From the IMG/VR virus record IMGVR_UViG_3300025383_001098: DNA of 64,000 nt; one strand, given 5' to 3'. The translations under genes were made by a program, and so were the position numbers. Source of the DNA: a virus. The notes under the pieces were generated by a model. That model saw only the letters and a list, made by a program, of their open reading frames with translations, was not told the DNA's origin and searched no databases. Positions within the stretch are counted from its first letter, which is position 1, and the number at the start of each line of letters is the position of its first letter. Of the stretch, positions 1 through 64,000 are shown one piece after another.

Positions 1-1
1 T

Positions 2-613
2 AAGAGTAGTCAAACTTATCAAAATATTATTGCTGACGTTAGTACTATTGCTGAAGCCACTCACGATCGTATACTAACAAGATTACAAACAGAAAGTTTA
101 GATGTTGCTCGTTTAACTCTGGGCCAAGTTCCAGTAATTGAAGGAAATACTCTGTCTGGCGTGATCCTTAACAGCAGACTTCAAACAGTCGGTCAATTAA
201 AAGATTTACAGACACAAGGTGAAACTTTACTAAGCGAAACGTTATATACATCAAATCGTCGTGTTGGGGTTAACACCATGGATCCTACAACTGCCTTGAG
301 TATTTGGGATGAAGAAATTGAAATAGGCATTGGCAAACAAAGTTCAAATACAGCACAGCTCGGAACCCCAAGAGAGCAGAGTCTGGTGTTAAGTAGTAAC
401 AAACAAAAAAACATTACACTGACCGCAGACGGAACCGCCGTAATACCAAAACTACAAATTGGTAATATGGCATTTTCCAGTGCAGCAACTCCTCCCAGTT
501 ATAATGCTCCTAAGGGCACAGTGGTCTTTAATGAAAATCCAAGCCTTGGTGGTCCATTAGGATGGGTATCACTTGGTGATGCACGTTGGGCTAATTTTGG
601 TATTATAGATTAA
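2..613 (+). CDS. C-terminal part of a probable virion structural protein (5'-truncated by window edge)
   Basis: Frame is open from position 2 to TAA at 613; C-terminal GTVVFNENP..GGPLGWV..G.W..FG motif resembles phage tail/baseplate protein ends. Confidence 0.55.
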   Translation, partial: KSSQTYQNIIADVSTIAEATHDRILTRLQTESLDVARLTLGQVPVIEGNTLSGVILNSRLQTVGQLKDLQTQGETLLSETLYTSNRRVGVNTMDPTTALSIWDEEIEIGIGKQSSNTAQLGTPREQSLVLSSNKQKNITLTADGTAVIPKLQIGNMAFSSAATPPSYNAPKGTVVFNENPSLGGPLGWVSLGDARWANFGIID

Positions 614-616
614 TCA

Positions 617-1927
617 ATGTTAAAAGATTCTTTTTGTTCCAGTCCCTGGTTCCACCTCCGCCTTACTTACGATGGTAGTTTTGAAGAATGCCGCTGGTAT
701 AAAAAACAAGATGCCGCATCAGTCAACTTAGCATCAACCTCTATAATGGAATTTTACAATCATGATCGTATGCGTCAGTTGCGTACAGACTTGCTTGATG
801 GTAAAAAGCCTGCTGGGTGTTCTACTTGCTACTACGAAGATAGTTTTAACAAACTAAGTGGCCGTCGTAGACAGCTATTAAAAAGCGGAATTACTGATAA
901 AGATTTTGCTCTTACCGCTCGTAGTAGTCCGCACTATGATAAATTTGTTGATACTTACGACAATGATGGTATTGGTTATTATTATCCAACTGATTTACAA
1001 ATAGATCTTGGCAACACCTGTAATAGTGCCTGCATCATGTGCGATCCGTTTGCCAGCAGTCGCCTACAGCAAGAATACAAAAAATTACATCGTATTAATA
1101 GTCAATTATTTGTTGAGCCAACTGACTATAAATCTTGGACACAAGATCCTGCAATATTAGAAAAATTTGTCAATGAGCTAACAGCCATTCCGGACATTAA
1201 GTACATACATTTTTTAGGAGGCGAGACTCTATATGATCCTGCATTCTATATAATCTGTGAGCGTCTAATTGAAGTTGGCCTGTCCAAGGAAATTATTGTT
1301 GGAACAACTACCAACGGAACAATATATGATGATCGGTTGGAATATCTAATAAAACAATTCAAAGAGTTTCACTTGGGTATCAGCATAGAATCTGTTACAG
1401 CGTTAAATGATTACATTAGATATCCGGGGAAGATAGACAATATATTAGCCAATACAGACAAGTTTTTGGAACTAAGAAACAACTCAAGTCTTTACGTTTC
1501 TCTAAGAATAACACCAAACATTTTTACTATCAACGAAATAGATCAATTGTTTGAGTACATGATTGAAAAAAATGTCATTGCTGAAAGTTGTAATATATTA
1601 TTTAAGCCCGAGTCATTGCGTATAGAGCTACTGCCAGACAATATACGTATGTCGATTACAACTAAATTAAAAAATTTAATTGAAAAATATAATTTATCCA
1701 AAACAGATCAGGTCAATGTTCGTCGTAGAGATCTGATACCCGATGTTATTGCCAATGTTGTATTAGATTATTATAATTTTATCACTACCTACACAGTTCC
1801 TGATAATGCAGAAGAACTTAGATATCAATTAGTAGATTTTTTAAAAGCATTTGAACTTAGTAGAAACAACTCGATATTAGATTATGCACCCGACTATGAA
1901 CAATTTCTCCGACATTACGGATATTAA
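617..1927 (+). CDS. Radical SAM protein with N-terminal SPASM/twitch-like Cys cluster
   Basis: CNSACIMC (CxxxCxxC), GGE motif, N-terminal FCSSPW...C...CSTC. Confidence 0.85.
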   Translation: MLKDSFCSSPWFHLRLTYDGSFEECRWYKKQDAASVNLASTSIMEFYNHDRMRQLRTDLLDGKKPAGCSTCYYEDSFNKLSGRRRQLLKSGITDKDFALTARSSPHYDKFVDTYDNDGIGYYYPTDLQIDLGNTCNSACIMCDPFASSRLQQEYKKLHRINSQLFVEPTDYKSWTQDPAILEKFVNELTAIPDIKYIHFLGGETLYDPAFYIICERLIEVGLSKEIIVGTTTNGTIYDDRLEYLIKQFKEFHLGISIESVTALNDYIRYPGKIDNILANTDKFLELRNNSSLYVSLRITPNIFTINEIDQLFEYMIEKNVIAESCNILFKPESLRIELLPDNIRMSITTKLKNLIEKYNLSKTDQVNVRRRDLIPDVIANVVLDYYNFITTYTVPDNAEELRYQLVDFLKAFELSRNNSILDYAPDYEQFLRHYGY

Positions 1928-2267
1928 TCCCGACCAACAATTACGTGTTCGTCTGGACATAGTTACTCACGGATCTGTACACTATAGGCTCCGTCTCAAT
2001 GGGCATTTAATTTTAGACAATACTGCAGAATTGTATTTGAATTTGTTTGCACCAATACACTTACAATGTACAATTATAGATGCTGTTGGGGATTCGGCAT
2101 TAGAAATCAAAAATTTATCTGTAAATAACTTAGAAGTTCTGCCACGTTATATGCATTGGGCCTCAGAACCCACTTTATGGTTAACCAAAAATGAGTGGCT
2201 GTTCAGTGTTCGAGAACCATTTTATCCTTGGTATCACAAAATTTCTGGACAAGGTTTTATCGCTTGA
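1896..2267 (+). CDS. Hypothetical protein
   Basis: ORF overlapping the end of the rSAM gene; no recognised motif. Confidence 0.6.
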   Translation: MNNFSDITDINPDQQLRVRLDIVTHGSVHYRLRLNGHLILDNTAELYLNLFAPIHLQCTIIDAVGDSALEIKNLSVNNLEVLPRYMHWASEPTLWLTKNEWLFSVREPFYPWYHKISGQGFIA

Positions 2268-2292
2268 CCATAAAATAATATACTGCTATAAT
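2264..2292 (+). promoter_or_regulatory. Sigma70-type early promoter (leaderless uvsE)
   Basis: TTGACC-17 nt-TATAAT with extended -10 TG; ATG at 2299. Confidence 0.8.
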
Positions 2293-2298
2293 AGCGGT

Positions 2299-3369
2299 AT
2301 GACTACATTTACTACTCCACGTATCGGCTTTGCCTGCAAATGGATTGATCGTCCAGACCAAACCGAAGGCATCAAATCTACCGACCCCGCTCGTAAATAC
2401 AATACAGGTACCACTACTGTGGCCTGGTTAAACCGTCAGACACGGGCGATAGCGGAGCAGAAGTTATGGGATTTAATGGTACAAAACATCGAGGCAACAA
2501 GACTCTTAGTGGAGCGAGTCAGTGAACTCCCAGAGTCTCTACGCATGGTGCGTCTTAGCAGTGATATTCTTCCTTGCTATACCCATGGGGACTTTTCTGG
2601 TTATTGGATGGAACCTTCTGTTGTTTCATACGCCGAAACCCACTTTAAGAGAGTGGGAGATATTGCTCGGGCTAACGGCGTTCGCCTTAGTTTCCACCCT
2701 GGGCAGTTTACTGTTCTTGCATCAAGTAATCCTGGGATAGTCAATCGTTCAATAGAGGAGTTTGAATATCATGCAACTATGGCACGTTGGATGGGTTTCG
2801 GAGCCCAATTCCAAGATTGTAAGATTAACGTACACATCTCAGGCCGTGAAGGGCCTGAAGGCATTAGACGTGCCTACAACCGATTGTCACCTGAAGCTCG
2901 TAACTGCATTACCATCGAAAACGAAGAAAACGCCTGGGGGTTAAATGATTGTCTTACCATTTCTGATCTTGTACCTATTGTGCTCGATATTCATCATCAC
3001 TGGATACGTGAGGGAGAATACATCCTACCTGGAGACGACCGTGTTAAACGAGTTATTGATAGTTGGCGTGGTGTTCGTCCTACTTGCCATTATAGCGTTA
3101 GTCGCGAAGACGTACTTGTTGGACATGATACATCCAGGTTACCTGAGCATAAGGCACTTCTGGTAGAAGGTTACAAGAAACAGAGCCTACGTGCTCACAG
3201 TGACTTTTATTGGAATCGTGCAGTTAACGAGTGGGCAATGAGTTTTAATCAAGACTTTGATATCATGTGCGAAAGCAAAGGTAAGAATTTAGCCAGCTTT
3301 GCTTTTGCTAAAAGTAAGACGCAAACGCAGGACGAAAATACTGATCGTACCATGCTGTTGACAGCATAA
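2299..3369 (+). CDS. uvsE: UV damage endonuclease UvsE/UVDE
   Basis: RIGFAC, RLSSDILP, RLSFHPGQF, IENEE, LDIHHH, RAHSD, MCESKGK motifs. Confidence 0.92.
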   Translation: MTTFTTPRIGFACKWIDRPDQTEGIKSTDPARKYNTGTTTVAWLNRQTRAIAEQKLWDLMVQNIEATRLLVERVSELPESLRMVRLSSDILPCYTHGDFSGYWMEPSVVSYAETHFKRVGDIARANGVRLSFHPGQFTVLASSNPGIVNRSIEEFEYHATMARWMGFGAQFQDCKINVHISGREGPEGIRRAYNRLSPEARNCITIENEENAWGLNDCLTISDLVPIVLDIHHHWIREGEYILPGDDRVKRVIDSWRGVRPTCHYSVSREDVLVGHDTSRLPEHKALLVEGYKKQSLRAHSDFYWNRAVNEWAMSFNQDFDIMCESKGKNLASFAFAKSKTQTQDENTDRTMLLTA

Positions 3370-4372
3370 GATTTCGATTATGCTCAACAATTGGTTTCAC
3401 CTTTTCCAAAATCTCCGCCTGTGGTTGTTGCTCCAACAATTTCACTTGGTCCATAGCCAGGCTACACCGTTTTTCAAAGTCAGACATACTGTCATAACTT
3501 TCGTCAATGATGCCGTCAAAGGTTTTAAAGCCTAAATTGCGTAGATTTTGTAACGCACCTTGTCCGCTTAGACAAACAAATAATCTACTGCCCAGAATGG
3601 GTTTGACTGTTTTTTCTGTATAGAAACTATAATGGTTGCTATGATTAGTTTCTGCTATTAAAGTGTAGGCAGTTTGATTGTACACGCTTAGTGGTATGAT
3701 TTGACTTATGCTCATGCGATAGCCATAGTACTTGAATTGTTCAACGGTCCACTCAACCGGTCGATCTCTCTCAAGTCCTTCATCTTCCCAGACCCACTTA
3801 TCGGGATCGTCGAAGTTGTTATTGTTAATCTGACCAAGATAACGTACAATATTTTTGGCAGGGTCTAATCTCGCAAATGCAAAATCTCTGTGATTTTTCT
3901 TTCGACCAAGTAATGCGTCAAAGAAGTAGGGTTTAACGGCATAAGGATTGAGAACATCGAGTGTTTCTGGACGCACAAAACGATAAAAGTGTACTGTGGT
4001 AGTAAACCAATCATAGAATTTATGCACAGGACTGTGATCTAAATCAAAATTAAAATCGCCGCAGATAAAATAACTTACTCGAGGATGGTCGTGCCGTTGG
4101 ACTATTTCAATAGTCCGATCGTGCAATTCACTCATGAGAATAAGAACATGGTCCGCAAACCCTGTTAAATCTGTAATTTCATTATCAAATTCAGACCTAA
4201 TGGGATAGGGCATTTGTAAGCAGGCAATTTTGTATGCGTGTTTACTGTTTCGAAAAGGTTCTAAATTATTGTAGACCGTGAATCCCGAAAGGCCACATCT
4301 TGTGAAATGGAAATGAAAAAGGGCGTTTGTATTTTCAGGTACAAACACCCCTACATCAGTTTTTTGCATCAA
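3308..4372 (-). CDS. Glycosyltransferase-like protein (GT-B/GT10-like C-terminus)
   Basis: IAET...FYTEKTVKPI...LRNLGFKTF..IIDESYD pattern common in large-phage GT-like proteins. Confidence 0.5.
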   Translation of the reverse strand: MMQKTDVGVFVPENTNALFHFHFTRCGLSGFTVYNNLEPFRNSKHAYKIACLQMPYPIRSEFDNEITDLTGFADHVLILMSELHDRTIEIVQRHDHPRVSYFICGDFNFDLDHSPVHKFYDWFTTTVHFYRFVRPETLDVLNPYAVKPYFFDALLGRKKNHRDFAFARLDPAKNIVRYLGQINNNNFDDPDKWVWEDEGLERDRPVEWTVEQFKYYGYRMSISQIIPLSVYNQTAYTLIAETNHSNHYSFYTEKTVKPILGSRLFVCLSGQGALQNLRNLGFKTFDGIIDESYDSMSDFEKRCSLAMDQVKLLEQQPQAEILEKVKPIVEHNRNLMLSTAWYDQYFRPAFASYF

Positions 4373-4618
4373 TTACTTAGTGGCTTTTTTTGCCTTGGTA
4401 GATGCTTTTTTAGCGGCTGGTTTTTTAGCAGCTTGTGTTGTGGCTTTTTTAACTGTTGGTTTTTTAGCAACCTTAGCTACTTCAGCTACTGCAACCTTGA
4501 CTTCAGCAACTTCTTCTTTAACGGCTTCAACTACTGTTTCTTTTTTGCTGAATGCTTTGATTAAAGTCCAAGCAACTACGGCTACAAGTGCAATACCTAC
4601 GATTAATGTAAAATCCAT
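4373..4618 (-). CDS. Membrane-anchored protein with Ala/Lys-rich histone H1-like tail
   Basis: AGGAG SD before ATG at 4618; N-terminal hydrophobic helix; AAKKPAAKKA tail; late CTAAATA motif at 4648-4654 on minus strand. Confidence 0.75.
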   Translation of the reverse strand: MDFTLIVGIALVAVVAWTLIKAFSKKETVVEAVKEEVAEVKVAVAEVAKVAKKPTVKKATTQAAKKPAAKKASTKAKKATK

Positions 4619-4691
4619 TTTAACTCTCCTGTTTGAATAGATAATATTATTTAGTGATGGCTCGACCCTGAAAACTTTTTCTCCGAAAAGG

Positions 4692-4728
4692 TTGCAAAAT
4701 GTTGCGTTGCACAATATAATCATAAATA
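4692..4728 (+). promoter_or_regulatory. Sigma70 promoter with PhaR-like box in the spacer, followed by a late motif
   Basis: TTGCAA(4692)-17-TATAAT(4715); TGCGTTGCACAA at 4703-4714; CATAAATA at 4721. Confidence 0.6.
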
Positions 4729-4800
4729 AATGTAGCAGTACGTAAGATGCTGAATAGTTCGGGTCTTGCGATAACATTTCGCTTAATAAAGGAAAATAAA

Positions 4801-5040
4801 ATGTTCAATTTTAAATCAGTAGTAGACCAAGTAGCAACAGCAACAAAAACACCTTTGACCTACGTTGAAGACAAGAATTTGCGTTCCAGCTTAGAAGCCG
4901 TAGTTGATGCTCAAGCTAAATTTGTAAAAACATTATTTGACACTAACTTAGATTTGTCTAAGCAAGTAGTTGAAAAGGCTAAAGAATATGATTATTCTAA
5001 GCCATTTGCTGAATTAGCATCAGAGTTATTAGCTAAGTAA
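4801..5040 (+). CDS. Small amphipathic helical protein, phasin-like
   Basis: AAGGA SD; all-helical amphipathic sequence (VVDAQAKFVKTLFD); PhaR-like box upstream. Confidence 0.5.
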   Translation: MFNFKSVVDQVATATKTPLTYVEDKNLRSSLEAVVDAQAKFVKTLFDTNLDLSKQVVEKAKEYDYSKPFAELASELLAK

Positions 5041-5057
5041 TCTTAGTTTTAACTATC

Positions 5058-5085
5058 AAAGGGCCTTAATGGCCCTTTCTTTTTT
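5058..5085 (+). terminator. Intrinsic terminator
   Basis: AAAGGGCC-TTAAT-GGCCCTTT followed by T-run. Confidence 0.85.
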
Positions 5086-5104
5086 GCCTTAATTGAATAA
5101 ATAC

Positions 5105-5112
5105 TATAAATA
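5105..5112 (+). promoter_or_regulatory. T4-like late promoter
   Basis: TATAAATA upstream of SD and ATG 5141. Confidence 0.7.
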
Positions 5113-5140
5113 ACTGTATGCCCCATAGGAGACAAATTTC

Positions 5141-5473
5141 ATGGCAATCCAAAAGACAATAGTATACTCATGCCCAACCGGTGATTTTGCAGATAGCAAA
5201 GCCGCAATGGACGCATTCCATGCAGCAAGTTGCAGAGGTGATGCAGATGCAATCGCCGCATCTCGTGCAATTAGCCAAAGATATTTCACAACACCTGTAG
5301 TAATGACCTGGAGCGATTCTACAAAAACACTTACAATCGTTCAAGAGTTTGCCGATGAAGCTTCTGCAACAGCGTACTATGCAGAATACTCAGCTCATTT
5401 AGCTTCGATTACAGGCGGTGGTGACATTACCGATAATAAATTTATCATTATTAGCCCTACACAACCGGTTTAA
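5141..5473 (+). CDS. Hypothetical late protein
   Basis: AGGAG SD, late motif upstream, terminator downstream. Confidence 0.75.
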   Translation: MAIQKTIVYSCPTGDFADSKAAMDAFHAASCRGDADAIAASRAISQRYFTTPVVMTWSDSTKTLTIVQEFADEASATAYYAEYSAHLASITGGGDITDNKFIIISPTQPV

Positions 5474-5501
5474 TACACCTGTTGTAAAAAGACAACATCA
5501 C

Positions 5502-5530
5502 AAAGCCCCATATTATGGGGCTTTTTCTTT
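5502..5530 (+). terminator. Intrinsic terminator
   Basis: AAAGCCCCATA-T-TATGGGGCTTT followed by T-run. Confidence 0.8.
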
Positions 5531-5533
5531 GAG

Positions 5534-5562
5534 TTGACCTATAATTCTGTTCCTGCTATACT
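5534..5562 (+). promoter_or_regulatory. Sigma70-type early promoter
   Basis: TTGACC-17-TATACT, extended -10 TG. Confidence 0.75.
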
Positions 5563-5594
5563 TAATCTAAGTTAAACAAAGTAGGATAACAAAA

Positions 5595-6002
5595 ATGAAC
5601 TTAATATCTTTCACTACAGTAGAAGAAGGTAGTAGCAGTATCAATATGGCTAACTACCGTTATTTGGGAGATAGAATCAATATATTAGGCGCCAGACTTG
5701 ATGCCGCAAGAGATGCACTGGCCAGGTCCGAAACCGCTTGGACCAAGCAATATTGGACACAGGTTATTGAACGTTTAACATTCCAATGGCGCAATTTGCC
5801 TGCACTACACGACGGAAATGCACAGGTTAGTTTAACCCCACGCTGGACTGTTGACTATAATTTTTACGAACGAGATGACGGTGTTGGACATACCGACTGG
5901 GTGGATCGATTTATTGGTTCAGCGTCTTGGGGTCTTGAAACTCGAATGAACGAAAGTTGGAATCGAGCCCGCGAAGCACGTTTGGCCCGAGCACAATATT
6001 AA
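5595..6002 (+). CDS. Hypothetical protein
   Basis: ORF after early promoter; alternative start at 5646. Confidence 0.65.
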   Translation: MNLISFTTVEEGSSSINMANYRYLGDRINILGARLDAARDALARSETAWTKQYWTQVIERLTFQWRNLPALHDGNAQVSLTPRWTVDYNFYERDDGVGHTDWVDRFIGSASWGLETRMNESWNRAREARLARAQY

Positions 6003-6026
6003 TTTTTTAACCTGTAAGGAGAAGTC

Positions 6027-6179
6027 ATGAGTCGTTTAGAAGCAATGGCCACAGAGGCTGTATTTCAACTGCAATTTAATACCCGCGATGCTGTTCGTTA
6101 TGTTCAACGTAATGCTCAAGTTGACTATACCACTGCCCAACAGGCCATTAAACAAGTTGTAACATTCCACCGCCGCTGA
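6027..6179 (+). CDS. Small hypothetical protein (50 aa, MSRLEAMATE...)
   Basis: AAGGAG SD; read by hand, below the ORF-track cutoff. Confidence 0.65.
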   Translation: MSRLEAMATEAVFQLQFNTRDAVRYVQRNAQVDYTTAQQAIKQVVTFHRR

Positions 6180-6180
6180 T

Positions 6181-6435
6181 ATGCTCTGCGCCATAATTGG
6201 ATTTTTAACTTCGCCGGCGGTTTGTGCAATGCCAGAAATGCTAACATCGCCCAGACCCCCGTATGAAGTTACATTTACTATGTATGGTCCTGATCCCGAC
6301 TGTTACAATCGAGATCGGCATATCAGATATCTAACCAAATTGAAAAACCAACCTGTACAGGGCGATGACGACAAAGAAAGTTATGATAGTGCCATCGATC
6401 AATATGTACGCAGACTACAATACTATTGCCGATGA
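6181..6435 (+). CDS. Small exported Cys-containing protein
   Basis: Hydrophobic N-terminus; DC..R...YL motif shared with next ORF. Confidence 0.55.
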   Translation: MLCAIIGFLTSPAVCAMPEMLTSPRPPYEVTFTMYGPDPDCYNRDRHIRYLTKLKNQPVQGDDDKESYDSAIDQYVRRLQYYCR

Positions 6436-6821
6436 AAACTATTAAAGTTCTTGCTGTTATCTTGTTAGCCATGCCCGTGCTGTCGCAGGCCGAATTGTTA
6501 CATAGCCCAAAAACAGAAGTCATGGATTTTCAAGATTTGAATTACTATAGAACCGACTGTAGTCACCGAACCGAGCAGTTGGCCTTTTTAAAAAACCAAT
6601 TGGACAATGTACCATTTTGGGAGAAGCGAAGTAAAGCAGTTATTAATTACTATATTCGTTTTATCAAGGCCAGTTGTCCAGAGCCAGAACCGGCTAAATT
6701 TGCCAACTGTCTTTCGGTCCGAGAACAATTTGGAGAAAACTCCAGTCAAGCAACAGTATGTAGATCTCCAAATTTTAAAGGCCCTGTTATTAATCGTTGG
6801 GAAAATGAAATTGACAATTAA
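6432..6821 (+). CDS. Exported Cys-containing protein
   Basis: Sec signal peptide (MKTIKVLAVILLAMPVLSQA); ATGA overlap. Confidence 0.65.
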   Translation: MKTIKVLAVILLAMPVLSQAELLHSPKTEVMDFQDLNYYRTDCSHRTEQLAFLKNQLDNVPFWEKRSKAVINYYIRFIKASCPEPEPAKFANCLSVREQFGENSSQATVCRSPNFKGPVINRWENEIDN

Positions 6822-6839
6822 TTCAGGTTGTGTTATAGT
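6811..6839 (+). promoter_or_regulatory. Sigma70-type early promoter
   Basis: TTGACA-17-TATAGT, extended -10 TG. Confidence 0.75.
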
Positions 6840-6872
6840 AGTAAGTATGTTAACCAAAGTAAGAGGTGTAAA

Positions 6873-7601
6873 ATGAAGAAGTTAGTGTTTGTAGTAGCAG
6901 TAACGTCCTTGTTAGCCGCTTGTGGCAGTACGCCCAAGTTATCGCAATCGGACGAACGTGATGTTAAACGCATGGAAGCCAGTTTTAAAACTATTCCAGA
7001 TTGGTTTACTGACGTTCCTAAAAACGATGGCTCGGCTATCTATGCTGTGGGTGATGGTGTTAGTTCCAGTGCAAGTGGTGCCATTGGCAATGCTCGTGCC
7101 AATGCCTTTGAAGGCATTTGCCAAACAGCCGGGGGCAAGGTACGAAGCCAAACCAAAGTATTCCGTACAGACACAGAAAAAAATAGCAACAGCATTACCA
7201 CAACCGCTATTCGTAACTTCTGCCCAGACGTTGATGTTACTGGTGCCGCAGTTGTTCGACAATCTGTAGTACAAGAAGGCTCCAGAATCCGTGCTTATGT
7301 TTTGGTACAGTTGCCATTGGGTGATAATAATGTTTTAGCTCGTACAAAACACCAAGACCGTATGGAGGAAAACCTTATTCAAAACCGTGATCGCGAATTC
7401 CGCGAATTGGATAATTTAGTAGATCCAAAAACTCAAGCACAGCCAGTGCAAAAGGGACCAGAAGTAAGTGTGGTTAATCCCAACGGTACTACATCTACTT
7501 TGAATTTAATGCCTGTGGAAAACGAAGAGTATAAAGCTCGACGTGCAGAAGCACTTAAAAAGCCCGGTGCTGTAGTAGGACAAGTTACAGTCAATAACTA
7601 A
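6873..7601 (+). CDS. Lipoprotein (LPP20-like)
   Basis: Lipobox LAAC; PDWF...IYAVGDGVS...A...A pattern; GAGG SD. Confidence 0.7.
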   Translation: MKKLVFVVAVTSLLAACGSTPKLSQSDERDVKRMEASFKTIPDWFTDVPKNDGSAIYAVGDGVSSSASGAIGNARANAFEGICQTAGGKVRSQTKVFRTDTEKNSNSITTTAIRNFCPDVDVTGAAVVRQSVVQEGSRIRAYVLVQLPLGDNNVLARTKHQDRMEENLIQNRDREFRELDNLVDPKTQAQPVQKGPEVSVVNPNGTTSTLNLMPVENEEYKARRAEALKKPGAVVGQVTVNN

Positions 7602-7677
7602 GCCGTTAATGATTGAATAAAGTAGTAGTTAATGCTCTTGCGAGGTATATTATAAATACCTTAGCGAGGGCATTTTC

Positions 7678-8160
7678 ATGGCAAGACACAATCCCATACG
7701 TTATATTATGGAAGCACCGCTTCCAAGCAAAACATACCAACGACGACTTCAATACCGCCCAAGTTACAAAGACATCAACTACGCATACAACAAACTCAAT
7801 TTTTATCTATTTGATAATCGTCTACGCAAACCATATATAGAACAAGGTACACGCAGACAGACCTGGGGCTATTGCCAGTGGGAAGATGAACTACAAGATA
7901 CAGGTAGTTATTGCCATATCAAATTAATGGATAAATGGTTTTGCCCGCAGTGGTTTTGGAATACTCTGGCACACGAAATGGTACATCAATGGCAATGGGA
8001 CATTGGCCGTTTTGAAGGCTACAGAGTAGATACATCAAGTGGTAGTCATGGCAGAAGTTTCTTCCTATGGCGCGATAGATTTGCCCATTATGGACTTAGT
8101 CTAAAAACAGCACATGGAATGAAGCGTTGGCTAAAACATCAAACTTTTTCTAAATGTTAA
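7678..8160 (+). CDS. SprT-like zinc metalloprotease
   Basis: YNKLN..LFDN.L, TLAHEMVH (HExxH), HG..F motifs. Confidence 0.8.
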   Translation: MARHNPIRYIMEAPLPSKTYQRRLQYRPSYKDINYAYNKLNFYLFDNRLRKPYIEQGTRRQTWGYCQWEDELQDTGSYCHIKLMDKWFCPQWFWNTLAHEMVHQWQWDIGRFEGYRVDTSSGSHGRSFFLWRDRFAHYGLSLKTAHGMKRWLKHQTFSKC

Positions 8161-8256
8161 TCTCGTAATAAAACTTTAATATTTTGTATTGCATTGCATG
8201 ATAAATATCTAAGTAGAAACACTAATATGGTTTTTACTTAGAATAGGAGTCACACA

Positions 8257-8424
8257 ATGACACAATTATTAGAAAAACTTACAGAGTTTTTTAGCGTAAA
8301 CGAGCAATCACAATTAGAGCAATTTATCAATAGCAAACAGCCAACTAATGCAGCAGAAGTTGAGTACTGGACAAAACAGTACGAAAACAACAACGAAGGC
8401 CTGTACTGGAGCCGTGGACTATGA
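8257..8424 (+). CDS. Small protein (55 aa), DUF3563-like
   Basis: AGGAG SD; QSQLEQFINSKQPTNAAEVEYW; family resemblance from memory only. Confidence 0.55.
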   Translation: MTQLLEKLTEFFSVNEQSQLEQFINSKQPTNAAEVEYWTKQYENNNEGLYWSRGL

Positions 8425-8513
8425 AACAATTTTTAAATGACATTTACGAAGCTATCAAAGCAGTACAACAGGCACGTGCCGAAGCAATGGTTAAAGGCCA
8501 ATACTGGTATTAA
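8421..8513 (+). CDS. Small protein (30 aa)
   Basis: ATGA overlap; MKQFLNDIYEAIKAVQQARAEAMVKGQYWY. Confidence 0.55.
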   Translation: MKQFLNDIYEAIKAVQQARAEAMVKGQYWY

Positions 8514-8514
8514 T

Positions 8515-17339: not shown

Positions 17340-17519
17340 ATGGATAAGAAAAAGCCAGTTTCTGGATACTACTACTCCGAAAAGGAGTGGGCAAGGTTGG
17401 GGTGTGGCGCACTACCACCAGAACGTGATCGTGATCGCGAACATGCTAAAAATCATCAAGAAGCAGCCGCACGTGGTAATCCAAAAATTGATGGCAATAT
17501 TGTAAAAGGATACAATTAA
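17340..17519 (+). CDS. Small hypothetical protein (59 aa)
   Basis: MDKKKPVSGYYYSEKEWARLGCG; read by hand. Confidence 0.55.
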   Translation: MDKKKPVSGYYYSEKEWARLGCGALPPERDRDREHAKNHQEAAARGNPKIDGNIVKGYN

Positions 17520-17612
17520 ATGTTTACCGCTTTTGCAGTATTGTTGATAGGAAGTGTATTAATTTACATTATGATTGAAGTCAAAGACTGGATCGACAAC
17601 GATCAGCAATAA
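17520..17612 (+). CDS. Small membrane protein (30 aa)
   Basis: Starts immediately after previous stop; one hydrophobic helix. Confidence 0.5.
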   Translation: MFTAFAVLLIGSVLIYIMIEVKDWIDNDQQ

Positions 17613-17738
17613 GTAAACTTTCTGAGTAGCTACAATGGAACACCGAAATACTTGTCAATGTCGACCATGAACAAGGACCGGCCATGAAGAGCAGGGCTAT
17701 CGCGGATTCAAGCGCCACAGAGAGTTTTCTTATTGTTG
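17604..17738 (+). ncRNA. Candidate structured ncRNA 2 (unrecognised)
   Basis: Closing stem 17604-17624/17718-17738 with 20 of 21 pairs; nested TAGC/GCTA, ATGG/CCAT, CTTGT/ACAAG stems. Confidence 0.62.
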
Positions 17739-17739
17739 T

Positions 17740-18060
17740 AATTCCTTTGTAGTGAAGGCATTGTGGACCCGGGTTCGATTCCCGGCATCTCCACCAGAAA
17801 GTGTATTAGCCACTTAATACATAAATGCGGAGTCGTACCGGTACACCTTCCGCGGGTTAGCATAAGGTTCGAAACTTATGTGTTAATACACTTTCTAATG
17901 GGGATGACAAGGTTTCGACATGGTGAGATAGCGAACAAGGCAACACGAGAGGTCAACTCGTAAAAAGCAAAAAAACGTAAACGCAAACGACGAACAGTTC
18001 GCATTAGCGGCCTAAACACCGCTTAGGGCAGGAAATGCCTCGTAACAGAAACAACCAGCC
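17740..18060 (+). ncRNA. ssrA: Circularly permuted (two-piece) tmRNA
   Basis: T-arm CCGGG-TTCGATT-CCCGG and CATCTCC-A-CCA (ends 17796) lie upstream of the 5' end GGGGATG (17900); G3:U70 pair; tag ORF 17983-18015 ANDEQFALAA*; outer ends approximate. Confidence 0.93.
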
Positions 18061-18080
18061 CCTTCGGGGGCTCCACTTTA
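18057..18080 (+). terminator. GC-rich UUCG hairpin at the tmRNA 3' end
   Basis: AGCCCC-TTCG-GGGGCT; weak U-tract. Confidence 0.55.
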
Positions 18081-18088
18081 CAATTTCA

Positions 18089-19222
18089 ATGATCCACTAT
18101 CAAGTCAACAATAAACAGATTTACAATCCGTATCTTGCTTACTACGAAAGTTTTCAGAGTGGAAAGCCTGTACAGTTTTATTGTCACGATGCAGAATATG
18201 ATCAGCTGGATTGGACTCAAGAACCTGCAGAATCGTTTGAAACGTTAATGGATCAACACGCACACCGTCTGCGTGACCGATATGAAAGATTAATTTTAGC
18301 CTGGTCGGGTGGCACTGATAGTCATACTATATATAATGTTTTCAAACGCAATGGTATACATATTGACGAAATTCTGTACAAAATTGATACCAGTCTTTGG
18401 CGTACAACAAATGGTCAGTTAATCCAAGACCCCACCGATCACTTGAATTGGTTAAAGGCAAATCACTGGGATCCAACTACTCGTATCACCAGTTATGATG
18501 AGTATACCACGGATCTTAAAGGCATAGATATTCGCAATGACGAATGGATTTTTCAAAATCGCGGAGATCTTGGAAAATATTTTGCTGTAGGCACTGGCGG
18601 TGAAGCCACTAAGTTTTTATGCGAACGTAATCATGCCGGGCATCATTGGGGACTTGTAGTTGGGTACGAAAAGCCTTTTGTTTTCAAACGCAACGGGTCA
18701 TGGTATTCAAGACAAAGTGATGTTTTATTAAATAGTGTGTTGGGTCAGCCCAACGTTGAATCTTTTTTCCTGGAGCCAATGCTACATTTAAAACAAAGTC
18801 ACCTGGCCAAACGAGTACTGAAACGATTTCAAAATATTGAAAATTCAGAAAACTATGCTACTGTAGTTAACCCAAACGGATTCCCGGGCGGATATAAAAT
18901 ATGGGCTTCGCTATTAGGCCGGCATGATGAGTTGTCCGACGGAATAAGTATCAATGGAAAATTTATTATAACTCATATGAAAGAATTTGCAATAGATTCA
19001 TCTGTTAATATTGGTGATTTGAATAACCATTATGCCGACCCTTCTCTGTTGGGCAGATTGAAAAAGGATAATAAAATTGCTGTAAACTATGTTAAAGGCC
19101 TGTATAATCTTGCAAGCGAACATAGATTTTATGAATTTTTAAATGAAAATTTTTTAGCAGAACCAGGGAAAGTGTTTAAATTAAAAACAACCTGGTCTAA
19201 GGAATACAATCTTGGGGAATAA
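18089..19222 (+). CDS. PP-loop (adenine nucleotide alpha-hydrolase-like) ATPase, paralog A
   Basis: LILAWSGGTDS; DW..EP, LRDRY, NGI.IDEI, G.EKP shared with 22437..23690. Confidence 0.72.
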   Translation: MIHYQVNNKQIYNPYLAYYESFQSGKPVQFYCHDAEYDQLDWTQEPAESFETLMDQHAHRLRDRYERLILAWSGGTDSHTIYNVFKRNGIHIDEILYKIDTSLWRTTNGQLIQDPTDHLNWLKANHWDPTTRITSYDEYTTDLKGIDIRNDEWIFQNRGDLGKYFAVGTGGEATKFLCERNHAGHHWGLVVGYEKPFVFKRNGSWYSRQSDVLLNSVLGQPNVESFFLEPMLHLKQSHLAKRVLKRFQNIENSENYATVVNPNGFPGGYKIWASLLGRHDELSDGISINGKFIITHMKEFAIDSSVNIGDLNNHYADPSLLGRLKKDNKIAVNYVKGLYNLASEHRFYEFLNENFLAEPGKVFKLKTTWSKEYNLGE

Positions 19223-19223
19223 A

Positions 19224-20192
19224 GTGACACGATCAATCTTATCAGTTGTAATATTTTTACTCAGCAGTATTGCAGTAGCTTCACCAGTGTTCAATGCCAA
19301 AGGTGAAAATATTGAAATTATAGTTCCATACGCTGTAGGTGGTGGTACCAGTAATCACGCACACTTGGTAGCCGAAATGTTTAGTGACTATGGGTGGCCA
19401 ACTGTGGTTATAAATCGCCCAGGCGGCGATGCTGTAATTGGAGCAAATGCGGCAGCACGGGCACAACCTAATGGACGTACCTTAATGGTTGCAGCCACCA
19501 GTGCAATGTCAGCCAATGTTGCATTTGGTGCTACTGGCATGGAATACAACGAGCACAGTTTTGTACCAGTTAGTCTTTTAAATCAATTTGGCATGGTACT
19601 GGCTGTTCCTGCCGATAGTCCAATTAAAAACTATGAACAATTTAAATTTTATATACGGGCTAACCCAGAAAAATTTAATATTGGATTTCATAATGGCCCG
19701 TTGAGTAATATTTTTTATGAGTGGGCCCGCGAAGAAAACCTTCCTCGCCCTAACATTGTTATCTACAAAGGATCGGCTCCAATGGATACTGACCTGGTTG
19801 GTGGGCATATTCCTTTTATATGGGATAACTATACTGCGCCATTGATTCCGTTAATTGAAAGTGGTCGGGTTAGAGTAATAGCCACAATGGATTCGGTATC
19901 GCTGTCTGCAATTCAACGTATACAGCCCAATGTTGATGTTGCTGATGTTAGTCGACAACATCCTGATTTACGTTTTGGAGTTTATTACGGATTATTTGCT
20001 CCAGCCGGAACTCCACCACAAGTTGTGGCCGAAATGAATCGCGTAATAAATCAAAGTGCAAAAACCAGCAAATTCCAAAAAGAAATTGTGACCATGGGTA
20101 TTAAAAACATCGGGGGTCGCCCAGAGGTATTGGGCAATTTACAACAGCGTGACATACAGACATTAAAAAAATTACCAAAAGAAAATCGTTAA
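19224..20192 (+). CDS. tctC: Tripartite tricarboxylate transporter substrate-binding protein (Bug/TctC) 1
   Basis: Signal peptide; IIVPYAVGG, NRPGGD..IGA, YKGSAP..TDLVGG, GLFAPAGTP; GTG start assumed (TTG 19212 possible). Confidence 0.9.
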   Translation: MTRSILSVVIFLLSSIAVASPVFNAKGENIEIIVPYAVGGGTSNHAHLVAEMFSDYGWPTVVINRPGGDAVIGANAAARAQPNGRTLMVAATSAMSANVAFGATGMEYNEHSFVPVSLLNQFGMVLAVPADSPIKNYEQFKFYIRANPEKFNIGFHNGPLSNIFYEWAREENLPRPNIVIYKGSAPMDTDLVGGHIPFIWDNYTAPLIPLIESGRVRVIATMDSVSLSAIQRIQPNVDVADVSRQHPDLRFGVYYGLFAPAGTPPQVVAEMNRVINQSAKTSKFQKEIVTMGIKNIGGRPEVLGNLQQRDIQTLKKLPKENR

Positions 20193-20906
20193 ATGAAACA
20201 ATGGTATGAATACCAGCTGGCAAATCAAGTGGCTCAACCTGAGTTAAATCAGCTTGATTATTTGCCAGTGGCTAATTTATCTCACTTGTGCCCGTTGCTG
20301 GAGCCGTTAAAAAATCTCAAAGATAAATCGTATTTCAGAAATTTTTGGAAAGATGCAAATTATGCCGAGCTGGCTGCACTCAACACCGGTGGAGCAGTAT
20401 CTGAACAGCAGATCTCAGACTGGTTGTTTAACGATCCCGAAACCAAAGAATCTTCGGAAAATACCGGTATCAATTATATAGAAGTACCTGACGGTATCAG
20501 AGCTCTTGTAATTGATGATATTGCTCAGCTGGTACAGGCATCACCAGAAGAAATAACTTTAGTAGTCAATTTGCAATTACCCGGTCAATATCTTTCCATG
20601 CACGTTGACCGCCTCAAATACGAAGAAAACGGTCTACGTCGTACTGACGATACCAATACTCCCTACAAGCGATTGCTCATGTTCATGGATGACTGGCAAC
20701 ATGGGCAGGCCTTCCAGATTGGCGATAACTTTTTAAAATGGCGGGCCGGTGATGTTTACCAATGGTCATCAGAAAACGTGTATCACGGCAGTTCAAACTT
20801 TGGATTCTACGATCGCTATGTACTAAGGATCGATGTTAATTATCCACATGAATGGCGCACGGATGCACAAAAGAATCAAAATAATATAACCCGAGAACAA
20901 CTATGA
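20193..20906 (+). CDS. Fe(II)/2OG-type double-stranded beta-helix oxygenase
   Basis: PGQ...HVD ... HGSSN.G...R (HxD...H triad). Confidence 0.65.
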   Translation: MKQWYEYQLANQVAQPELNQLDYLPVANLSHLCPLLEPLKNLKDKSYFRNFWKDANYAELAALNTGGAVSEQQISDWLFNDPETKESSENTGINYIEVPDGIRALVIDDIAQLVQASPEEITLVVNLQLPGQYLSMHVDRLKYEENGLRRTDDTNTPYKRLLMFMDDWQHGQAFQIGDNFLKWRAGDVYQWSSENVYHGSSNFGFYDRYVLRIDVNYPHEWRTDAQKNQNNITREQL

Positions 20907-21865
20907 AAAAATACTTATTAGTGGCCTTGGCCATACTGTCATGTTCTGCCTATGCTTGGCAACCTGATAAAAATACCCCCATTACAGTAATCACCGGTTA
21001 CCCAGCAGGATCCAGTAACGAAATTATCTTTAGAAAATTAGCAACCGTTGTTACAGCCAATACTGGAGTAAATTTTATTGTTAAACCTAAACCCGGTGTT
21101 GACGGAATCATTGCAATGAATGAATTGTATGATTCAAAACACGATGGATATTCTGTTGCCGTTCCAAGCATACCAACATTGTTTGTTGTTAATGATATTT
21201 CAAATAAAAATCTTAAGAAATACTCTTGGGATAGTTTTGCCACACCTATTGTAATAGGACAAACTCCTCTCGCAGTTATTGCCAGTGCAAAAAATCCTGT
21301 GACAAATTTTAAACAGTTAACGGATCTTTTAAAAACAACCACACAACCTATTAACATAGGACAAGCCGGCGGCACAATACGTGTAGCATATGAATATTTG
21401 ATGCACGAAACCAATGGCAATAAAAAAATGGTCAAAGACATTGGCTACAAAAGTTTTCCGCCAGAGATTGCCGACGTGGTTGGGGGACAAATTGATTTTG
21501 GTATTACTACATTAAGTAGTGTTTATCAAATAGCAAAAGACGGACGAGTACGAATTCTTGCCATTACCGAAGAATCTTCTAACTCGACTGAGTTTCCAAA
21601 AACCTATACCACGCTACCCAACTATAAATTTTCTACCGGATACTTGTTGGCTTTACCGCCTAAAACTGATCTTGAAATTCAGCAATGGTATTCAAGAGAA
21701 TTTATTCGTGCCATGCGAGATCCTGAATTTCAGCAGTGGGCAACAGATAATTTGATAACTACAGATATTAACTTAACATCAGACATTGCTGTAAAAGCAT
21801 TTGGAGCACAGATGCGTAAAAAACTGTCTCGAGTTATGACAGAACTAAGAAAAGGAGAAAACTAA
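20903..21865 (+). CDS. tctC: Bug/TctC substrate-binding protein 2
   Basis: Signal peptide; GYPAGSS, KPGVDG.IA, DGY, YK...DVVGGQID, GRVRILA. Confidence 0.88.
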   Translation: MKKYLLVALAILSCSAYAWQPDKNTPITVITGYPAGSSNEIIFRKLATVVTANTGVNFIVKPKPGVDGIIAMNELYDSKHDGYSVAVPSIPTLFVVNDISNKNLKKYSWDSFATPIVIGQTPLAVIASAKNPVTNFKQLTDLLKTTTQPINIGQAGGTIRVAYEYLMHETNGNKKMVKDIGYKSFPPEIADVVGGQIDFGITTLSSVYQIAKDGRVRILAITEESSNSTEFPKTYTTLPNYKFSTGYLLALPPKTDLEIQQWYSREFIRAMRDPEFQQWATDNLITTDINLTSDIAVKAFGAQMRKKLSRVMTELRKGEN

Positions 21866-22437
21866 TGTGGCCGTACTATAAACTTTTACCCGATTTACCG
21901 AGACCTCCGCAGAAATTTTTTGATGAGGTGGAAGTAGACGTTAATAATTTGCCAAACCAAACTGACATGCATGAAATCAGATATAGGAATGTTACTCGCG
22001 GTAACGAAAAGTTCCTTGCCAGTCCTGCGGTTCGTGTTCCAACAACACCAGAATTTGCACAATGGTTTAAAGAAAACATTGCACCTAACCCCAAGGATGT
22101 TAGTATTAACTACAGACATTGTAACAGTGACACTGGTGGGATTCATACCGACACCACAAGAGAATACAGATTAGCATACAATATACTTGACGGTGGTCCC
22201 AACTGTGGTGTTATCTATTATCAACAGCACGGGTATCCTTTGATGCGTGAACTTGCAATACAGCACTTAACCTATCACGATGTAACTCCAGTGCATAAAT
22301 TAGTTGGTCCAAACAATGTTTGGTTTTTAATGGATACAAGAATTCTGCACAGTTGCGAAGGAATTGAAAGTCCTCGAGTACAGTTTGACATTAGCTTTGA
22401 CACAGAAAGTGTTCCTCAAGAGTGGTTGGTTGACTAA
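21865..22437 (+). CDS. Fe(II)/2OG-dependent oxygenase-like protein
   Basis: IHTD ... LHS.EG...PR....S. Confidence 0.65.
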   Translation: MWPYYKLLPDLPRPPQKFFDEVEVDVNNLPNQTDMHEIRYRNVTRGNEKFLASPAVRVPTTPEFAQWFKENIAPNPKDVSINYRHCNSDTGGIHTDTTREYRLAYNILDGGPNCGVIYYQQHGYPLMRELAIQHLTYHDVTPVHKLVGPNNVWFLMDTRILHSCEGIESPRVQFDISFDTESVPQEWLVD

Positions 22438-23690
22438 TGTTTCATCCCTATAGCGACAAAAATAAATTTGGCTACTATACTGTAGGCAATGTCAATACCT
22501 ATAGGAAACTTGAAGCGATCGAAATAGGTCGCAAAACCAATCAGCCTGTTAGGTGGAATTTTAATAATGAAGTGTTTTCATCTGTTGATTGGTCTAAAGA
22601 ACCCGAAGCAAATCTGTTAGAATTGTATCGTCGGCGAGCACAACAAATTCGAGATTCCTACGACTATGTTGTTGTTATGCTAAGTGGCGGTGCTGACAGT
22701 ACTGCCATGCTCAAGAGTTTCTTAGACAACGGTATATACCCTGATGAAATTTTAAGTGCTCACGAACTCAATGGGGCCAAAGATCCGAATTGGTATTTAA
22801 CCGGAGAAGTTATAAATTCAGCAATACCTTGGGTACAAAAATATTTAGACACGGGAATTCCTACACGCTATCGAGTGGTAGACACATCAGAGTGGCAATA
22901 TAACTCTTTGAATAATTTAACAGTCGGAGCAAGAGATGATTCATATTATAATTTTAATAATGTGCATAATCTTGGCATGCTCGGACGCTTTAGATTTAGA
23001 GAAAACATAGAAGACTATCGCAAGATCATCGACTCCGGGTGCCGTTTGTGTCTTGTTTGGGGAGAACAAAAACCCCGTATATCCTATGACCGAACACGTC
23101 AATGTCATAAATTTTCATTTAGAGAAGCCAGCCTTGACGCTTATGTTGGTCCAATATATCAAGAAGTAGACCAGCCGGGCTACTTTGATGAATTGTTTTT
23201 TTCAAGCCCAAACATGCCGGAGATTGTAATAAAACAAGCATACGAGTGTTTAAAGTATCTTAGGAATCCCGAACTATTCCCCGATATTATTAAAGATCAA
23301 TCAACCTTTCCACGAATAATAAACAATCAAACGCCAGGCCTTGGGTTGACCCCAAACGCTGTAGAATTCAAGGTATGGCATCCATGGCATAGTAGTGTAG
23401 AGACTGTAAAAAAGATTCAAAGTTTTTGTTTAACCAAGGACGGATTACATTCAATAATATATCCTCATATAGAGCCTATTACTTACGATCAATTAAAAGG
23501 ACCAAGATCCGTCGTATACCCCAGAGATGGTTGGTTAGTAAATGCCAATCCAGAAGCAGCTAAAAAATGGTTCCAGGGCTATTATTCTAATGTAGTTGGA
23601 TTACGCTTAGAACAACATCCAACTACACAAGCTCTTGATGTCATGGGCGGAGAATGGTACCTGAGAAATGATTATTATTTGCCATTTTAA
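22437..23690 (+). CDS. PP-loop ATPase, paralog B
   Basis: VVMLSGGADS; DW.KEP, IRDSYD, NGI.PDEI, GEQKP. Confidence 0.72.
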   Translation: MFHPYSDKNKFGYYTVGNVNTYRKLEAIEIGRKTNQPVRWNFNNEVFSSVDWSKEPEANLLELYRRRAQQIRDSYDYVVVMLSGGADSTAMLKSFLDNGIYPDEILSAHELNGAKDPNWYLTGEVINSAIPWVQKYLDTGIPTRYRVVDTSEWQYNSLNNLTVGARDDSYYNFNNVHNLGMLGRFRFRENIEDYRKIIDSGCRLCLVWGEQKPRISYDRTRQCHKFSFREASLDAYVGPIYQEVDQPGYFDELFFSSPNMPEIVIKQAYECLKYLRNPELFPDIIKDQSTFPRIINNQTPGLGLTPNAVEFKVWHPWHSSVETVKKIQSFCLTKDGLHSIIYPHIEPITYDQLKGPRSVVYPRDGWLVNANPEAAKKWFQGYYSNVVGLRLEQHPTTQALDVMGGEWYLRNDYYLPF

Positions 23691-23772
23691 AAAAAGTTGT
23701 CAACTTTCTTGCGACCTTGTGCGTTATATATGTACACAGTGAAAATTGTGTATAACCTAAAAGGAAATTAAA

Positions 23773-23955
23773 ATGAAACAACTTATCGCAATCGTAGCAT
23801 CAGTATTTGCATTATCAGCAATGGCTCAAACAGCACCAGTGGCACCAACTGCACCGGCTAAGGTAGAGAAGAAAGAAGTTGCCAAGCCTGCAAAAAGCGT
23901 ACCCGCTAAAAAAGAAGCACCTAAAGCTGACACGAAGGCACCTACCACTAAGTAA
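23773..23955 (+). CDS. Small secreted Ala/Lys/Pro-rich protein (Asr-like)
   Basis: AAGGA SD; signal peptide ending AMA; low-complexity tail. Confidence 0.75.
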   Translation: MKQLIAIVASVFALSAMAQTAPVAPTAPAKVEKKEVAKPAKSVPAKKEAPKADTKAPTTK

Positions 23956-24130
23956 TCACGACGATGACATTATTGTCGATGACGATCAGCCCTTAGGGCG
24001 AAATCGGTGGAGTCAACAGTTTGGAAAGATTGTTCATGAAAATCGAGAAGAACTGTCAGATTACATACGTGTAAGGTTATTTTTAGCAAGGGTTAAAGCT
24101 CTTCAAAAATACGAAGAAGTCTGGGGATAA
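23879..24130 (+). CDS. Hypothetical protein, start uncertain
   Basis: Protein-like C-terminus LSDYIRVRLFLARVKALQKYEEVWG followed by a terminator; no ATG/SD. Confidence 0.4.
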   Translation: MPSLQKAYPLKKKHLKLTRRHLPLSNHDDDIIVDDDQPLGRNRWSQQFGKIVHENREELSDYIRVRLFLARVKALQKYEEVWG

Positions 24131-24145
24131 ACTCCAGACTTTTTT
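24117..24145 (+). terminator. Intrinsic terminator
   Basis: AAGTCTGGGG/CTCCAGACTT followed by T-run. Confidence 0.7.
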
Positions 24146-24266
24146 ATTTGCCCAAAAAGATTGATTTTTTATTATAATAGTATATAATGACTACTAATAG
24201 AGCATAAGTAAAAGTATATCATTGCTCTAACAAAGTAGTCTAACTAATTGCTCTAAAGGATATAAA

Positions 24267-24623
24267 ATGGCTGGTGTTTTTCAATGTTTGAACTGTGGTA
24301 GAGATAACCCTGTAAAAGGCGCAAATTATACCAACAAGTATTGTAATAATTTTTGCCAACAACAGCATCGTCGTACTCTGTTAGCAGAAAAACGTATTGC
24401 GGAATGGCAGTCAGGTTGCGGACTATACGTGTGGAAAGAAGTTCCAGACTATATTCAAGACTTCCTAATTCAAGAGCGCGGTCATAAGTGCGAAACGTGT
24501 GGCATTACAGAATGGCAGGGCGAACCAGCTCCGCTGACCGTAACACAACGAGACAGTGATCCTTATAACAACAAAGAGGATAACTTAGAAGTGATTTGCT
24601 ATAACTGCAAGTCACAAAAATAA
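24267..24623 (+). CDS. Zn-finger protein with degenerate HNH fold
   Basis: CxxC...YCxxxC; CETCG..W.G...NN...NL..ICYNC; the expected His residues are absent. Confidence 0.7.
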   Translation: MAGVFQCLNCGRDNPVKGANYTNKYCNNFCQQQHRRTLLAEKRIAEWQSGCGLYVWKEVPDYIQDFLIQERGHKCETCGITEWQGEPAPLTVTQRDSDPYNNKEDNLEVICYNCKSQK

Positions 24624-24650
24624 TTTCATATTAACTTAAGGAGATGTAAC

Positions 24651-25190
24651 ATGAAAACAATCGGTGATAAATTAGAACATTTTGCAGTAACAGGCGTTAA
24701 GCCAGGTCAACCAGAAGATGCTTTCTTCACAATTGACGAAACAAGCTTCGAAGGTAAATGGAAGGTAATCGTATTCTATCCTAAGGACTTTACATTTGTA
24801 TGTCCTACAGAAATTGTAGCATACGACCGACTAAATCAAGACTTTGAAGATCGTGATGCAGTCCTGCTAACTGGTTCAACAGACAATGAGTTCTGCAAAC
24901 TGGCATGGCAAACGGCACACGCAGATTTGAAGAAAATCACTCACAATCAGTTTGCCGATACACAGCGTGGTGAGTTGAGTTTAGCAGAGCAGTTGGGTGT
25001 ATTCTATGCTCCAGCAGGTGCGGCACTTCGTGCTACATTCATTGTAGATCCAGACAACACAATCCAACACGTTACTGTAAACAACTTGGACGTAGGTCGT
25101 AGCCCAGAAGAAACTCTACGTATTTTAGATGCTCTTCAAACTGGCGAACTATGTGCTTGTAATCGTACAGTAGGCGGAGAAACACTATAA
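24651..25190 (+). CDS. ahpC: Peroxiredoxin AhpC
   Basis: FYPKDFTFVCPTE, ALRATFIVDP, GELCAC. Confidence 0.95.
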   Translation: MKTIGDKLEHFAVTGVKPGQPEDAFFTIDETSFEGKWKVIVFYPKDFTFVCPTEIVAYDRLNQDFEDRDAVLLTGSTDNEFCKLAWQTAHADLKKITHNQFADTQRGELSLAEQLGVFYAPAGAALRATFIVDPDNTIQHVTVNNLDVGRSPEETLRILDALQTGELCACNRTVGGETL

Positions 25191-25696
25191 TGGCATTCAA
25201 CGACACTATCAAAGGTGCGTTGCCGGACTACGCAAAGGACACCAAGTTAAATCTTGATGCGGTCCTATTGCGTAGTACATTGGATGCAGATGTGGCTATG
25301 GGGTGTGCTGTGGCTGCATTGGCCGCAACCGGCAACGGTAAAGTACTAAGTATCTTGTTAGCAGATGCGCCAGTACACGCAGAGTCAGCGATGACTGCCG
25401 CAAGTATCATGGCACAGAACAATGTATGGTATCCATATGTTGAAATGGCTGATGACGAAAGCCTAAAAGGCCTTCCAGCTCAGTTACGCATGAATGCTAT
25501 TGCTAATCATGGCGGCACAACTAAGAGCAACTTTGAAGCATTTAGTTTGGCCGCAAGTATTGTTGGCAAGTGTCACTTCTGCGTTAAGGCGCACTACGAA
25601 ACACTCAAGGCGGAAGGCTATACTGTAGAAAACCTACGCGATATTGGGCGAATTGCTGCAGTAATGAATTCAGTGGCAAAAGTACTGAATAGCTAA
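25190..25696 (+). CDS. ahpD: Alkylhydroperoxidase AhpD
   Basis: LPDYAKD.KLNL, CHFCVKAH; coupled to ahpC. Confidence 0.93.
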   Translation: MAFNDTIKGALPDYAKDTKLNLDAVLLRSTLDADVAMGCAVAALAATGNGKVLSILLADAPVHAESAMTAASIMAQNNVWYPYVEMADDESLKGLPAQLRMNAIANHGGTTKSNFEAFSLAASIVGKCHFCVKAHYETLKAEGYTVENLRDIGRIAAVMNSVAKVLNS

Positions 25697-25718
25697 TCTG
25701 TTGTATTTTCGCAACACT

Positions 25719-25745
25719 AAAAAGCCCCGTGTTTGGGGCTTTTTT
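25719..25745 (+). terminator. Intrinsic terminator
   Basis: AAAAGCCCC/GGGGCTTTT followed by T-run. Confidence 0.8.
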
Positions 25746-25760
25746 ACGGGGTTTTATTTC

Positions 25761-25817
25761 GGTTGACCCATAATTCGGTATTTGCTATAATATTACATAT
25801 AGTTAGAAATTAGGAGC
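25761..25817 (+). repeat. 57-bp early promoter plus RBS cassette, copy 2
   Basis: Identical to 15412-15468. Confidence 0.9.
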
Positions 25818-25821
25818 TAAA

Positions 25822-26130
25822 ATGAAATTAGAAATTGGAAACAGTATTACTTGGGTTAGTGCCGCTGGTAAATTGCATGGTACAATTAAGAACATTGTTT
25901 TGGCTAAAAACGCCGCCGATAAAGTTGTGCCTTGGATTGATATTGTCTATGGCGATAACCGTGGTACTCGTTTATGTGCTACCGACAGCAATCTCAAAAT
26001 GATGAAGGTTGCCTACGATACCGAGGAAATGGTTGAGCGTGTCAATTTGATGACTGGCAAAAAATATATGGAAAAGAAAGGCACTCCTTTGTTTATGTCG
26101 CCAAGTTCGGAAACTTATTGGTCAATGTAA
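25822..26130 (+). CDS. Hypothetical early protein
   Basis: AGGAG SD; C-terminal NLMTGK...TP..MSPSSETYWSM motif. Confidence 0.75.
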   Translation: MKLEIGNSITWVSAAGKLHGTIKNIVLAKNAADKVVPWIDIVYGDNRGTRLCATDSNLKMMKVAYDTEEMVERVNLMTGKKYMEKKGTPLFMSPSSETYWSM

Positions 26131-26138
26131 GATTTTGG

Positions 26139-26167
26139 TTGACCCAAAATTCATCTTTTGCTATAAT
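26139..26167 (+). promoter_or_regulatory. Sigma70 early promoter (diverged third cassette copy)
   Basis: TTGACC-17-TATAAT followed by ATTACATATAGTTA as in the other copies. Confidence 0.8.
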
Positions 26168-26198
26168 ATTACATATAGTTAAACTTTAGGAGCTCGCA

Positions 26199-26549
26199 AT
26201 GACAACAGAAATTAATAACATCATTCAAGTAAACACTATCGTAAACGAAGCTAAACAGGCCGCTCGCGAAGCCGCTGAAAAGTTCTTCCAAGAAAAATTA
26301 GGTGGTAAAGATCAGTACTCATGTGGTTTTGCCTGGGTTGATATCTACGGTGTCAAAGGCAATACTCGATTGGGCAAAGCATTCAAGGCCGCTGGTATTC
26401 GCAAGTCTTATACTGGCAGTTATCAAATTTGGAATCCAGCAGGCTTAGGTGTACAGAACATTGACACCCTTGAAGCAGGTGCAGAAGCGGCTGCCAAGGT
26501 TTTTGAGAAGTATGGTTTCCGTGCATACGCAGGATCACGTTTAGACTAA
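26199..26549 (+). CDS. Conserved phage hypothetical protein
   Basis: CGFAWV...Q....EAGA.A.A.V....G..AYA.SRLD. Confidence 0.75.
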   Translation: MTTEINNIIQVNTIVNEAKQAAREAAEKFFQEKLGGKDQYSCGFAWVDIYGVKGNTRLGKAFKAAGIRKSYTGSYQIWNPAGLGVQNIDTLEAGAEAAAKVFEKYGFRAYAGSRLD

Positions 26550-26550
26550 T

Positions 26551-26901
26551 ATGAAGTTATTTGTAGAAACAACCAAGTGGGCTGGTGACTTTCCTAACCA
26601 TGCATACTATCTAAGCGACGACAAGAGCAAGATGTATGCATACGTTAAGGAAAATACTCAAGAGGTCATTACGTTCAAAAAGCCCTATCGATTTGATGCA
26701 CGTCATCGTACCTTTTTGGTAGTACCCAAAAACGTGTTTGGTTATACCAAACCCGAAGAGGACAAAAAGGTTGAATCCTGGGAAGTTGAGGGTTCTAAAG
26801 GCACAAAATATCTTGTAGAGAAAATAGAAGGTGTGTTAAAATGTAGTTGTCCGGGATTCACATATCGTGGAGACTGTAGACATATTAAAGAGGTAAAATA
26901 A
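26551..26901 (+). CDS. SWIM zinc-finger protein
   Basis: GSKGTKY.V...CSCPGF..R.DCRHI. Confidence 0.75.
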   Translation: MKLFVETTKWAGDFPNHAYYLSDDKSKMYAYVKENTQEVITFKKPYRFDARHRTFLVVPKNVFGYTKPEEDKKVESWEVEGSKGTKYLVEKIEGVLKCSCPGFTYRGDCRHIKEVK

Positions 26902-27116
26902 TGGAAAAACTTTGGGTTTCGTTTGGTGCATTACTGGCTATTGTAGGTTTGGTGATAGCACTTGGTCTTATTACCAGCTTTCCTGTCATGTTGCTATGGA
27001 ACGGCTGTTTAGTAGATGCTGTAGCGGGCATACGTGAAATTACCTGGCTACAGGCCTGGGGATTGACAGTACTGTGTGGCATCTTGTTTAAAACTACAGT
27101 AACAACCAAAGACTAA
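26901..27116 (+). CDS. Small membrane protein
   Basis: Two hydrophobic helices; GAGG SD. Confidence 0.7.
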   Translation: MEKLWVSFGALLAIVGLVIALGLITSFPVMLLWNGCLVDAVAGIREITWLQAWGLTVLCGILFKTTVTTKD

Positions 27117-27125
27117 GGAGCGTCT

Positions 27126-27761
27126 ATGCCAAATTGGTGCGGTAATACCTTAACATTAACTCACAGTGATCCTGAGATGATTCGGCGTGCCAAGGCCGCT
27201 TTTGCCAATGGTGAGTTTCTCAATGAGTTTGTTCCTGTGCCCAAGGACCTGCAGATTGTAGCAGGCACCGTTGGTGATCCAGACGAGCAAGCTCGCCTTG
27301 AAGCACAAGAAAAGTACAATCGTGCTACACATGGTTATGCCAATTGGTATGACTTCTGTGTTAATGAGTGGGGTACTAAGTGGGACGTGGGCGATGGCAA
27401 CGGAATTCAGACCTGGGATGATCACGAACTTGTTGTTTACTTTGACTCGGCTTGGTCGCCACCTATTCGAGCTTATGAAAAATTAGAAGACCTGGGTTTT
27501 ACAGTTTACGCTACTTACTACGAACCTGGAATGTCCTATGCTGGCATTTATGACGAACACGGTGATACCTACTATGATCTGTCGGACATGGATTCAGGAG
27601 ATGTACAACAGCAGTTGCCACAGGAACTTGATGACGCATTTGGTATTTCGGAGTCAATGGCCGAGTACGAAGCTGAAAACGAAGACGAAGTTACCACCTG
27701 GTATAAAGAGGGTGTAGAAGAAACAGGTCTTACACCGCACGAAAAACCCAATGCTAAATGA
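27126..27761 (+). CDS. YubB/DUF1281 ferredoxin-like domain protein
   Basis: MPNWC.N.L, WY....WGTKWD, FDSAWSPP, YYEPG. Confidence 0.75.
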   Translation: MPNWCGNTLTLTHSDPEMIRRAKAAFANGEFLNEFVPVPKDLQIVAGTVGDPDEQARLEAQEKYNRATHGYANWYDFCVNEWGTKWDVGDGNGIQTWDDHELVVYFDSAWSPPIRAYEKLEDLGFTVYATYYEPGMSYAGIYDEHGDTYYDLSDMDSGDVQQQLPQELDDAFGISESMAEYEAENEDEVTTWYKEGVEETGLTPHEKPNAK

Positions 27762-27933
27762 TATTTGTTGGGTGCCTTTTGTAGGATTTGCTTTAGCCAT
27801 GTTGCTATTTTTTGGATTTTTTGTTACAATGTTTATAGCAGGTATTATAGATCTGTACCATGAGCGTAAGAATCGGGTATGGAATGAATTGAAACGTAAC
27901 CCGAACGACATACGTCGACCAGCAGCAAAGTAA
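27751..27933 (+). CDS. Small membrane protein
   Basis: One long hydrophobic helix and a basic tail. Confidence 0.55.
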   Translation: MLNDICWVPFVGFALAMLLFFGFFVTMFIAGIIDLYHERKNRVWNELKRNPNDIRRPAAK

Positions 27934-27940
27934 GGAAAAT

Positions 27941-29257
27941 ATGTTAAAACCTTGGGAAGTAATTAGAGAATTAGAAACAGATAATAGTCGCTTGTTCAAA
28001 GAGGCTGTGATTCTTCGTGAAGCCACAGCAGGCAACGATGAATTTTTTCGAGGTATTCGTTATGCTTTGGATTCAATGATTACCTTTGGTGTTCGACAAG
28101 TTGAAGAAAAGACTGGTGTTGGTCGAGGATTAAATCCCGATACGTTTTGGCGTACTGTTGAGCAGTTAGCACGTCGCGAACTCACAGGCACAGCCGCACA
28201 AGTTGCTATTAATCATATGCGTATGAATGCACAAGAAGAAGAATGGAATGGATGGTACCGCCGTATTCTTATCAAAGACCTACGCTGTGGAGTTAGTGAA
28301 AAGACTGTTAATAAACAAGTAGAAAAAGTCAATGACCAGTACATTGTGCCGGTGTTTAGTTGCCAGCTGGCCCACGATAGTGCTAATCATGAAACAAAGG
28401 TTAGTGGTAAAAAACTTATTGAAGTTAAATTAGATGGTGTTCGTGTTATTACTATTGTCTATCCGAGTGGTCATGTAGACCAGTACAGTCGTAACGGAAA
28501 AGAACTGGTAAATTTTCCGCATATAGTAAAACAATTTGTTAAACACGCCAAACTATTACGTGAGCCCATGGTGTTCGATGGCGAAGTTATGTCAAGCAGT
28601 TTTCAAGACTTAATGAAACAGGTGCATCGTAAAAGTGATGTTGAAAGTTCAGATGCTGTATTAAACTTGTTTGACATGATTACTTTAGATGAATTTAGAG
28701 CTGGTGCAAGCGTAGTCAACCAAGCGACTCGTAGTCAACGACTCAGTGGGTGGTTGACTCCTCTCAAAGAGCACATGCCTAATGTTACCATGGTTGGACA
28801 AGAATTAGTAGACTTAGGAACCGACGAAGGACAAGCACGTTTTCGAGAAATTAATAGTCAGGCAGTTGCTGGTGGCTATGAAGGTATCATGATTAAGGAT
28901 CCAGCAGCTGGTTATGAATGTAAGCGTAGTGTTGCTTGGTTAAAACTCAAACCCTTTATTGAAGTTAGTTTAACAGTAGTAGCATTAGAAGAAGGTACAG
29001 GAAAAAATGCAGGAAAACTTGGTGCTTTGGTGTGCGAAGGCAACGATGATGGTAAATTTATTCGGGTCAACGTTGGTAGTGGCCTTACAGATGCCCTTCG
29101 TGAAGATATATGGTCTGACCAAACGGCTGTTATGGGACAGGTGGTTGAGATCCGAGCAGATGCGGCGACTCGGAATCAAGATAGCGAGGACACGTATTCC
29201 CTCCGGTTCCCTCGCTTTTTACGCTTCCGCGGATTCGAAGCTGGTACAAAGATTTAA
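27941..29257 (+). CDS. ATP-dependent DNA ligase
   Basis: KLDGVR (motif I), FDGE, EGIMIK, WLKLKP, VGSG, SLRFPRF. Confidence 0.95.
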   Translation: MLKPWEVIRELETDNSRLFKEAVILREATAGNDEFFRGIRYALDSMITFGVRQVEEKTGVGRGLNPDTFWRTVEQLARRELTGTAAQVAINHMRMNAQEEEWNGWYRRILIKDLRCGVSEKTVNKQVEKVNDQYIVPVFSCQLAHDSANHETKVSGKKLIEVKLDGVRVITIVYPSGHVDQYSRNGKELVNFPHIVKQFVKHAKLLREPMVFDGEVMSSSFQDLMKQVHRKSDVESSDAVLNLFDMITLDEFRAGASVVNQATRSQRLSGWLTPLKEHMPNVTMVGQELVDLGTDEGQARFREINSQAVAGGYEGIMIKDPAAGYECKRSVAWLKLKPFIEVSLTVVALEEGTGKNAGKLGALVCEGNDDGKFIRVNVGSGLTDALREDIWSDQTAVMGQVVEIRADAATRNQDSEDTYSLRFPRFLRFRGFEAGTKI

Positions 29258-29267
29258 GGAGATGTCA

Positions 29268-29498
29268 ATGACCGAAGAGGATATTAAAAATGTAATGTAT
29301 GGTAGCATCAGAGAATTGATGCGTAACCGCAAATATTATTATTCGGGTTACCATAGTCATTTTACCGAAGAAGGTAAAGCAGTAATTAATGATATGTTAG
29401 ACATGTACGGAGAAAAGATTCAATCGGCAGTTAAAACCGAAGACGAACAACGTGCCAAAGACATGGTGTTTAACTCACTCAAACAGGAAACAAAATGA
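29268..29498 (+). CDS. Hypothetical protein
   Basis: AAGGAG SD before ATG 29268. Confidence 0.7.
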   Translation: MTEEDIKNVMYGSIRELMRNRKYYYSGYHSHFTEEGKAVINDMLDMYGEKIQSAVKTEDEQRAKDMVFNSLKQETK

Positions 29499-29710
29499 CC
29501 CAAAAATTTGAAATAGATTGGGACACAGCCGATCGTATTACAGCACAGGCCCTGCGTAGCCATTATGCTATGACTAAAGAATCTTTAGAAAAACATTTGG
29601 CAGATCCTGACAATAACTGGATGCACGTAGAAGATGTAGGCCGTTACACAAAGTTAATTCGATCAATGAAAGACGTATTGGAATATTATGGCGAAACAAA
29701 CCTGGACTAA
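29495..29710 (+). CDS. Hypothetical protein
   Basis: ATGA overlap; AGGA SD. Confidence 0.7.
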   Translation: MTQKFEIDWDTADRITAQALRSHYAMTKESLEKHLADPDNNWMHVEDVGRYTKLIRSMKDVLEYYGETNLD

Positions 29711-29864
29711 AACTGTCGAAGTAGATCCTGATACCGGTGACTACTATATTGACGTTAAGGAAGCCTGCGAACATTTAGGATGGCAGGCCGGCGATGTTGT
29801 TGAGTGGACCGATAACAAAGATGGTACTTGGACCATAACGAAAAAAGAAATTCAAAAAGATTGA
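29688..29864 (+). CDS. AbrB/MazE/SpoVT-like small DNA-binding protein (58 aa)
   Basis: EVDPDTGD....LGWQAGDVVEW.D..DG..TITK; read by hand. Confidence 0.65.
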   Translation: MAKQTWTKTVEVDPDTGDYYIDVKEACEHLGWQAGDVVEWTDNKDGTWTITKKEIQKD

Positions 29865-29889
29865 CACAGTAGTTAAACTATCATATAAT
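29861..29889 (+). promoter_or_regulatory. Sigma70 promoter, perfect consensus
   Basis: TTGACA-17-TATAAT. Confidence 0.85.
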
Positions 29890-29911
29890 GAACAAATAAA
29901 CGGGTGAAATT

Positions 29912-31246
29912 ATGGCAAATACCAAACCAGAAGTAACAGCAGAAGAACTAATTGAAATTATCAAATTCACACCTCGCACTTACAAGATTAGTATGTGGGG
30001 CTATGGTGGCGAAAAAGTCATGGGCACAGTACCTCGAGACTCTTGGGACTACTGTATGGAACACCAAGTTGACTTGTCGGACATTGCCTGGTCGGACGAA
30101 GATACTGTTAGAGATGACATGGGACTTGACCCAGAACGGTTACCATTTCCTCCTGGATCCTGGTACGAGTGTGATGATTTAGCACATGTTAATGGTGTAA
30201 GTCGCACAGCAGGTACACTACAGATTGAAGATGAAAATGATGAAGTAGTATACGAAAGATCATTAGATGACATTACAGGTTCTGCAGATGACGAACCCGA
30301 ATGGTGTTGCAATGACGAAGTTTGGATCGGTCAAGAAGAAGCAGGCAAGGTTGTATTTGTTGGATCCAGTAACGAAAAAGGCACATTCTTTGAAGGTGAA
30401 ATTGAACTCACACAACCGTTTGATATTACTAAATTAACACTTAGCTACGATGAAGTAGATGGTGAAGAAATCGTCAACGGAGTTCAATATGATGGTGAAG
30501 ACATTGACAACTGGGGTGGTAGTACTGATGGTAAGAGTTCAGACTTTACCATGGCCCTGGTTGGCGAAGATGGTGAATGGGAACGTTACGAGCCAGAAGA
30601 TAAAGATTGGGGTCATCCCGAATATGGCACAAGCCCAGAGTCCTGGGAACGGACTGTGGACTTCGACTTTGCTAAACAAAAGCCTACGATTCCTGGATAC
30701 TACAATGCTACTTGGAGCCACTTTGGTACTACTTACGGTAGCTTATATTGGGACGGCGAAAACTTTGGCGAGTGGGAATACGGTAAGTTCAATGCTATCA
30801 GTGGTGTAAAAACTTGGTCAGGGTTTAACTGGGATACCAGTTCGTGGGCCAATCGTCCGCCAGAGCCACCTGATGTTATTTGTGACAACAAAAAGTGTGG
30901 CTGGGTAGGTGCAAGTTCAGATCGAGTTACAGATGATGAATTTAATGATCATTGCCCTGAGTGTAATGGTACAGAATTTTCGTGGATTGACTACGACGCT
31001 AATACTAAAGTGGGTCGTAAGAATCGTGAAAAGTATTGCCGCACTCATGGCGATGTTGCAGACTTAGAAGCCGCACTGGAAGAACTTAAAGCGGAATTCG
31101 AAGCACTCTGTGAAGAAGAACCTGAAGCACAATGTGAGTGTGTACAATGTTCATGGAAGGGTTTCATTGAAGACTTAGCCTACCCAGATGATGGTAAAGG
31201 TGATGGTGTGTGTCCTGCTTGTGGTGAACCAGTAGAGTTGTTGTGA
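29912..31246 (+). CDS. Acidic hypothetical protein with two C-terminal Zn-ribbons
   Basis: CDNKKCGW...CPEC and CVQCSW...CPAC. Confidence 0.7.
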   Translation: MANTKPEVTAEELIEIIKFTPRTYKISMWGYGGEKVMGTVPRDSWDYCMEHQVDLSDIAWSDEDTVRDDMGLDPERLPFPPGSWYECDDLAHVNGVSRTAGTLQIEDENDEVVYERSLDDITGSADDEPEWCCNDEVWIGQEEAGKVVFVGSSNEKGTFFEGEIELTQPFDITKLTLSYDEVDGEEIVNGVQYDGEDIDNWGGSTDGKSSDFTMALVGEDGEWERYEPEDKDWGHPEYGTSPESWERTVDFDFAKQKPTIPGYYNATWSHFGTTYGSLYWDGENFGEWEYGKFNAISGVKTWSGFNWDTSSWANRPPEPPDVICDNKKCGWVGASSDRVTDDEFNDHCPECNGTEFSWIDYDANTKVGRKNREKYCRTHGDVADLEAALEELKAEFEALCEEEPEAQCECVQCSWKGFIEDLAYPDDGKGDGVCPACGEPVELL

Positions 31247-31425
31247 CAGCACTGGCTGTAACTAATTGGTTTAATCGTAGATACAAGCCACGATACGATG
31301 GCTTGTACGAAGTACGTACCGAGCATTGGCCATGGCCATTCTTTTGTGAATGGAACCAGACTCACAAATGGAACTCACCGGTGAAAATCAAACAGTGGCG
31401 TGGGTTAGCAAAGGAATCAAAATGA
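31243..31425 (+). CDS. Small Trp-rich hypothetical protein
   Basis: GTGA overlap; W....KP...G.YEV...W.....W...QWRGL. Confidence 0.6.
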   Translation: MTALAVTNWFNRRYKPRYDGLYEVRTEHWPWPFFCEWNQTHKWNSPVKIKQWRGLAKESK

Positions 31426-31607
31426 AAGATAAATTGATTTTTGTATCAGTATTTTTGTCTATTGCAGTAATGTCGACTATTTTTGCTTTGGTATTGCCCA
31501 AGCATGGTGAAGTAGTGTATAATTGTAGCATCGCAGAAATTAGCCCCGACATTCCGGTTGAGGTTAAAGAACAATGTCGTAAACTTAGAATGGAACAGGT
31601 AAAATAA
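31422..31607 (+). CDS. Small membrane protein
   Basis: AAGGA SD; TM helix and YNC..AEISPD.P..VK..CR. Confidence 0.65.
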   Translation: MKDKLIFVSVFLSIAVMSTIFALVLPKHGEVVYNCSIAEISPDIPVEVKEQCRKLRMEQVK

Positions 31608-31768
31608 TGGGATATGATCCACGTGCAGTAAAAGTACCAAAGTCGGTTAAACGATTAGCCGCAACAATCACAGATAAAAGTCAGCGTCGTAGTCTTATTA
31701 AAAGCTATGCCAATGCTATCCGTGTAAATCAAAGCTATCGCCCAAGCAAGGCCACTAAAGCTGAGTAA
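31607..31768 (+). CDS. Small basic protein (53 aa)
   Basis: TAATG coupling on both sides; read by hand. Confidence 0.6.
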   Translation: MGYDPRAVKVPKSVKRLAATITDKSQRRSLIKSYANAIRVNQSYRPSKATKAE

Positions 31769-32370
31769 TGGGCCGTGTATTTGAACGTGCCGAAGCTTAC
31801 TTAGATCAACTTGTTCCCTATGGAGAATTTGTTGAAATAGGCACCAGTCGCAATGGCGATGATGGCAGTACTCGTACTATTTCCCAATGGCCAAGCCACT
31901 CACACTTATTCACAGTGGATATAGATCCCGCAAACTGTGAATTGGTCCAAGGCTGGAATTTGCCCAACACCACAGTGATCAATTCTACTGGCGAAGATTA
32001 TCTCCGTCATAGAATTTATGGTATGCGTCCCATTACACTCTTGTATTTGGATAACTTTGATTGGGATTGGCATCCAGAACACACAGAAAGTTTCGTTCAA
32101 GAACAACAACAACGATACCAAGAACTTGGTCTTACTATGACCAATGTCAACAGCCAAGCGGCGCATTTACAACAGATGATATGGGCATTACCCCATATGG
32201 CAGAAACATCACTTGTGATCTGCGACGATACATGGTATAATAAATGGTGGGGACACTACAGTGGCAAAAGTGGTGCTGTAGTTCCTTACTTGATATCACA
32301 AGGGTTTCAAGTTCTTTATACCGAAGAACAACCCGTTTATGGAACCATCTTAGGAAGAAACATCAAATGA
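31768..32370 (+). CDS. Class I SAM-dependent methyltransferase-like protein
   Basis: FVEIGT, TVDID, LLYLD, VICDD. Confidence 0.72.
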   Translation: MGRVFERAEAYLDQLVPYGEFVEIGTSRNGDDGSTRTISQWPSHSHLFTVDIDPANCELVQGWNLPNTTVINSTGEDYLRHRIYGMRPITLLYLDNFDWDWHPEHTESFVQEQQQRYQELGLTMTNVNSQAAHLQQMIWALPHMAETSLVICDDTWYNKWWGHYSGKSGAVVPYLISQGFQVLYTEEQPVYGTILGRNIK

Positions 32371-32642
32371 ACATTACAGAATTAGCTACAGCAGAAGAAC
32401 GTAACCAGTATCTACGCAACTTACTCTGGACAAATGATTGCGAAATTACTTTTACCAAAGTCAACGGCGAGTTGCGTACCATGCCTTGTACACTAAGAGC
32501 CGAAGCCATGCCCAAGCGTGAAGCAGATACTCTACACGAAACTCGTTTGTATAAACCCGAAACTCTCAGCGTGTTCTGCTTAGATAAAAACGAGTGGCGT
32601 AGTTTTCGTGTTATGAATGTAACTGAGGTTCGCGTGTTGTAG
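32367..32642 (+). CDS. WYL-like / Sm-SH3-fold protein
   Basis: ITFTKVNGELRTM.CTL...VF.LDK.EWRSFR. Confidence 0.7.
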   Translation: MNITELATAEERNQYLRNLLWTNDCEITFTKVNGELRTMPCTLRAEAMPKREADTLHETRLYKPETLSVFCLDKNEWRSFRVMNVTEVRVL

Positions 32643-32643
32643 T

Positions 32644-33021
32644 ATGGAATACGATATGTATCAAGACATGCAGGACTCAACTTGGTTCAAACATAAAGTC
32701 CGAACCAGTGATAGCTATGCCCAAAACTTATATGCCGCATTGTGCAATATGCAATGGCAAAAGTTAGATGTAATGCCGATACTTAAAGATGAGTATTGGC
32801 ATTGTAGTTGGCGTAGTGCTGGCGGTATTGTTGCTGACCTGCGATGCGAGGGCGACTATATGGATTGGTATTGTAGTGGTATACAGGATTTTGGCACTGA
32901 TGAAGCCGATCCCAGATTCAATGGTGGCGGGCATGTGGCCGAAGGCCATGTGACCGAGGAGATCAAGCATGACCTTGGTTTGCTTGGATGGAAACCCGTG
33001 CCATATGAAAAGGACGAATAG
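32644..33021 (+). CDS. Conserved phage protein, paralog 1
   Basis: YAQNLYAALCN, CSWR, YMDWYCSG; similar to 33454..33828. Confidence 0.75.
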   Translation: MEYDMYQDMQDSTWFKHKVRTSDSYAQNLYAALCNMQWQKLDVMPILKDEYWHCSWRSAGGIVADLRCEGDYMDWYCSGIQDFGTDEADPRFNGGGHVAEGHVTEEIKHDLGLLGWKPVPYEKDE

Positions 33022-33117
33022 TCAACTGAAATGGTTAAACTAATCGTTGCAATATTCCAAAAGTTAGTGCATAATAACATCAGCTGACAAATTTCAGCAA
33101 ATATTAAGGAGAATTAA

Positions 33118-33384
33118 ATGTTTAATTTAGAAACTAAAACTGGTAAGGCTTTTAAAGCATTGGTACTCGAAGGTCAAACTTTGACTGCCTCAGAAGCACG
33201 TAAGCGTTTTGGCATTGGCAATTTAAGTGCTGAAGTATCACGTATCCGTCAAAGCGGTTTTGCTATCCATGCAAATGGTCGTAAAGCTGGCAATGGCGTT
33301 CATGTTACTGAGTATGTACATGGCAAGCCAAGCCGTAAGGTAATTGCTGCTGGTTACAAAGCATTGGCAGCTGGCTTAGTTTAA
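33118..33384 (+). CDS. Winged helix-turn-helix DNA-binding protein
   Basis: LTASEA.KRFGI.NLSA.VSRIR..G..I; AAGGAG SD; promoter TTGCAA(33047)-17-CATAAT. Confidence 0.7.
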   Translation: MFNLETKTGKAFKALVLEGQTLTASEARKRFGIGNLSAEVSRIRQSGFAIHANGRKAGNGVHVTEYVHGKPSRKVIAAGYKALAAGLV

Positions 33385-33402
33385 TCTAAACCAGTCTTAC
33401 CC

Positions 33403-33428
33403 AAAAGCACCGTTCGCGGTGCTTTTTT
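33403..33428 (+). terminator. Intrinsic terminator
   Basis: AAAAGCACCG-TTCG-CGGTGCTTTT. Confidence 0.88.
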
Positions 33429-33453
33429 CTTGGTTGTAGTAAATATGTAATAT

Positions 33454-33828
33454 ATGCCAAGAAAAGTGTTTAATTTAGAACGCGATTTACGCAGTACGGA
33501 TTGGATTATTTCAAAAGTCCGTGCCCATGAGATCTACGCTCAAAATTTATACGCCGCACTATGTAACAATGCCTATGCTCCAAGCGATGTTTGGGGTTTA
33601 CTAAGCAATATTACCTGGGACTGTACTTGGCGATATGCGGCTACCTTGGTCTCGGACATTCGCGAAGACGAAAGCTACATAGATTGGTACTGTTCAGGTA
33701 CCGGTTTTAAAGGTACAGACTTTACTGGTTTTGTAGAAGAAAGTTATGTTACCGAAGAAATAGAAAAGGATTTCAACACTATTGGATGGTTGCTAACAAC
33801 CAGAAGATATTACGAGTTTCCGGGTTAA
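33454..33828 (+). CDS. Conserved phage protein, paralog 2
   Basis: YAQNLYAALCN, CTWR, YIDWYCSG; GTAAATA late-like motif upstream. Confidence 0.75.
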   Translation: MPRKVFNLERDLRSTDWIISKVRAHEIYAQNLYAALCNNAYAPSDVWGLLSNITWDCTWRYAATLVSDIREDESYIDWYCSGTGFKGTDFTGFVEESYVTEEIEKDFNTIGWLLTTRRYYEFPG

Positions 33829-34032
33829 CTATGGATTATAGTAGCCGTTAACGAAATAATTTTTTTATTTCGTCTGGGCTAAATAAATTTGTAGTTCAAA
33901 TTATTGACATATATATTTTAGTATGTTAATATCAACCAGTAATTAACACATTACTAACTTTACGAAAATAACATTGAAGATAGTATGATACTATCGAATA
34001 TGCGAAAATAACATTTAAAAAGGAATTAAACA

Positions 34033-35211
34033 ATGAAGAAGTTATTACTTGCTCTTGGCTTAACCATGTCTATTGGTTTCGCGCAAGCTCAATCAAATGT
34101 TACCGTATACGGTATCTTGGACGTAGGATATGTTGGTAGTAGTCAACAACTTACTTCCACAGCAGGACAAGCCGCTACTAAAACCACAATCAATCAGTTT
34201 GGTCAATCAGCAGAACAAACTTCACGCTTTGGTTTTAAAGGCAACGAAGACCTTGGTGGTGGCACCAGTGCGTTCTTTACAACTGAGTTTCAGTTATATC
34301 CAGAAGACAATAATCTCTCTGGTAGTACAAATTCAGGTTTGTTGAACCGTCAAACTTTTGTTGGACTTAAACAAACAGGCATTGGCTCTTTTGCTGTTGG
34401 CCGTCAATATACTCCATTGTTTAATGCTGCGGCAGTGACAAGTCCTGGTGGATACAACAACGTTGTTGGTGACGTAGTTTATCTGGCCAGTGGTTCAGGT
34501 GCTGCAGGTACAAGTACAGCAACAACTATCACAGGTCAAGAAAACGGTCTTGGTTTTACCAACCGTGCTAACAATGCTATTACATTCCAAACAGATACTT
34601 TCAAAGGTTTTTCTGCTAACGGTATGTATCAGCTAAACAACAAGAACACAACACAGACTGGTGCAGCCGCTGGTGGCGAAACTAATCAATATGGTTATGG
34701 CTTGGCAGTTACTTATGTCTACGACAAATTGTTAATCAATGCCGCTAAACAATCATTCACACAATACACAACAGGTACAGCTGCATCATTCACTGATGTG
34801 AATACTGCTTCTTTTGTAAGTATCAAAGACAGTCAAAACTATGCTGGTGCTACTTATGACTTTGGTATTTTAAAAGCCTATGCTCAATATGTTAGCCGTA
34901 CTTTAACATCTACTTTAGATGGTAGTCAGTTTGGTAAACGTACAGCACAACAAATTGGTGTTCGTGGTTACTTTACACCAAAGATTGAAGGCTGGGCAAG
35001 CGTTGGTAACGGTAAATGGGACCAATACGGTTCAAATGCTGGTAGCGTTCCATTCACAGCTTATCAACTTGGTACTAACTACTGGTTAAGCAAGCGTACT
35101 AACTTGTATGCAATCTTTGGTAGTACACAATCGTCTGGCAATGCAGCAACTACTGCTGGTGCAGACAGTTCAAAAGATATGTATGCCGTAGGTATGCGTC
35201 ATACTTTCTAA
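34033..35211 (+). CDS. Gram-negative trimeric porin, betaproteobacterial type
   Basis: Signal peptide; SNVTVYGILDVG, SRFGFKG.EDLGGG, NRQTFVGL, LSKRTNLYA, terminal GMRHTF. Confidence 0.93.
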   Translation: MKKLLLALGLTMSIGFAQAQSNVTVYGILDVGYVGSSQQLTSTAGQAATKTTINQFGQSAEQTSRFGFKGNEDLGGGTSAFFTTEFQLYPEDNNLSGSTNSGLLNRQTFVGLKQTGIGSFAVGRQYTPLFNAAAVTSPGGYNNVVGDVVYLASGSGAAGTSTATTITGQENGLGFTNRANNAITFQTDTFKGFSANGMYQLNNKNTTQTGAAAGGETNQYGYGLAVTYVYDKLLINAAKQSFTQYTTGTAASFTDVNTASFVSIKDSQNYAGATYDFGILKAYAQYVSRTLTSTLDGSQFGKRTAQQIGVRGYFTPKIEGWASVGNGKWDQYGSNAGSVPFTAYQLGTNYWLSKRTNLYAIFGSTQSSGNAATTAGADSSKDMYAVGMRHTF

Positions 35212-35231
35212 TTTAATTTAGATTAAACACT

Positions 35232-35254
35232 AAACCCACTTAGGTGGGTTTTTT
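35232..35254 (+). terminator. Intrinsic terminator
   Basis: AAACCCAC-TTAG-GTGGGTTT followed by T-run. Confidence 0.82.
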
Positions 35255-35255
35255 G

Positions 35256-35284
35256 TTGACTTTGTTTTTTCAAGAGTTTATAAT
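35256..35284 (+). promoter_or_regulatory. Sigma70 promoter (leaderless downstream gene)
   Basis: TTGACT-17-TATAAT; ATG at 35291. Confidence 0.75.
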
Positions 35285-35290
35285 CATTGA

Positions 35291-35722
35291 ATGTCATATA
35301 TTCCCACAACTTTTCCTGCAAACGTAACAGTACCAAACGGCGGAACCAGTCATTCATTATACGGTGCCGTCCCACCAACTGGTAACGTAACCCTAACTGC
35401 CGGTACAGGTGTTACAAATTGGGCTACTACCGCCAGTTACAATTACAATACTGCCATAGCCGAACTTGGTGACAAAGGCGGGTCGGGTAAACTCATACTC
35501 AAAGGACCAGATGCCGATATTGAAATGAATGGTAAAAGTTTAGGCGAAGCTATAACAGCAATCGAAGAAGCATTACTAATTCCGGGCAGACTGAATCGAA
35601 ATACCGAACTTGAAAAGGAATTTGCTGATCTTAAAGCCTTGGGCGAACAATATGTAGCAATGGAAAAGAAGTATCAAGAACAAAAACGGGTATGGGACAT
35701 ACTCAAAAAGCAAGACCAGTAA
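35291..35722 (+). CDS. Hypothetical protein with C-terminal coiled coil
   Basis: L.G.DADI..NGKSL...IEE.L...N.ELE..F..LK.LGEQY. Confidence 0.7.
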   Translation: MSYIPTTFPANVTVPNGGTSHSLYGAVPPTGNVTLTAGTGVTNWATTASYNYNTAIAELGDKGGSGKLILKGPDADIEMNGKSLGEAITAIEEALLIPGRLNRNTELEKEFADLKALGEQYVAMEKKYQEQKRVWDILKKQDQ

Positions 35723-35746
35723 TTGCTTTTCGTGCTATAATAGTCT

Positions 35747-35962
35747 ATGGACTCTAAATCAAATTGCGTAGTACTTAATACATTTCACCTTAAACCTAAT
35801 CAAATTGAAAACATCATACACTGGTGTAATCAACATTTTGGATCAGATAAATGGAACTTTATAACAAACTTCCCCAGTTACCATTGGAGGTTCTATTTAC
35901 CCGACTCGCGATCAGAAACATTATTTAGATTAAAATGGAGTGGAAATGCCAATAACAATTAG
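35747..35962 (+). CDS. Small paralog-array protein 1
   Basis: WC...FG...W...F....SETLFRLKW. Confidence 0.7.
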   Translation: MDSKSNCVVLNTFHLKPNQIENIIHWCNQHFGSDKWNFITNFPSYHWRFYLPDSRSETLFRLKWSGNANNN

Positions 35963-36200
35963 AGTAGATTGGGACACCAAGCGAAGTACAGGTCAAGAGT
36001 GGAATGAACTATTAGCCTGGACCGTTGAAACCTATGGCTTGCCCGGGGAACGTGTTAGTTTTCATCCCACACATGATTGGATGGACTTTACATTTGATGA
36101 TGAAAAAGATGCTCTTATGTTTCAGCTAAAAACAGGCGGACACCAACGTACCAAACAAGAATACACAATAGAATTTGTAAACGGGATAATCAATGGTTAG
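35946..36200 (+). CDS. Small paralog-array protein 2
   Basis: F.F.DEKDALMFQLK; GGAG SD. Confidence 0.7.
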   Translation: MPITIRVDWDTKRSTGQEWNELLAWTVETYGLPGERVSFHPTHDWMDFTFDDEKDALMFQLKTGGHQRTKQEYTIEFVNGIING

Positions 36201-36471
36201 AGAAGGTATATTGGTTAAAGAAATACTCATGGGCGACTGTGATGATCCTTACCTGTATGCGGCTTTTCCTATACACGAATGGGAAAAGACTGAAGAGTGT
36301 GCCTACATTAAAAAAAATTTAGACGAAGGCGACGAACTTGTATTTTTTGTCGACAATGATACATCACATTGGGGTTTTATAGTTCGCATATATGCCCCTT
36401 TAAAAGGCGAAGCTCTGACATTTTATCGTTTGAAGTATATGGGAGTAAATCAACATGTACGTATGGGATGA
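36193..36471 (+). CDS. Small paralog-array-like protein 3
   Basis: C-terminal EALTFYRLKY. Confidence 0.65.
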   Translation: MVREGILVKEILMGDCDDPYLYAAFPIHEWEKTEECAYIKKNLDEGDELVFFVDNDTSHWGFIVRIYAPLKGEALTFYRLKYMGVNQHVRMG

Positions 36472-36712
36472 GGAGAGTCGCAAAAAGTTTGAGCCAACGC
36501 AGGACATGCTCAGTCGATGCCATCGAGTCTTAATCGGCGATCCTGCGTTTCGTATGTGGCAAATGAAACGTTGGTGTCGCGAACAAGATTTAAGTTTGTT
36601 ATGGTCCGAGATAATAGAAACAGCCGATGTTAGTATAGAGTTTGATCACGTGGCGGCCTTTTACTTTATCGATGCTAAGGATGCTACTTTGTTTAGTTTA
36701 AAATATCGATGA
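36455..36712 (+). CDS. Small paralog-array protein 4
   Basis: WC...FYF.DAKDATLFSLKY. Confidence 0.7.
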   Translation: MYVWDEESRKKFEPTQDMLSRCHRVLIGDPAFRMWQMKRWCREQDLSLLWSEIIETADVSIEFDHVAAFYFIDAKDATLFSLKYR

Positions 36713-36933
36713 CAAAAGTTGAATTATGGCCGCCGCCTGCTTGGACAGAAGTTATAATTCTGTGGAAGGATATTACAGAAGGGCCACGCTATCCAATTAA
36801 AGAGATACTTGAATGGCTCAGTAGTCATCCAGGTGGCCGATATCATGTACACGGATATAAAAGTACTGAAGGGTTTGCTTTTAGATTTGAAAGCGAAAAT
36901 GATGCAACATTATTTAGATTGAGATGGGAATGA
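36709..36933 (+). CDS. Small paralog-array protein 5
   Basis: WL...FRFESENDATLFRLRW; ATGA overlap. Confidence 0.7.
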   Translation: MTKVELWPPPAWTEVIILWKDITEGPRYPIKEILEWLSSHPGGRYHVHGYKSTEGFAFRFESENDATLFRLRWE

Positions 36934-37202
36934 TAGATTACTATTACGAAATTCGGCCTGATGTGACAGTATTTGGTTGTAGTGTACGCTACCTTGCACG
37001 TTACGAGTTTCATCCTGGTGAAGCAAGTCGCGGTGAATTTAAGTTGCACGACGAAGCTCTAAGGAATAGTCATCGTGTATGGATGCAAAATCGCAATGGC
37101 ACATTTTTAGTACAAGAGCGTGGCAGAGATGTACTACGGCCTATTGCTGAACGAGAGTTTGCCTGGATTAAACTACAAGCTCGGGACATTGAACAGTTAT
37201 GA
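36930..37202 (+). CDS. Hypothetical protein
   Basis: ATGA overlap. Confidence 0.65.
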   Translation: MIDYYYEIRPDVTVFGCSVRYLARYEFHPGEASRGEFKLHDEALRNSHRVWMQNRNGTFLVQERGRDVLRPIAEREFAWIKLQARDIEQL

Positions 37203-37441
37203 ATCCCTATCAGTATCGGATAACCCGGGAGCAATACGAAGAGTTTCTTAAGGACTTGGTGTGGACACGTCTTAAGGCGCCCGACTACCGTTTTGGACAA
37301 GCATTCCTTAACTACTTTCCCGAGATCAGTAAGATTATGCGTGAAGATGGAGACCTGGGCACCCAAAGTGAATATGTATTGTACAATGAAGAATGGGAAC
37401 CAACGGCACGTATGCGATGTGAGCAGTGGGTGGAGAAATGA
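37199..37441 (+). CDS. Hypothetical protein
   Basis: ATGA overlap; RFGQAFLNYF motif. Confidence 0.65.
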   Translation: MNPYQYRITREQYEEFLKDLVWTRLKAPDYRFGQAFLNYFPEISKIMREDGDLGTQSEYVLYNEEWEPTARMRCEQWVEK

Positions 37442-37677
37442 CTGTAGCTTATAAAGTAGCCGCTGGTTTCGCTGGTAAACGCAGAAGTGCCAGCTCACGA
37501 TTTGAGGAGCCGGTAAAGAATCCTTGGGAGCCATATCAGCTAAAGATATTTCCTAAAAAAATTAATGATCGTTGGTATGCGCCAGGAGACATGGTCTATC
37601 GTCGATTTGTATCCAGTCCCGGTGGTGGTTACTGGCAGTATGGTGACGATTTTGACTATTTAAAGTGGCGCTCGTGA
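37438..37677 (+). CDS. Hypothetical protein
   Basis: ATGA overlap; GGAG SD. Confidence 0.6.
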   Translation: MTVAYKVAAGFAGKRRSASSRFEEPVKNPWEPYQLKIFPKKINDRWYAPGDMVYRRFVSSPGGGYWQYGDDFDYLKWRS

Positions 37678-37880
37678 TCAATTGGTCTTGGTTAATTGCT
37701 CGTTTTATTTCGGCCCTGGGATCATGGTTAGATGCCAGCAACCTAAGAAATCGTGTATATAAACTTGAACAAGAGAAGGAAATCATGTATACTGCATTAG
37801 AGGATGTACGACGCATGGACCCAGAAGGGCGCATTGGCTGGTATGCCAAATCAGTATTGGATAATATAGATGGGAAATAA
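37674..37880 (+). CDS. Hypothetical protein
   Basis: GTGA overlap. Confidence 0.55.
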   Translation: MINWSWLIARFISALGSWLDASNLRNRVYKLEQEKEIMYTALEDVRRMDPEGRIGWYAKSVLDNIDGK

Positions 37881-38286
37881 ACAATTACTAATCGGAGTTA
37901 CATTTATAGCAATCTCACTGGCCTTTGGCTTGGGAGGATTTGCCTATACTGTCGGAACTCCAGACGATGCAGGGCCCGGGTTCTTTCCCTTGGTAGTCAG
38001 CGTGTCGTTGGGACTTCTTGGCGTATGTTCAGTTATTAAAAGTTTTTTTAACAGAGACACAGTAACATTAAAATTAAGAAACCTTGCAATAATTACCGCT
38101 TCATTATTGGCCTTTGCTGTTGCAACAGAATATATTAACATTGTTGTTGGTATTGTATTGTTGGTAATTACATCATCGTTTGCCAGTGAAAAATATTCAA
38201 TAAAAAATGTTGTATTGATTTCTGCAGGATTAGTTGTAGTTGCATATCTATTTAAATATCTTTTAGGGCTAAATTTACCACTATGA
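37870..38286 (+). CDS. tctB: Tripartite tricarboxylate transporter small membrane subunit TctB
   Basis: Y.VGT....GPGFFP; four TM helices; F...LGL.LP end; adjacent to tctA. Confidence 0.88.
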   Translation: MGNKQLLIGVTFIAISLAFGLGGFAYTVGTPDDAGPGFFPLVVSVSLGLLGVCSVIKSFFNRDTVTLKLRNLAIITASLLAFAVATEYINIVVGIVLLVITSSFASEKYSIKNVVLISAGLVVVAYLFKYLLGLNLPL

Positions 38287-39782
38287 TAGACACACTAAAT
38301 TATCTTGTAATGGGATTTGGCCATGCCCTTACTGTTCAAAATTTACTTTATTGCGCCATTGGGTGTTTCATCGGAACGTTAATAGGGCTACTACCTGGTC
38401 TTGGACCAATTTCTACTATTAGCCTATTATTGCCACTGACTTATACCATGCCCACTACAGGTGCTCTCATTATGCTTGCCGGCATTTACTATGGCGCACA
38501 GTATGGAGATAGCGTCAGTGCTATTACTATGAAGATTCCCCACGCATCAAGCATAGTTGCCTGTATAGATGGATATCAAATGCATCTCAATGGGCAAACA
38601 GGCCTGGCTTTGTTTACTGCCGGTGTTAGTAGTTTTATAGGCGGGACAGTTGCTGCTGTAGTAATTGTATTTTTTGCACCTGTATTGGGAGAAATGTCAT
38701 TCTTATTTGGCCCAAATGAATACTGTATGCTGATGCTGTTGGGCTTTGTCTGCGTTAGTTTGATTACCACAGGAAGTCTGCTTAATGGACTTGGTATGGT
38801 GTCTATAGGAATATTAGTCGGCATGGTTGGTACAGATGTCAACAGTGGTGTGACTCGTTACGCCATGGGCTTACCATTCTTAATGGACGGAATAGGAATC
38901 ATCAGCGTAGCAATAGGTAGCTTTGGCCTGGCTGAAATAATTAAAAATTTAGACAATCGAGATGAACGTACACCCTTTACAGGCAATATCAAATTGATTC
39001 CAACCTGGGCAGAGTTTAAACGTATCATACCTTCGGCATTGCGTGGTAGCGTTGTTGGTAGTTTCTTGGGATTATTACCTGGAGGTGGCCCGACTATTGC
39101 TCAGTACGGTGCTTATGCTGTAGACAAAAAGTTTAGTCGATATCGAGATGAAATGGGCAAGGGTGCAATAGAAGGAGTTGCCGGACAGGCCGCTGCAGAT
39201 GAAGCCGCAGCTCGTACAAGTTTTATTCCTTTATTATCAATTGGCATTCCTGAAAATGCTGTTATGGCCTTGATGTTAGGTGCGTTAATGATCAAAGGCA
39301 TCACACCAGGTCCGCAGATGATTACCAAACACTCAGAAGTGTTTTGGGGTCTGATTGCTTCCATGTGGATTGGCAATGTGTTCTTGTTGATATTAAACGT
39401 GCCACTGGTCAAATACTGGTTAAGTATTTTTAAGATTCCTTATAGTGTACTTTTTCCTTGTATTTTATTCTTTTGTTGCTTAGGTACATTCAGTGGCAAT
39501 AACAATATCAGCGACATCTATACTACGGCTATATTTGGTATCATGGGCTATTGGTTTTTAAAATTGGGACTTGAAGCGGCTCCGCTGATGTTGGGCTATA
39601 TTTTAGGACCCATGCTGGAAGAACACTTTAGACGTGCTATGATGATCAGCAGGGGTAGCTTCAGCCCGTTTTGGGAACGCCCAATTAGCTGTACTATGTT
39701 GATTTTAATAGGATTTTTTATTGTTTATAGCCTATATTCCTGGTTGACCAATAAAGGAAGAAGTGCTATAATAAAAGTGTAG
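38283..39782 (+). CDS. tctA: Tripartite tricarboxylate transporter permease TctA
   Basis: GTLIGLLPGLG, AGIYYGAQYG, DGY.M, G.LPGGG, AAA..SFIPLLSIGIP, ASMWIGN. Confidence 0.95.
   Translation: MIDTLNYLVMGFGHALTVQNLLYCAIGCFIGTLIGLLPGLGPISTISLLLPLTYTMPTTGALIMLAGIYYGAQYGDSVSAITMKIPHASSIVACIDGYQMHLNGQTGLALFTAGVSSFIGGTVAAVVIVFFAPVLGEMSFLFGPNEYCMLMLLGFVCVSLITTGSLLNGLGMVSIGILVGMVGTDVNSGVTRYAMGLPFLMDGIGIISVAIGSFGLAEIIKNLDNRDERTPFTGNIKLIPTWAEFKRIIPSALRGSVVGSFLGLLPGGGPTIAQYGAYAVDKKFSRYRDEMGKGAIEGVAGQAAADEAAARTSFIPLLSIGIPENAVMALMLGALMIKGITPGPQMITKHSEVFWGLIASMWIGNVFLLILNVPLVKYWLSIFKIPYSVLFPCILFFCCLGTFSGNNNISDIYTTAIFGIMGYWFLKLGLEAAPLMLGYILGPMLEEHFRRAMMISRGSFSPFWERPISCTMLILIGFFIVYSLYSWLTNKGRSAIIKV
39744..39772 (+). 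promoter_or_regulatory. Sigma70 early promoter inside the tctA 3' end
   Basis: TTGACC-17-TATAAT, extended -10 TG. Confidence 0.78.
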
Positions 39783-39814
39783 TAAAAGATTAACTTAACT
39801 TCGGAAAGTAAAAT

Positions 39815-40063
39815 ATGGTAAAATTAAATAAGTATGTAGTAAAAGCAACAATTCAAACTGCGGCATTCTTTGCTGTAGCGGTTACAATATCATCCGTGAC
39901 CGCTTTGATATTAGAATATCTTCAACCCACAGGAACCCAAATTTTGGGAACCTTGGCTATTGTGGCCATGTTGTTTTGCATCTATAATATGATCAAAATA
40001 CAAGCTGGTATTTTAGAATCACGAGACAAATTAAATAAACAAATCGACAAAGTAGTAAAATGA
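39815..40063 (+). CDS. Small membrane protein
   Basis: Two hydrophobic helices. Confidence 0.65.
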   Translation: MVKLNKYVVKATIQTAAFFAVAVTISSVTALILEYLQPTGTQILGTLAIVAMLFCIYNMIKIQAGILESRDKLNKQIDKVVK

Positions 40064-40731
40064 AAATCTATATCTCTAACTATCGCAATCATTGGCTGTC
40101 ACCCTATACAATCCTAAAGACTGTATGTTTTTGGGAACGGGACGAGGACGTATTTTACAACCACGAAGATAAACCCGGACACAAATATGATCGCTGGGTT
40201 GAACTTTTAGATCCCGTCTGTGGTGCATTACGCAAGTTTCTTGACCTTGTACACCCCAGGATTAACTATATTAAAATTGATCGTTATGACACTTGGTCAA
40301 TGGATCATACACTAAGTCCCATTATCTTGCCTATGCTTCGACAGTTGCGTGATACCAAACACGGTGCTCCGCATGTCGATGACGAAGATGTTCCAGACTT
40401 GCTAAAGTCCACTTCAGCACCGCCCAAAGAAAATGATTGGGACACAGATGACAATTGGTTTAAGCGTTGGGATTATGTACTCAACGAAATGATCTTTGCA
40501 TTTGAACATAAGGTAGACGATTCGTGGGAAGATGCATTCCGTACAGGTAAAATGAGTCACAAAACAGTTGCCTGTGAATGGGACGAGAACGGTAAAGCTA
40601 CGATGTACCAGTGGGAAGAACTACCGGACCATACTTACAAATATGACTATGATGGTGCTAACAAAGTACACGAACGTATTCAAAACGGCTTTTGCTTGTT
40701 TGGAAAATATTATCAAAACTTGTGGGATTAA
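40060..40731 (+). CDS. Conserved phage hypothetical protein
   Basis: DTWSMDHTL..II.PML.QL, RWD.VL.EMI.AF, GF.LFGKYY..LWD. Confidence 0.78.
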   Translation: MKIYISNYRNHWLSPYTILKTVCFWERDEDVFYNHEDKPGHKYDRWVELLDPVCGALRKFLDLVHPRINYIKIDRYDTWSMDHTLSPIILPMLRQLRDTKHGAPHVDDEDVPDLLKSTSAPPKENDWDTDDNWFKRWDYVLNEMIFAFEHKVDDSWEDAFRTGKMSHKTVACEWDENGKATMYQWEELPDHTYKYDYDGANKVHERIQNGFCLFGKYYQNLWD

Positions 40732-40733
40732 CA

Positions 40734-41564
40734 ATGCGTATTAACTTAATGTCAGACTTGCATCTTGAATTTGCGGACCTTACATTGCCCGGCGGTGATG
40801 TACTAATCTTGTCTGGTGACTTATGCGAAGCTAAAAATATTAAAAAAGAACTTTACAATCGAGATATGGTTTTACTTGAGCACGAACAACAAGATCGTAG
40901 ACCGGATCGCTGGTTCCGTTTCTTAGAAGAAGAGTGTAGCAAGTACCGAGAAGTCGTTTATGTAATGGGCAACCATGAACACTATGGCTTTCAGTTTCAG
41001 AAAACCTATGCCCATATTGCCAGTCAGTTGCCCGACAATGTACACCTGTTGGAAAATCAAACTTATACAGTCGAGGATGTGACCTTTGTAGGTGCTACCT
41101 TATGGACTGATATGAACAAGCAGGATCCCTTGACTATGTATCATATGCAACAGGCAATGAATGATTATCGTCAAGTTACCATGTTTAACGAAGCCAAATC
41201 AGTTTACCATCGTTTGACTCCAGAACGTACTGTAGAGGATCATTACCGATCTAAAAACTTTATTCGCGAAACAGTAGAAAATAAGTTTGATCAAAAGTTT
41301 GTTGTTGTTACACACCATGCACCCAGCAAGGCCAGCGTCAAGCCACGCTATGCCGATGATCATTTAATGAATGGCGCCTACAGTTCAGACCTAAGCGAAT
41401 TTATTTTGGCTAACCCGCAGATCAAAGCATGGACTCACGGGCACACGCACGATCTGTTTGATTACATGGTTGGATCAACACGTATTATGTGTAACCCACG
41501 TGGTTATAAATATTATGAGGAACGTGCCGAAGAATTTGACCCCAGCTTTGGATTTGATATTTAA
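40734..41564 (+). CDS. Calcineurin-like metallophosphoesterase
   Basis: SDLH, GD, GNHE, THH, HGHTH, NPRGY. Confidence 0.9.
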   Translation: MRINLMSDLHLEFADLTLPGGDVLILSGDLCEAKNIKKELYNRDMVLLEHEQQDRRPDRWFRFLEEECSKYREVVYVMGNHEHYGFQFQKTYAHIASQLPDNVHLLENQTYTVEDVTFVGATLWTDMNKQDPLTMYHMQQAMNDYRQVTMFNEAKSVYHRLTPERTVEDHYRSKNFIRETVENKFDQKFVVVTHHAPSKASVKPRYADDHLMNGAYSSDLSEFILANPQIKAWTHGHTHDLFDYMVGSTRIMCNPRGYKYYEERAEEFDPSFGFDI

Positions 41565-42514
41565 TGACACAAGCTCATCTAACTACGCGAGACAATTCAA
41601 AAATTCAAATTGAATTTCTTGATAATCCGTTTGTGGATGAGTTTGTTGCTCACCTTAAAATCATAAAAGATCTTTTTAAATTGTCCAGTCGCCCACAAAC
41701 TATTCCTCCGGCGCATTGCCAGTCATGGGGGTCAACTCGAGTTGAACGATGCCAGCAAGACATTGTTGATGCTGTTAATAGATTAAACACCCTGGGATTG
41801 AAATTTCCTATTCCTGTAGAAGAAATAGTTTTTAAACAAGGTGAGTATGATAGTAGACAATTATTAAATCGTCTACACCGACATTTTACTACCAGTCATC
41901 GTAGTGTAAGTCATAATGAACCTGTTTACACCTGGCAGGATAATACTGATTTTACTTTTGAGTTAGATTTTTCACAAGTAGATGAATTTACTCAACAAGT
42001 ACACCGTATTAACACAGCCGTACACTCAATCGAACCTTTTTATGTTGGCGGCACCGATATTCGTGGCAATATGCGTATACGCAGATTTCCTTATCATACC
42101 GAATATCAAGTCTTGTTTGACAGCTTTAGGCCAATAGACCCTGCTAACAATCCGCAGGACATTTATTTTCAAGATATCAAGCAAGAACACTATCAGTATG
42201 CTTCTGACAAGGTGGACTATGATGTTTGGCTACCTTTACATCAGATACAGGGCAAAAATTATTGGGTGTGCTATTTTGATGATGACAATCCTACCCACTG
42301 GGACGTTAGTATCAACGTACAATACAGTGGTAGTATGTCGCTGGGTGATAGGTCTGCGGCCAAAGAACCTATACTATTAGATTGGTTAAGAGGTTGGGGT
42401 ATTGAACCAGGTCCATTACAATGCGGTTTTCCCTTGGGCCATATTACTGCAGGTAAAGACCTTGTGCCTGCGTTGAAAGAAAATGACATAATAGGTATCG
42501 AAATTGTTGAATAA
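41564..42514 (+). CDS. Hypothetical protein
   Basis: 316-aa ORF coupled by TAATG; LNRLHRHF, GKNY..C..DDD motifs of unknown family. Confidence 0.7.
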   Translation: MTQAHLTTRDNSKIQIEFLDNPFVDEFVAHLKIIKDLFKLSSRPQTIPPAHCQSWGSTRVERCQQDIVDAVNRLNTLGLKFPIPVEEIVFKQGEYDSRQLLNRLHRHFTTSHRSVSHNEPVYTWQDNTDFTFELDFSQVDEFTQQVHRINTAVHSIEPFYVGGTDIRGNMRIRRFPYHTEYQVLFDSFRPIDPANNPQDIYFQDIKQEHYQYASDKVDYDVWLPLHQIQGKNYWVCYFDDDNPTHWDVSINVQYSGSMSLGDRSAAKEPILLDWLRGWGIEPGPLQCGFPLGHITAGKDLVPALKENDIIGIEIVE

Positions 42515-43838
42515 TGCACTGGTCATATACGACCATATTACAATCCCTGATGTAGACTACAAACAACGCATAGTTGACATTACAGAATTCTTTGTAAAAC
42601 CCGTTGTGGGATTTGATCTATATCGCACTGGTAATTTAACTGAAACGCTGTCGGGGTTAGCACAACGGGGATATCAGTGGGCTGTAGTCAATGCCCTGGG
42701 ACACGCTGTTAATAGTCCAACAATTTACAAAGAAATTATCGACTATAGTGTTGAAAATAATTATCCTGTAACGGCACATATTATTTTTAGACCAGAAAAT
42801 TATCCCTCGATTGATCCTCAATTTGTAGTGGTCAATCTAAAGACCTGGCAAGACTTAGGCAGTCCAGCATTTGAAGAGCGTCGTATACCGGCAGTATTTG
42901 ATTCTTTTGAAGTTGACAGAAGTCCCGAAAACGCACACCACGATTACACACCCTATTGGATCAAGGCTCTGCCAAACACTAATAAATCATATGGTATATC
43001 TACAAGACCGTTTGGCAGTCTGGTTGTACAAAAATTTTTAGAAGCAGGCCATACAGTCAACGGTATCAGTCAGTCTATTAGACAATCTAAATGGAACTTG
43101 TATCCAAACATTAACTATGAAAAATTACAACCATTTTTCAAAGACGGAACAGTAACCTATAACGTAGGACAAGTACCTGAAATAATTGAAAGAGTACTGG
43201 GCGAAAAAGAATCGTTAAAGAATACAGTCTACATACTTAACAGTGAAAAATTGTATTCACCAAGCCCACAGTTGTCTGGACCTATTGATCACTTTATAGG
43301 TGTTGCCAGCGGATTTAAGACCGTACTACTGTTAAACAAACACGGATTTGCTGACCATACAAAAGTTACTTATGTAGACGTCAGCACAGCAGGACTTGAT
43401 TATCAACAGTACCTGATCAATGAATGGGATGGAGATATCGATCTGTATCAGCAGACTGTTGACCTTTATCAAAGTCGACACCCCGAATATAGATATGCCT
43501 GGAGAGATTGGCTTGGATGGAATAATGAAATCAATGCATTCTTAGCAGGATCTAATTTGACCAAGAGTCAATTTAAAGACCTTTGGTCAAGATATCGCAA
43601 ACTGACATTTAATTTTGTTGTTGTAGATGTATTAAACAATCCTGAACAATTAGTCAACGAATTAACAACAGACTCTAAAAATGTTTACATATGGTTGAGC
43701 AATGCATTTGATATGCAGTATACAAGATTTTTGTTTGGTAAAGAATATACACAGCAAAAATTCAATCAACTACTTGATCAATTAAAAACTCATAATTGCC
43801 TGGTTGAGTCCTGCGGCAGATTTTATACTGTATCGTAG
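42504..43838 (+). CDS. Hypothetical protein, possibly with a SAM-binding-like C-terminal domain
   Basis: 444-aa ORF; IGVASG and YVDVS motifs; function uncertain. Confidence 0.6.
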   Translation: MLNNALVIYDHITIPDVDYKQRIVDITEFFVKPVVGFDLYRTGNLTETLSGLAQRGYQWAVVNALGHAVNSPTIYKEIIDYSVENNYPVTAHIIFRPENYPSIDPQFVVVNLKTWQDLGSPAFEERRIPAVFDSFEVDRSPENAHHDYTPYWIKALPNTNKSYGISTRPFGSLVVQKFLEAGHTVNGISQSIRQSKWNLYPNINYEKLQPFFKDGTVTYNVGQVPEIIERVLGEKESLKNTVYILNSEKLYSPSPQLSGPIDHFIGVASGFKTVLLLNKHGFADHTKVTYVDVSTAGLDYQQYLINEWDGDIDLYQQTVDLYQSRHPEYRYAWRDWLGWNNEINAFLAGSNLTKSQFKDLWSRYRKLTFNFVVVDVLNNPEQLVNELTTDSKNVYIWLSNAFDMQYTRFLFGKEYTQQKFNQLLDQLKTHNCLVESCGRFYTVS

Positions 43839-44515
43839 CTGTTGACTACAATACTGCGCCACTGTGGCAAGTACTGTCCGTGGACAATCATATGATACCT
43901 TGCTTCAGTGCTGTTATTCCAGACCATATGGTCATAGCTGGTATTAAAGGCCATAACAGATCCAGCAGAGTCAAACGGAACTGGCCCCGCATCTTTTAAT
44001 ATCATTTCGCACCCTGCAGGATTATTCAGACTAATGTTTACCGCCCCTAATCTAAATGTTTGACTGTCATGATGTGGAGCAATGTAACCACCGGCATCAA
44101 TCTTCATAAATCGTAATCTAAAATACTTAGAATAAGGAAATTGTGTTTTAAAATATTTGGTAGCCACAGGACACAGATCGCTGATTTCAGTCCAGGCGTA
44201 GGGTAATTGATCGTCAGGAATTCCGCGATACTCGGGATAGGCAGAAGGACTGTCTGTTTTGGTTGCACCAAGTCCGTGCAGACATAGACTGGACCATCCT
44301 TGACTTTCTCCATCATCTCGATGTGGCACGAATAGATGATCTAACATTTTTGCTTCTTTGAGTATTTCCTGCCAGGGCCCTGCTAAATTTATTTTTAAGT
44401 AAGGAATGCGTCCTGGGCCCACAATCCAGCTGAATTTATCAACCCCATCGGGTATTTTGGGGTATACATACTGAATATTATGGTATTTTTGGTAGAAATT
44501 TTGGAGGGCTTCCAT
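43823..44515 (-). CDS. Asp/Asn beta-hydroxylase-like Fe(II)/2OG oxygenase
   Basis: RLRFM...GGYIAPHHD ... HMVWN...RYHMIVH; AATAAATA late motif 5 nt upstream. Confidence 0.78.
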   Translation of the reverse strand: MEALQNFYQKYHNIQYVYPKIPDGVDKFSWIVGPGRIPYLKINLAGPWQEILKEAKMLDHLFVPHRDDGESQGWSSLCLHGLGATKTDSPSAYPEYRGIPDDQLPYAWTEISDLCPVATKYFKTQFPYSKYFRLRFMKIDAGGYIAPHHDSQTFRLGAVNISLNNPAGCEMILKDAGPVPFDSAGSVMAFNTSYDHMVWNNSTEARYHMIVHGQYLPQWRSIVVNSYDTV

Positions 44516-44526
44516 AGAAGTATTTA

Positions 44527-44555
44527 TTGACCAAAAAATCAATTTGTTGTATAAT
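44527..44555 (+). promoter_or_regulatory. Sigma70 early promoter back-to-back with a minus-strand late motif
   Basis: TTGACC-17-TATAAT. Confidence 0.78.
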
Positions 44556-44578
44556 GTTACTATAGTTAAATAAAATAT

Positions 44579-44962
44579 ATGATAGAATTTTTAAACGAAT
44601 TTACTGAATTCTTTTTGAAGATGGTATTCTTCTACTTTATTGCGTGGACTGCTACTCTGTTTGTACAAGGATGGCTTGAGGCAAAGAATAAAGAGTTAGA
44701 AGCGGTTGTCCGCCACTTAGACAATTTGATTCGTGCTGTCAAAGTCGAAACTCATGGAGAAATGACCTATTGGTTTGATGCCGAGAATGATCGTTTTATT
44801 GCCCAGGGTCGTACACAAGATGAAATTGTTGCTATTCTCAAAGAACGATTTCCAAAAAATATCTTTTTACTTGAAAAGGTACTTTTAGCTGGTCCAGATT
44901 TTAAACCTGTTCCGGTAACTGACGAAGACGCTCACAAACTTTCTATCAAATTCAAATTATGA
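44579..44962 (+). CDS. Membrane-anchored hypothetical protein
   Basis: N-terminal TM; YWFD....FIAQG. Confidence 0.7.
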   Translation: MIEFLNEFTEFFLKMVFFYFIAWTATLFVQGWLEAKNKELEAVVRHLDNLIRAVKVETHGEMTYWFDAENDRFIAQGRTQDEIVAILKERFPKNIFLLEKVLLAGPDFKPVPVTDEDAHKLSIKFKL

Positions 44963-45354
44963 CAATGCACCTCGAAGGTCCGTGGCTCAGTACCACTGGT
45001 AAGAAAAAAGGCAAGCAAAAGTGGGCATCAGCTGAAGCCAAACGTAAGTATGAGCAACAGCAAGAATCCTGGTCAAATCTACTTAAATCTCACGGTATTA
45101 CAAAGAATACTCCCAAGGTCAAGGCTAAAAATACTGTAGGTAATTTAGCTGATTCTTACAGGTTTACCGTGCCTCCCGGGCGTGAAATGCCTCGTATTAA
45201 CAGTCGAGACACAGGGTGGGTACCATGTACCAAGTCCGCTGATAAAGTATATACTGGTACCAAAGTTAAAGGTATTGGTACTATGCACAAATCCAATGCC
45301 GTTCCTATCTTCTCAGATGACGAAGCAGTTGAGATAAGTAAAATGCGACGTTAA
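44959..45354 (+). CDS. Conserved basic T4-like phage protein
   Basis: YTG..VKGIGTMHKSNAVPIF..EA.EIS.MRR. Confidence 0.78.
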   Translation: MTMHLEGPWLSTTGKKKGKQKWASAEAKRKYEQQQESWSNLLKSHGITKNTPKVKAKNTVGNLADSYRFTVPPGREMPRINSRDTGWVPCTKSADKVYTGTKVKGIGTMHKSNAVPIFSDDEAVEISKMRR

Positions 45355-45368
45355 GGAGATAAACGCAC

Positions 45369-45590
45369 TTGAGCAAAAAAGATGATATCATCGAAATGAG
45401 CGGGGTAGTAGACGAAGTTCTACCAAATGCTATGTTTCGTGTAATTTTAGAAAATGGGCATAAAATCACTGCCACACTTGGTGGTAGACTTAGACAGAAT
45501 AATATACGCATATTATTAGGTGATAGTGTAGACGTTGAAATGTCAACTTACGACCTAAGCCGCGGACGAGTTGTTTACCGCAACAAATAA
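45369..45590 (+). CDS. infA: Translation initiation factor IF-1
   Basis: [39 protein letters not shown]; TTG start with AAGGAG SD. Confidence 0.95.
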
Positions 45591-45592
45591 TC

Positions 45593-46468
45593 ATGTTTCA
45601 AATAATTCCCACATTATCCAGGCAGGATACACTATGGCCCGGCATTACCAATGAGCCAAGAAGTTGGTATCACGAACGTGTAGTGGGATCCAATGAATTA
45701 CTAATCACTGTTGGCGACTCTTGGACCTGGGGCGATGCCTTGGGAAATATATTTTTTCAATCCCCGGGATCGCCAAACAATGTCAACGACGATTACGAGC
45801 ACAGAACTACACATGTTTATGGTGCATTGTTAGCTGATCGTCTTGGCACAGACTTTTTGAACTTGGCATTTTGTGGTTGCGGTAACAGTTGGATGAGTGA
45901 AAAGTTAGTCCTATTCTTACCCGACTTGGTCAAACGCTATTCAAAAATTACAGTAGTTATAACACTAACAGAAATCGGACGTGATGTAGCCAGCAGATAT
46001 TGGGTCACGTCTGACCTGGACATGACTACATTAACTGGATTTTTAGAAAGTCTTGAACGCACAAGCCTGCGTCGATTCAAAGACCTGTTTGATCAATATC
46101 CCAATGTTGACTTTTTAGTTGGACGTAATTTTACTTTTACTTACCCAGACAATTATCAATACTGTCAACAACACCTGCTTAAAACCTGGGTTGAAATAAT
46201 TGAGGAGCAACAGGATATAGGACAGTATCCACGAGATCTACGCATGATGTCGGGTATCGCTTTTACTCCGGTTACAGAAACAATCAACGTCCACGGACTG
46301 CAAAACAAATTCAAAGAAGAACTTTTACGTGAAATGACTCTGGCCACAGAAGCAATTACCTGGCTTGAACGGTCGGCCCTTAACAGCCGTTGGGCCACTA
46401 AACACCCCACAGAACCAGCACACGAGCTCTGGGCAAATTATCTTTATAATACTATTACAAATAAATAG
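45593..46468 (+). CDS. SGNH/GDSL-like hydrolase
   Basis: VGDSWTWG, NLA..G.GN, C-terminal HPT..AH..WA. Confidence 0.65.
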   Translation: MFQIIPTLSRQDTLWPGITNEPRSWYHERVVGSNELLITVGDSWTWGDALGNIFFQSPGSPNNVNDDYEHRTTHVYGALLADRLGTDFLNLAFCGCGNSWMSEKLVLFLPDLVKRYSKITVVITLTEIGRDVASRYWVTSDLDMTTLTGFLESLERTSLRRFKDLFDQYPNVDFLVGRNFTFTYPDNYQYCQQHLLKTWVEIIEEQQDIGQYPRDLRMMSGIAFTPVTETINVHGLQNKFKEELLREMTLATEAITWLERSALNSRWATKHPTEPAHELWANYLYNTITNK

Positions 46469-46472
46469 TAGT

Positions 46473-47018
46473 ATGAATGATATTCGCGAAACAATAGACC
46501 TATTAGAAGCTAAAAATAAGCACACATTAGAGCAGATTAAACTGCCCTATAGCTATACAGCTTTAAGCCCTGTACTAAGCCAAACTAATTTGGATTTACA
46601 CTATGGCAAACTTTATAAAGGTTATGTTGACCGTTATAATTCCGGCGAGGGCGATCCTGCATTTAACGAAGCAGGTGCCTATCTACACGACATATTTTTT
46701 AGCCAATTCCGTCATCCAACCCCAGTACGCCCAACAGGTCGAGTCAGTGATTTAATCAATCGTCACTATGGTACATTTTTAGATTTTAAAGCAGAATTTA
46801 AAAAAGTAGCAATGACAGTCCAAGGATCGGGCTGGTGCTACCTGGCCCGCAACGGACAGGTTAAAAAAATATCAAATCATGCTAAACGTGCAGATATTGT
46901 TATCTTAGTTGACATGTGGGAACACAGCTATCAAACAGACTACAGTTCAAACAAATCCAAATACTTAGACAATATTTGGAGAATAATGGATTGGTCTGTT
47001 ATCAGTCAGAGAGTATAA
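46473..47018 (+). CDS. Fe/Mn superoxide dismutase
   Basis: LPY.Y.AL.P, H, LHDIFF, QGSGW, DMWEHSY; start placed 5 nt after a late motif. Confidence 0.88.
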   Translation: MNDIRETIDLLEAKNKHTLEQIKLPYSYTALSPVLSQTNLDLHYGKLYKGYVDRYNSGEGDPAFNEAGAYLHDIFFSQFRHPTPVRPTGRVSDLINRHYGTFLDFKAEFKKVAMTVQGSGWCYLARNGQVKKISNHAKRADIVILVDMWEHSYQTDYSSNKSKYLDNIWRIMDWSVISQRV

Positions 47019-47345
47019 ATGCTAACTATTACCAATTCAGCAGTAGAAAAAATTCAAGACATTTTAGCCGAAGAAAATAACCCAAGTTTAAAACTACGTG
47101 TTTTTGTACAAGGTGGTGGTTGCTCGGGTATGCAATACGGCTTTACGTTAGATGAAGCAGTTAACGAAGATGACTTTGATCTTGACATTGATGGTATACA
47201 CGTTTTAGTAGATTCAATGAGTGGCACATATTTACAAGGTGCTGAAATTGACTACAAAGACGATGTTATGGGTGCCAGTTTTACTATCAAAAATCCTAAC
47301 GCACAGACTACCTGCGGGTGCGGCTCAAGTTTTAGCCCTTATTAA
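47019..47345 (+). CDS. erpA: A-type Fe-S cluster carrier ErpA
   Basis: [29 protein letters not shown]. Confidence 0.93.
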
Positions 47346-47407
47346 AATTTCCCAATAACCTAATATCAGCTTTGGTGCTAAATACAGCATACAAGGACTA
47401 TATTTCT

Positions 47408-50400
47408 ATGGCTTTTGCTAACGTAAACATTGGCGCACACACTTCGGATGGTACCGGTGACTCTCTAAGAGTTGCCTTCCAAAAAATAAATCAGAATTTT
47501 GCTAACATAGCATCCATGGGCAATCCGGGTCCAGTTCAATCTGTAAATGGTCATTCCGGAAATGTTGTATTAACAGCTGCTGATATTGTTGGTGTAGCAT
47601 CTGTAGGCTATGCCGATGGAGTAGGTTATGCTGGTAATACCTATACTAATTTTGTATTTGATAACATACAGTCTAACGTTTATAATTTTGTAGCTGGAAA
47701 CTTAGCCTCCTCTATCAGTCAAACTGCTACCAATTTGGTCATCACCGGAGATTTATTATCTCCGATTAATGCTAACATAGCCGGTGCTAATGCTGCCATT
47801 GCTTCGTTACAAAGTACTGTTGGCGGTTATTCATCGAGCATTTCTTCGTTGAGTAATAATTTAAGCAACCAACAAGGATTGATTTCAGCATTACAGGCAA
47901 ATGCTGCTACTCAAGCTGGTCAGATTGCCGGAGTTAGTTCTGCAATCGTCACAGCCAACACACAATTAAAAGGCTACACAGACACAGCGATTTCTACAGC
48001 AATCAACACAGCAATTAATAATTTGATTAATTCTGCACCAGGTACCTTAGATACCTTGGGAGAAATTGCTGCCAACTTAGCCACTGATGCTGGAGCAATT
48101 GGCGGTATACTAAACAGTATTACCAATATTAACAGCAATATCAATGCTACTAATTCAGCAATTATATCTGCAAACACAGATATGAAGGCCTATGTCGATA
48201 CTGCAAACAGCATCCAAGCTGGACAGATTTCTACTTTAATTTCTAATACTGGTGTAATTGCCGGTGAATTAAATTCTCTATTGACTAACTTTAGTAACAC
48301 ACAAAATCTTGTTAGTCAAAACACGTCAGACATTGAAACAATTAATACCAGATTAGAAGGCGGAAATACTGCTATCATTGTTTCTAACTCAGCTGTGGTT
48401 AGTTATGTAAACGACAAGGTCTCTTTATTACAAGCTGGACTTAACGGAGCCAATGCGGCCATAGTAACTGCCAACACAACAATGAAAGGTTATGTTGATG
48501 CTGTTACTGCGGCGTGGACTGCAAACGCTGTTGAACAGCTTAGTCAGATTACCGGAGCCAATGCGGCCATAGTAACTGCTAACACAGCATTAAAATCCTA
48601 TGTTGACGACAACATTGGATCTACCAATAGCAATGTAGCATCTGTCAACTCTAACATCGGTGCAATAAATTCTACCATTGCATCCATTGAAACAAATTTA
48701 AATGGCTACTCAGATTTATTTGGCTACATTACATCTAATATAAATCAAATTAATTCCAACGTTACTGCTACAAATGCCGCAATCGTTACAGCCAATTCTG
48801 CGATGCAATTATATGTTGTTGACTATGTCGATCAGCAGATCATTGCTGTTGGCAATTACGGTAACATCAATGTTGCTGCCTATTTGCCAACTCATACCGG
48901 TAACGTTGCAGGCCAAAACTTTATTACTTCGCAGGGTATATTCTGGTCTAATGGTGCACCATTTACGTCGGCTAATTTAACACACGACTTGCCTTTATAC
49001 TCCGGCAACGTTTCGGCAAAAACTTTATTAGTAACAGGTGATAGTACCACAGGTTTCTATCCTATCTATTCAGGACTACAATCTGGTTACTTTATAATTC
49101 CAAACTTGCTTGGACAGTTCAGTGCCAACGCAAACAGTTACGCACAGTTAAACATTACAAATATTAATAGCGGTAGTGAAGCAACAACAGACTACGTTGC
49201 TACCGCCAACAACGGAACTGACAGTTCTTTTTATGTTGACGTAGGTATTGCTGGCAGTAACTACGATGGTACACACCCAGCAAACAATTTAGGTACTGCA
49301 ATTTTCCCTAATGATGCTTACATTTATACTCAGGGCAATAATCCATCAGACACCGGAGGTAATTTATTAGTCGGTGCTGTTACTCCTGGTAAGGGAATTT
49401 TCTTTATAGCTGGCGGTCACGATCAGGCAAATATTGCTGTTGCAATTCATAATCCAAATACCGCACCAATCAGCAGTGGTACAGGTACGTTGGTAGTTAA
49501 AGGTGGCGTGGGCATTGGCGGAAATATCAACGCCGGTCTGTTTAATACCAGCCTACACAATATTAAAGGTAATTTATTACTTGGTCAAGGTAATGTCATT
49601 GCATCTGCCGATACAGTTTTAACTATTAATTTAAACACTGACACACCAATCGCATCGGCTAACAATACCGTTCATCTTAGCGGAGCAAGTGGTCACAGTA
49701 CTTTCTTAGGTATAGATTCCTTTGGCACAGGATTTGTGTCCGGTATTAATTTACGTACTTCCAGAGGTAATTCCGGTTCTCCATCGGCTTCGCAGGCAGG
49801 TGACATATTAGGAATTGTTGTTTCCAGAGGCTATGGTAGCACTGGATATTCTGCGGTAACTGGTTCTGGTAGCCAAGTTAGTTTCTCAGCAGCAGAAAAC
49901 TATACCGATACGGCACAGGGTTCTTACATTAACCTACGTCCAGTACCAATTGGTTCTAACGTAGCTACAACGGCTGTAAATATCAGCGCAACTACTACAA
50001 CTATTGCCGCATCTACCGCAAGTACAAGTTTCCTAAATGGTGCCTTGGTAGTTGGTGGTGGAGCAGGTATAAATGGTAATTTAAATGTATTGGCCAACGT
50101 TGGTGCAGGAAATATCAGTGCTGGTGGTAGCATCACATCTACAAATAACGTTACTGCTGCTAATTATTTCTTTGCCAACGGTACAAACATTTTAAGTACT
50201 ATCAGCAAGCCATCAAGAACTATATTAACAGCAACTACGGCAACATTGGCCGCAGGTGCCAGCGCAAACGTATTGCTTGGTGGCTACAAAGGCTATTACC
50301 TCTACAGTATTCAAGTTAATAATGCTGCCTGGGTAACTTTATATACATCAAACTCCTCGGCTACAGCAGACTATAGTCGTTCAATATCAACTGATCCAAC

Positions 50401-50587
50401 CCCAGGATCTGGCGTTATTGCTGAAGCTATTACCAGTGGCGCTGCTACACAATACTTTACACCAGGCGTAATAGGATACAATGCTGAATCGCCAGCAACT
50501 GCAATTATTCCAATGAAGGTCTACAACAACGGTGGATCAAGTGCAGCCATTACTGTACAGTTAACTTTAGTACAAACGGAGCAGTAA
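47408..50587 (+). CDS. Long tail-fibre/baseplate-associated protein with coiled-coil repeats
   Basis: N-terminal IG...DGTGDSLR.AF.KIN.NF (T4 gp9/gp10-like); repeated NAAIVTANT..K.YVD; late motif at 47378. Confidence 0.8.
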   Translation: MAFANVNIGAHTSDGTGDSLRVAFQKINQNFANIASMGNPGPVQSVNGHSGNVVLTAADIVGVASVGYADGVGYAGNTYTNFVFDNIQSNVYNFVAGNLASSISQTATNLVITGDLLSPINANIAGANAAIASLQSTVGGYSSSISSLSNNLSNQQGLISALQANAATQAGQIAGVSSAIVTANTQLKGYTDTAISTAINTAINNLINSAPGTLDTLGEIAANLATDAGAIGGILNSITNINSNINATNSAIISANTDMKAYVDTANSIQAGQISTLISNTGVIAGELNSLLTNFSNTQNLVSQNTSDIETINTRLEGGNTAIIVSNSAVVSYVNDKVSLLQAGLNGANAAIVTANTTMKGYVDAVTAAWTANAVEQLSQITGANAAIVTANTALKSYVDDNIGSTNSNVASVNSNIGAINSTIASIETNLNGYSDLFGYITSNINQINSNVTATNAAIVTANSAMQLYVVDYVDQQIIAVGNYGNINVAAYLPTHTGNVAGQNFITSQGIFWSNGAPFTSANLTHDLPLYSGNVSAKTLLVTGDSTTGFYPIYSGLQSGYFIIPNLLGQFSANANSYAQLNITNINSGSEATTDYVATANNGTDSSFYVDVGIAGSNYDGTHPANNLGTAIFPNDAYIYTQGNNPSDTGGNLLVGAVTPGKGIFFIAGGHDQANIAVAIHNPNTAPISSGTGTLVVKGGVGIGGNINAGLFNTSLHNIKGNLLLGQGNVIASADTVLTINLNTDTPIASANNTVHLSGASGHSTFLGIDSFGTGFVSGINLRTSRGNSGSPSASQAGDILGIVVSRGYGSTGYSAVTGSGSQVSFSAAENYTDTAQGSYINLRPVPIGSNVATTAVNISATTTTIAASTASTSFLNGALVVGGGAGINGNLNVLANVGAGNISAGGSITSTNNVTAANYFFANGTNILSTISKPSRTILTATTATLAAGASANVLLGGYKGYYLYSIQVNNAAWVTLYTSNSSATADYSRSISTDPTPGSGVIAEAITSGAATQYFTPGVIGYNAESPATAIIPMKVYNNGGSSAAITVQLTLVQTEQ
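48445..48586 (+). repeat. Intragenic direct repeat, 34 bp with 1 mismatch, 108-nt spacing
   Basis: CGGAGCCAATGCGGCCATAGTAACTGC(C/T)AACACA at 48445 and 48553. Confidence 0.85.
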
Positions 50588-50588
50588 C

Positions 50589-52187
50589 ATGGCAACCACT
50601 GTGCCATCCGATATCAGTAAACAACTACTGATCAGCATCTACGTTAAACGAGACGTTCACGACAACGGCATGACCTTAAAGGAATATGCCGATGCTGTTA
50701 TTGCTGGTACACACCCAATTTTAGATCATGATGAATATGTGTATCAATTTGGCGCCATACAAGAAGAAATTGATTTGGTAGTTAATTGGGCAACTGCCAA
50801 TGGTCTACAGGTTATTTCGTCTGATGCAGGAATAGCAACAGTTAAACTACAAGGTACCGTAGGATTGTTCAACAGTTTGTTTAATATCACATTAGTTGAT
50901 GTAACTGATGACACAAGAACTTATGTAAATTATACAGGGACTGTTACTATTCCCAGTGCCATCATAGGCGTTGTAGAAAATGTATTGGGCTTTGATCAAA
51001 GTTTTGTGGCCACCAAACACGCAGTTACCGTTCCGCTCAACGCTACTAACCCCGATACAGTCAATCCAAACTACTCTGGTGCTGTTACTCCTGTTGACGT
51101 AGCTACAGCATATAATTTACCCGCAGGCGATGGTTATGGTGGATGTATTGGAATTTTTGAATTAACATATTCTGGTTACGTCACCGGATATAGTACAACC
51201 GATGTAACCAATAGTTTTAGTCGCATTGGTTTGACTGCTCCAACTATTGTAAACATAAATGTCGACGGAGCCTCTGCAAGTACTACCAGCGACGCTGAAA
51301 GTATGTTAGACATTTACTGTGCTGGTGCAGTTGCACCTCGAGCAAAAATAGCCTACTATACAGCACCCAACGGCGGAACAACCGGCATTAATGATAATAT
51401 TCTTGCTGCTGCTGCGGATACTGTAAATAATCCCAGCGTGTTGAGTATTAGTTGGGGAATAGGCGATGGCAATTCTTTTGACACCGCCATGCAAACTTGT
51501 GTAGTCAAGGGAATTACAGTTATTGTAAGTTCCGGAGACCATGGGGCAACGGGCGGTGCGATCGATTCCAGCAGTTGTACCAGCCCTTACATGATCAGTG
51601 CAGGTGGCACAAATATTGGAATTACCAGTGGTACAAAAATAGGCGAGTATGCCTGGGTCAGCAGTGGCGGCGGAGTTAGTTCTTCTCAACCAAGACCAAG
51701 TTGGCAAAATGGATTGACCTATACTACTAAAACCAACACCGGAACTTTGGGTACACCAACTGCCCTACCGCGTCGAGGTATTCCCGATATCAGTGCACCA
51801 GCAGATCCTTACACAGGATATCAATTTTATGTAAACGGTATACTACAACAATATGGTGGAACCAGTGCTGCCGCTCCGTTTTTAGCCGGGGCTATAGTTA
51901 GATTAAATCAATTATTGGGCAAAAGAATTAGTTTACCAATGTCTACTTTTTACGGAAATACCACAGCATTTACAGACATTACCGGAGGCGATAACATCAG
52001 CGGTTATTCAATTGGTTATGCAGCTACCACTGGATGGGACGCTGCCACTGGGTTAGGTGTTATAAATGGCCCTAATTTCTACAAATTATTTAAAACTGGC
52101 TCGACTTTTCCAAGACAAAACTACGGTTTTAGACCCACAACTGGCGTCGGTTATCCCAGACCTTATCAGAAACTTACCGGTCGTTAA
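50589..52187 (+). CDS. S53 (sedolisin/kumamolisin) serine protease with pro-domain
   Basis: ESMLD (ExxxD), SISWG, SSGD, RGIPDISA, GGTSAAAP, GWD..TGLG. Confidence 0.9.
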   Translation: MATTVPSDISKQLLISIYVKRDVHDNGMTLKEYADAVIAGTHPILDHDEYVYQFGAIQEEIDLVVNWATANGLQVISSDAGIATVKLQGTVGLFNSLFNITLVDVTDDTRTYVNYTGTVTIPSAIIGVVENVLGFDQSFVATKHAVTVPLNATNPDTVNPNYSGAVTPVDVATAYNLPAGDGYGGCIGIFELTYSGYVTGYSTTDVTNSFSRIGLTAPTIVNINVDGASASTTSDAESMLDIYCAGAVAPRAKIAYYTAPNGGTTGINDNILAAAADTVNNPSVLSISWGIGDGNSFDTAMQTCVVKGITVIVSSGDHGATGGAIDSSSCTSPYMISAGGTNIGITSGTKIGEYAWVSSGGGVSSSQPRPSWQNGLTYTTKTNTGTLGTPTALPRRGIPDISAPADPYTGYQFYVNGILQQYGGTSAAAPFLAGAIVRLNQLLGKRISLPMSTFYGNTTAFTDITGGDNISGYSIGYAATTGWDAATGLGVINGPNFYKLFKTGSTFPRQNYGFRPTTGVGYPRPYQKLTGR

Positions 52188-52247
52188 GCAACGCACCTAA
52201 CATATCCAATTGAGCTAAATATACATAATATTGGATAAACCAGGACT

Positions 52248-54284
52248 ATGACCGTATCAATCGTTACCGTTAACACCAGCACACCAAACAGCGGTGGTGG
52301 CGACACTATCTATACCGCTTTTAGCAAAGTTAATAATAATACCGGCAATTTGGCCTTAGCAGTTAATAATCTGCAGGCAACCTATGCTAACACAAGCTAT
52401 GGTGTATTTGCCAACATTACTGTTACCAATCAAGTAATTGGACGTATGAACTTTAGTTCAGCAGGTGGTGGCGGCGTGTTTGTTGATGGTAGCCCTGTTG
52501 CAACTTCTGCTGCTTCGTTTACGGGCGGTAATGTACCAAGTCAAGCTAATTTTATTGCAACTACCAGTAGCACAAGCAAAACAACTGGTGCCGTTGTAGT
52601 CTATGGTGGTATGGGCGTTGCTCAAGATGTAAACATAGGTGGCTCAGTTAATTCTACAGGCGACAGTACAATTGGTGGTAACTTAACTGTCCAAGGAGCA
52701 AAAGACAGTTCAAACAGCTCTACTGGAGCAATAGTTGTTACTGGTGGTTTGGGTGTAGGTAAAAATCTAAACGCTGGACAAAATATATATGTTGGCGGTG
52801 CAGCCAGTGTTACTGGTACACTCAGCGCAGGTGGTGACACAACTATATCATCTACAACAATAAGCGTTGGTTCTACATCAGGTGCATTAATTGTGTCCGG
52901 TGGTACAGGTATTGCTGGCAATCTAAACGTTGGCGGAACAACTAACACTCAAGATTTAAATGTCGCTGGTAATATTACCGTTACTGGTAACGCGGTATTA
53001 GGATCGCAAACTGTTACTATTACAGACAATTTAATTGAATTACACACTTATGCAAATTTGGCACCGTTAACGTCCGACGATGGCAAAGACATTGGTATTC
53101 GTTTCCATTATTATCGTGCAGGTGGAGCCGGTGACAAAGAAGCAGCGTTAACCCTTGCACACGATACCAATGCAATGGAATTTTATATCACTGCGACCGA
53201 AACAGCAGGACAAATTTCAGGCACCTATGGTACTTACAAAGGTGGTGCTGTTATTGCTGCAAATACTACAGCGGCCACAAGTACCTCAACAGGTGCTCTA
53301 CAAGTAGCAGGTGGCGCAGGTATTGTTGGAAATTTATATGTTGGTGGAAATATTATATCCACCAGCACTGGCTTTACACAAGTTGCTTCTGGTAATTCAG
53401 CACAACGTCCAAATGGTCCAAACAATGGTATGATACGCTATAACAGCGACATTACCAGCTTTGAAGGTTACTATGCTGGTGCATGGTCAAGTCTTGGCGG
53501 GGTTAAATCAGTTGATGGCAAGGCATATATACAAGCAGAAAATTCTGCGGGTGCCGGTGACGATGTATTACGTTTTTATGCTGGAGATTCTGGATCAAGT
53601 ACACAGGTAATGTGGGCCAGCACAAGTAACATTAAAATATTACCCACTACAACATCAACCAGTACTACCACTGGAGCACTACAAGTAGCAGGTGGCGTTG
53701 GTGTTGCTGGTAATATCTACTCTGGCGGTACTGTTAGTGCTACTTCTGTTACAGCAACAAACTTAACAGGAACTCTGCAAACAGCCTCACAAACAAATAT
53801 TACATCAGTAGGTACCTTAAGTGGATTAACAGTCAGCGCCGCTATTGTACCAAATGGTAACGGTACGGTTACATTGGGCTCATCAGGCGCTTGGTGGAGT
53901 AGCATTTACGGTACTGCTGTTCACGCACAGTACGCTGACTTAGCAGAAAAATATCTTGCCGACGCAGATTATGATGTTGGTACTGTTGTTGCTGTTGGTG
54001 GCAATAAAGAAGTTACAGCCTGCCAAGCAGGTGATTTGGCAATTGGAGCTGTTAGTGCTAATCCAGCATTTAAAATGAATGACGGCCTAACCAACGGAAC
54101 ATTTATTGCACTTAAAGGTCGTGTGCCAGTTAAGGTAGTTGGTCCCGTAGTCAAAGGACAACGATTAATAGCCGGCGCCAGTGGATGTGCTACCGCAGTT
54201 TTGCAATCCAATGATGTATTTGCTATAGCATTAGAAACTAATAATGATACTGGTGTTAAATTAGTTGAAGCAGTAATTCTTTAA
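52248..54284 (+). CDS. Tail fibre-like virion protein
   Basis: GDTI..AF.KVN N-terminus; repeated ST.TGAL.V.GG.G..GN; C-terminal YADLAEKY...GRVPVKV domain; late motif at 52215. Confidence 0.8.
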   Translation: MTVSIVTVNTSTPNSGGGDTIYTAFSKVNNNTGNLALAVNNLQATYANTSYGVFANITVTNQVIGRMNFSSAGGGGVFVDGSPVATSAASFTGGNVPSQANFIATTSSTSKTTGAVVVYGGMGVAQDVNIGGSVNSTGDSTIGGNLTVQGAKDSSNSSTGAIVVTGGLGVGKNLNAGQNIYVGGAASVTGTLSAGGDTTISSTTISVGSTSGALIVSGGTGIAGNLNVGGTTNTQDLNVAGNITVTGNAVLGSQTVTITDNLIELHTYANLAPLTSDDGKDIGIRFHYYRAGGAGDKEAALTLAHDTNAMEFYITATETAGQISGTYGTYKGGAVIAANTTAATSTSTGALQVAGGAGIVGNLYVGGNIISTSTGFTQVASGNSAQRPNGPNNGMIRYNSDITSFEGYYAGAWSSLGGVKSVDGKAYIQAENSAGAGDDVLRFYAGDSGSSTQVMWASTSNIKILPTTTSTSTTTGALQVAGGVGVAGNIYSGGTVSATSVTATNLTGTLQTASQTNITSVGTLSGLTVSAAIVPNGNGTVTLGSSGAWWSSIYGTAVHAQYADLAEKYLADADYDVGTVVAVGGNKEVTACQAGDLAIGAVSANPAFKMNDGLTNGTFIALKGRVPVKVVGPVVKGQRLIAGASGCATAVLQSNDVFAIALETNNDTGVKLVEAVIL

Positions 54285-54293
54285 GGTTTAACA

Positions 54294-57182
54294 ATGGAAC
54301 ACCCATACCCAATTTGGACTACTCCCGCAGGAAGCCTTGGGATATTACCCGAGAACAATTTCTATGAGTTCCAATTGGCAGCTAACAGCCAAGGTACTGG
54401 CGCCTTAACCTACAGTCATATTTCAGGAACTTTACCTCCAGGCATACACCTAACTCCAGCAGGACTATTAGAAGGTGTGCCAGTGGTAGTTGATGCTACT
54501 ACACCAAGCAATAGAGATTATTCGTTTACTATTCGTGCTAAAAATCAATATTTGAATGTTGCCGACCGTACATTTTCAATCACAGTTAGTAATATTCTTC
54601 CTCCACAGATTACACCAAGAACTACAAACTTAGGTGACTATTTTGATGGATCATTTTTTAGCCTACAGTTACACGCAACAGAAGTAGATCCAAATGCCAC
54701 ACTGACCTGGACACTACTCAATGGAACTTTACCCAATGGTATTTCGTTATCACCATCGGGCCTGTTGTCGGGATTTTTGTATCCTGTACCAACAGTCGGG
54801 GCAGCCGGATTAACCAACTACGATAATACTGCCTATAACGATTTTGGCTACGACAATGCTCCATTGTACAGAACTCAAAATTATTCGTTTACAATTTCTG
54901 TAAATGATGGCGCTAATACCGATTCTTTAAATTACAAATTAAAAGTTACAGCCAAGGGAACTTGGACTGCCGATGATAACATAGATACAGTCGATGACAG
55001 TCTTACCATTGACCACGATAATATATATTTGCCTATTGTAACAACACCTCCGGGTAGTTTACCTACTTTACGTTGTGGCAGTAATTTTGCATTTCAATTT
55101 AAAGCCATTGACCCCAACGGAGATAGTGTATCATTCCAATTAACTAATCCTGGTACAAGCCCATTTGACGAAAACGGTATTGATAATCAAACCTTAACCG
55201 GTGGCCATTGGGTATTTTCTGGTGGCGGATTGGCTATTAACGCAGGCGGAACAACACCCGGTACTGGCTTTGATTCTACAGCATTTGACCAAGAAGCATT
55301 ATCTTTACCAGCAGGGTTAACACTTGATTCAAATACTGGTTGGTTCTCTGGTCATTTGCCACTACAGACAGAATCGTCAATTACCTACAGTTTTATCGTA
55401 CAAGTATACAAAACCGATAGACCTTTATATGTTAGCCTTCCACAGATTTATTATCTAACTGTTATAGGTGACATAAACAATACAATTACATGGACAACCC
55501 CCAGCGACCTTGGCACTATTGACAACGGTGCTGTTAGTGAACTGTCCATTTCAGCAGTTAGCGAAACAGGCAAAGACTTAATTTATACACTGGCTCCACC
55601 AAGTAATCAAAACAAAAAAGATTATGGTATTAGAGATAGTAGCATAGTCAGTAAATTACCACAGGGATTAAAACTGTTACCGTCAGGATTAATTTCAGGT
55701 CGAGCAAGTTTTGAATATTTTAGTTTAGATGCTGGAACAACTACTATCGATGGTAACAAGTCTACCTTTGATGATACTTATAAATTTACAGTATTAGCCG
55801 AAGCGTCAGACAAATCTGTATCAAGCACAAAAACATTTACTATTCAATTAAAGAATTATAACTTAAAACCATACGAAAACTTATACTTAAAAGCATTGCC
55901 AACGCTTGATCAACGCCAGACATTCCTGGACATTGTTAATAATAAAGACATATTCCCAGACAATTTAATTTATCGCTCTGATGATCCTTGGTTTGGCCGT
56001 GCCCGAGATATTCGTAGTTTATTCTTACCAGGCATAGAACCAAGTATGTTAGCGGACTATGCGGCGGCAATGGGAACCAACCATTTTAATAAACGTATAG
56101 AGTTCGGCGATGTCAGAACTGCAAGAGCAGTTGATGCCAACTTTAATGTCAAGTATGAAGTGGTATACATTCCTTTGTTAGATAACGAAACTTATAAAGG
56201 CAATAGTCCAGCAAATATAAGTAAGGTCAATTACGGTATTAATTATACCAATGGCTCGTCAACTGGATTTTCTGCTAATGTTTATCCAAACAGTTTCCAA
56301 AATATGCAGTCGGCAATTAGCAGTCATTTAGGCTATGCTAACCAAGGCGCATTACCAGACTGGATGTCCAGCCCGCAAACTGACAAAAAAGTATTAGGCT
56401 TCACTCGAGCTATTGTTTTAGCCTACACAGTACCAGGGGCCAGCTCATTGATCGCATATCGCTTGAAAGCCAATGGCATTGAATTTAACAATATTGACTT
56501 TGTAGCCGATAGATATGACCTTGATAATACCTATAGTTCTCACTTTGATATTAATCGAGGTAAATTTAAAGTCAGTACAGAAACTACATTTGATCGAATC
56601 TATAGAGTTGGTGCTGTTAGTCACGTGGTAGACTATGCTATTTCTATATTACCGTTTAATCGTGTAAACAATCAAACCTTAGATTCAATACAGGCAGTGG
56701 GCGGATTTGACGGAGTATTAAATATTACCGACGGACAAACATTAATTTTTTATCAACAAGAAAATTTCTTCAATGCCGGCGCTAACGACGGATGGACATT
56801 ACCAAATTCTTCAGTGATTCCGGGGTACTTAGAAAACTTAGCCAACCCATCTGTACCTAACGAACGAGGCGGAATCTGGAGAATTAACATTGATCCAACA
56901 ACTAACATAGTAACGCTGACATTTGTAACACCGGTAACTATAAGTAGTCAAATCCAGGTTAATTTAGGTAAAACACACGCATCCAGCATATTGTATTATA
57001 ATCCTGTGGTGCAACCTGGGCAAACTGTGCCGGCATATAGTTTGGTATTGCATACCAATACAGCAAAACCAACGGTATTTGATAACCATGCAACTGTATT
57101 CCTCACCAACCGAGATCAATACGGCAAACCTGAAGTTGGCGACACTTACTTAAAATTTCCTAAAACCCAAGTTTTACAATAA
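54294..57182 (+). CDS. Virion structural protein with putative Ig-like repeats (baseplate)
   Basis: Repeated W.TP.G.LG and G.LP.G..L...GL.SG units. Confidence 0.78.
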   Translation: MEHPYPIWTTPAGSLGILPENNFYEFQLAANSQGTGALTYSHISGTLPPGIHLTPAGLLEGVPVVVDATTPSNRDYSFTIRAKNQYLNVADRTFSITVSNILPPQITPRTTNLGDYFDGSFFSLQLHATEVDPNATLTWTLLNGTLPNGISLSPSGLLSGFLYPVPTVGAAGLTNYDNTAYNDFGYDNAPLYRTQNYSFTISVNDGANTDSLNYKLKVTAKGTWTADDNIDTVDDSLTIDHDNIYLPIVTTPPGSLPTLRCGSNFAFQFKAIDPNGDSVSFQLTNPGTSPFDENGIDNQTLTGGHWVFSGGGLAINAGGTTPGTGFDSTAFDQEALSLPAGLTLDSNTGWFSGHLPLQTESSITYSFIVQVYKTDRPLYVSLPQIYYLTVIGDINNTITWTTPSDLGTIDNGAVSELSISAVSETGKDLIYTLAPPSNQNKKDYGIRDSSIVSKLPQGLKLLPSGLISGRASFEYFSLDAGTTTIDGNKSTFDDTYKFTVLAEASDKSVSSTKTFTIQLKNYNLKPYENLYLKALPTLDQRQTFLDIVNNKDIFPDNLIYRSDDPWFGRARDIRSLFLPGIEPSMLADYAAAMGTNHFNKRIEFGDVRTARAVDANFNVKYEVVYIPLLDNETYKGNSPANISKVNYGINYTNGSSTGFSANVYPNSFQNMQSAISSHLGYANQGALPDWMSSPQTDKKVLGFTRAIVLAYTVPGASSLIAYRLKANGIEFNNIDFVADRYDLDNTYSSHFDINRGKFKVSTETTFDRIYRVGAVSHVVDYAISILPFNRVNNQTLDSIQAVGGFDGVLNITDGQTLIFYQQENFFNAGANDGWTLPNSSVIPGYLENLANPSVPNERGGIWRINIDPTTNIVTLTFVTPVTISSQIQVNLGKTHASSILYYNPVVQPGQTVPAYSLVLHTNTAKPTVFDNHATVFLTNRDQYGKPEVGDTYLKFPKTQVLQ

Positions 57183-57245
57183 ATATTGGTGTAACACCAG
57201 CGAAATGTAAGCTAAATAATAAGATAATACTGGAGTATTTAAATA

Positions 57246-58502
57246 ATGGCATCAAACATTAACCCTTTTAACATTGACGGCACATATCCTGTTGCTGGTC
57301 AAGATAATGATTCTCAAGGTTTTAGAGATAATTTTACCAACACAGCTACTAACTTTAGTATAGCAGCTACAGAACTTACCGATTTACAGTCTAAAGTACT
57401 TTTAAAGTCTGCCTTGACTGGTCAATCATTAAACAATAACATGGGCGGTGCCAGCATTGCTGCCGTTAACTTAAATGGCGCTGGCTACAATATTAACAAC
57501 CAAGGTACTTTAACTGGTGCTGTTACATTAGATTTTTCTACTGGTAATGTACAAAAAGTTACAACTGGTGCACCAATTAGTTTAACATTTGCAAACTGGC
57601 CGACTACTGGTGTATTCGGCGAAATTTTATTGTGGGTACACATATCTAATGTTAGCCATACTGTCACTGTAAATACTACCGCTCCGGGTGTTACTGTTGG
57701 ACTGGCTGACGTTGCTGGTGCAATTCCATCATCTGGGGTGATTACTTTTGATACCACAGGTGATTTCTTCTTGTCTTTTAGCACAATCGACGGTGGACAA
57801 AATATTGTTATTAACGATGTAAACCGCAACTCTGCTACTTTCCGTGATCCAAATTTTTATTTTAATGATAATATAAGCAGTACATTCTTTGTCGGATATG
57901 ATACCAACTTGCCAGTGGCACTTGCATCAGATTCTGGACAAAATAGAGTAAGCATTTACGGATCCGTGGTATCAACATCTGTTGGTAACTTGACTCTTGC
58001 AAACTTACGTAACAACCAATTGGATACCGGCACATTAGCTGGATATACAATTACCAGTGCTCGCGGCAATTTAGCCACAGCTACCATTGCGCCTGTTAAC
58101 AGCAATGACTATTTGGGTTATGTTAATGCTGTTACTTTCACAGGCAACGGTGCAGGCAACGTATTCCAACAGTTATCAAGTATCGATTTCTATGCTACTG
58201 GTTCTAACGTAACCTATGGTTTGGGTGGTAATATTGCTTTCTTCACTGGTAAAGACGGTGACGTGGCTCTACAACATACCGTTTATCAAGCAGTAGGCAT
58301 CGAAAACGACCAAAGTACTCATATGTTTGGTAACGTGTTATTAAGTGCTACAGCTACCAGTGGCGGCACAAGTAGTTATGTTCCAGCAACATCTGGTGCC
58401 AAAGGTACCGCTGGTCAAATTGCCTGGGACCAAACATACTTCTATGTTTGTACAGCAACCAATACTTGGAAACGGGTCGCTCTAAACGTAACAAGTTGGT
58501 AA
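57246..58502 (+). CDS. Virion structural protein (baseplate/tail)
   Basis: YPVAGQDNDSQGFRDNF N-terminus; G..GQIAWD..Y.YVCTATNTWKR C-terminus; late motifs near 57178 and 57212. Confidence 0.78.
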   Translation: MASNINPFNIDGTYPVAGQDNDSQGFRDNFTNTATNFSIAATELTDLQSKVLLKSALTGQSLNNNMGGASIAAVNLNGAGYNINNQGTLTGAVTLDFSTGNVQKVTTGAPISLTFANWPTTGVFGEILLWVHISNVSHTVTVNTTAPGVTVGLADVAGAIPSSGVITFDTTGDFFLSFSTIDGGQNIVINDVNRNSATFRDPNFYFNDNISSTFFVGYDTNLPVALASDSGQNRVSIYGSVVSTSVGNLTLANLRNNQLDTGTLAGYTITSARGNLATATIAPVNSNDYLGYVNAVTFTGNGAGNVFQQLSSIDFYATGSNVTYGLGGNIAFFTGKDGDVALQHTVYQAVGIENDQSTHMFGNVLLSATATSGGTSSYVPATSGAKGTAGQIAWDQTYFYVCTATNTWKRVALNVTSW

Positions 58503-58520
58503 TTAAACCAAAATTAAATC

Positions 58521-58549
58521 TTGACTCCCAACAAAAAATAGTATATACT
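58521..58549 (+). promoter_or_regulatory. Sigma70 promoter flanked by a 9-bp inverted repeat
   Basis: TTGACT-17-TATACT; ACTCCCAAC/GTTGGGAGT. Confidence 0.75.
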
Positions 58550-58573
58550 ATGTAAAGTTGGGAGTTTTCTTTT

Positions 58574-58831
58574 ATGCATCCATTAGGCACAGATTTAAGT
58601 AATTTAAAAGACGAAGAATTACAAACAAAATTTAGTGAGTTATCCAAACGGCTAACTCAATGCTATCGGTTTGGCCCTCAATCGGTTATACCACAATTAC
58701 AAATGCTTATGGGCGACTACCAAGAAGAAATTCAACGTCGTAATCAAAAGACCATGGACGAGCTAATGAAAAAAGGCGAAAAGGGTGGCGATGGCAAAAA
58801 TGGTTACAAAGGTATTATTGACATTTCATGA
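58574..58831 (+). CDS. Conserved hypothetical coiled-coil protein
   Basis: GGAG SD; HPL..DLS.LKD.EL. Confidence 0.72.
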   Translation: MHPLGTDLSNLKDEELQTKFSELSKRLTQCYRFGPQSVIPQLQMLMGDYQEEIQRRNQKTMDELMKKGEKGGDGKNGYKGIIDIS

Positions 58832-59352
58832 ACTATAACAAGTTTGGACAAGCCTATACAACAGAGGCTGAACTCTGCGACCTGTTGTATCAAAATCCCG
58901 AGTTGGATATCAGCCGCTTTATGGTTGAAGACCCAGGAGTTTATAATCAAAGCAGAGAACAAACCTATAGTGACTTACCAATACTACGACGCTATGTACC
59001 AGTTGACTACAAGGATGATGTTCCTGTAGAGTTGTTTGACCATGCACAACAGAGTCGTTGGTATATGCCAGAAGAATATCAAACATTAGACATAGCCAAA
59101 CATGTTTTAAGTTTATGCCAAACTGATGCAGAATTACAACGTGTGGGCGAAGAATTAATACTTTACCAAGAACGTGATTTATTCAACTTATTGCGTTACC
59201 TAAAATATTTTGTTGATACTATGCGTAAAAATTCAGTATTATGGGGCCTGGGACGAGGCAGTAGTGTAGCAAGTTATGTTTTATACTTGTTAGGAGTACA
59301 TCGTGTCAATTCAATGTATTACGATTTAGACATTAAAGAATTTTTAAAATAG
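58828..59352 (+). CDS. dnaE: Stand-alone fragment of family C DNA polymerase (DnaE alpha, palm region)
   Basis: RV.EEL......L, WG.GRGSSVAS.VLY.LG...VN..Y.L...FL. Confidence 0.82.
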   Translation: MNYNKFGQAYTTEAELCDLLYQNPELDISRFMVEDPGVYNQSREQTYSDLPILRRYVPVDYKDDVPVELFDHAQQSRWYMPEEYQTLDIAKHVLSLCQTDAELQRVGEELILYQERDLFNLLRYLKYFVDTMRKNSVLWGLGRGSSVASYVLYLLGVHRVNSMYYDLDIKEFLK

Positions 59353-59364
59353 GCAATTTTGTCC

Positions 59365-59372
59365 TATAAATA
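59365..59372 (+). promoter_or_regulatory. T4-like late promoter
   Basis: TATAAATA before AGGAG SD. Confidence 0.7.
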
Positions 59373-59394
59373 TTAGAATAACAGGAGTAATAAA

Positions 59395-59859
59395 ATGGGA
59401 AGAGTATACAGATCAGCACAAGGAAAACCAGTAGATATTGATAGTCTGCGTTTGGTTAATGAAGAAACTATTGCTGTAGGCAATATGAGAGTTAATGCAC
59501 GTGGTGATTTGCTGGGGCAGGGTGGACAGGTTTTAAAAACTCGTAACCAATCAATGGACGAGCAGTATCAAATTAACACCGCTCAAGCTCATAAACAACG
59601 AGCTCATGCTGCACAACAAGCACAACGTCGTGCTGGGGCTACTGTTACTCCTAACGTGCCTAAAGTAGAAGTTCCGCAGGTTGATCCAAGCGGACAGGCA
59701 TTTGACGATCCAGAACAACAGGCAGTATTAGAAGCTACAGAACCACTGGAGCCACAAATGCGTGGTAGTTTAGCAGACAGCATTGCCAAACAAGTTACTG
59801 TAAATCAAGAAGTACTTGATCCAAACAAGTACAAACCAAAAGGTCCACAACGTATCTAA
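59395..59859 (+). CDS. Conserved hypothetical late protein
   Basis: Y.SAQGK.VD...L.NE...AVGNM.VNARGD.LG.GG. Confidence 0.75.
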   Translation: MGRVYRSAQGKPVDIDSLRLVNEETIAVGNMRVNARGDLLGQGGQVLKTRNQSMDEQYQINTAQAHKQRAHAAQQAQRRAGATVTPNVPKVEVPQVDPSGQAFDDPEQQAVLEATEPLEPQMRGSLADSIAKQVTVNQEVLDPNKYKPKGPQRI

Positions 59860-59868
59860 GAGGAAAGA

Positions 59869-60243
59869 ATGGCATCATACGAATATACACAAATCACAGG
59901 TATTAAAGCATTAAAGGATCACGTTATTGTACGTGACATGAACTTTTCAGGCCGCACACTCAGTAGCGGTATTGTACTGTTAAGCGATGATTTAAAGAGT
60001 TCTGGTATTCGCCCACGATGGGCACAGGTGTATAAAACAGGCCCAGATCAAAAAGATGTTCAAGAAGGGCAATGGATTTTAGTTGAGCACGGTCGATGGA
60101 CACGCGGTGCTAAAGTAGAAATCAATGGCGAAGAAATTACAATTCGCAGAGTTGACCCAGGCAATATTATCTTTGTTTCTGATGAGCCATTATCAGACGA
60201 CAACCTTTCAACAGCAATAGACGCACAAGCCAAGAGCCTATAA
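59869..60243 (+). CDS. groES: GroES-like co-chaperonin
   Basis: IKAL.DHVIV, T.SGIVL, V..TGP, V..G.WIL; GAGG SD. Confidence 0.82.
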   Translation: MASYEYTQITGIKALKDHVIVRDMNFSGRTLSSGIVLLSDDLKSSGIRPRWAQVYKTGPDQKDVQEGQWILVEHGRWTRGAKVEINGEEITIRRVDPGNIIFVSDEPLSDDNLSTAIDAQAKSL

Positions 60244-60392
60244 TGCCTATGTACGAAACCGAAGTGCGTACACCTACCGGTCCACAAAAGGATCGTGTCT
60301 ACGCCAAGGATGCACAAGAAGCAAAAATGATTTTTGAACAACGTCACGGTCCTCGTAACGTTCCTTATATCCCACATATGATCCCAAGTTAA
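60243..60392 (+). CDS. Small hypothetical protein (49 aa)
   Basis: TAATG coupling; read by hand. Confidence 0.6.
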   Translation: MPMYETEVRTPTGPQKDRVYAKDAQEAKMIFEQRHGPRNVPYIPHMIPS

Positions 60393-60393
60393 T

Positions 60394-60615
60394 ATGGGAT
60401 TTCGTAAACCTGACCTCAATGAGGCATACTCTGCCATACGTCGAAGTTTGGGCGAAATACATAGCCCTTACAACGACGGTTTTACCAGTTCCTGTTGCAA
60501 ACAAGAACTTTATATGTTAAAATGTTGGTTAGATGATGAATATACAAAGTTACCAACATTTGCCGGGGAAGATAAATGGGAACAAGACAGACTGGTTCAG
60601 CTACTCAAGCAGTAG
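60394..60615 (+). CDS. Hypothetical protein
   Basis: SPYNDGFT...CK..LY.LK. Confidence 0.65.
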   Translation: MGFRKPDLNEAYSAIRRSLGEIHSPYNDGFTSSCCKQELYMLKCWLDDEYTKLPTFAGEDKWEQDRLVQLLKQ

Positions 60616-60791
60616 CACGAATAACCAAACCACCTAAATGCAGTATTTGCCGCCAGGTAATCACAGACTCCTGTACCTGGCGCCAGGGCCGTTGCCCTCA
60701 CGTACCAAGTATGTTAGATAATATCTTAGCAGATGGTTACAAATCACGTTTTTACAATTTAATTAAATTTTTTAAAGGAAAATCAAAATGA
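60576..60791 (+). CDS. Hypothetical Cys-containing protein
   Basis: CSIC...C.W.QGRCPH. Confidence 0.5.
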   Translation: MGTRQTGSATQAVARITKPPKCSICRQVITDSCTWRQGRCPHVPSMLDNILADGYKSRFYNLIKFFKGKSK

Positions 60792-60964
60792 AAGATATTA
60801 ATCAACTTAAAAATGATCACCACTTCCAGATCAGTGCTGTAAAAAGCGCATTCCGTTTAATAGCCTGCGGTGCTGTAATATTAGCCGGAGTGGATGCTCT
60901 TGGCGTTGCAGCACTTTTGTTTGGCCTAAGCGAAGTATTGGGTGTGCTTGAAGAGCTTGTATGA
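60788..60964 (+). CDS. Small membrane protein (58 aa)
   Basis: AAGGA SD; ATGA overlaps at both ends; HF.IS.VKS..R...E.LG.LEELV. Confidence 0.65.
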   Translation: MKDINQLKNDHHFQISAVKSAFRLIACGAVILAGVDALGVAALLFGLSEVLGVLEELV

Positions 60965-61152
60965 GAAACCTCAAGTTAGTCGATGCAGTTATACAATTAC
61001 ACGATATTGCTCGGTTGGTTGAGGAAGAAATTGGAAACGGATCATTGAGTCAAGAAATCCGTTTAGTAGCAGATCGGTTACATGAGTACTCGATTCAAGA
61101 CGACAAAGCTAATACAATAGCACATGCAATTATTAATCAGGTAAAAGAATGA
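60961..61152 (+). CDS. Hypothetical protein
   Basis: ATGA overlaps. Confidence 0.6.
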   Translation: MRNLKLVDAVIQLHDIARLVEEEIGNGSLSQEIRLVADRLHEYSIQDDKANTIAHAIINQVKE

Positions 61153-61373
61153 CAACCTTTACAACAGAAGATAGATTAGCAGCTGCCGACGATGGTCGTG
61201 CTCGCTGTGGATGTGGCAAAAGTCTACATCAACCTTATTGCGATGGTAGCCATGCCCGCAATGATCAAGAAATGAAAGAGTGGCAAGATAAGGTAGAATT
61301 AGAACGCTATCGTCAAGAAGCGTTGAATACGTGGTTTGATGGCGGTAGTTGCACTGGAGGCAAACCCGAATGA
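61149..61373 (+). CDS. CDGSH iron-sulfur domain protein
   Basis: CGCGKS...PYCDGSH. Confidence 0.85.
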   Translation: MTTFTTEDRLAAADDGRARCGCGKSLHQPYCDGSHARNDQEMKEWQDKVELERYRQEALNTWFDGGSCTGGKPE

Positions 61374-62293
61374 TAGAACTATGGACAGAAAAATATCGTC
61401 CCAAGACTGTTGGCGAATATGTATTCACGGATGAAAATCAAAAACAACAGGTAGAAGAATGGGTTAAAACAAAATCAATTCCGCATTTGATGTTAAGTGG
61501 TGGCCCGGGTACAGGTAAAACAACCTTGGCTAAAGTATTGATTAATGAGTTGGGCATTCAAGACTACGATGTACTACAGATTAACGCAAGTCGCGACAAC
61601 GGTGTAGATTTTATTAAAACCAAAGTCGAAGGCTTTGTACAAACTATGCCATTTGGTGATTTTAAAGTTGTGCTGTTAGACGAAGCGGATTACTTGTCTC
61701 ACAACGCACAGGGCATTATGCGTGGGCTATTAGAAACCTATGCCAGCCAGGCACGTTTTATCTTTACTTGCAATATGCCACACAAGATTATGCCGGCACT
61801 ACACAGTCGTTGCCAGGGTTTCCATATCGAAAAACCCGACACTACAGAATTTACTGCTCGTGTAGCAACTATCTTGGTAACTGAGGGTGTGCAGTTTGAT
61901 TTAGATACCTTAGATTCGTATGTTAAAGCTACCTATCCAGACTTACGCAAGTGCTTGAATCTTCTGCAACCAAACAGCAAAAATAACGTATTAGGTAAAC
62001 CTGGATCAAATGATCGTGCGGTTCAAGACTGGAAATTAGAAGCAGTCGATTTACTTAAACAGAAAAAGATTCGTGAAGCAAGAACTGTGATCTGTGCTCA
62101 AGCAGGCGTAGAAGAAATCAATGAAATGTTCCGCTGGATGTACGATAACTTAGAGTTATGGTCAAAAACACAAGAAGGACAAGATGAAGCAATTAAAGCT
62201 ATTCGTAAAGGCATGGTAAGTCATAGTCAAGTAGCAGATCCTGAAATTAATCTTTCAGCAACTTTAGTGGAGTTAACCCAAATTGAACAATAA
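61370..62293 (+). CDS. Sliding-clamp loader AAA+ subunit (RFC/T4 gp44-like)
   Basis: LWTEKYRP, GGPGTGKTT, INAS, LDEAD, SRC. Confidence 0.93.
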   Translation: MIELWTEKYRPKTVGEYVFTDENQKQQVEEWVKTKSIPHLMLSGGPGTGKTTLAKVLINELGIQDYDVLQINASRDNGVDFIKTKVEGFVQTMPFGDFKVVLLDEADYLSHNAQGIMRGLLETYASQARFIFTCNMPHKIMPALHSRCQGFHIEKPDTTEFTARVATILVTEGVQFDLDTLDSYVKATYPDLRKCLNLLQPNSKNNVLGKPGSNDRAVQDWKLEAVDLLKQKKIREARTVICAQAGVEEINEMFRWMYDNLELWSKTQEGQDEAIKAIRKGMVSHSQVADPEINLSATLVELTQIEQ

Positions 62294-62669
62294 AAATATC
62301 AATCTTGTAGCGTTTTATTATATGAAACCACGTGCTGGTGTAAACACTACGGTCAAAGGCTGGATGGATAATCCCAATAATGTTCGTTGGGACGAGCGAG
62401 TAGAAATCACCCGTGGTCTTAAAAAAGACAGCGTTCATGCTAAAGTCATTATGGACCTTAGTAATAAAACTGTTACCAAAAATGCCTGGGGCGATAATAA
62501 AGATTTTGACGGATTGTTTAAGCATTTCTTTACAGGATATCATCAATATATCACAACTGTAATGACCCAGTTGGATCCTGAATATTTTAATAAAATGCTC
62601 GACGAGATGCAGGCAGAATTAGACGCCGAGAAAGAACCAGAAGCAAGTGCAGAGCCCGTTGCCCAGTAA
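62283..62669 (+). CDS. Hypothetical protein
   Basis: 128-aa ORF overlapping the clamp loader end. Confidence 0.65.
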   Translation: MNNKNINLVAFYYMKPRAGVNTTVKGWMDNPNNVRWDERVEITRGLKKDSVHAKVIMDLSNKTVTKNAWGDNKDFDGLFKHFFTGYHQYITTVMTQLDPEYFNKMLDEMQAELDAEKEPEASAEPVAQ

Positions 62670-63840
62670 TACCTTTTGTGTATTACCCTGGACTCATTTT
62701 TTTCACGAGCCCAACGGCAAAATTATGCCCTGTTGTTCTGCCAATAGCCGTTCGGCAGATTTTGGAAATATTCAGGACTTTAATTCTGCAGACCAAATTG
62801 TCAACACCGACGCTATGAAACAACTGCGTCAAGACATGTTAGCAGGACGTCAAAATCCTGCGTGTAGTCAATGTTATCGAGAAGAATCCCATGGTCTAAC
62901 CAGTTTTAGGCAACATAAGAATAACGACATCATTGATGTTAATCTCGAAGCCTTACTCGATAACACCCAACAAGACGGAACTTTGGACAACTTTAAAATA
63001 CAGTATTGGGATTCAAGGTTCAGCAACGTATGTAATTATAAATGCCGTATGTGCGGCCCAGATTATAGTCATACCTGGGCTGAGGAATCGTATCGCGGAT
63101 CTAATCGCAAAGATTATGTAATCAAAGCACACAATACAGACAATTGGTCAACTATTATTAATCGTTATGGCGATTTGACTCAATTGAAAGAAGTGTACTT
63201 TGCCGGTGGAGAATCACTTTATCAAGTCGAACACTGGTCTATGCTTGATCAATTAGACCAATTGGGCCTACACAATATAAAAATAACCTATACTACTAAT
63301 CTTAGTAAACTTGGATTTGGGCAACGTAGGTTAGAAGATTATTTAAAAAGATTTACAAATGTATTGTTTATTGTAAGTTTAGATGCCGTTGGGCCGCTGT
63401 TGGAATATATACGTTCTGGAAGTAGTTGGACTACTACACAAAACAATATCAATACTATACTTCCATTAGCAAGATTAAAATACAATATTGTAATAACAGT
63501 TTACAATGTATTACACTTATCGGAGTTAATTGATTTTGCAGTTGATCATACAACAAATTTTGCAGGCACTGATTTTACAGTAGCACACGAACCTGTTGCA
63601 CAAAATATTACTAATCTTCCAACAGAATTAAAAGATTTGGCCAGGGATAGATTATTATCCAACCGCAACTACTCAATTCTTAAAGATAAGATAGATGCTG
63701 TGATAAATTATATGTACGACTCGCCGGTTAGCAGTTGGCAGGCAACTATTGCAGAAACCAATCAATTAGACATAATTAGAAACGAAAGCGTATTATCAGT
63801 AGTACCAGAATTTAAGGAATATTGGCATGAAAAGATTTAA
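62647..63840 (+). CDS. Radical SAM/SPASM-twitch protein (paralog of 617..1927)
   Basis: FCVLPW, PCC, CSQC, CNYKCRMC, YFAGGE. Confidence 0.85.
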   Translation: MQSPLPSNTFCVLPWTHFFHEPNGKIMPCCSANSRSADFGNIQDFNSADQIVNTDAMKQLRQDMLAGRQNPACSQCYREESHGLTSFRQHKNNDIIDVNLEALLDNTQQDGTLDNFKIQYWDSRFSNVCNYKCRMCGPDYSHTWAEESYRGSNRKDYVIKAHNTDNWSTIINRYGDLTQLKEVYFAGGESLYQVEHWSMLDQLDQLGLHNIKITYTTNLSKLGFGQRRLEDYLKRFTNVLFIVSLDAVGPLLEYIRSGSSWTTTQNNINTILPLARLKYNIVITVYNVLHLSELIDFAVDHTTNFAGTDFTVAHEPVAQNITNLPTELKDLARDRLLSNRNYSILKDKIDAVINYMYDSPVSSWQATIAETNQLDIIRNESVLSVVPEFKEYWHEKI

Positions 63841-64000
63841 ACAAACAGATCACGGTGACAGAGGTTGGTTTGTAGGGCAATGGGAAAAGGCTGTGTTTAG
63901 AACCGATCTATTTGAAGTAGCTCACGGTTTTAATGTAGCCGGTGAACACAGTCCGAATCACTATCATCAAAAAGCCACTGAAATTAATTTAATAACATCG
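63827..64000 (+). CDS. Cupin-domain protein, 3'-truncated by window edge
   Basis: AAGGA SD; GWFVG.W...FEVA....G....HYH..ATEINLI. Confidence 0.65.
   Translation, partial: MKRFKQTDHGDRGWFVGQWEKAVFRTDLFEVAHGFNVAGEHSPNHYHQKATEINLITS

Follow-up and report, generated by a model that had tools for sequence, protein, structure and literature searches.

The intervening segment of a phage two-piece tmRNA gene as a probable copy of a conserved, free-standing RNA cassette

What lies between the two pieces of a permuted phage tmRNA gene, and whether it is a disposable linker or an RNA in its own right, is the question raised by a locus in the IMG/VR virus record IMGVR_UViG_3300025383_001098. The stretch of 64,000 nucleotides analyzed here (the window) contains at 17704-18106 a circularly permuted (two-piece) tmRNA gene with the tag ANDEQFALAA, as recognized by ARAGORN, and Rfam matches this gene with beta_tmRNA (RF01850; 158.8 bits) and tmRNA_permuted (RF04321; 145.1 bits). 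The window comes from a 127-kb virus record with a CheckV completeness of 35%, and the phage is uncultured. The last letters of the acceptor piece are ..CUCCACCA, up to 17796, and the coding piece opens with GGGGAUGA at 17900. The 103-nt spacer between them (17797-17899) is an unaligned insert in both the RF04321 and the RF01850 match and has the position, from CCA to G1, of a tmRNA intervening sequence. Transcripts of permuted tmRNA genes are cut by tRNA-processing enzymes, and the intervening sequence is absent from the mature tmRNA (PMC11915505). An earlier note on this DNA proposed that the spacer is a second, nested tRNA-mimic RNA, for example a decoy for anticodon nucleases. Comparison of the whole tmRNA region with GenBank phages by blastn revealed matches only to the T-arm stretch of Stenotrophomonas phage tmRNAs. 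Two further stem-closed RNAs are present in the 64-kb window, as judged by folding.

The structural elements listed in the earlier note are all present in the spacer (Table 1). The 14-bp stem (17797-17810/17882-17895) consists of 13 Watson-Crick pairs and one G.U pair; the GCGGA(G)/(U)UCCGC arm is formed by 17827-17832 paired with 17848-17853, and the GCAUAAG-GUUCGAAA-CUUAUGU hairpin lies at 17860-17881, immediately 5' of the 3' strand of the stem. The minimum-free-energy fold of the spacer contains the stem, the GCGGA/UCCGC arm and the GCAUAAG/CUUAUGU hairpin, and has an energy of -31.2 kcal/mol, compared with -19.3 +/- 2.8 for 200 shuffled sequences (z = -4.25), none of which equalled it. 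All pairs of the 14-bp stem can form, but the stem does not hold as a single unit: in the consensus of related sequences (RNAalifold) the two innermost nucleotides, G17809 and C17810, belong to a separate 3-bp helix with G17855-U17857, and the closing helix proper is 12 bp long. The self-complementary UUCGAA of the P4 loop corresponds to 17868-17873 in the window copy. Folding also shows an alternative for the 10-nt palindrome at the tip of P3 in the window, namely a fold-back as 3 bp with a CCGG loop.

Table 1. Features of the permuted tmRNA gene and of the RNA module in its spacer (positions in the window)
Feature	Position	Strand	Basis or remark
tmRNA acceptor piece (3' half of tRNA-like domain, T arm, acceptor 3' strand, CCA)	17734..17796	+	RF04321 alignment from 17734; CCA ends at 17796; ARAGORN
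Intervening segment, one copy of stem-closed RNA module	17797..17899	+	Model R1, 94.1 bits, E ~1e-19, over 17798-17894
P1 5' strand	17797..17808	+	Pairs with 17884-17895; read from sequence
P2 5' strand, GCC	17809..17811	+	Pairs with GGU 17855-17857; RNAalifold consensus
One-sided internal loop ACUUAAUACAUAAA, nearly invariant, 14 nt	17812..17825	+	Family columns
P3 hairpin with variable tip	17826..17854	+	UGCGGAG 17826-17832 with UUCCGCG 17848-17854
Self-complementary P3 tip GUACCGGUAC, core hexamer ACCGGU (17837-17842)	17835..17844	+	Palindrome survey of family
P4 hairpin GCAUAAG/CUUAUGU, 8-nt loop G-UUCGAA-A (17867-17874)	17860..17881	+	Covariation; sequence
P1 3' strand	17884..17895	+	Pairs with 17797-17808
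UAAU, 4 nt between P1 and G1 of coding piece, presumed RNase P leader	17896..17899	+	Cleavage inferred
tmRNA coding piece	17900..18075	+	Acceptor 5' strand GGGGAUG; ARAGORN, Rfam, sequence reading
Tag frame ANDEQFALAA and stop	17983-18015	+	Within tmRNA coding piece
Terminal hairpin of tmRNA coding piece	18057-18072	+	

Spacers of the same tmRNA type were collected from IMG/VR by a scan for the same T-arm/acceptor pattern, which returned 67, at least 120 and 91 contigs for spacers of 25-54, 55-84 and 85-115 nt, respectively. The 188 unique spacers among the matches listed range from 25 to 115 nt, with the bulk at 50-100 nt, and 17 of them reach at least 100 nt; the spacer of the window, previously described as long, is indeed long at 103 nt but not exceptional. 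Because 144 of the 188 unique spacers among the matches listed are closed, directly after the CCA, by a helix of 8 or more bp without interruption, a stem-closed long spacer is a class property of phage two-piece tmRNA genes and is not specific to the window. The 3' end is also shared: among the same listed matches, UGAU terminates 144 of the 188 unique spacers and UAAU, as in the window, 6 of them. Such constancy of the helix regardless of the insert is what would be expected of a processing linker, in which the closing helix and the UGAU/UAAU tail do all the work by presenting the tmRNA ends to RNase P and 3' trimming, while the insert is filler degraded once excised. The inserts within the closing helix differ completely between related phages, which fits this reading as well. 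Only one of the 91 long spacers (85-115 nt), that of locus L032, is homologous to the spacer of the window. Its first hairpin is identical in sequence, while the second is wholly different yet pairing, with a different loop. Neither the module nor divergent relatives of it were found in the other 90 long-spacer tmRNA loci.

Relatives of the spacer were found when the search was not tied to tmRNA genes. A pattern scan of IMG/VR with the two halves of the first hairpin yielded 66 contigs, of which 57 carry the upstream block CCACUUAAU..AUA.AUG that was not part of the search pattern, and a looser pattern scan gave a family of 88 phage loci in IMG/VR comprising 65 unique sequences. The invariant core of this family is GCC-ACUUAAU..AUA.A-UGCGGAG...CCUUCCGCGGGU, part of which is fixed by construction in pattern-based sampling; CCACUUAA and AUA.AUG, though not demanded by the search pattern, are invariant columns in 42 sequences. 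A covariance model (R1), built from 13 family members and searched back over the loci, produced 58 matches scoring 33-105 bits, with the window copy at 94.1 bits. The window copy carries the CCACUUAA..AUGCGG..CCGCGGGU core within the covarying closing helix, the second covarying hairpin, and a self-complementary hexamer 3-5 nt after GCGGAG. The module is present as one copy in each record searched, including the window and the 127-kb record, and divergent relatives were found in neither of the latter two.

The consensus structure (RNAalifold, R1) is a three-way junction closed by P1. The first arm comprises P2 (GCC paired with GGU), a 14-nt loop on the 5' side only, P3 (UGCGGAG/UUCCGCG) and a variable tip of 12-16 nt in the family, and the second arm is the hairpin P4. 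On the 3' side of P3 there follow a 2-nt linker, the variable P4, a linker of 0-4 nt and the 3' strand of P1. The closing helix measures 10-28 bp in 42 of the first 45 unique members, and its sequence is not constant across the family.

Pairs were counted on a model-based alignment of 47 distinct sequences (A3). Standard pairs make up 94.8% of the cells, versus 70.3% with shuffled partners and 36-57% with partners slid by 1-3 columns; a model-fitted alignment is biased towards the structure, and the slide and shuffle controls are clear. Double-sided changes were observed in all 11 modelled pairs of P1, where 98% of the cells are paired, and in all seven modelled pairs of P4. P2 and P3 are essentially invariant, with none of the 7 P3 pairs changing in A3, an invariance that partly reflects the search patterns. 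The G.U pair of P2 is replaced by A-U or G-C in single members, and manual reading of the wider set revealed that the position after P3 and its partner past a 2-nt bulge swap between G-C and C-G. The P1 cells include about 48 G.U pairs versus about 10 non-pairs. Because the G.U pairs of P1 would be C.A mismatches on the opposite strand, the structure is, judging from the alignment, selected at the RNA level and on the tRNA-sense strand.

Only 15 of the 65 unique module copies are located in a tmRNA spacer, and these occur in both beta-type tmRNAs, as in the window, and alpha-type tmRNAs (locus L113). The remaining copies abut the CCA end of tRNA-Thr, tRNA-Asp or tRNA-Glu, directly precede a permuted tmRNA gene, closely follow a tmRNA, lie between tRNAs, or stand beside other stem-closed RNAs. 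In the phages with the module upstream of the tmRNA gene, the spacer is occupied by other structured inserts. A permuted tmRNA is encoded elsewhere in 11-12 of the 20 contigs with a non-spacer copy, and one phage genome, 96% complete, contains the module and lacks a permuted tmRNA. By this distribution, the module is to be seen as a cassette rather than as a part of the tmRNA. The earlier note had suggested comparing related spacers for covariation or cassette exchange, and both occur, the former in 11 of 11 P1 pairs and the latter in the copies outside tmRNA genes. Because the module is also free-standing in tRNA arrays and its helices covary, the spacer would be an RNA in its own right and no disposable linker. 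The linker reading is rather unlikely on the same evidence: filler would not keep about 30 invariant positions, two covarying hairpins and a palindrome fixed in position, nor would it turn up free-standing away from tmRNA genes, as the module does even in a near-complete phage that lacks a permuted tmRNA.

An inverted repeat of 12-28 bp around a conserved core, with a position that varies among genomes, is also the appearance of a selfish, MITE-like DNA element, in which case the closing stem would represent terminal inverted repeats. We find this scarcely conceivable, as the repeats differ between members and change by compensation, with many G.U pairs (C.A mismatches on the other strand), and as only one copy is present per record searched. 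Moreover, all 101 tRNA and tmRNA genes within about 700 nt of the module lie on the same strand as the module and none on the opposite one. The 14-mer of the stem does not form a dispersed repeat in the window.

The idea of a nested second tRNA-mimic RNA fared differently in its two parts. That the spacer harbors an RNA module of its own is borne out by the family, its covariation and the free-standing copies, but tRNA mimicry is not. In the region 17780-17915 the tRNA model RF00005 gave no match at E<=10. ARAGORN detected no tRNA at the default threshold or at 90-95%, and at 80% it made a single weak tRNA-Gly call, that of the window copy; at this setting the 46 other unique members all went uncalled, and shuffled sets gave 0-1 calls each. 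The weak call pairs the conserved loop with the 3' strand of P1 and thereby breaks both the invariant P3 and the covarying P1.

A T arm comprises a 5-bp stem and a 7-nt loop of the sequence U-psi-C-purine-A-N-N. The hairpin that had been equated with a T arm has a loop of 8 nt, not 7, and the GUUCGAAA loop occurs in only 6 of the first 45 unique members. Nor is the T-loop-like loop conserved: GTTCGAAA is replaced in relatives by UUGCAA, GCGC or AGCA, and the variants of the P4 loop comprise GUUGCAAA, AUUGCAAG, the palindromic tetraloops GCGC, GGCC, CGCG and UGCA, and AGCA. The change from UUCGAA to UUGCAA retains self-complementarity and breaks the T-loop pattern. The module has neither a 7-nt-loop anticodon arm, P3 being topped by the 12-16-nt tip, nor a D arm, whose place is taken by the 14-nt one-sided internal loop, and with no anticodon-like stem-loop the proposal of an anticodon-nuclease decoy finds no support. 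A tRNA mimic made of an acceptor-like stem and a T arm, which would decoy anticodon nucleases or other enzymes that act on tRNA, could still be argued from the GUUCGAAA-bearing hairpin right before the 3' strand, from the single weak tRNA-Gly call and from the location of the module among tRNA genes. We consider it exceedingly unlikely in view of the missing RF00005 match, the absence of calls in other members, the 8-nt loop that is not conserved as a T loop, the lack of an anticodon-type stem-loop, and the conflict of the weak call with P1 and P3.

Searches for known RNA families were likewise negative. For the window spacer (17780-17915), Rfam at E<=10 returned tmRNA fragments only and no ribozyme or riboswitch family, and on 12 related loci at the gathering score only tRNA and tmRNA were found. 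When a family member was compared by blastn (E<=10) with 50,697 GenBank phage records, nothing but three chance matches of 19 nt, to Lactococcus phages, came up, while 185,579 prokaryote species genomes contained a single match, on a 1963-bp contig of a Bacteroidetes MAG. A full-text literature search found no description of the module. The module is a conserved RNA family, apparently undescribed so far; what is new here is the definition of its core and fold, together with the self-pairing tips.

The location of the module, always exactly at RNA processing junctions, and its invariant internal loop, of a kind seen in catalytic cores, would be consistent with a cis-acting processing device, either a self-cleaving ribozyme or a nuclease docking site at the borders of tRNA and tmRNA precursors. 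This appears quite improbable, as no ribozyme family of Rfam matches, the module is missing from most phage tmRNA spacers and tRNA gaps (one of the 91 long-spacer loci carries it), and the self-complementary tips would be left unexplained.

With its 5' and 3' ends joined in a long stem and its place in phage tRNA arrays, the module also recalls Y RNAs. It could be a Y-RNA-like partner of the Ro60 (TROVE) protein that, like the YrlA RNAs of bacteria and phages, combines a long closing stem with an effector module. Of 35 module contigs, 3 encode TROVE, and in one of them (G019) the gene lies about 7 kb from the tmRNA gene adjoining the module; however, TROVE is also encoded in 1 of 35 control contigs, and three module phages that are at least 93% complete (G012, G027, and G038) lack it. 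Neither YrlA (RF02553) nor any other Rfam family matches the module, and its closing stem covaries freely, without a conserved Ro-binding sequence, which makes a Y RNA very unlikely. No TROVE match was found in the 127-kb record, which carries little weight because this record is only 35% complete. A search for DUF2828 gave no match in this record or in related near-complete phages, and as it gave none in any control genome either, its outcome is uninformative. More generally, no common neighbor protein was identified: after clustering with 90 control loci, no ORF family was found in more than 16 of the 58 module loci.

The most variable part of the module, the tip of P3, follows a rule of its own. 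Of the first 45 unique members, 41 have a Watson-Crick palindrome of 6 nt or more in the tip, its start lying 3-5 nt past GCGGAG, compared with 7.5 expected and a maximum of 18 in 2000 shuffles of the P3 tips. In the full set such a palindrome is present in 59 of the 65 unique members, with 13-14 different hexamers: UCUAGA, CCUAGG, GUCGAC, ACCGGU, CUCGAG, UCCGGA, CUGCAG, CGUACG, CGCGCG, GCCGGC, CCAUGG, UGUACA, and GUGCAC. Their central dinucleotide switches among UA, CG, and GC. Since neighboring bases of a single chain are unable to pair with one another, this covariation points to pairing between two copies, probably as a kissing loop; the same argument from covariation of adjacent loop bases to intermolecular pairing was made by Kretsch et al. 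for the symmetric kissing loops of OLE and GOLLD (PMC12286853). A second contact, through the P4 loop, is not universal, this loop being the non-palindromic AGCA in 13 of the first 45 unique members. On these grounds we tentatively put forward, as a real possibility, that the module is a miniature self-assembling phage RNA, copies of which, released from tRNA and tmRNA precursors, would form tip-to-tip dimers or closed or chain-like assemblies. If so, it would be a counterpart, of about 100 nt, of the GOLLD and ROOL assemblies, with one copy made per tmRNA on account of its nesting in the gene.

Taken together, the reading that we prefer, and hold with moderate confidence, sees in the spacer one copy of a conserved phage cassette for a free-standing non-coding RNA, which here fills the slot between the halves of a permuted tmRNA. 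P1 starts right after the upstream CCA and leaves 4 nt between its end and G1 of the downstream piece. The module would be set free, as an RNA of about 100 nt, by the same enzymes that process the tmRNA, namely RNase P, cutting at G17900 behind a leader with a final U, and the 3' trimming enzymes, working back to the CCA at 17796. With a 4x4 internal loop (ACCA versus UAAU) in between, P1 could stack on the acceptor stem and give a near-continuous helix of about 25 bp; in relatives the facing strands are ACCA and UGAU, which leave a single mismatch. This long helix, stacked on the acceptor stem, is probably a target of RNase III as well, similarly to the processing stalks of rRNA. The closing helix of the window, only 12-14 bp, is short for the RNase III step unless it is stacked on the acceptor stem. 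Genes for a phage RNase III and SmpB were found neither in the record of the window nor in related near-complete phages. The released RNA would pair with a second copy via the tip of P3, and in the subfamily of the window the UUCGAA loop of P4 could pair too, with a homodimer or a higher-order assembly as the product. The invariant internal loop, with P2 and P3, is the most likely, putative binding site for a protein, RNA or ligand. The genomic context points to a role in phage tRNA/tmRNA biology or in the takeover of host translation.

The module of the window occupies the same slot, from the acceptor CCA to G1 of the coding piece, as the tmRNA intervening sequence of Keiler, Shapiro and Williams (2000), as cited in PMC9004378. 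Precedents exist for cargo inside this intervening sequence, namely an intact tRNA-Ala gene and a repetitive element (PMC11915505). Unlike the known intervening sequences, the one described here belongs to a conserved RNA family that has its own core and self-pairing loops and is found outside tmRNA genes too, and no such intervening-sequence RNA family was found described in the literature searched. The spacer of phage two-piece tmRNA genes would be a slot for independent RNA cassettes that also move through tRNA arrays, and an annotation that stops at "tmRNA" misses a gene.

Species 1 and 2 of phage T4 (rnaC and rnaD), RNAs of about 120-140 nt, are co-oriented with and abut the T4 tRNA genes, according to the annotation of the T4 genome and to PMC3014915. 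The likeness to the module is analogous by position only: model R1 gave no match in T4 69500-74500, the folds of the T4 RNAs and of the module differ, rnaC has a genuine T arm (CCGGGUUCGAAUCCCGG), and neither the long closing helix nor the invariant core exists in the T4 RNAs.

For the tips, the dimerization initiation site of HIV-1 offers a comparison: a 6-nt palindrome (GCGCGC or GUGCAC) is exposed in a hairpin loop with unpaired purine flanks, the palindrome differs between lineages while self-complementarity is kept, and the element serves dimerization of the genome for packaging. The organism, context and function are, however, different from those of the module.

The large phage RNAs GOLLD (RF01998) and ROOL (RF03087) are encoded by phages and prophages, often near tRNA islands, and OLE and GOLLD form symmetric kissing loops with palindromes that covary at adjacent positions (PMC12286853). 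The GOLLD and ROOL models had no match in the window or in the 12 related loci at the gathering score. GOLLD, ROOL and OLE are 500 to more than 800 nt long and unrelated to the module in sequence and fold, whereas the module is about 100 nt long and its oligomerization is inferred only. The module defines a compact (~100 nt), strongly covarying RNA family, almost exclusively from uncultured phages, and, being small and simple, it provides an easier entry for biochemistry and structural work into the RNAs of tRNA islands, such as species 1 and 2 of T4, GOLLD, and ROOL.

In the window, two more structured RNAs are encoded upstream of the tmRNA gene, at 17071-17227 (z = -5.3) and 17604-17738 (z = -3.4); both have a closing stem about 20 bp long. 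Neither matched Rfam or R1, the covariance model of the CCACUUAAU module, a stem-closed RNA of about 100 nt located in the tmRNA spacer of the window. At its 5' end, the acceptor piece adjoins the second RNA; in related phages, this site is occupied by the module. The region's best sigma-70-like promoter match may drive ORF 16636-17040 and the entire downstream RNA array.

Other inserts also recur in tmRNA spacers of phage loci (L100, L005, L012, L088; L110, L122, L155), including one with a GGAAUUCC loop and another with CUUAGAUGAAAGAAACCUCU...GGGCUCUA; the spacer slot is therefore common to several cassette families. Phage contig L093 encodes two permuted-tmRNA matches. With a score of 58 bits, the module-carrying match covers only model positions 3-131, and its tag is implausible, suggesting that it may be a mini-tmRNA comprising the tRNA-like domain only.

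Hydrophobic peptides of 24-31 aa, preceded by a ribosome-binding site, are encoded in about 11 of the 63 unique long spacers of other phages' permuted tmRNAs (L011, L020, L028, L033, L035, L036, L040, L052, L073, L080, and L092). Their stop codon is usually the UGA within the terminal UGAU of the spacer, and similarity between the peptides is kept despite diverging DNA. The window's comparable ORF, MFTAFAVLLIGSVLIYIMIEVKDWIDNDQQ, is located immediately upstream of the tmRNA region, not inside the spacer.

Features in the window and in two module-bearing phage contigs
Contig	Feature	Position	Strand	Remarks
Window	Promoter match	16600-16628		TTGACT-17-TATAAT, 11/12 positions
Window	Structured RNA	17071-17227	tmRNA strand	
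Window	Hydrophobic ORF	17520-17612		30 aa
Window	Structured RNA	17604-17738	tmRNA strand	
L093	Permuted-tmRNA match	2951-3156	(-)	
L093	Permuted-tmRNA match	2127-2328	(-)	
G019 (contig of L147)	Ro60-like (TROVE) ORF	100822-101496		522 aa

The genome of G019, a 112-kb phage rated 100% complete, contains a Ro60-like (TROVE) ORF about 7 kb away from the tmRNA gene adjoining the module. TROVE ORFs are present in two more module-bearing contigs, G022 and G025.

Follow-up and report, generated by a model that had tools for sequence, protein, structure and literature searches.

The tctB-tctA gene pair and its products

The window, i.e., the whole stretch of 64,000 nucleotides analyzed here, belongs to a record that is a 127-kb fragment of an uncultured giant (jumbo) freshwater phage. 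Two adjacent genes on its plus strand encode the membrane subunits of a tripartite tricarboxylate transporter (TTT):

37870..38286, plus strand: tctB, small membrane subunit, 138 aa (PF07331, E 8.8e-15)
38283..39782, plus strand: tctA, large permease subunit, 499 aa (PF01970, E 4.4e-140)

TTT systems are composed of TctA (12 TM), TctB (4 TM) and TctC (PMC5812351). The phage tctB reached 55.5 bits (cut-off 29.1) over profile positions 2-137 of 137, and tctA 467.5 bits (cut-off 28.9) over positions 1-423 of 423, i.e., the full length of the profile. This near-complete Pfam coverage, together with the small ORFs that neighbor the pair, confirmed the first-pass annotation, in which a full-length tctB-tctA had been described among small phage genes. 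There is an ATGA overlap between tctB and tctA, and the start of tctB in turn overlaps the stop codon of the small ORF upstream.

TctB has the features of the small subunit, being short, matched by the profile, encoded beside tctA and endowed with 4-5 hydrophobic segments according to its hydropathy. Its identity is 36-47% to the tctB products encoded directly upstream of bacterial orthologous tctA, and about 50% among phage relatives. The hydropathy of TctA gave 10 segments, a number to be read against the 9-12 helices predicted, and about 12 expected, for bacterial TctA of the TTT family (TC 2.A.80). A duplicated motif, G-Hy3-G-Hy3-G-Hy2-P-G-Hy-G, has been located in the first and seventh membrane helices of TctA (PMC5812351, citing Winnen 2003). 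It was found twice in the phage protein, as G-x3-G-x3-G-x2-P-G-x-G at residues 27-41 and 255-269, and its glycines and prolines do not vary among 37 TctA sequences, other viral types included. Moreover, of the 258 columns without variation in 80 bacterial orthologues, 241 are retained, the changes being mostly conservative.

The AlphaFold2 model of TctA (pLDDT 80.8, pTM 0.80) is all-helical, with around 20 helical elements including short or broken ones. A sequence search of the PDB retrieved no relative of TctA or TctB, and Foldseek returned no match to the TctA model. VIA-align gave weak matches (Z 5.2-6.6, below the reliable level for helical proteins) to LaINDY, Drosophila INDY, Pho90, ArsB, the TRAP transporters SiaQM/IseQM and VcINDY. 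No solved structure of TctA or TctB is available in the PDB. The compact phage proteins could help structural work. Neither a TctA nor a TctB family is present in PHROGs, and the GenBank phage collection contains only seven doubtful records, with at most 39% identity.

Viral context of the gene pair

The viral nature of the record is illustrated by a ribonucleotide reductase, a DNA ligase, and tail-fibre and structural PHROGs, nearly all genes being carried on one strand. One TctA match and two TctC matches, and no more, were found in the 127 kb; a second TctA may exist elsewhere in the phage, because the record covers no more than 35% of the genome (CheckV completeness). Structural and replication genes flank tctBA on both sides. 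When the region was compared with GenBank phages by blastn, a single 136-base match was obtained, to Limnohabitans phage DC31.

The pair could in principle be host DNA that was mis-assembled or mis-binned onto a phage contig, or a recent passenger devoid of function. Indeed, TctA shares 71-75% identity with proteins of Burkholderiales, the metagenome assembly behind the contig is incomplete, and several other TctA matches in IMG/VR (L100, L101, L104 and L107) lie at contig ends in high-GC DNA that resembles host flanks. However, the same junctions were seen in independent metagenomes: L006/L122 (metagenome 3300013093) matches the record in gene order and in the junctions of both tctBA and the porin, and L121 (metagenome 3300020733) matches it in the porin junctions. 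The exact TctA protein is present on 12 contigs, the longest of 191 kb. In L007/L010 and L008, tctBA is kept between the same small genes, and gene order is maintained even where the backbone proteins of the relatives share only 33-86% identity. GC and GC3 contents are phage-like (GC of 0.415 for tctA and 0.404 for the window, against 0.53-0.72 in the loci of bacterial relatives), the pair shares a codon overlap with the flanking phage gene, and comparison of phage lineages shows saturated synonymous sites but a conserved protein. Chimerism, which the first-pass annotation had named as a possible objection, and host contamination were therefore rejected, and we regard an artefactual origin as extremely improbable. 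Because tctBA is reproducibly found inside viral DNA and is conserved among related viruses (L006 and L121; syntenic L007, L008 and L010), it qualifies as an auxiliary metabolic gene pair. We regard tctB-tctA as a true gene pair of the phage, where it has resided for a long time.

Origin and selection

Phage TctA groups in a clade of its own (support of 97 with FastTree on 27 rows, and 90 with IQ-TREE on 26 rows), which includes metagenome proteins whose viral context was checked for a minority at most. All rows from bacterial genomes lie across a branch from this clade, with supports of 96 and 100. Amino-acid composition separates the phage-type from the bacterial TctA only weakly. Between the phage tctA and those of L007 and L008, pN was 0.11-0.13 and pS 0.74 (saturated); such a low pN with saturated synonymous sites indicates strong purifying selection on TctA. 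This is also illustrated by its 82% identity among relatives, most neighboring proteins being at 33-78%.

Other types of TctA, 38-57% identical to each other, are encoded at different sites in related phages. The hypothesis that they are diverged orthologues was rejected from L116 and L113: their backbone is 51-89% identical to that of the phage, yet their TctA is only 46-47% identical and is found at another site, whereas TctA of the phage-type clade remains at 82% for a similar backbone divergence.

Among 301 sampled genomes, an orthologue at 71% identity or more was found in three (G011, G122 and G210), a result independent of three genomes flagged as unpublished (G039, G307 and G218). No tctC was present within 5 kb in 67 of the 80 bacterial orthologous tctBA loci, and unrelated genes surround two of these loci. 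Freshwater Comamonadaceae genomes with an orthologue contain 9-29 TctC matches each. Membrane units of this kind, mostly lacking a nearby tctC, may serve many unlinked receptors. The likeliest origin is a single capture from Burkholderiales of a tctBA lineage that usually has no adjacent tctC, and the split layout of tctBA and tctC was probably already that of the donor bacterium, instead of being particular to the phage. The host is probably a betaproteobacterium resembling Polynucleobacter, a guess that rests only on the named porin matches (see below) and on a beta-type tmRNA gene (beta_tmRNA, 158.8 bits).

Receptors and associated enzyme genes

The first-pass annotation had placed two tctC genes about 16 kb from the pair. 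Both match PF03401, and the distance from the end of the second one to tctB (21865 to 37870) is indeed 16.0 kb. They belong to a block of co-directional genes:

18035..23690, plus strand: six-gene block, two TctC and four enzyme-like genes (neighborhood)
19212..20192, plus strand: TctC receptor 1, 326 aa, signal peptide (PF03401, E 1.6e-25)
20903..21865, plus strand: TctC receptor 2, 320 aa, classic Sec-type N-terminus (PF03401, E 2.8e-17)

Both products combine a profile match (90.6 and 63.6 bits, cut-off 27) with a signal-peptide-like N-terminus, as expected for TctC receptors. Their scores of 63-90 bits contrast with the 200-300 or so of typical bacterial copies. The first receptor is closest to about 85 clusters known from metagenomes only, with 37-95% identity, and its identity drops to at most 33% with named bacterial Bug/TctC proteins. 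Among phage relatives, TctC proteins share only 26-47% identity, against 82% for TctA. Because the phage TctC are very divergent while TctBA is bacterial-like, compatibility between receptors and membrane subunits is only assumed.

No Pfam family was assigned to the four remaining genes of the block (18035-19222, 20193-20906, 21865-22437 and 22437-23690). Homologues of these enzyme-like genes adjoin TctC genes in G005, G003, L108 and L124. In G003 and G005, the two related contigs long enough to hold both loci, TctC genes lie 19-25 kb from tctBA, beside such homologues; the co-occurrence across phages that had been suggested as a check was thus observed. In relatives of the L108 type, TctA, a TctC-like gene and a putative PP-loop-enzyme homologue follow each other in a row, and the order in L124 is a porin, a putative oxygenase-like gene, TctC and a putative PP-loop-enzyme homologue.

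The porin

A porin gene is located upstream of tctB, between its own putative expression signals:

33904..33932, plus strand: promoter-like site ahead of the porin, TTGACA-17-TAATAT with TG, 10/12 (consensus match)
34033..35211, plus strand: outer-membrane porin, 392 aa, signal peptide, C-terminal Phe (Porin_4, E 1.7e-32)
35232..35251, plus strand: terminator-like hairpin immediately past the stop codon of the porin gene, with a stem of 8 bp and then a run of T

The protein matches PF13609 (Porin_4, 113.9 bits) and PF00267 (Porin_1, 43.5 bits, E 3.7e-11) and, with its Sec-type N-terminus and terminal Phe, resembles the general porins of Gram-negative bacteria. Its gene ends 2.66 kb from tctB (35211 to 37870), in agreement with the distance of about 2.7 kb given earlier. 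The nearest named relatives are Polynucleobacter porins (51-54% identity). Having its own promoter-like site and terminator-like hairpin, the porin resembles a single-gene cassette and a variable add-on. L007, L008 and L010 lack it at the equivalent site, it did not turn up in five viral fragments that are related or carry TctA, and it has no match in the GenBank phage collection. A search of 301 Burkholderiales genomes at E 1e-70 gave nothing, this threshold being too strict.

Porins are encoded by prophages, such as Lc of phage PA-2 and NmpC of lambdoid prophages, and have been linked to altered surface properties. The membrane pair, perhaps with the porin, could have a non-nutritional role and alter the cell envelope, through superinfection block, receptor masking or signal sensing by TctC, of the kind known for BctC and the BctE sensor of Bordetella. 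This would fit the position of the pair among small early-type genes of unknown function, and TctC homologues may act in signaling (PMC5812351). However, TctA keeps nearly all the residues that are invariant in bacterial transporters, very strong purifying selection acts along its whole length, and relatives repeatedly link TctA/TctC to cytoplasmic enzyme genes, which fits substrate import. A non-nutritional role is therefore considered improbable.

Transcription units

Ten small genes precede tctBA, and candidate promoters were found by consensus match at both ends of this region:

35256..35284, plus strand: sigma-70-like promoter, TTGACT-17-TATAAT, 11/12 (consensus match only)
35291..37880, plus strand: ten small overlapping co-directional ORFs, 71-143 aa, upstream cistrons of tctBA (ORF list)
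39744..39772, plus strand: sigma-70-like promoter with TG, 11/12, inside the 3' end of tctA and ahead of the gene at 39815 (consensus match only)

A PHROGs scan of eight of the ten small ORFs gave one weak match, and most of them have homologues beside tctBA in L007, L008 and L010. Promoter calls in the region occur at about chance density (42 found against 38 expected), and the site at 35256..35284 would be the probable start of a unit (35291-39782) ending with tctBA. No good terminator-like site was found between this site and position 39782. The genes for tctBA and TctC, 16 kb apart, form separate transcription units, and a two-component regulator pair was not seen adjoining tctBA.

In another reading, TctBA would mainly serve orphan TctC/Bug receptors of the host: by adding channels, whose number may limit uptake, it would let the infected cell draw more energy and carbon from a wide range of organic acids, and the phage TctC would be a separate matter. 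In Bordetella, many orphan TctC share few TctAB pairs, and 76 Bug genes are found against two tctAB sets in Bordetella pertussis (PMC5812351). Such a role is in line with the rarity of neighboring tctC genes and the unrelated flanks in bacterial orthologous loci, with the abundance of TctC matches in freshwater Comamonadaceae, with the far stronger conservation of TctA than of TctC among phages, and with the lack of co-transcription of tctBA with the phage TctC genes. Against it, tctBA accompanies phage TctC genes on both related contigs that are long enough. We consider it unlikely as the main role; it is nevertheless compatible with a transporter that also serves the phage receptors.

Proposed function

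All the parts of the putative importer are intact and look functional. The phage tctBA, its own two TctC and the porin probably form a virus-encoded organic-acid uptake system. The best explanation of the whole, which we hold to be reasonably probable, is that a captured and vertically kept tctBA is the channel of a phage TTT importer served by the phage TctC. Since its capture, tctBA would have been passed on among related jumbo phages from freshwater. The host polymerase would transcribe it as the last two genes of the small-gene unit, and TctBA would insert in the inner membrane as the ion-gradient-driven channel of the importer; the coupling ion of the TTT family is not settled (PMC5812351). 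In the periplasm, a carboxylate would be bound by the two exported phage TctC and passed on to TctBA; once in the cytoplasm, it may be modified by the enzymes whose genes are interleaved with those of TctC. As a variable add-on, the porin may ease passage through the outer membrane. The divergence of the phage TctC and their location in another transcription unit speak against this scheme. In this scheme, expression timing, membrane assembly, docking of TctC on TctBA, transport direction and substrate are all inferred.

The first-pass annotation had proposed that the phage encodes a whole route composed of porin, TctC, TctAB and enzymes. The intact parts, the signal peptides on TctC and porin, the co-occurrence in G003 and G005 and the L124 cluster support part of this route, but the porin, missing from the site in L007, L008 and L010, does not hold as a constant part of it.

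More tentatively, the system could be a modular platform, a possibility to which we give limited credence. A slowly evolving, host-derived TctBA would have replaced or supplemented the short TctA without TctB that is typical of phages, and would serve fast-changing cassettes of phage TctC and enzymes, possibly along with orphan receptors of the host, related phages having built equivalents several times from different TctA types. If this were true, giant phages would assemble and re-wire import pathways for a specific small molecule across several compartments, i.e., the outer membrane, periplasm, inner membrane and cytoplasm.

Phages are known for single uptake parts such as PstS, and viruses that encode all the layers of a binding-protein-dependent importer are much less common; in the literature, no paper was found on such a virus for the TTT family. 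The phage case is a complete, host-derived TctBA variant. It offers a natural experiment on two aspects of TTT systems, namely whether one TctBA pair can serve many unrelated TctC, and the role of TctB. Here, a bacterial-type TctBA would have to work with receptors at most 33% identical to named bacterial ones. Besides, in freshwater Burkholderiales, TTT systems have been linked to the uptake of organic acids of terrestrial origin (PMC7597016). If viruses controlled this uptake, it would bear on lake carbon flow.

Comparison with known systems

Like the prophage porins Lc and NmpC, the porin is a phage-encoded, general-type outer-membrane porin with its own putative expression signals; it differs in that it belongs to the Porin_4 type of Burkholderiales, is carried by a jumbo phage, and lies beside TctC and enzyme genes in one relative. 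With bacterial TTT systems, the phage shares all three components, the duplicated TctA motif, a TctB encoded directly upstream with a stop/start overlap, and exported TctC, whereas its receptors are at most 33% identical to named bacterial proteins. Unlike the canonical tctCBA-tctDE locus, it has neither a tctCBA operon nor tctDE, and its receptors are located 16 kb away inside an enzyme cluster. This is a matter of locus layout and not a requirement of the family, because 67 of 80 bacterial orthologues also lack an adjacent tctC. In terms of layout, the closest parallels are TpiBA/TphC and the tctAB of Bordetella pertussis, where tctBA is likewise encoded apart from the receptors. In Comamonas sp. 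E6, TpiBA works with TphC and both membrane subunits are essential for terephthalate uptake (PMC5812351).

Among viruses, a tctA was listed as a putative auxiliary gene, on a "domain hit only", in viral contigs of SUP05 (PMC4164917; review PMC6359870). Both cases concern an aquatic virus with a TTT gene, the present one having a canonical bacterial-type TctB and a full-length TctA. Finally, cyanophages encode the binding protein pstS (PMC6359870) and, as proposed here, supply part of a high-affinity, binding-protein-dependent uptake system. However, theirs is the receptor only, relying on the membrane parts of the host, whereas here the membrane channel and a porin are encoded as well.

Gene set and viral nature of the contig

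A complete tripartite tricarboxylate-type transporter (TTT) gene set is carried by this jumbo phage, and its TctBA membrane pair is host-derived and under strong selection. The membrane genes were located by ORF listing and Pfam scan, and those of the exported TctC receptors and the porin by Pfam scan:

37870-38286: tctB, 138 aa, PF07331 (E 8.8e-15)
38283-39782: tctA, 499 aa, PF01970, whole profile (E 4.4e-140)
19212-20192: first TctC gene (TctC1)
20903-21865: second TctC gene (TctC2)
34033-35211: porin gene

An ATGA overlap joins tctB to tctA, and the end of the small ORF upstream overlaps the start of tctB. The TctC genes lie 16.0 kb and the porin gene 2.66 kb from tctB, which bears out the layout described in the first-pass annotation (16 and 2.7 kb). 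In the whole 127-kb record, TctA is matched once and TctC twice.

The window represents the minus strand of a 127,215-base IMG/VR record; CheckV rates this record 35% complete, implying a genome of several hundred kilobases. Nearly all genes of the record run in one direction, and they encode ribonucleotide reductase, tail-fibre and virion proteins, DNA ligase and radical-SAM proteins. Radical-SAM-domain proteins (phrog_14086) occupy both window ends (617-1927 and 62647-63840). The record ends at window position 63053, and window 63054-64000 holds 947 bases further; since the gene at 62647-63840 spans this point, the contig also exists in a longer form.

The same annotation had left open that tctBA came from a chimeric assembly. 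In another metagenome, a contig (L006/L122) matches the window collinearly between about 30 and 50 kb, both tctBA junctions included, and nearly all its proteins there are 96-100% identical to those of the window. The porin junctions were confirmed by a third assembly (L121), and the identical TctA protein was found on 12 contigs, the longest of 191 kb. In the diverged relatives L007/L010 and L008, tctB-tctA is flanked by homologues of the window's small genes, the backbone proteins being 33-86% identical. Besides, tctA has a GC of 0.415 and a GC3 of 0.37, against 0.404 for the phage and a GC3 of about 0.30 for its structural genes, while every bacterial locus with a close tctA relative has a GC of 0.53-0.72. 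Because the junctions recur in independent assemblies, gene order is kept in relatives and GC is phage-like, chimera and host contamination were rejected.

Directly 3' of tctA, an 82-aa ORF (39815-40063) with two to three hydrophobic segments is kept beside tctA in L007, L008 and L010 (50-57%) and could be a small membrane partner. The adjacent genes 32644-33021 and 33454-33828 are paralogues (42% identical), both kept in relatives. A calcineurin-like metallophosphoesterase gene (40692-41564) lies downstream of tctBA in the window; the homologues in L007 and L008 (70-78%) lie upstream instead, adjoining the homologue of 33454-33828, where the window phage has the porin. This difference in position indicates that the region was rearranged between relatives.

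Signs of function and expression

Phage TctA has the duplicated family motif at residues 27-41 and 255-269, and keeps 241 of the 258 columns invariant in 80 bacterial orthologues, the 17 changes being mostly conservative. Between the window tctA and those of L007 and L008, the non-synonymous difference was 0.11-0.13 for a saturated synonymous difference of about 0.74, i.e., a ratio below 0.05. Among these phages TctA is 82% identical, most neighbouring proteins 33-78% and TctB about 50%, the latter in agreement with the poorly conserved small subunit of the TTT family. Sec-type signal peptides were found at the N-termini of both TctC proteins and of the porin, whose C-terminal residue is Phe. 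The AlphaFold2 model of TctA is all-helical and confident (pLDDT 80.8, pTM 0.80). No sequence relative was found among solved structures, nor any Foldseek match to the model. A broader search of structures returned only weak similarity (Z 5.2-6.6) to the elevator-type INDY/DASS, Pho90, ArsB and TRAP SiaQM/IseQM proteins of the ion-transporter superfamily; this similarity is compatible with the accepted classification and proves nothing.

Three putative expression signals surround the pair:

35232-35251: terminator-like hairpin, 3' of the porin gene
35256-35284: sigma-70-like promoter (11/12), ahead of ten overlapping small ORFs running into tctB and tctA
39744-39772: second sigma-70-like site (11/12)

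This arrangement weakly suggests that the host polymerase may transcribe the unit early in infection, with tctBA as its last genes, since promoter-like matches occur at chance density.

Origin of tctBA

The nearest proteins from named genomes are TctA of Burkholderiales (Comamonadaceae, Sphaerotilaceae, Alcaligenaceae; 71-75% identity), with tctB directly upstream of tctA in every one of these genomes. In a FastTree phylogeny of 144 rows, the window, L007, L008, L010 and 23 metagenome proteins formed one clade (support 97), within which viral context is shown for the window and the three named loci; all 80 bacterial-genome rows fell in a separate group (support 96). IQ-TREE, run on 66 rows with an outgroup of other viral TctA types, recovered the same split, with support of 100 for the bacterial genomes and 90 for the phage type. 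The simplest reading of these trees would be a single capture followed by inheritance within phages. An orthologue of at least 71% identity was present in only 3 of 301 sampled Burkholderiales genomes, most best matches being about 50-56%, so that the donor lineage would have carried a specific, patchily distributed tctBA type.

Further low-GC viral contigs in IMG/VR carry other TctA types, 38-57% identical mutually and to the window TctA. Two of them (L113 and L116) have many backbone genes in common with the window phage (51-89%); their TctA is only 46-47% identical and lies at a different site, adjoining the homologue of window gene 2191-3369. In L108-type contigs, TctA, a TctC-like gene and a homologue of the PP-loop enzyme are consecutive genes, and L103 (182 kb) and L115 (142 kb) have their own tctB-tctA pairs. 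As TctA orthologues evolve slowly in these phages, the other types are separate acquisitions. On another low-GC viral contig (L102), a different-type TctA gene (4718-6169, 48% identical) is immediately preceded by a tryptophan-halogenase-family gene (3020-4546, E 1e-85). An 11-kb IMG/VR contig (L099, also L009), a candidate viral or cellular sequence, has a tctB-tctA pair (1584-3487) 58% identical to the window's, a nearby AAA ATPase gene and one weak, distant match to the window phage.

Receptors, enzymes, porin and host

On G003 and G005, the two related contigs of sufficient length for this comparison, tctBA co-occurs with TctC genes, which are 19-25 kb away and adjoin homologues of the window's enzyme-like genes. 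Receptor identity between relatives is 26-47%, against 82% for TctA. TctC1 falls within a set of about 85 clusters known only from metagenomes (37-95% identity); beyond it, scores fall abruptly to named bacterial Bug proteins (at most 33%). With receptors this far from named bacterial proteins and a bacterial-like TctBA, the system looks like a hybrid of old phage-type receptors and a channel captured from Burkholderiales.

The best evidence here tying the porin to uptake genes is the gene row of L124 (91.7-kb viral contig), in which a 72% identical porin is directly followed by homologues of the oxygenase-like gene, TctC (44% to TctC1) and the PP-loop enzyme. However, L007, L008 and L010 lack the porin at the equivalent position, it was not found in five related or TctA-bearing viral fragments, and in the window its gene has a promoter-like site and a terminator to itself, all of which counts against a fixed four-layer route. 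The whole route initially proposed (porin, TctC, TctAB, enzymes) is a plausible hypothesis in which each functional step is predicted; it gains comparative support from relatives, with the porin as an optional component.

Immediately 5' of the TctC/enzyme block there is a tmRNA gene in two pieces, of the Betaproteobacteria type (17665-18075; RF01850, 158.8 bits; RF04321, 145.1 bits), and the porin's nearest named relatives are Polynucleobacter porins (51-54%). Together with the Burkholderiales origin of tctBA and the phage GC of 0.40, these suggest a Polynucleobacter-like freshwater betaproteobacterium as host. A genome-sample search on this idea, with too strict a threshold, returned nothing.

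Comparison with known systems

Our literature search turned up no publication describing TTT genes in a jumbo phage, and PHROGs has no family for TctA or TctB. The GenBank phage collection yielded only seven doubtful records (at most 39% identity), including a Salmonella draft contig, 2-6 kb fragments and faecal contigs. In SUP05 viral contigs, tctA was listed as "domain hit only" among putative auxiliary genes (PMC4164917; repeated in the review PMC6359870). What is new here is that a canonical TctB-TctA pair of bacterial type is combined with phage-type receptors.

A TctC profile built in this analysis was run on all ORFs of 80 bacterial tctBA loci. Only 13 of them had a TctC gene at a distance of 5 kb or less from tctBA, and none had it in the classical tctC-tctB-tctA position. 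Two loci were flanked by unrelated genes (DUF3034, globin, enoyl-CoA hydratase, QueF, chemotaxis receptor, AraC regulator), and three freshwater Comamonadaceae genomes with the orthologue had 9-29 TctC matches each. The bacterial orthologues are thus mostly stand-alone membrane pairs, and the split layout of the phage was probably inherited from its bacterial source rather than being a viral oddity. In the Comamonas TpiBA/TphC terephthalate system, uptake needed both membrane subunits, and Bordetella pertussis has two tctAB sets for 76 Bug receptors (PMC5812351). The stand-alone bacterial pairs agree with the picture of few tctAB and many receptors drawn in this TTT review.
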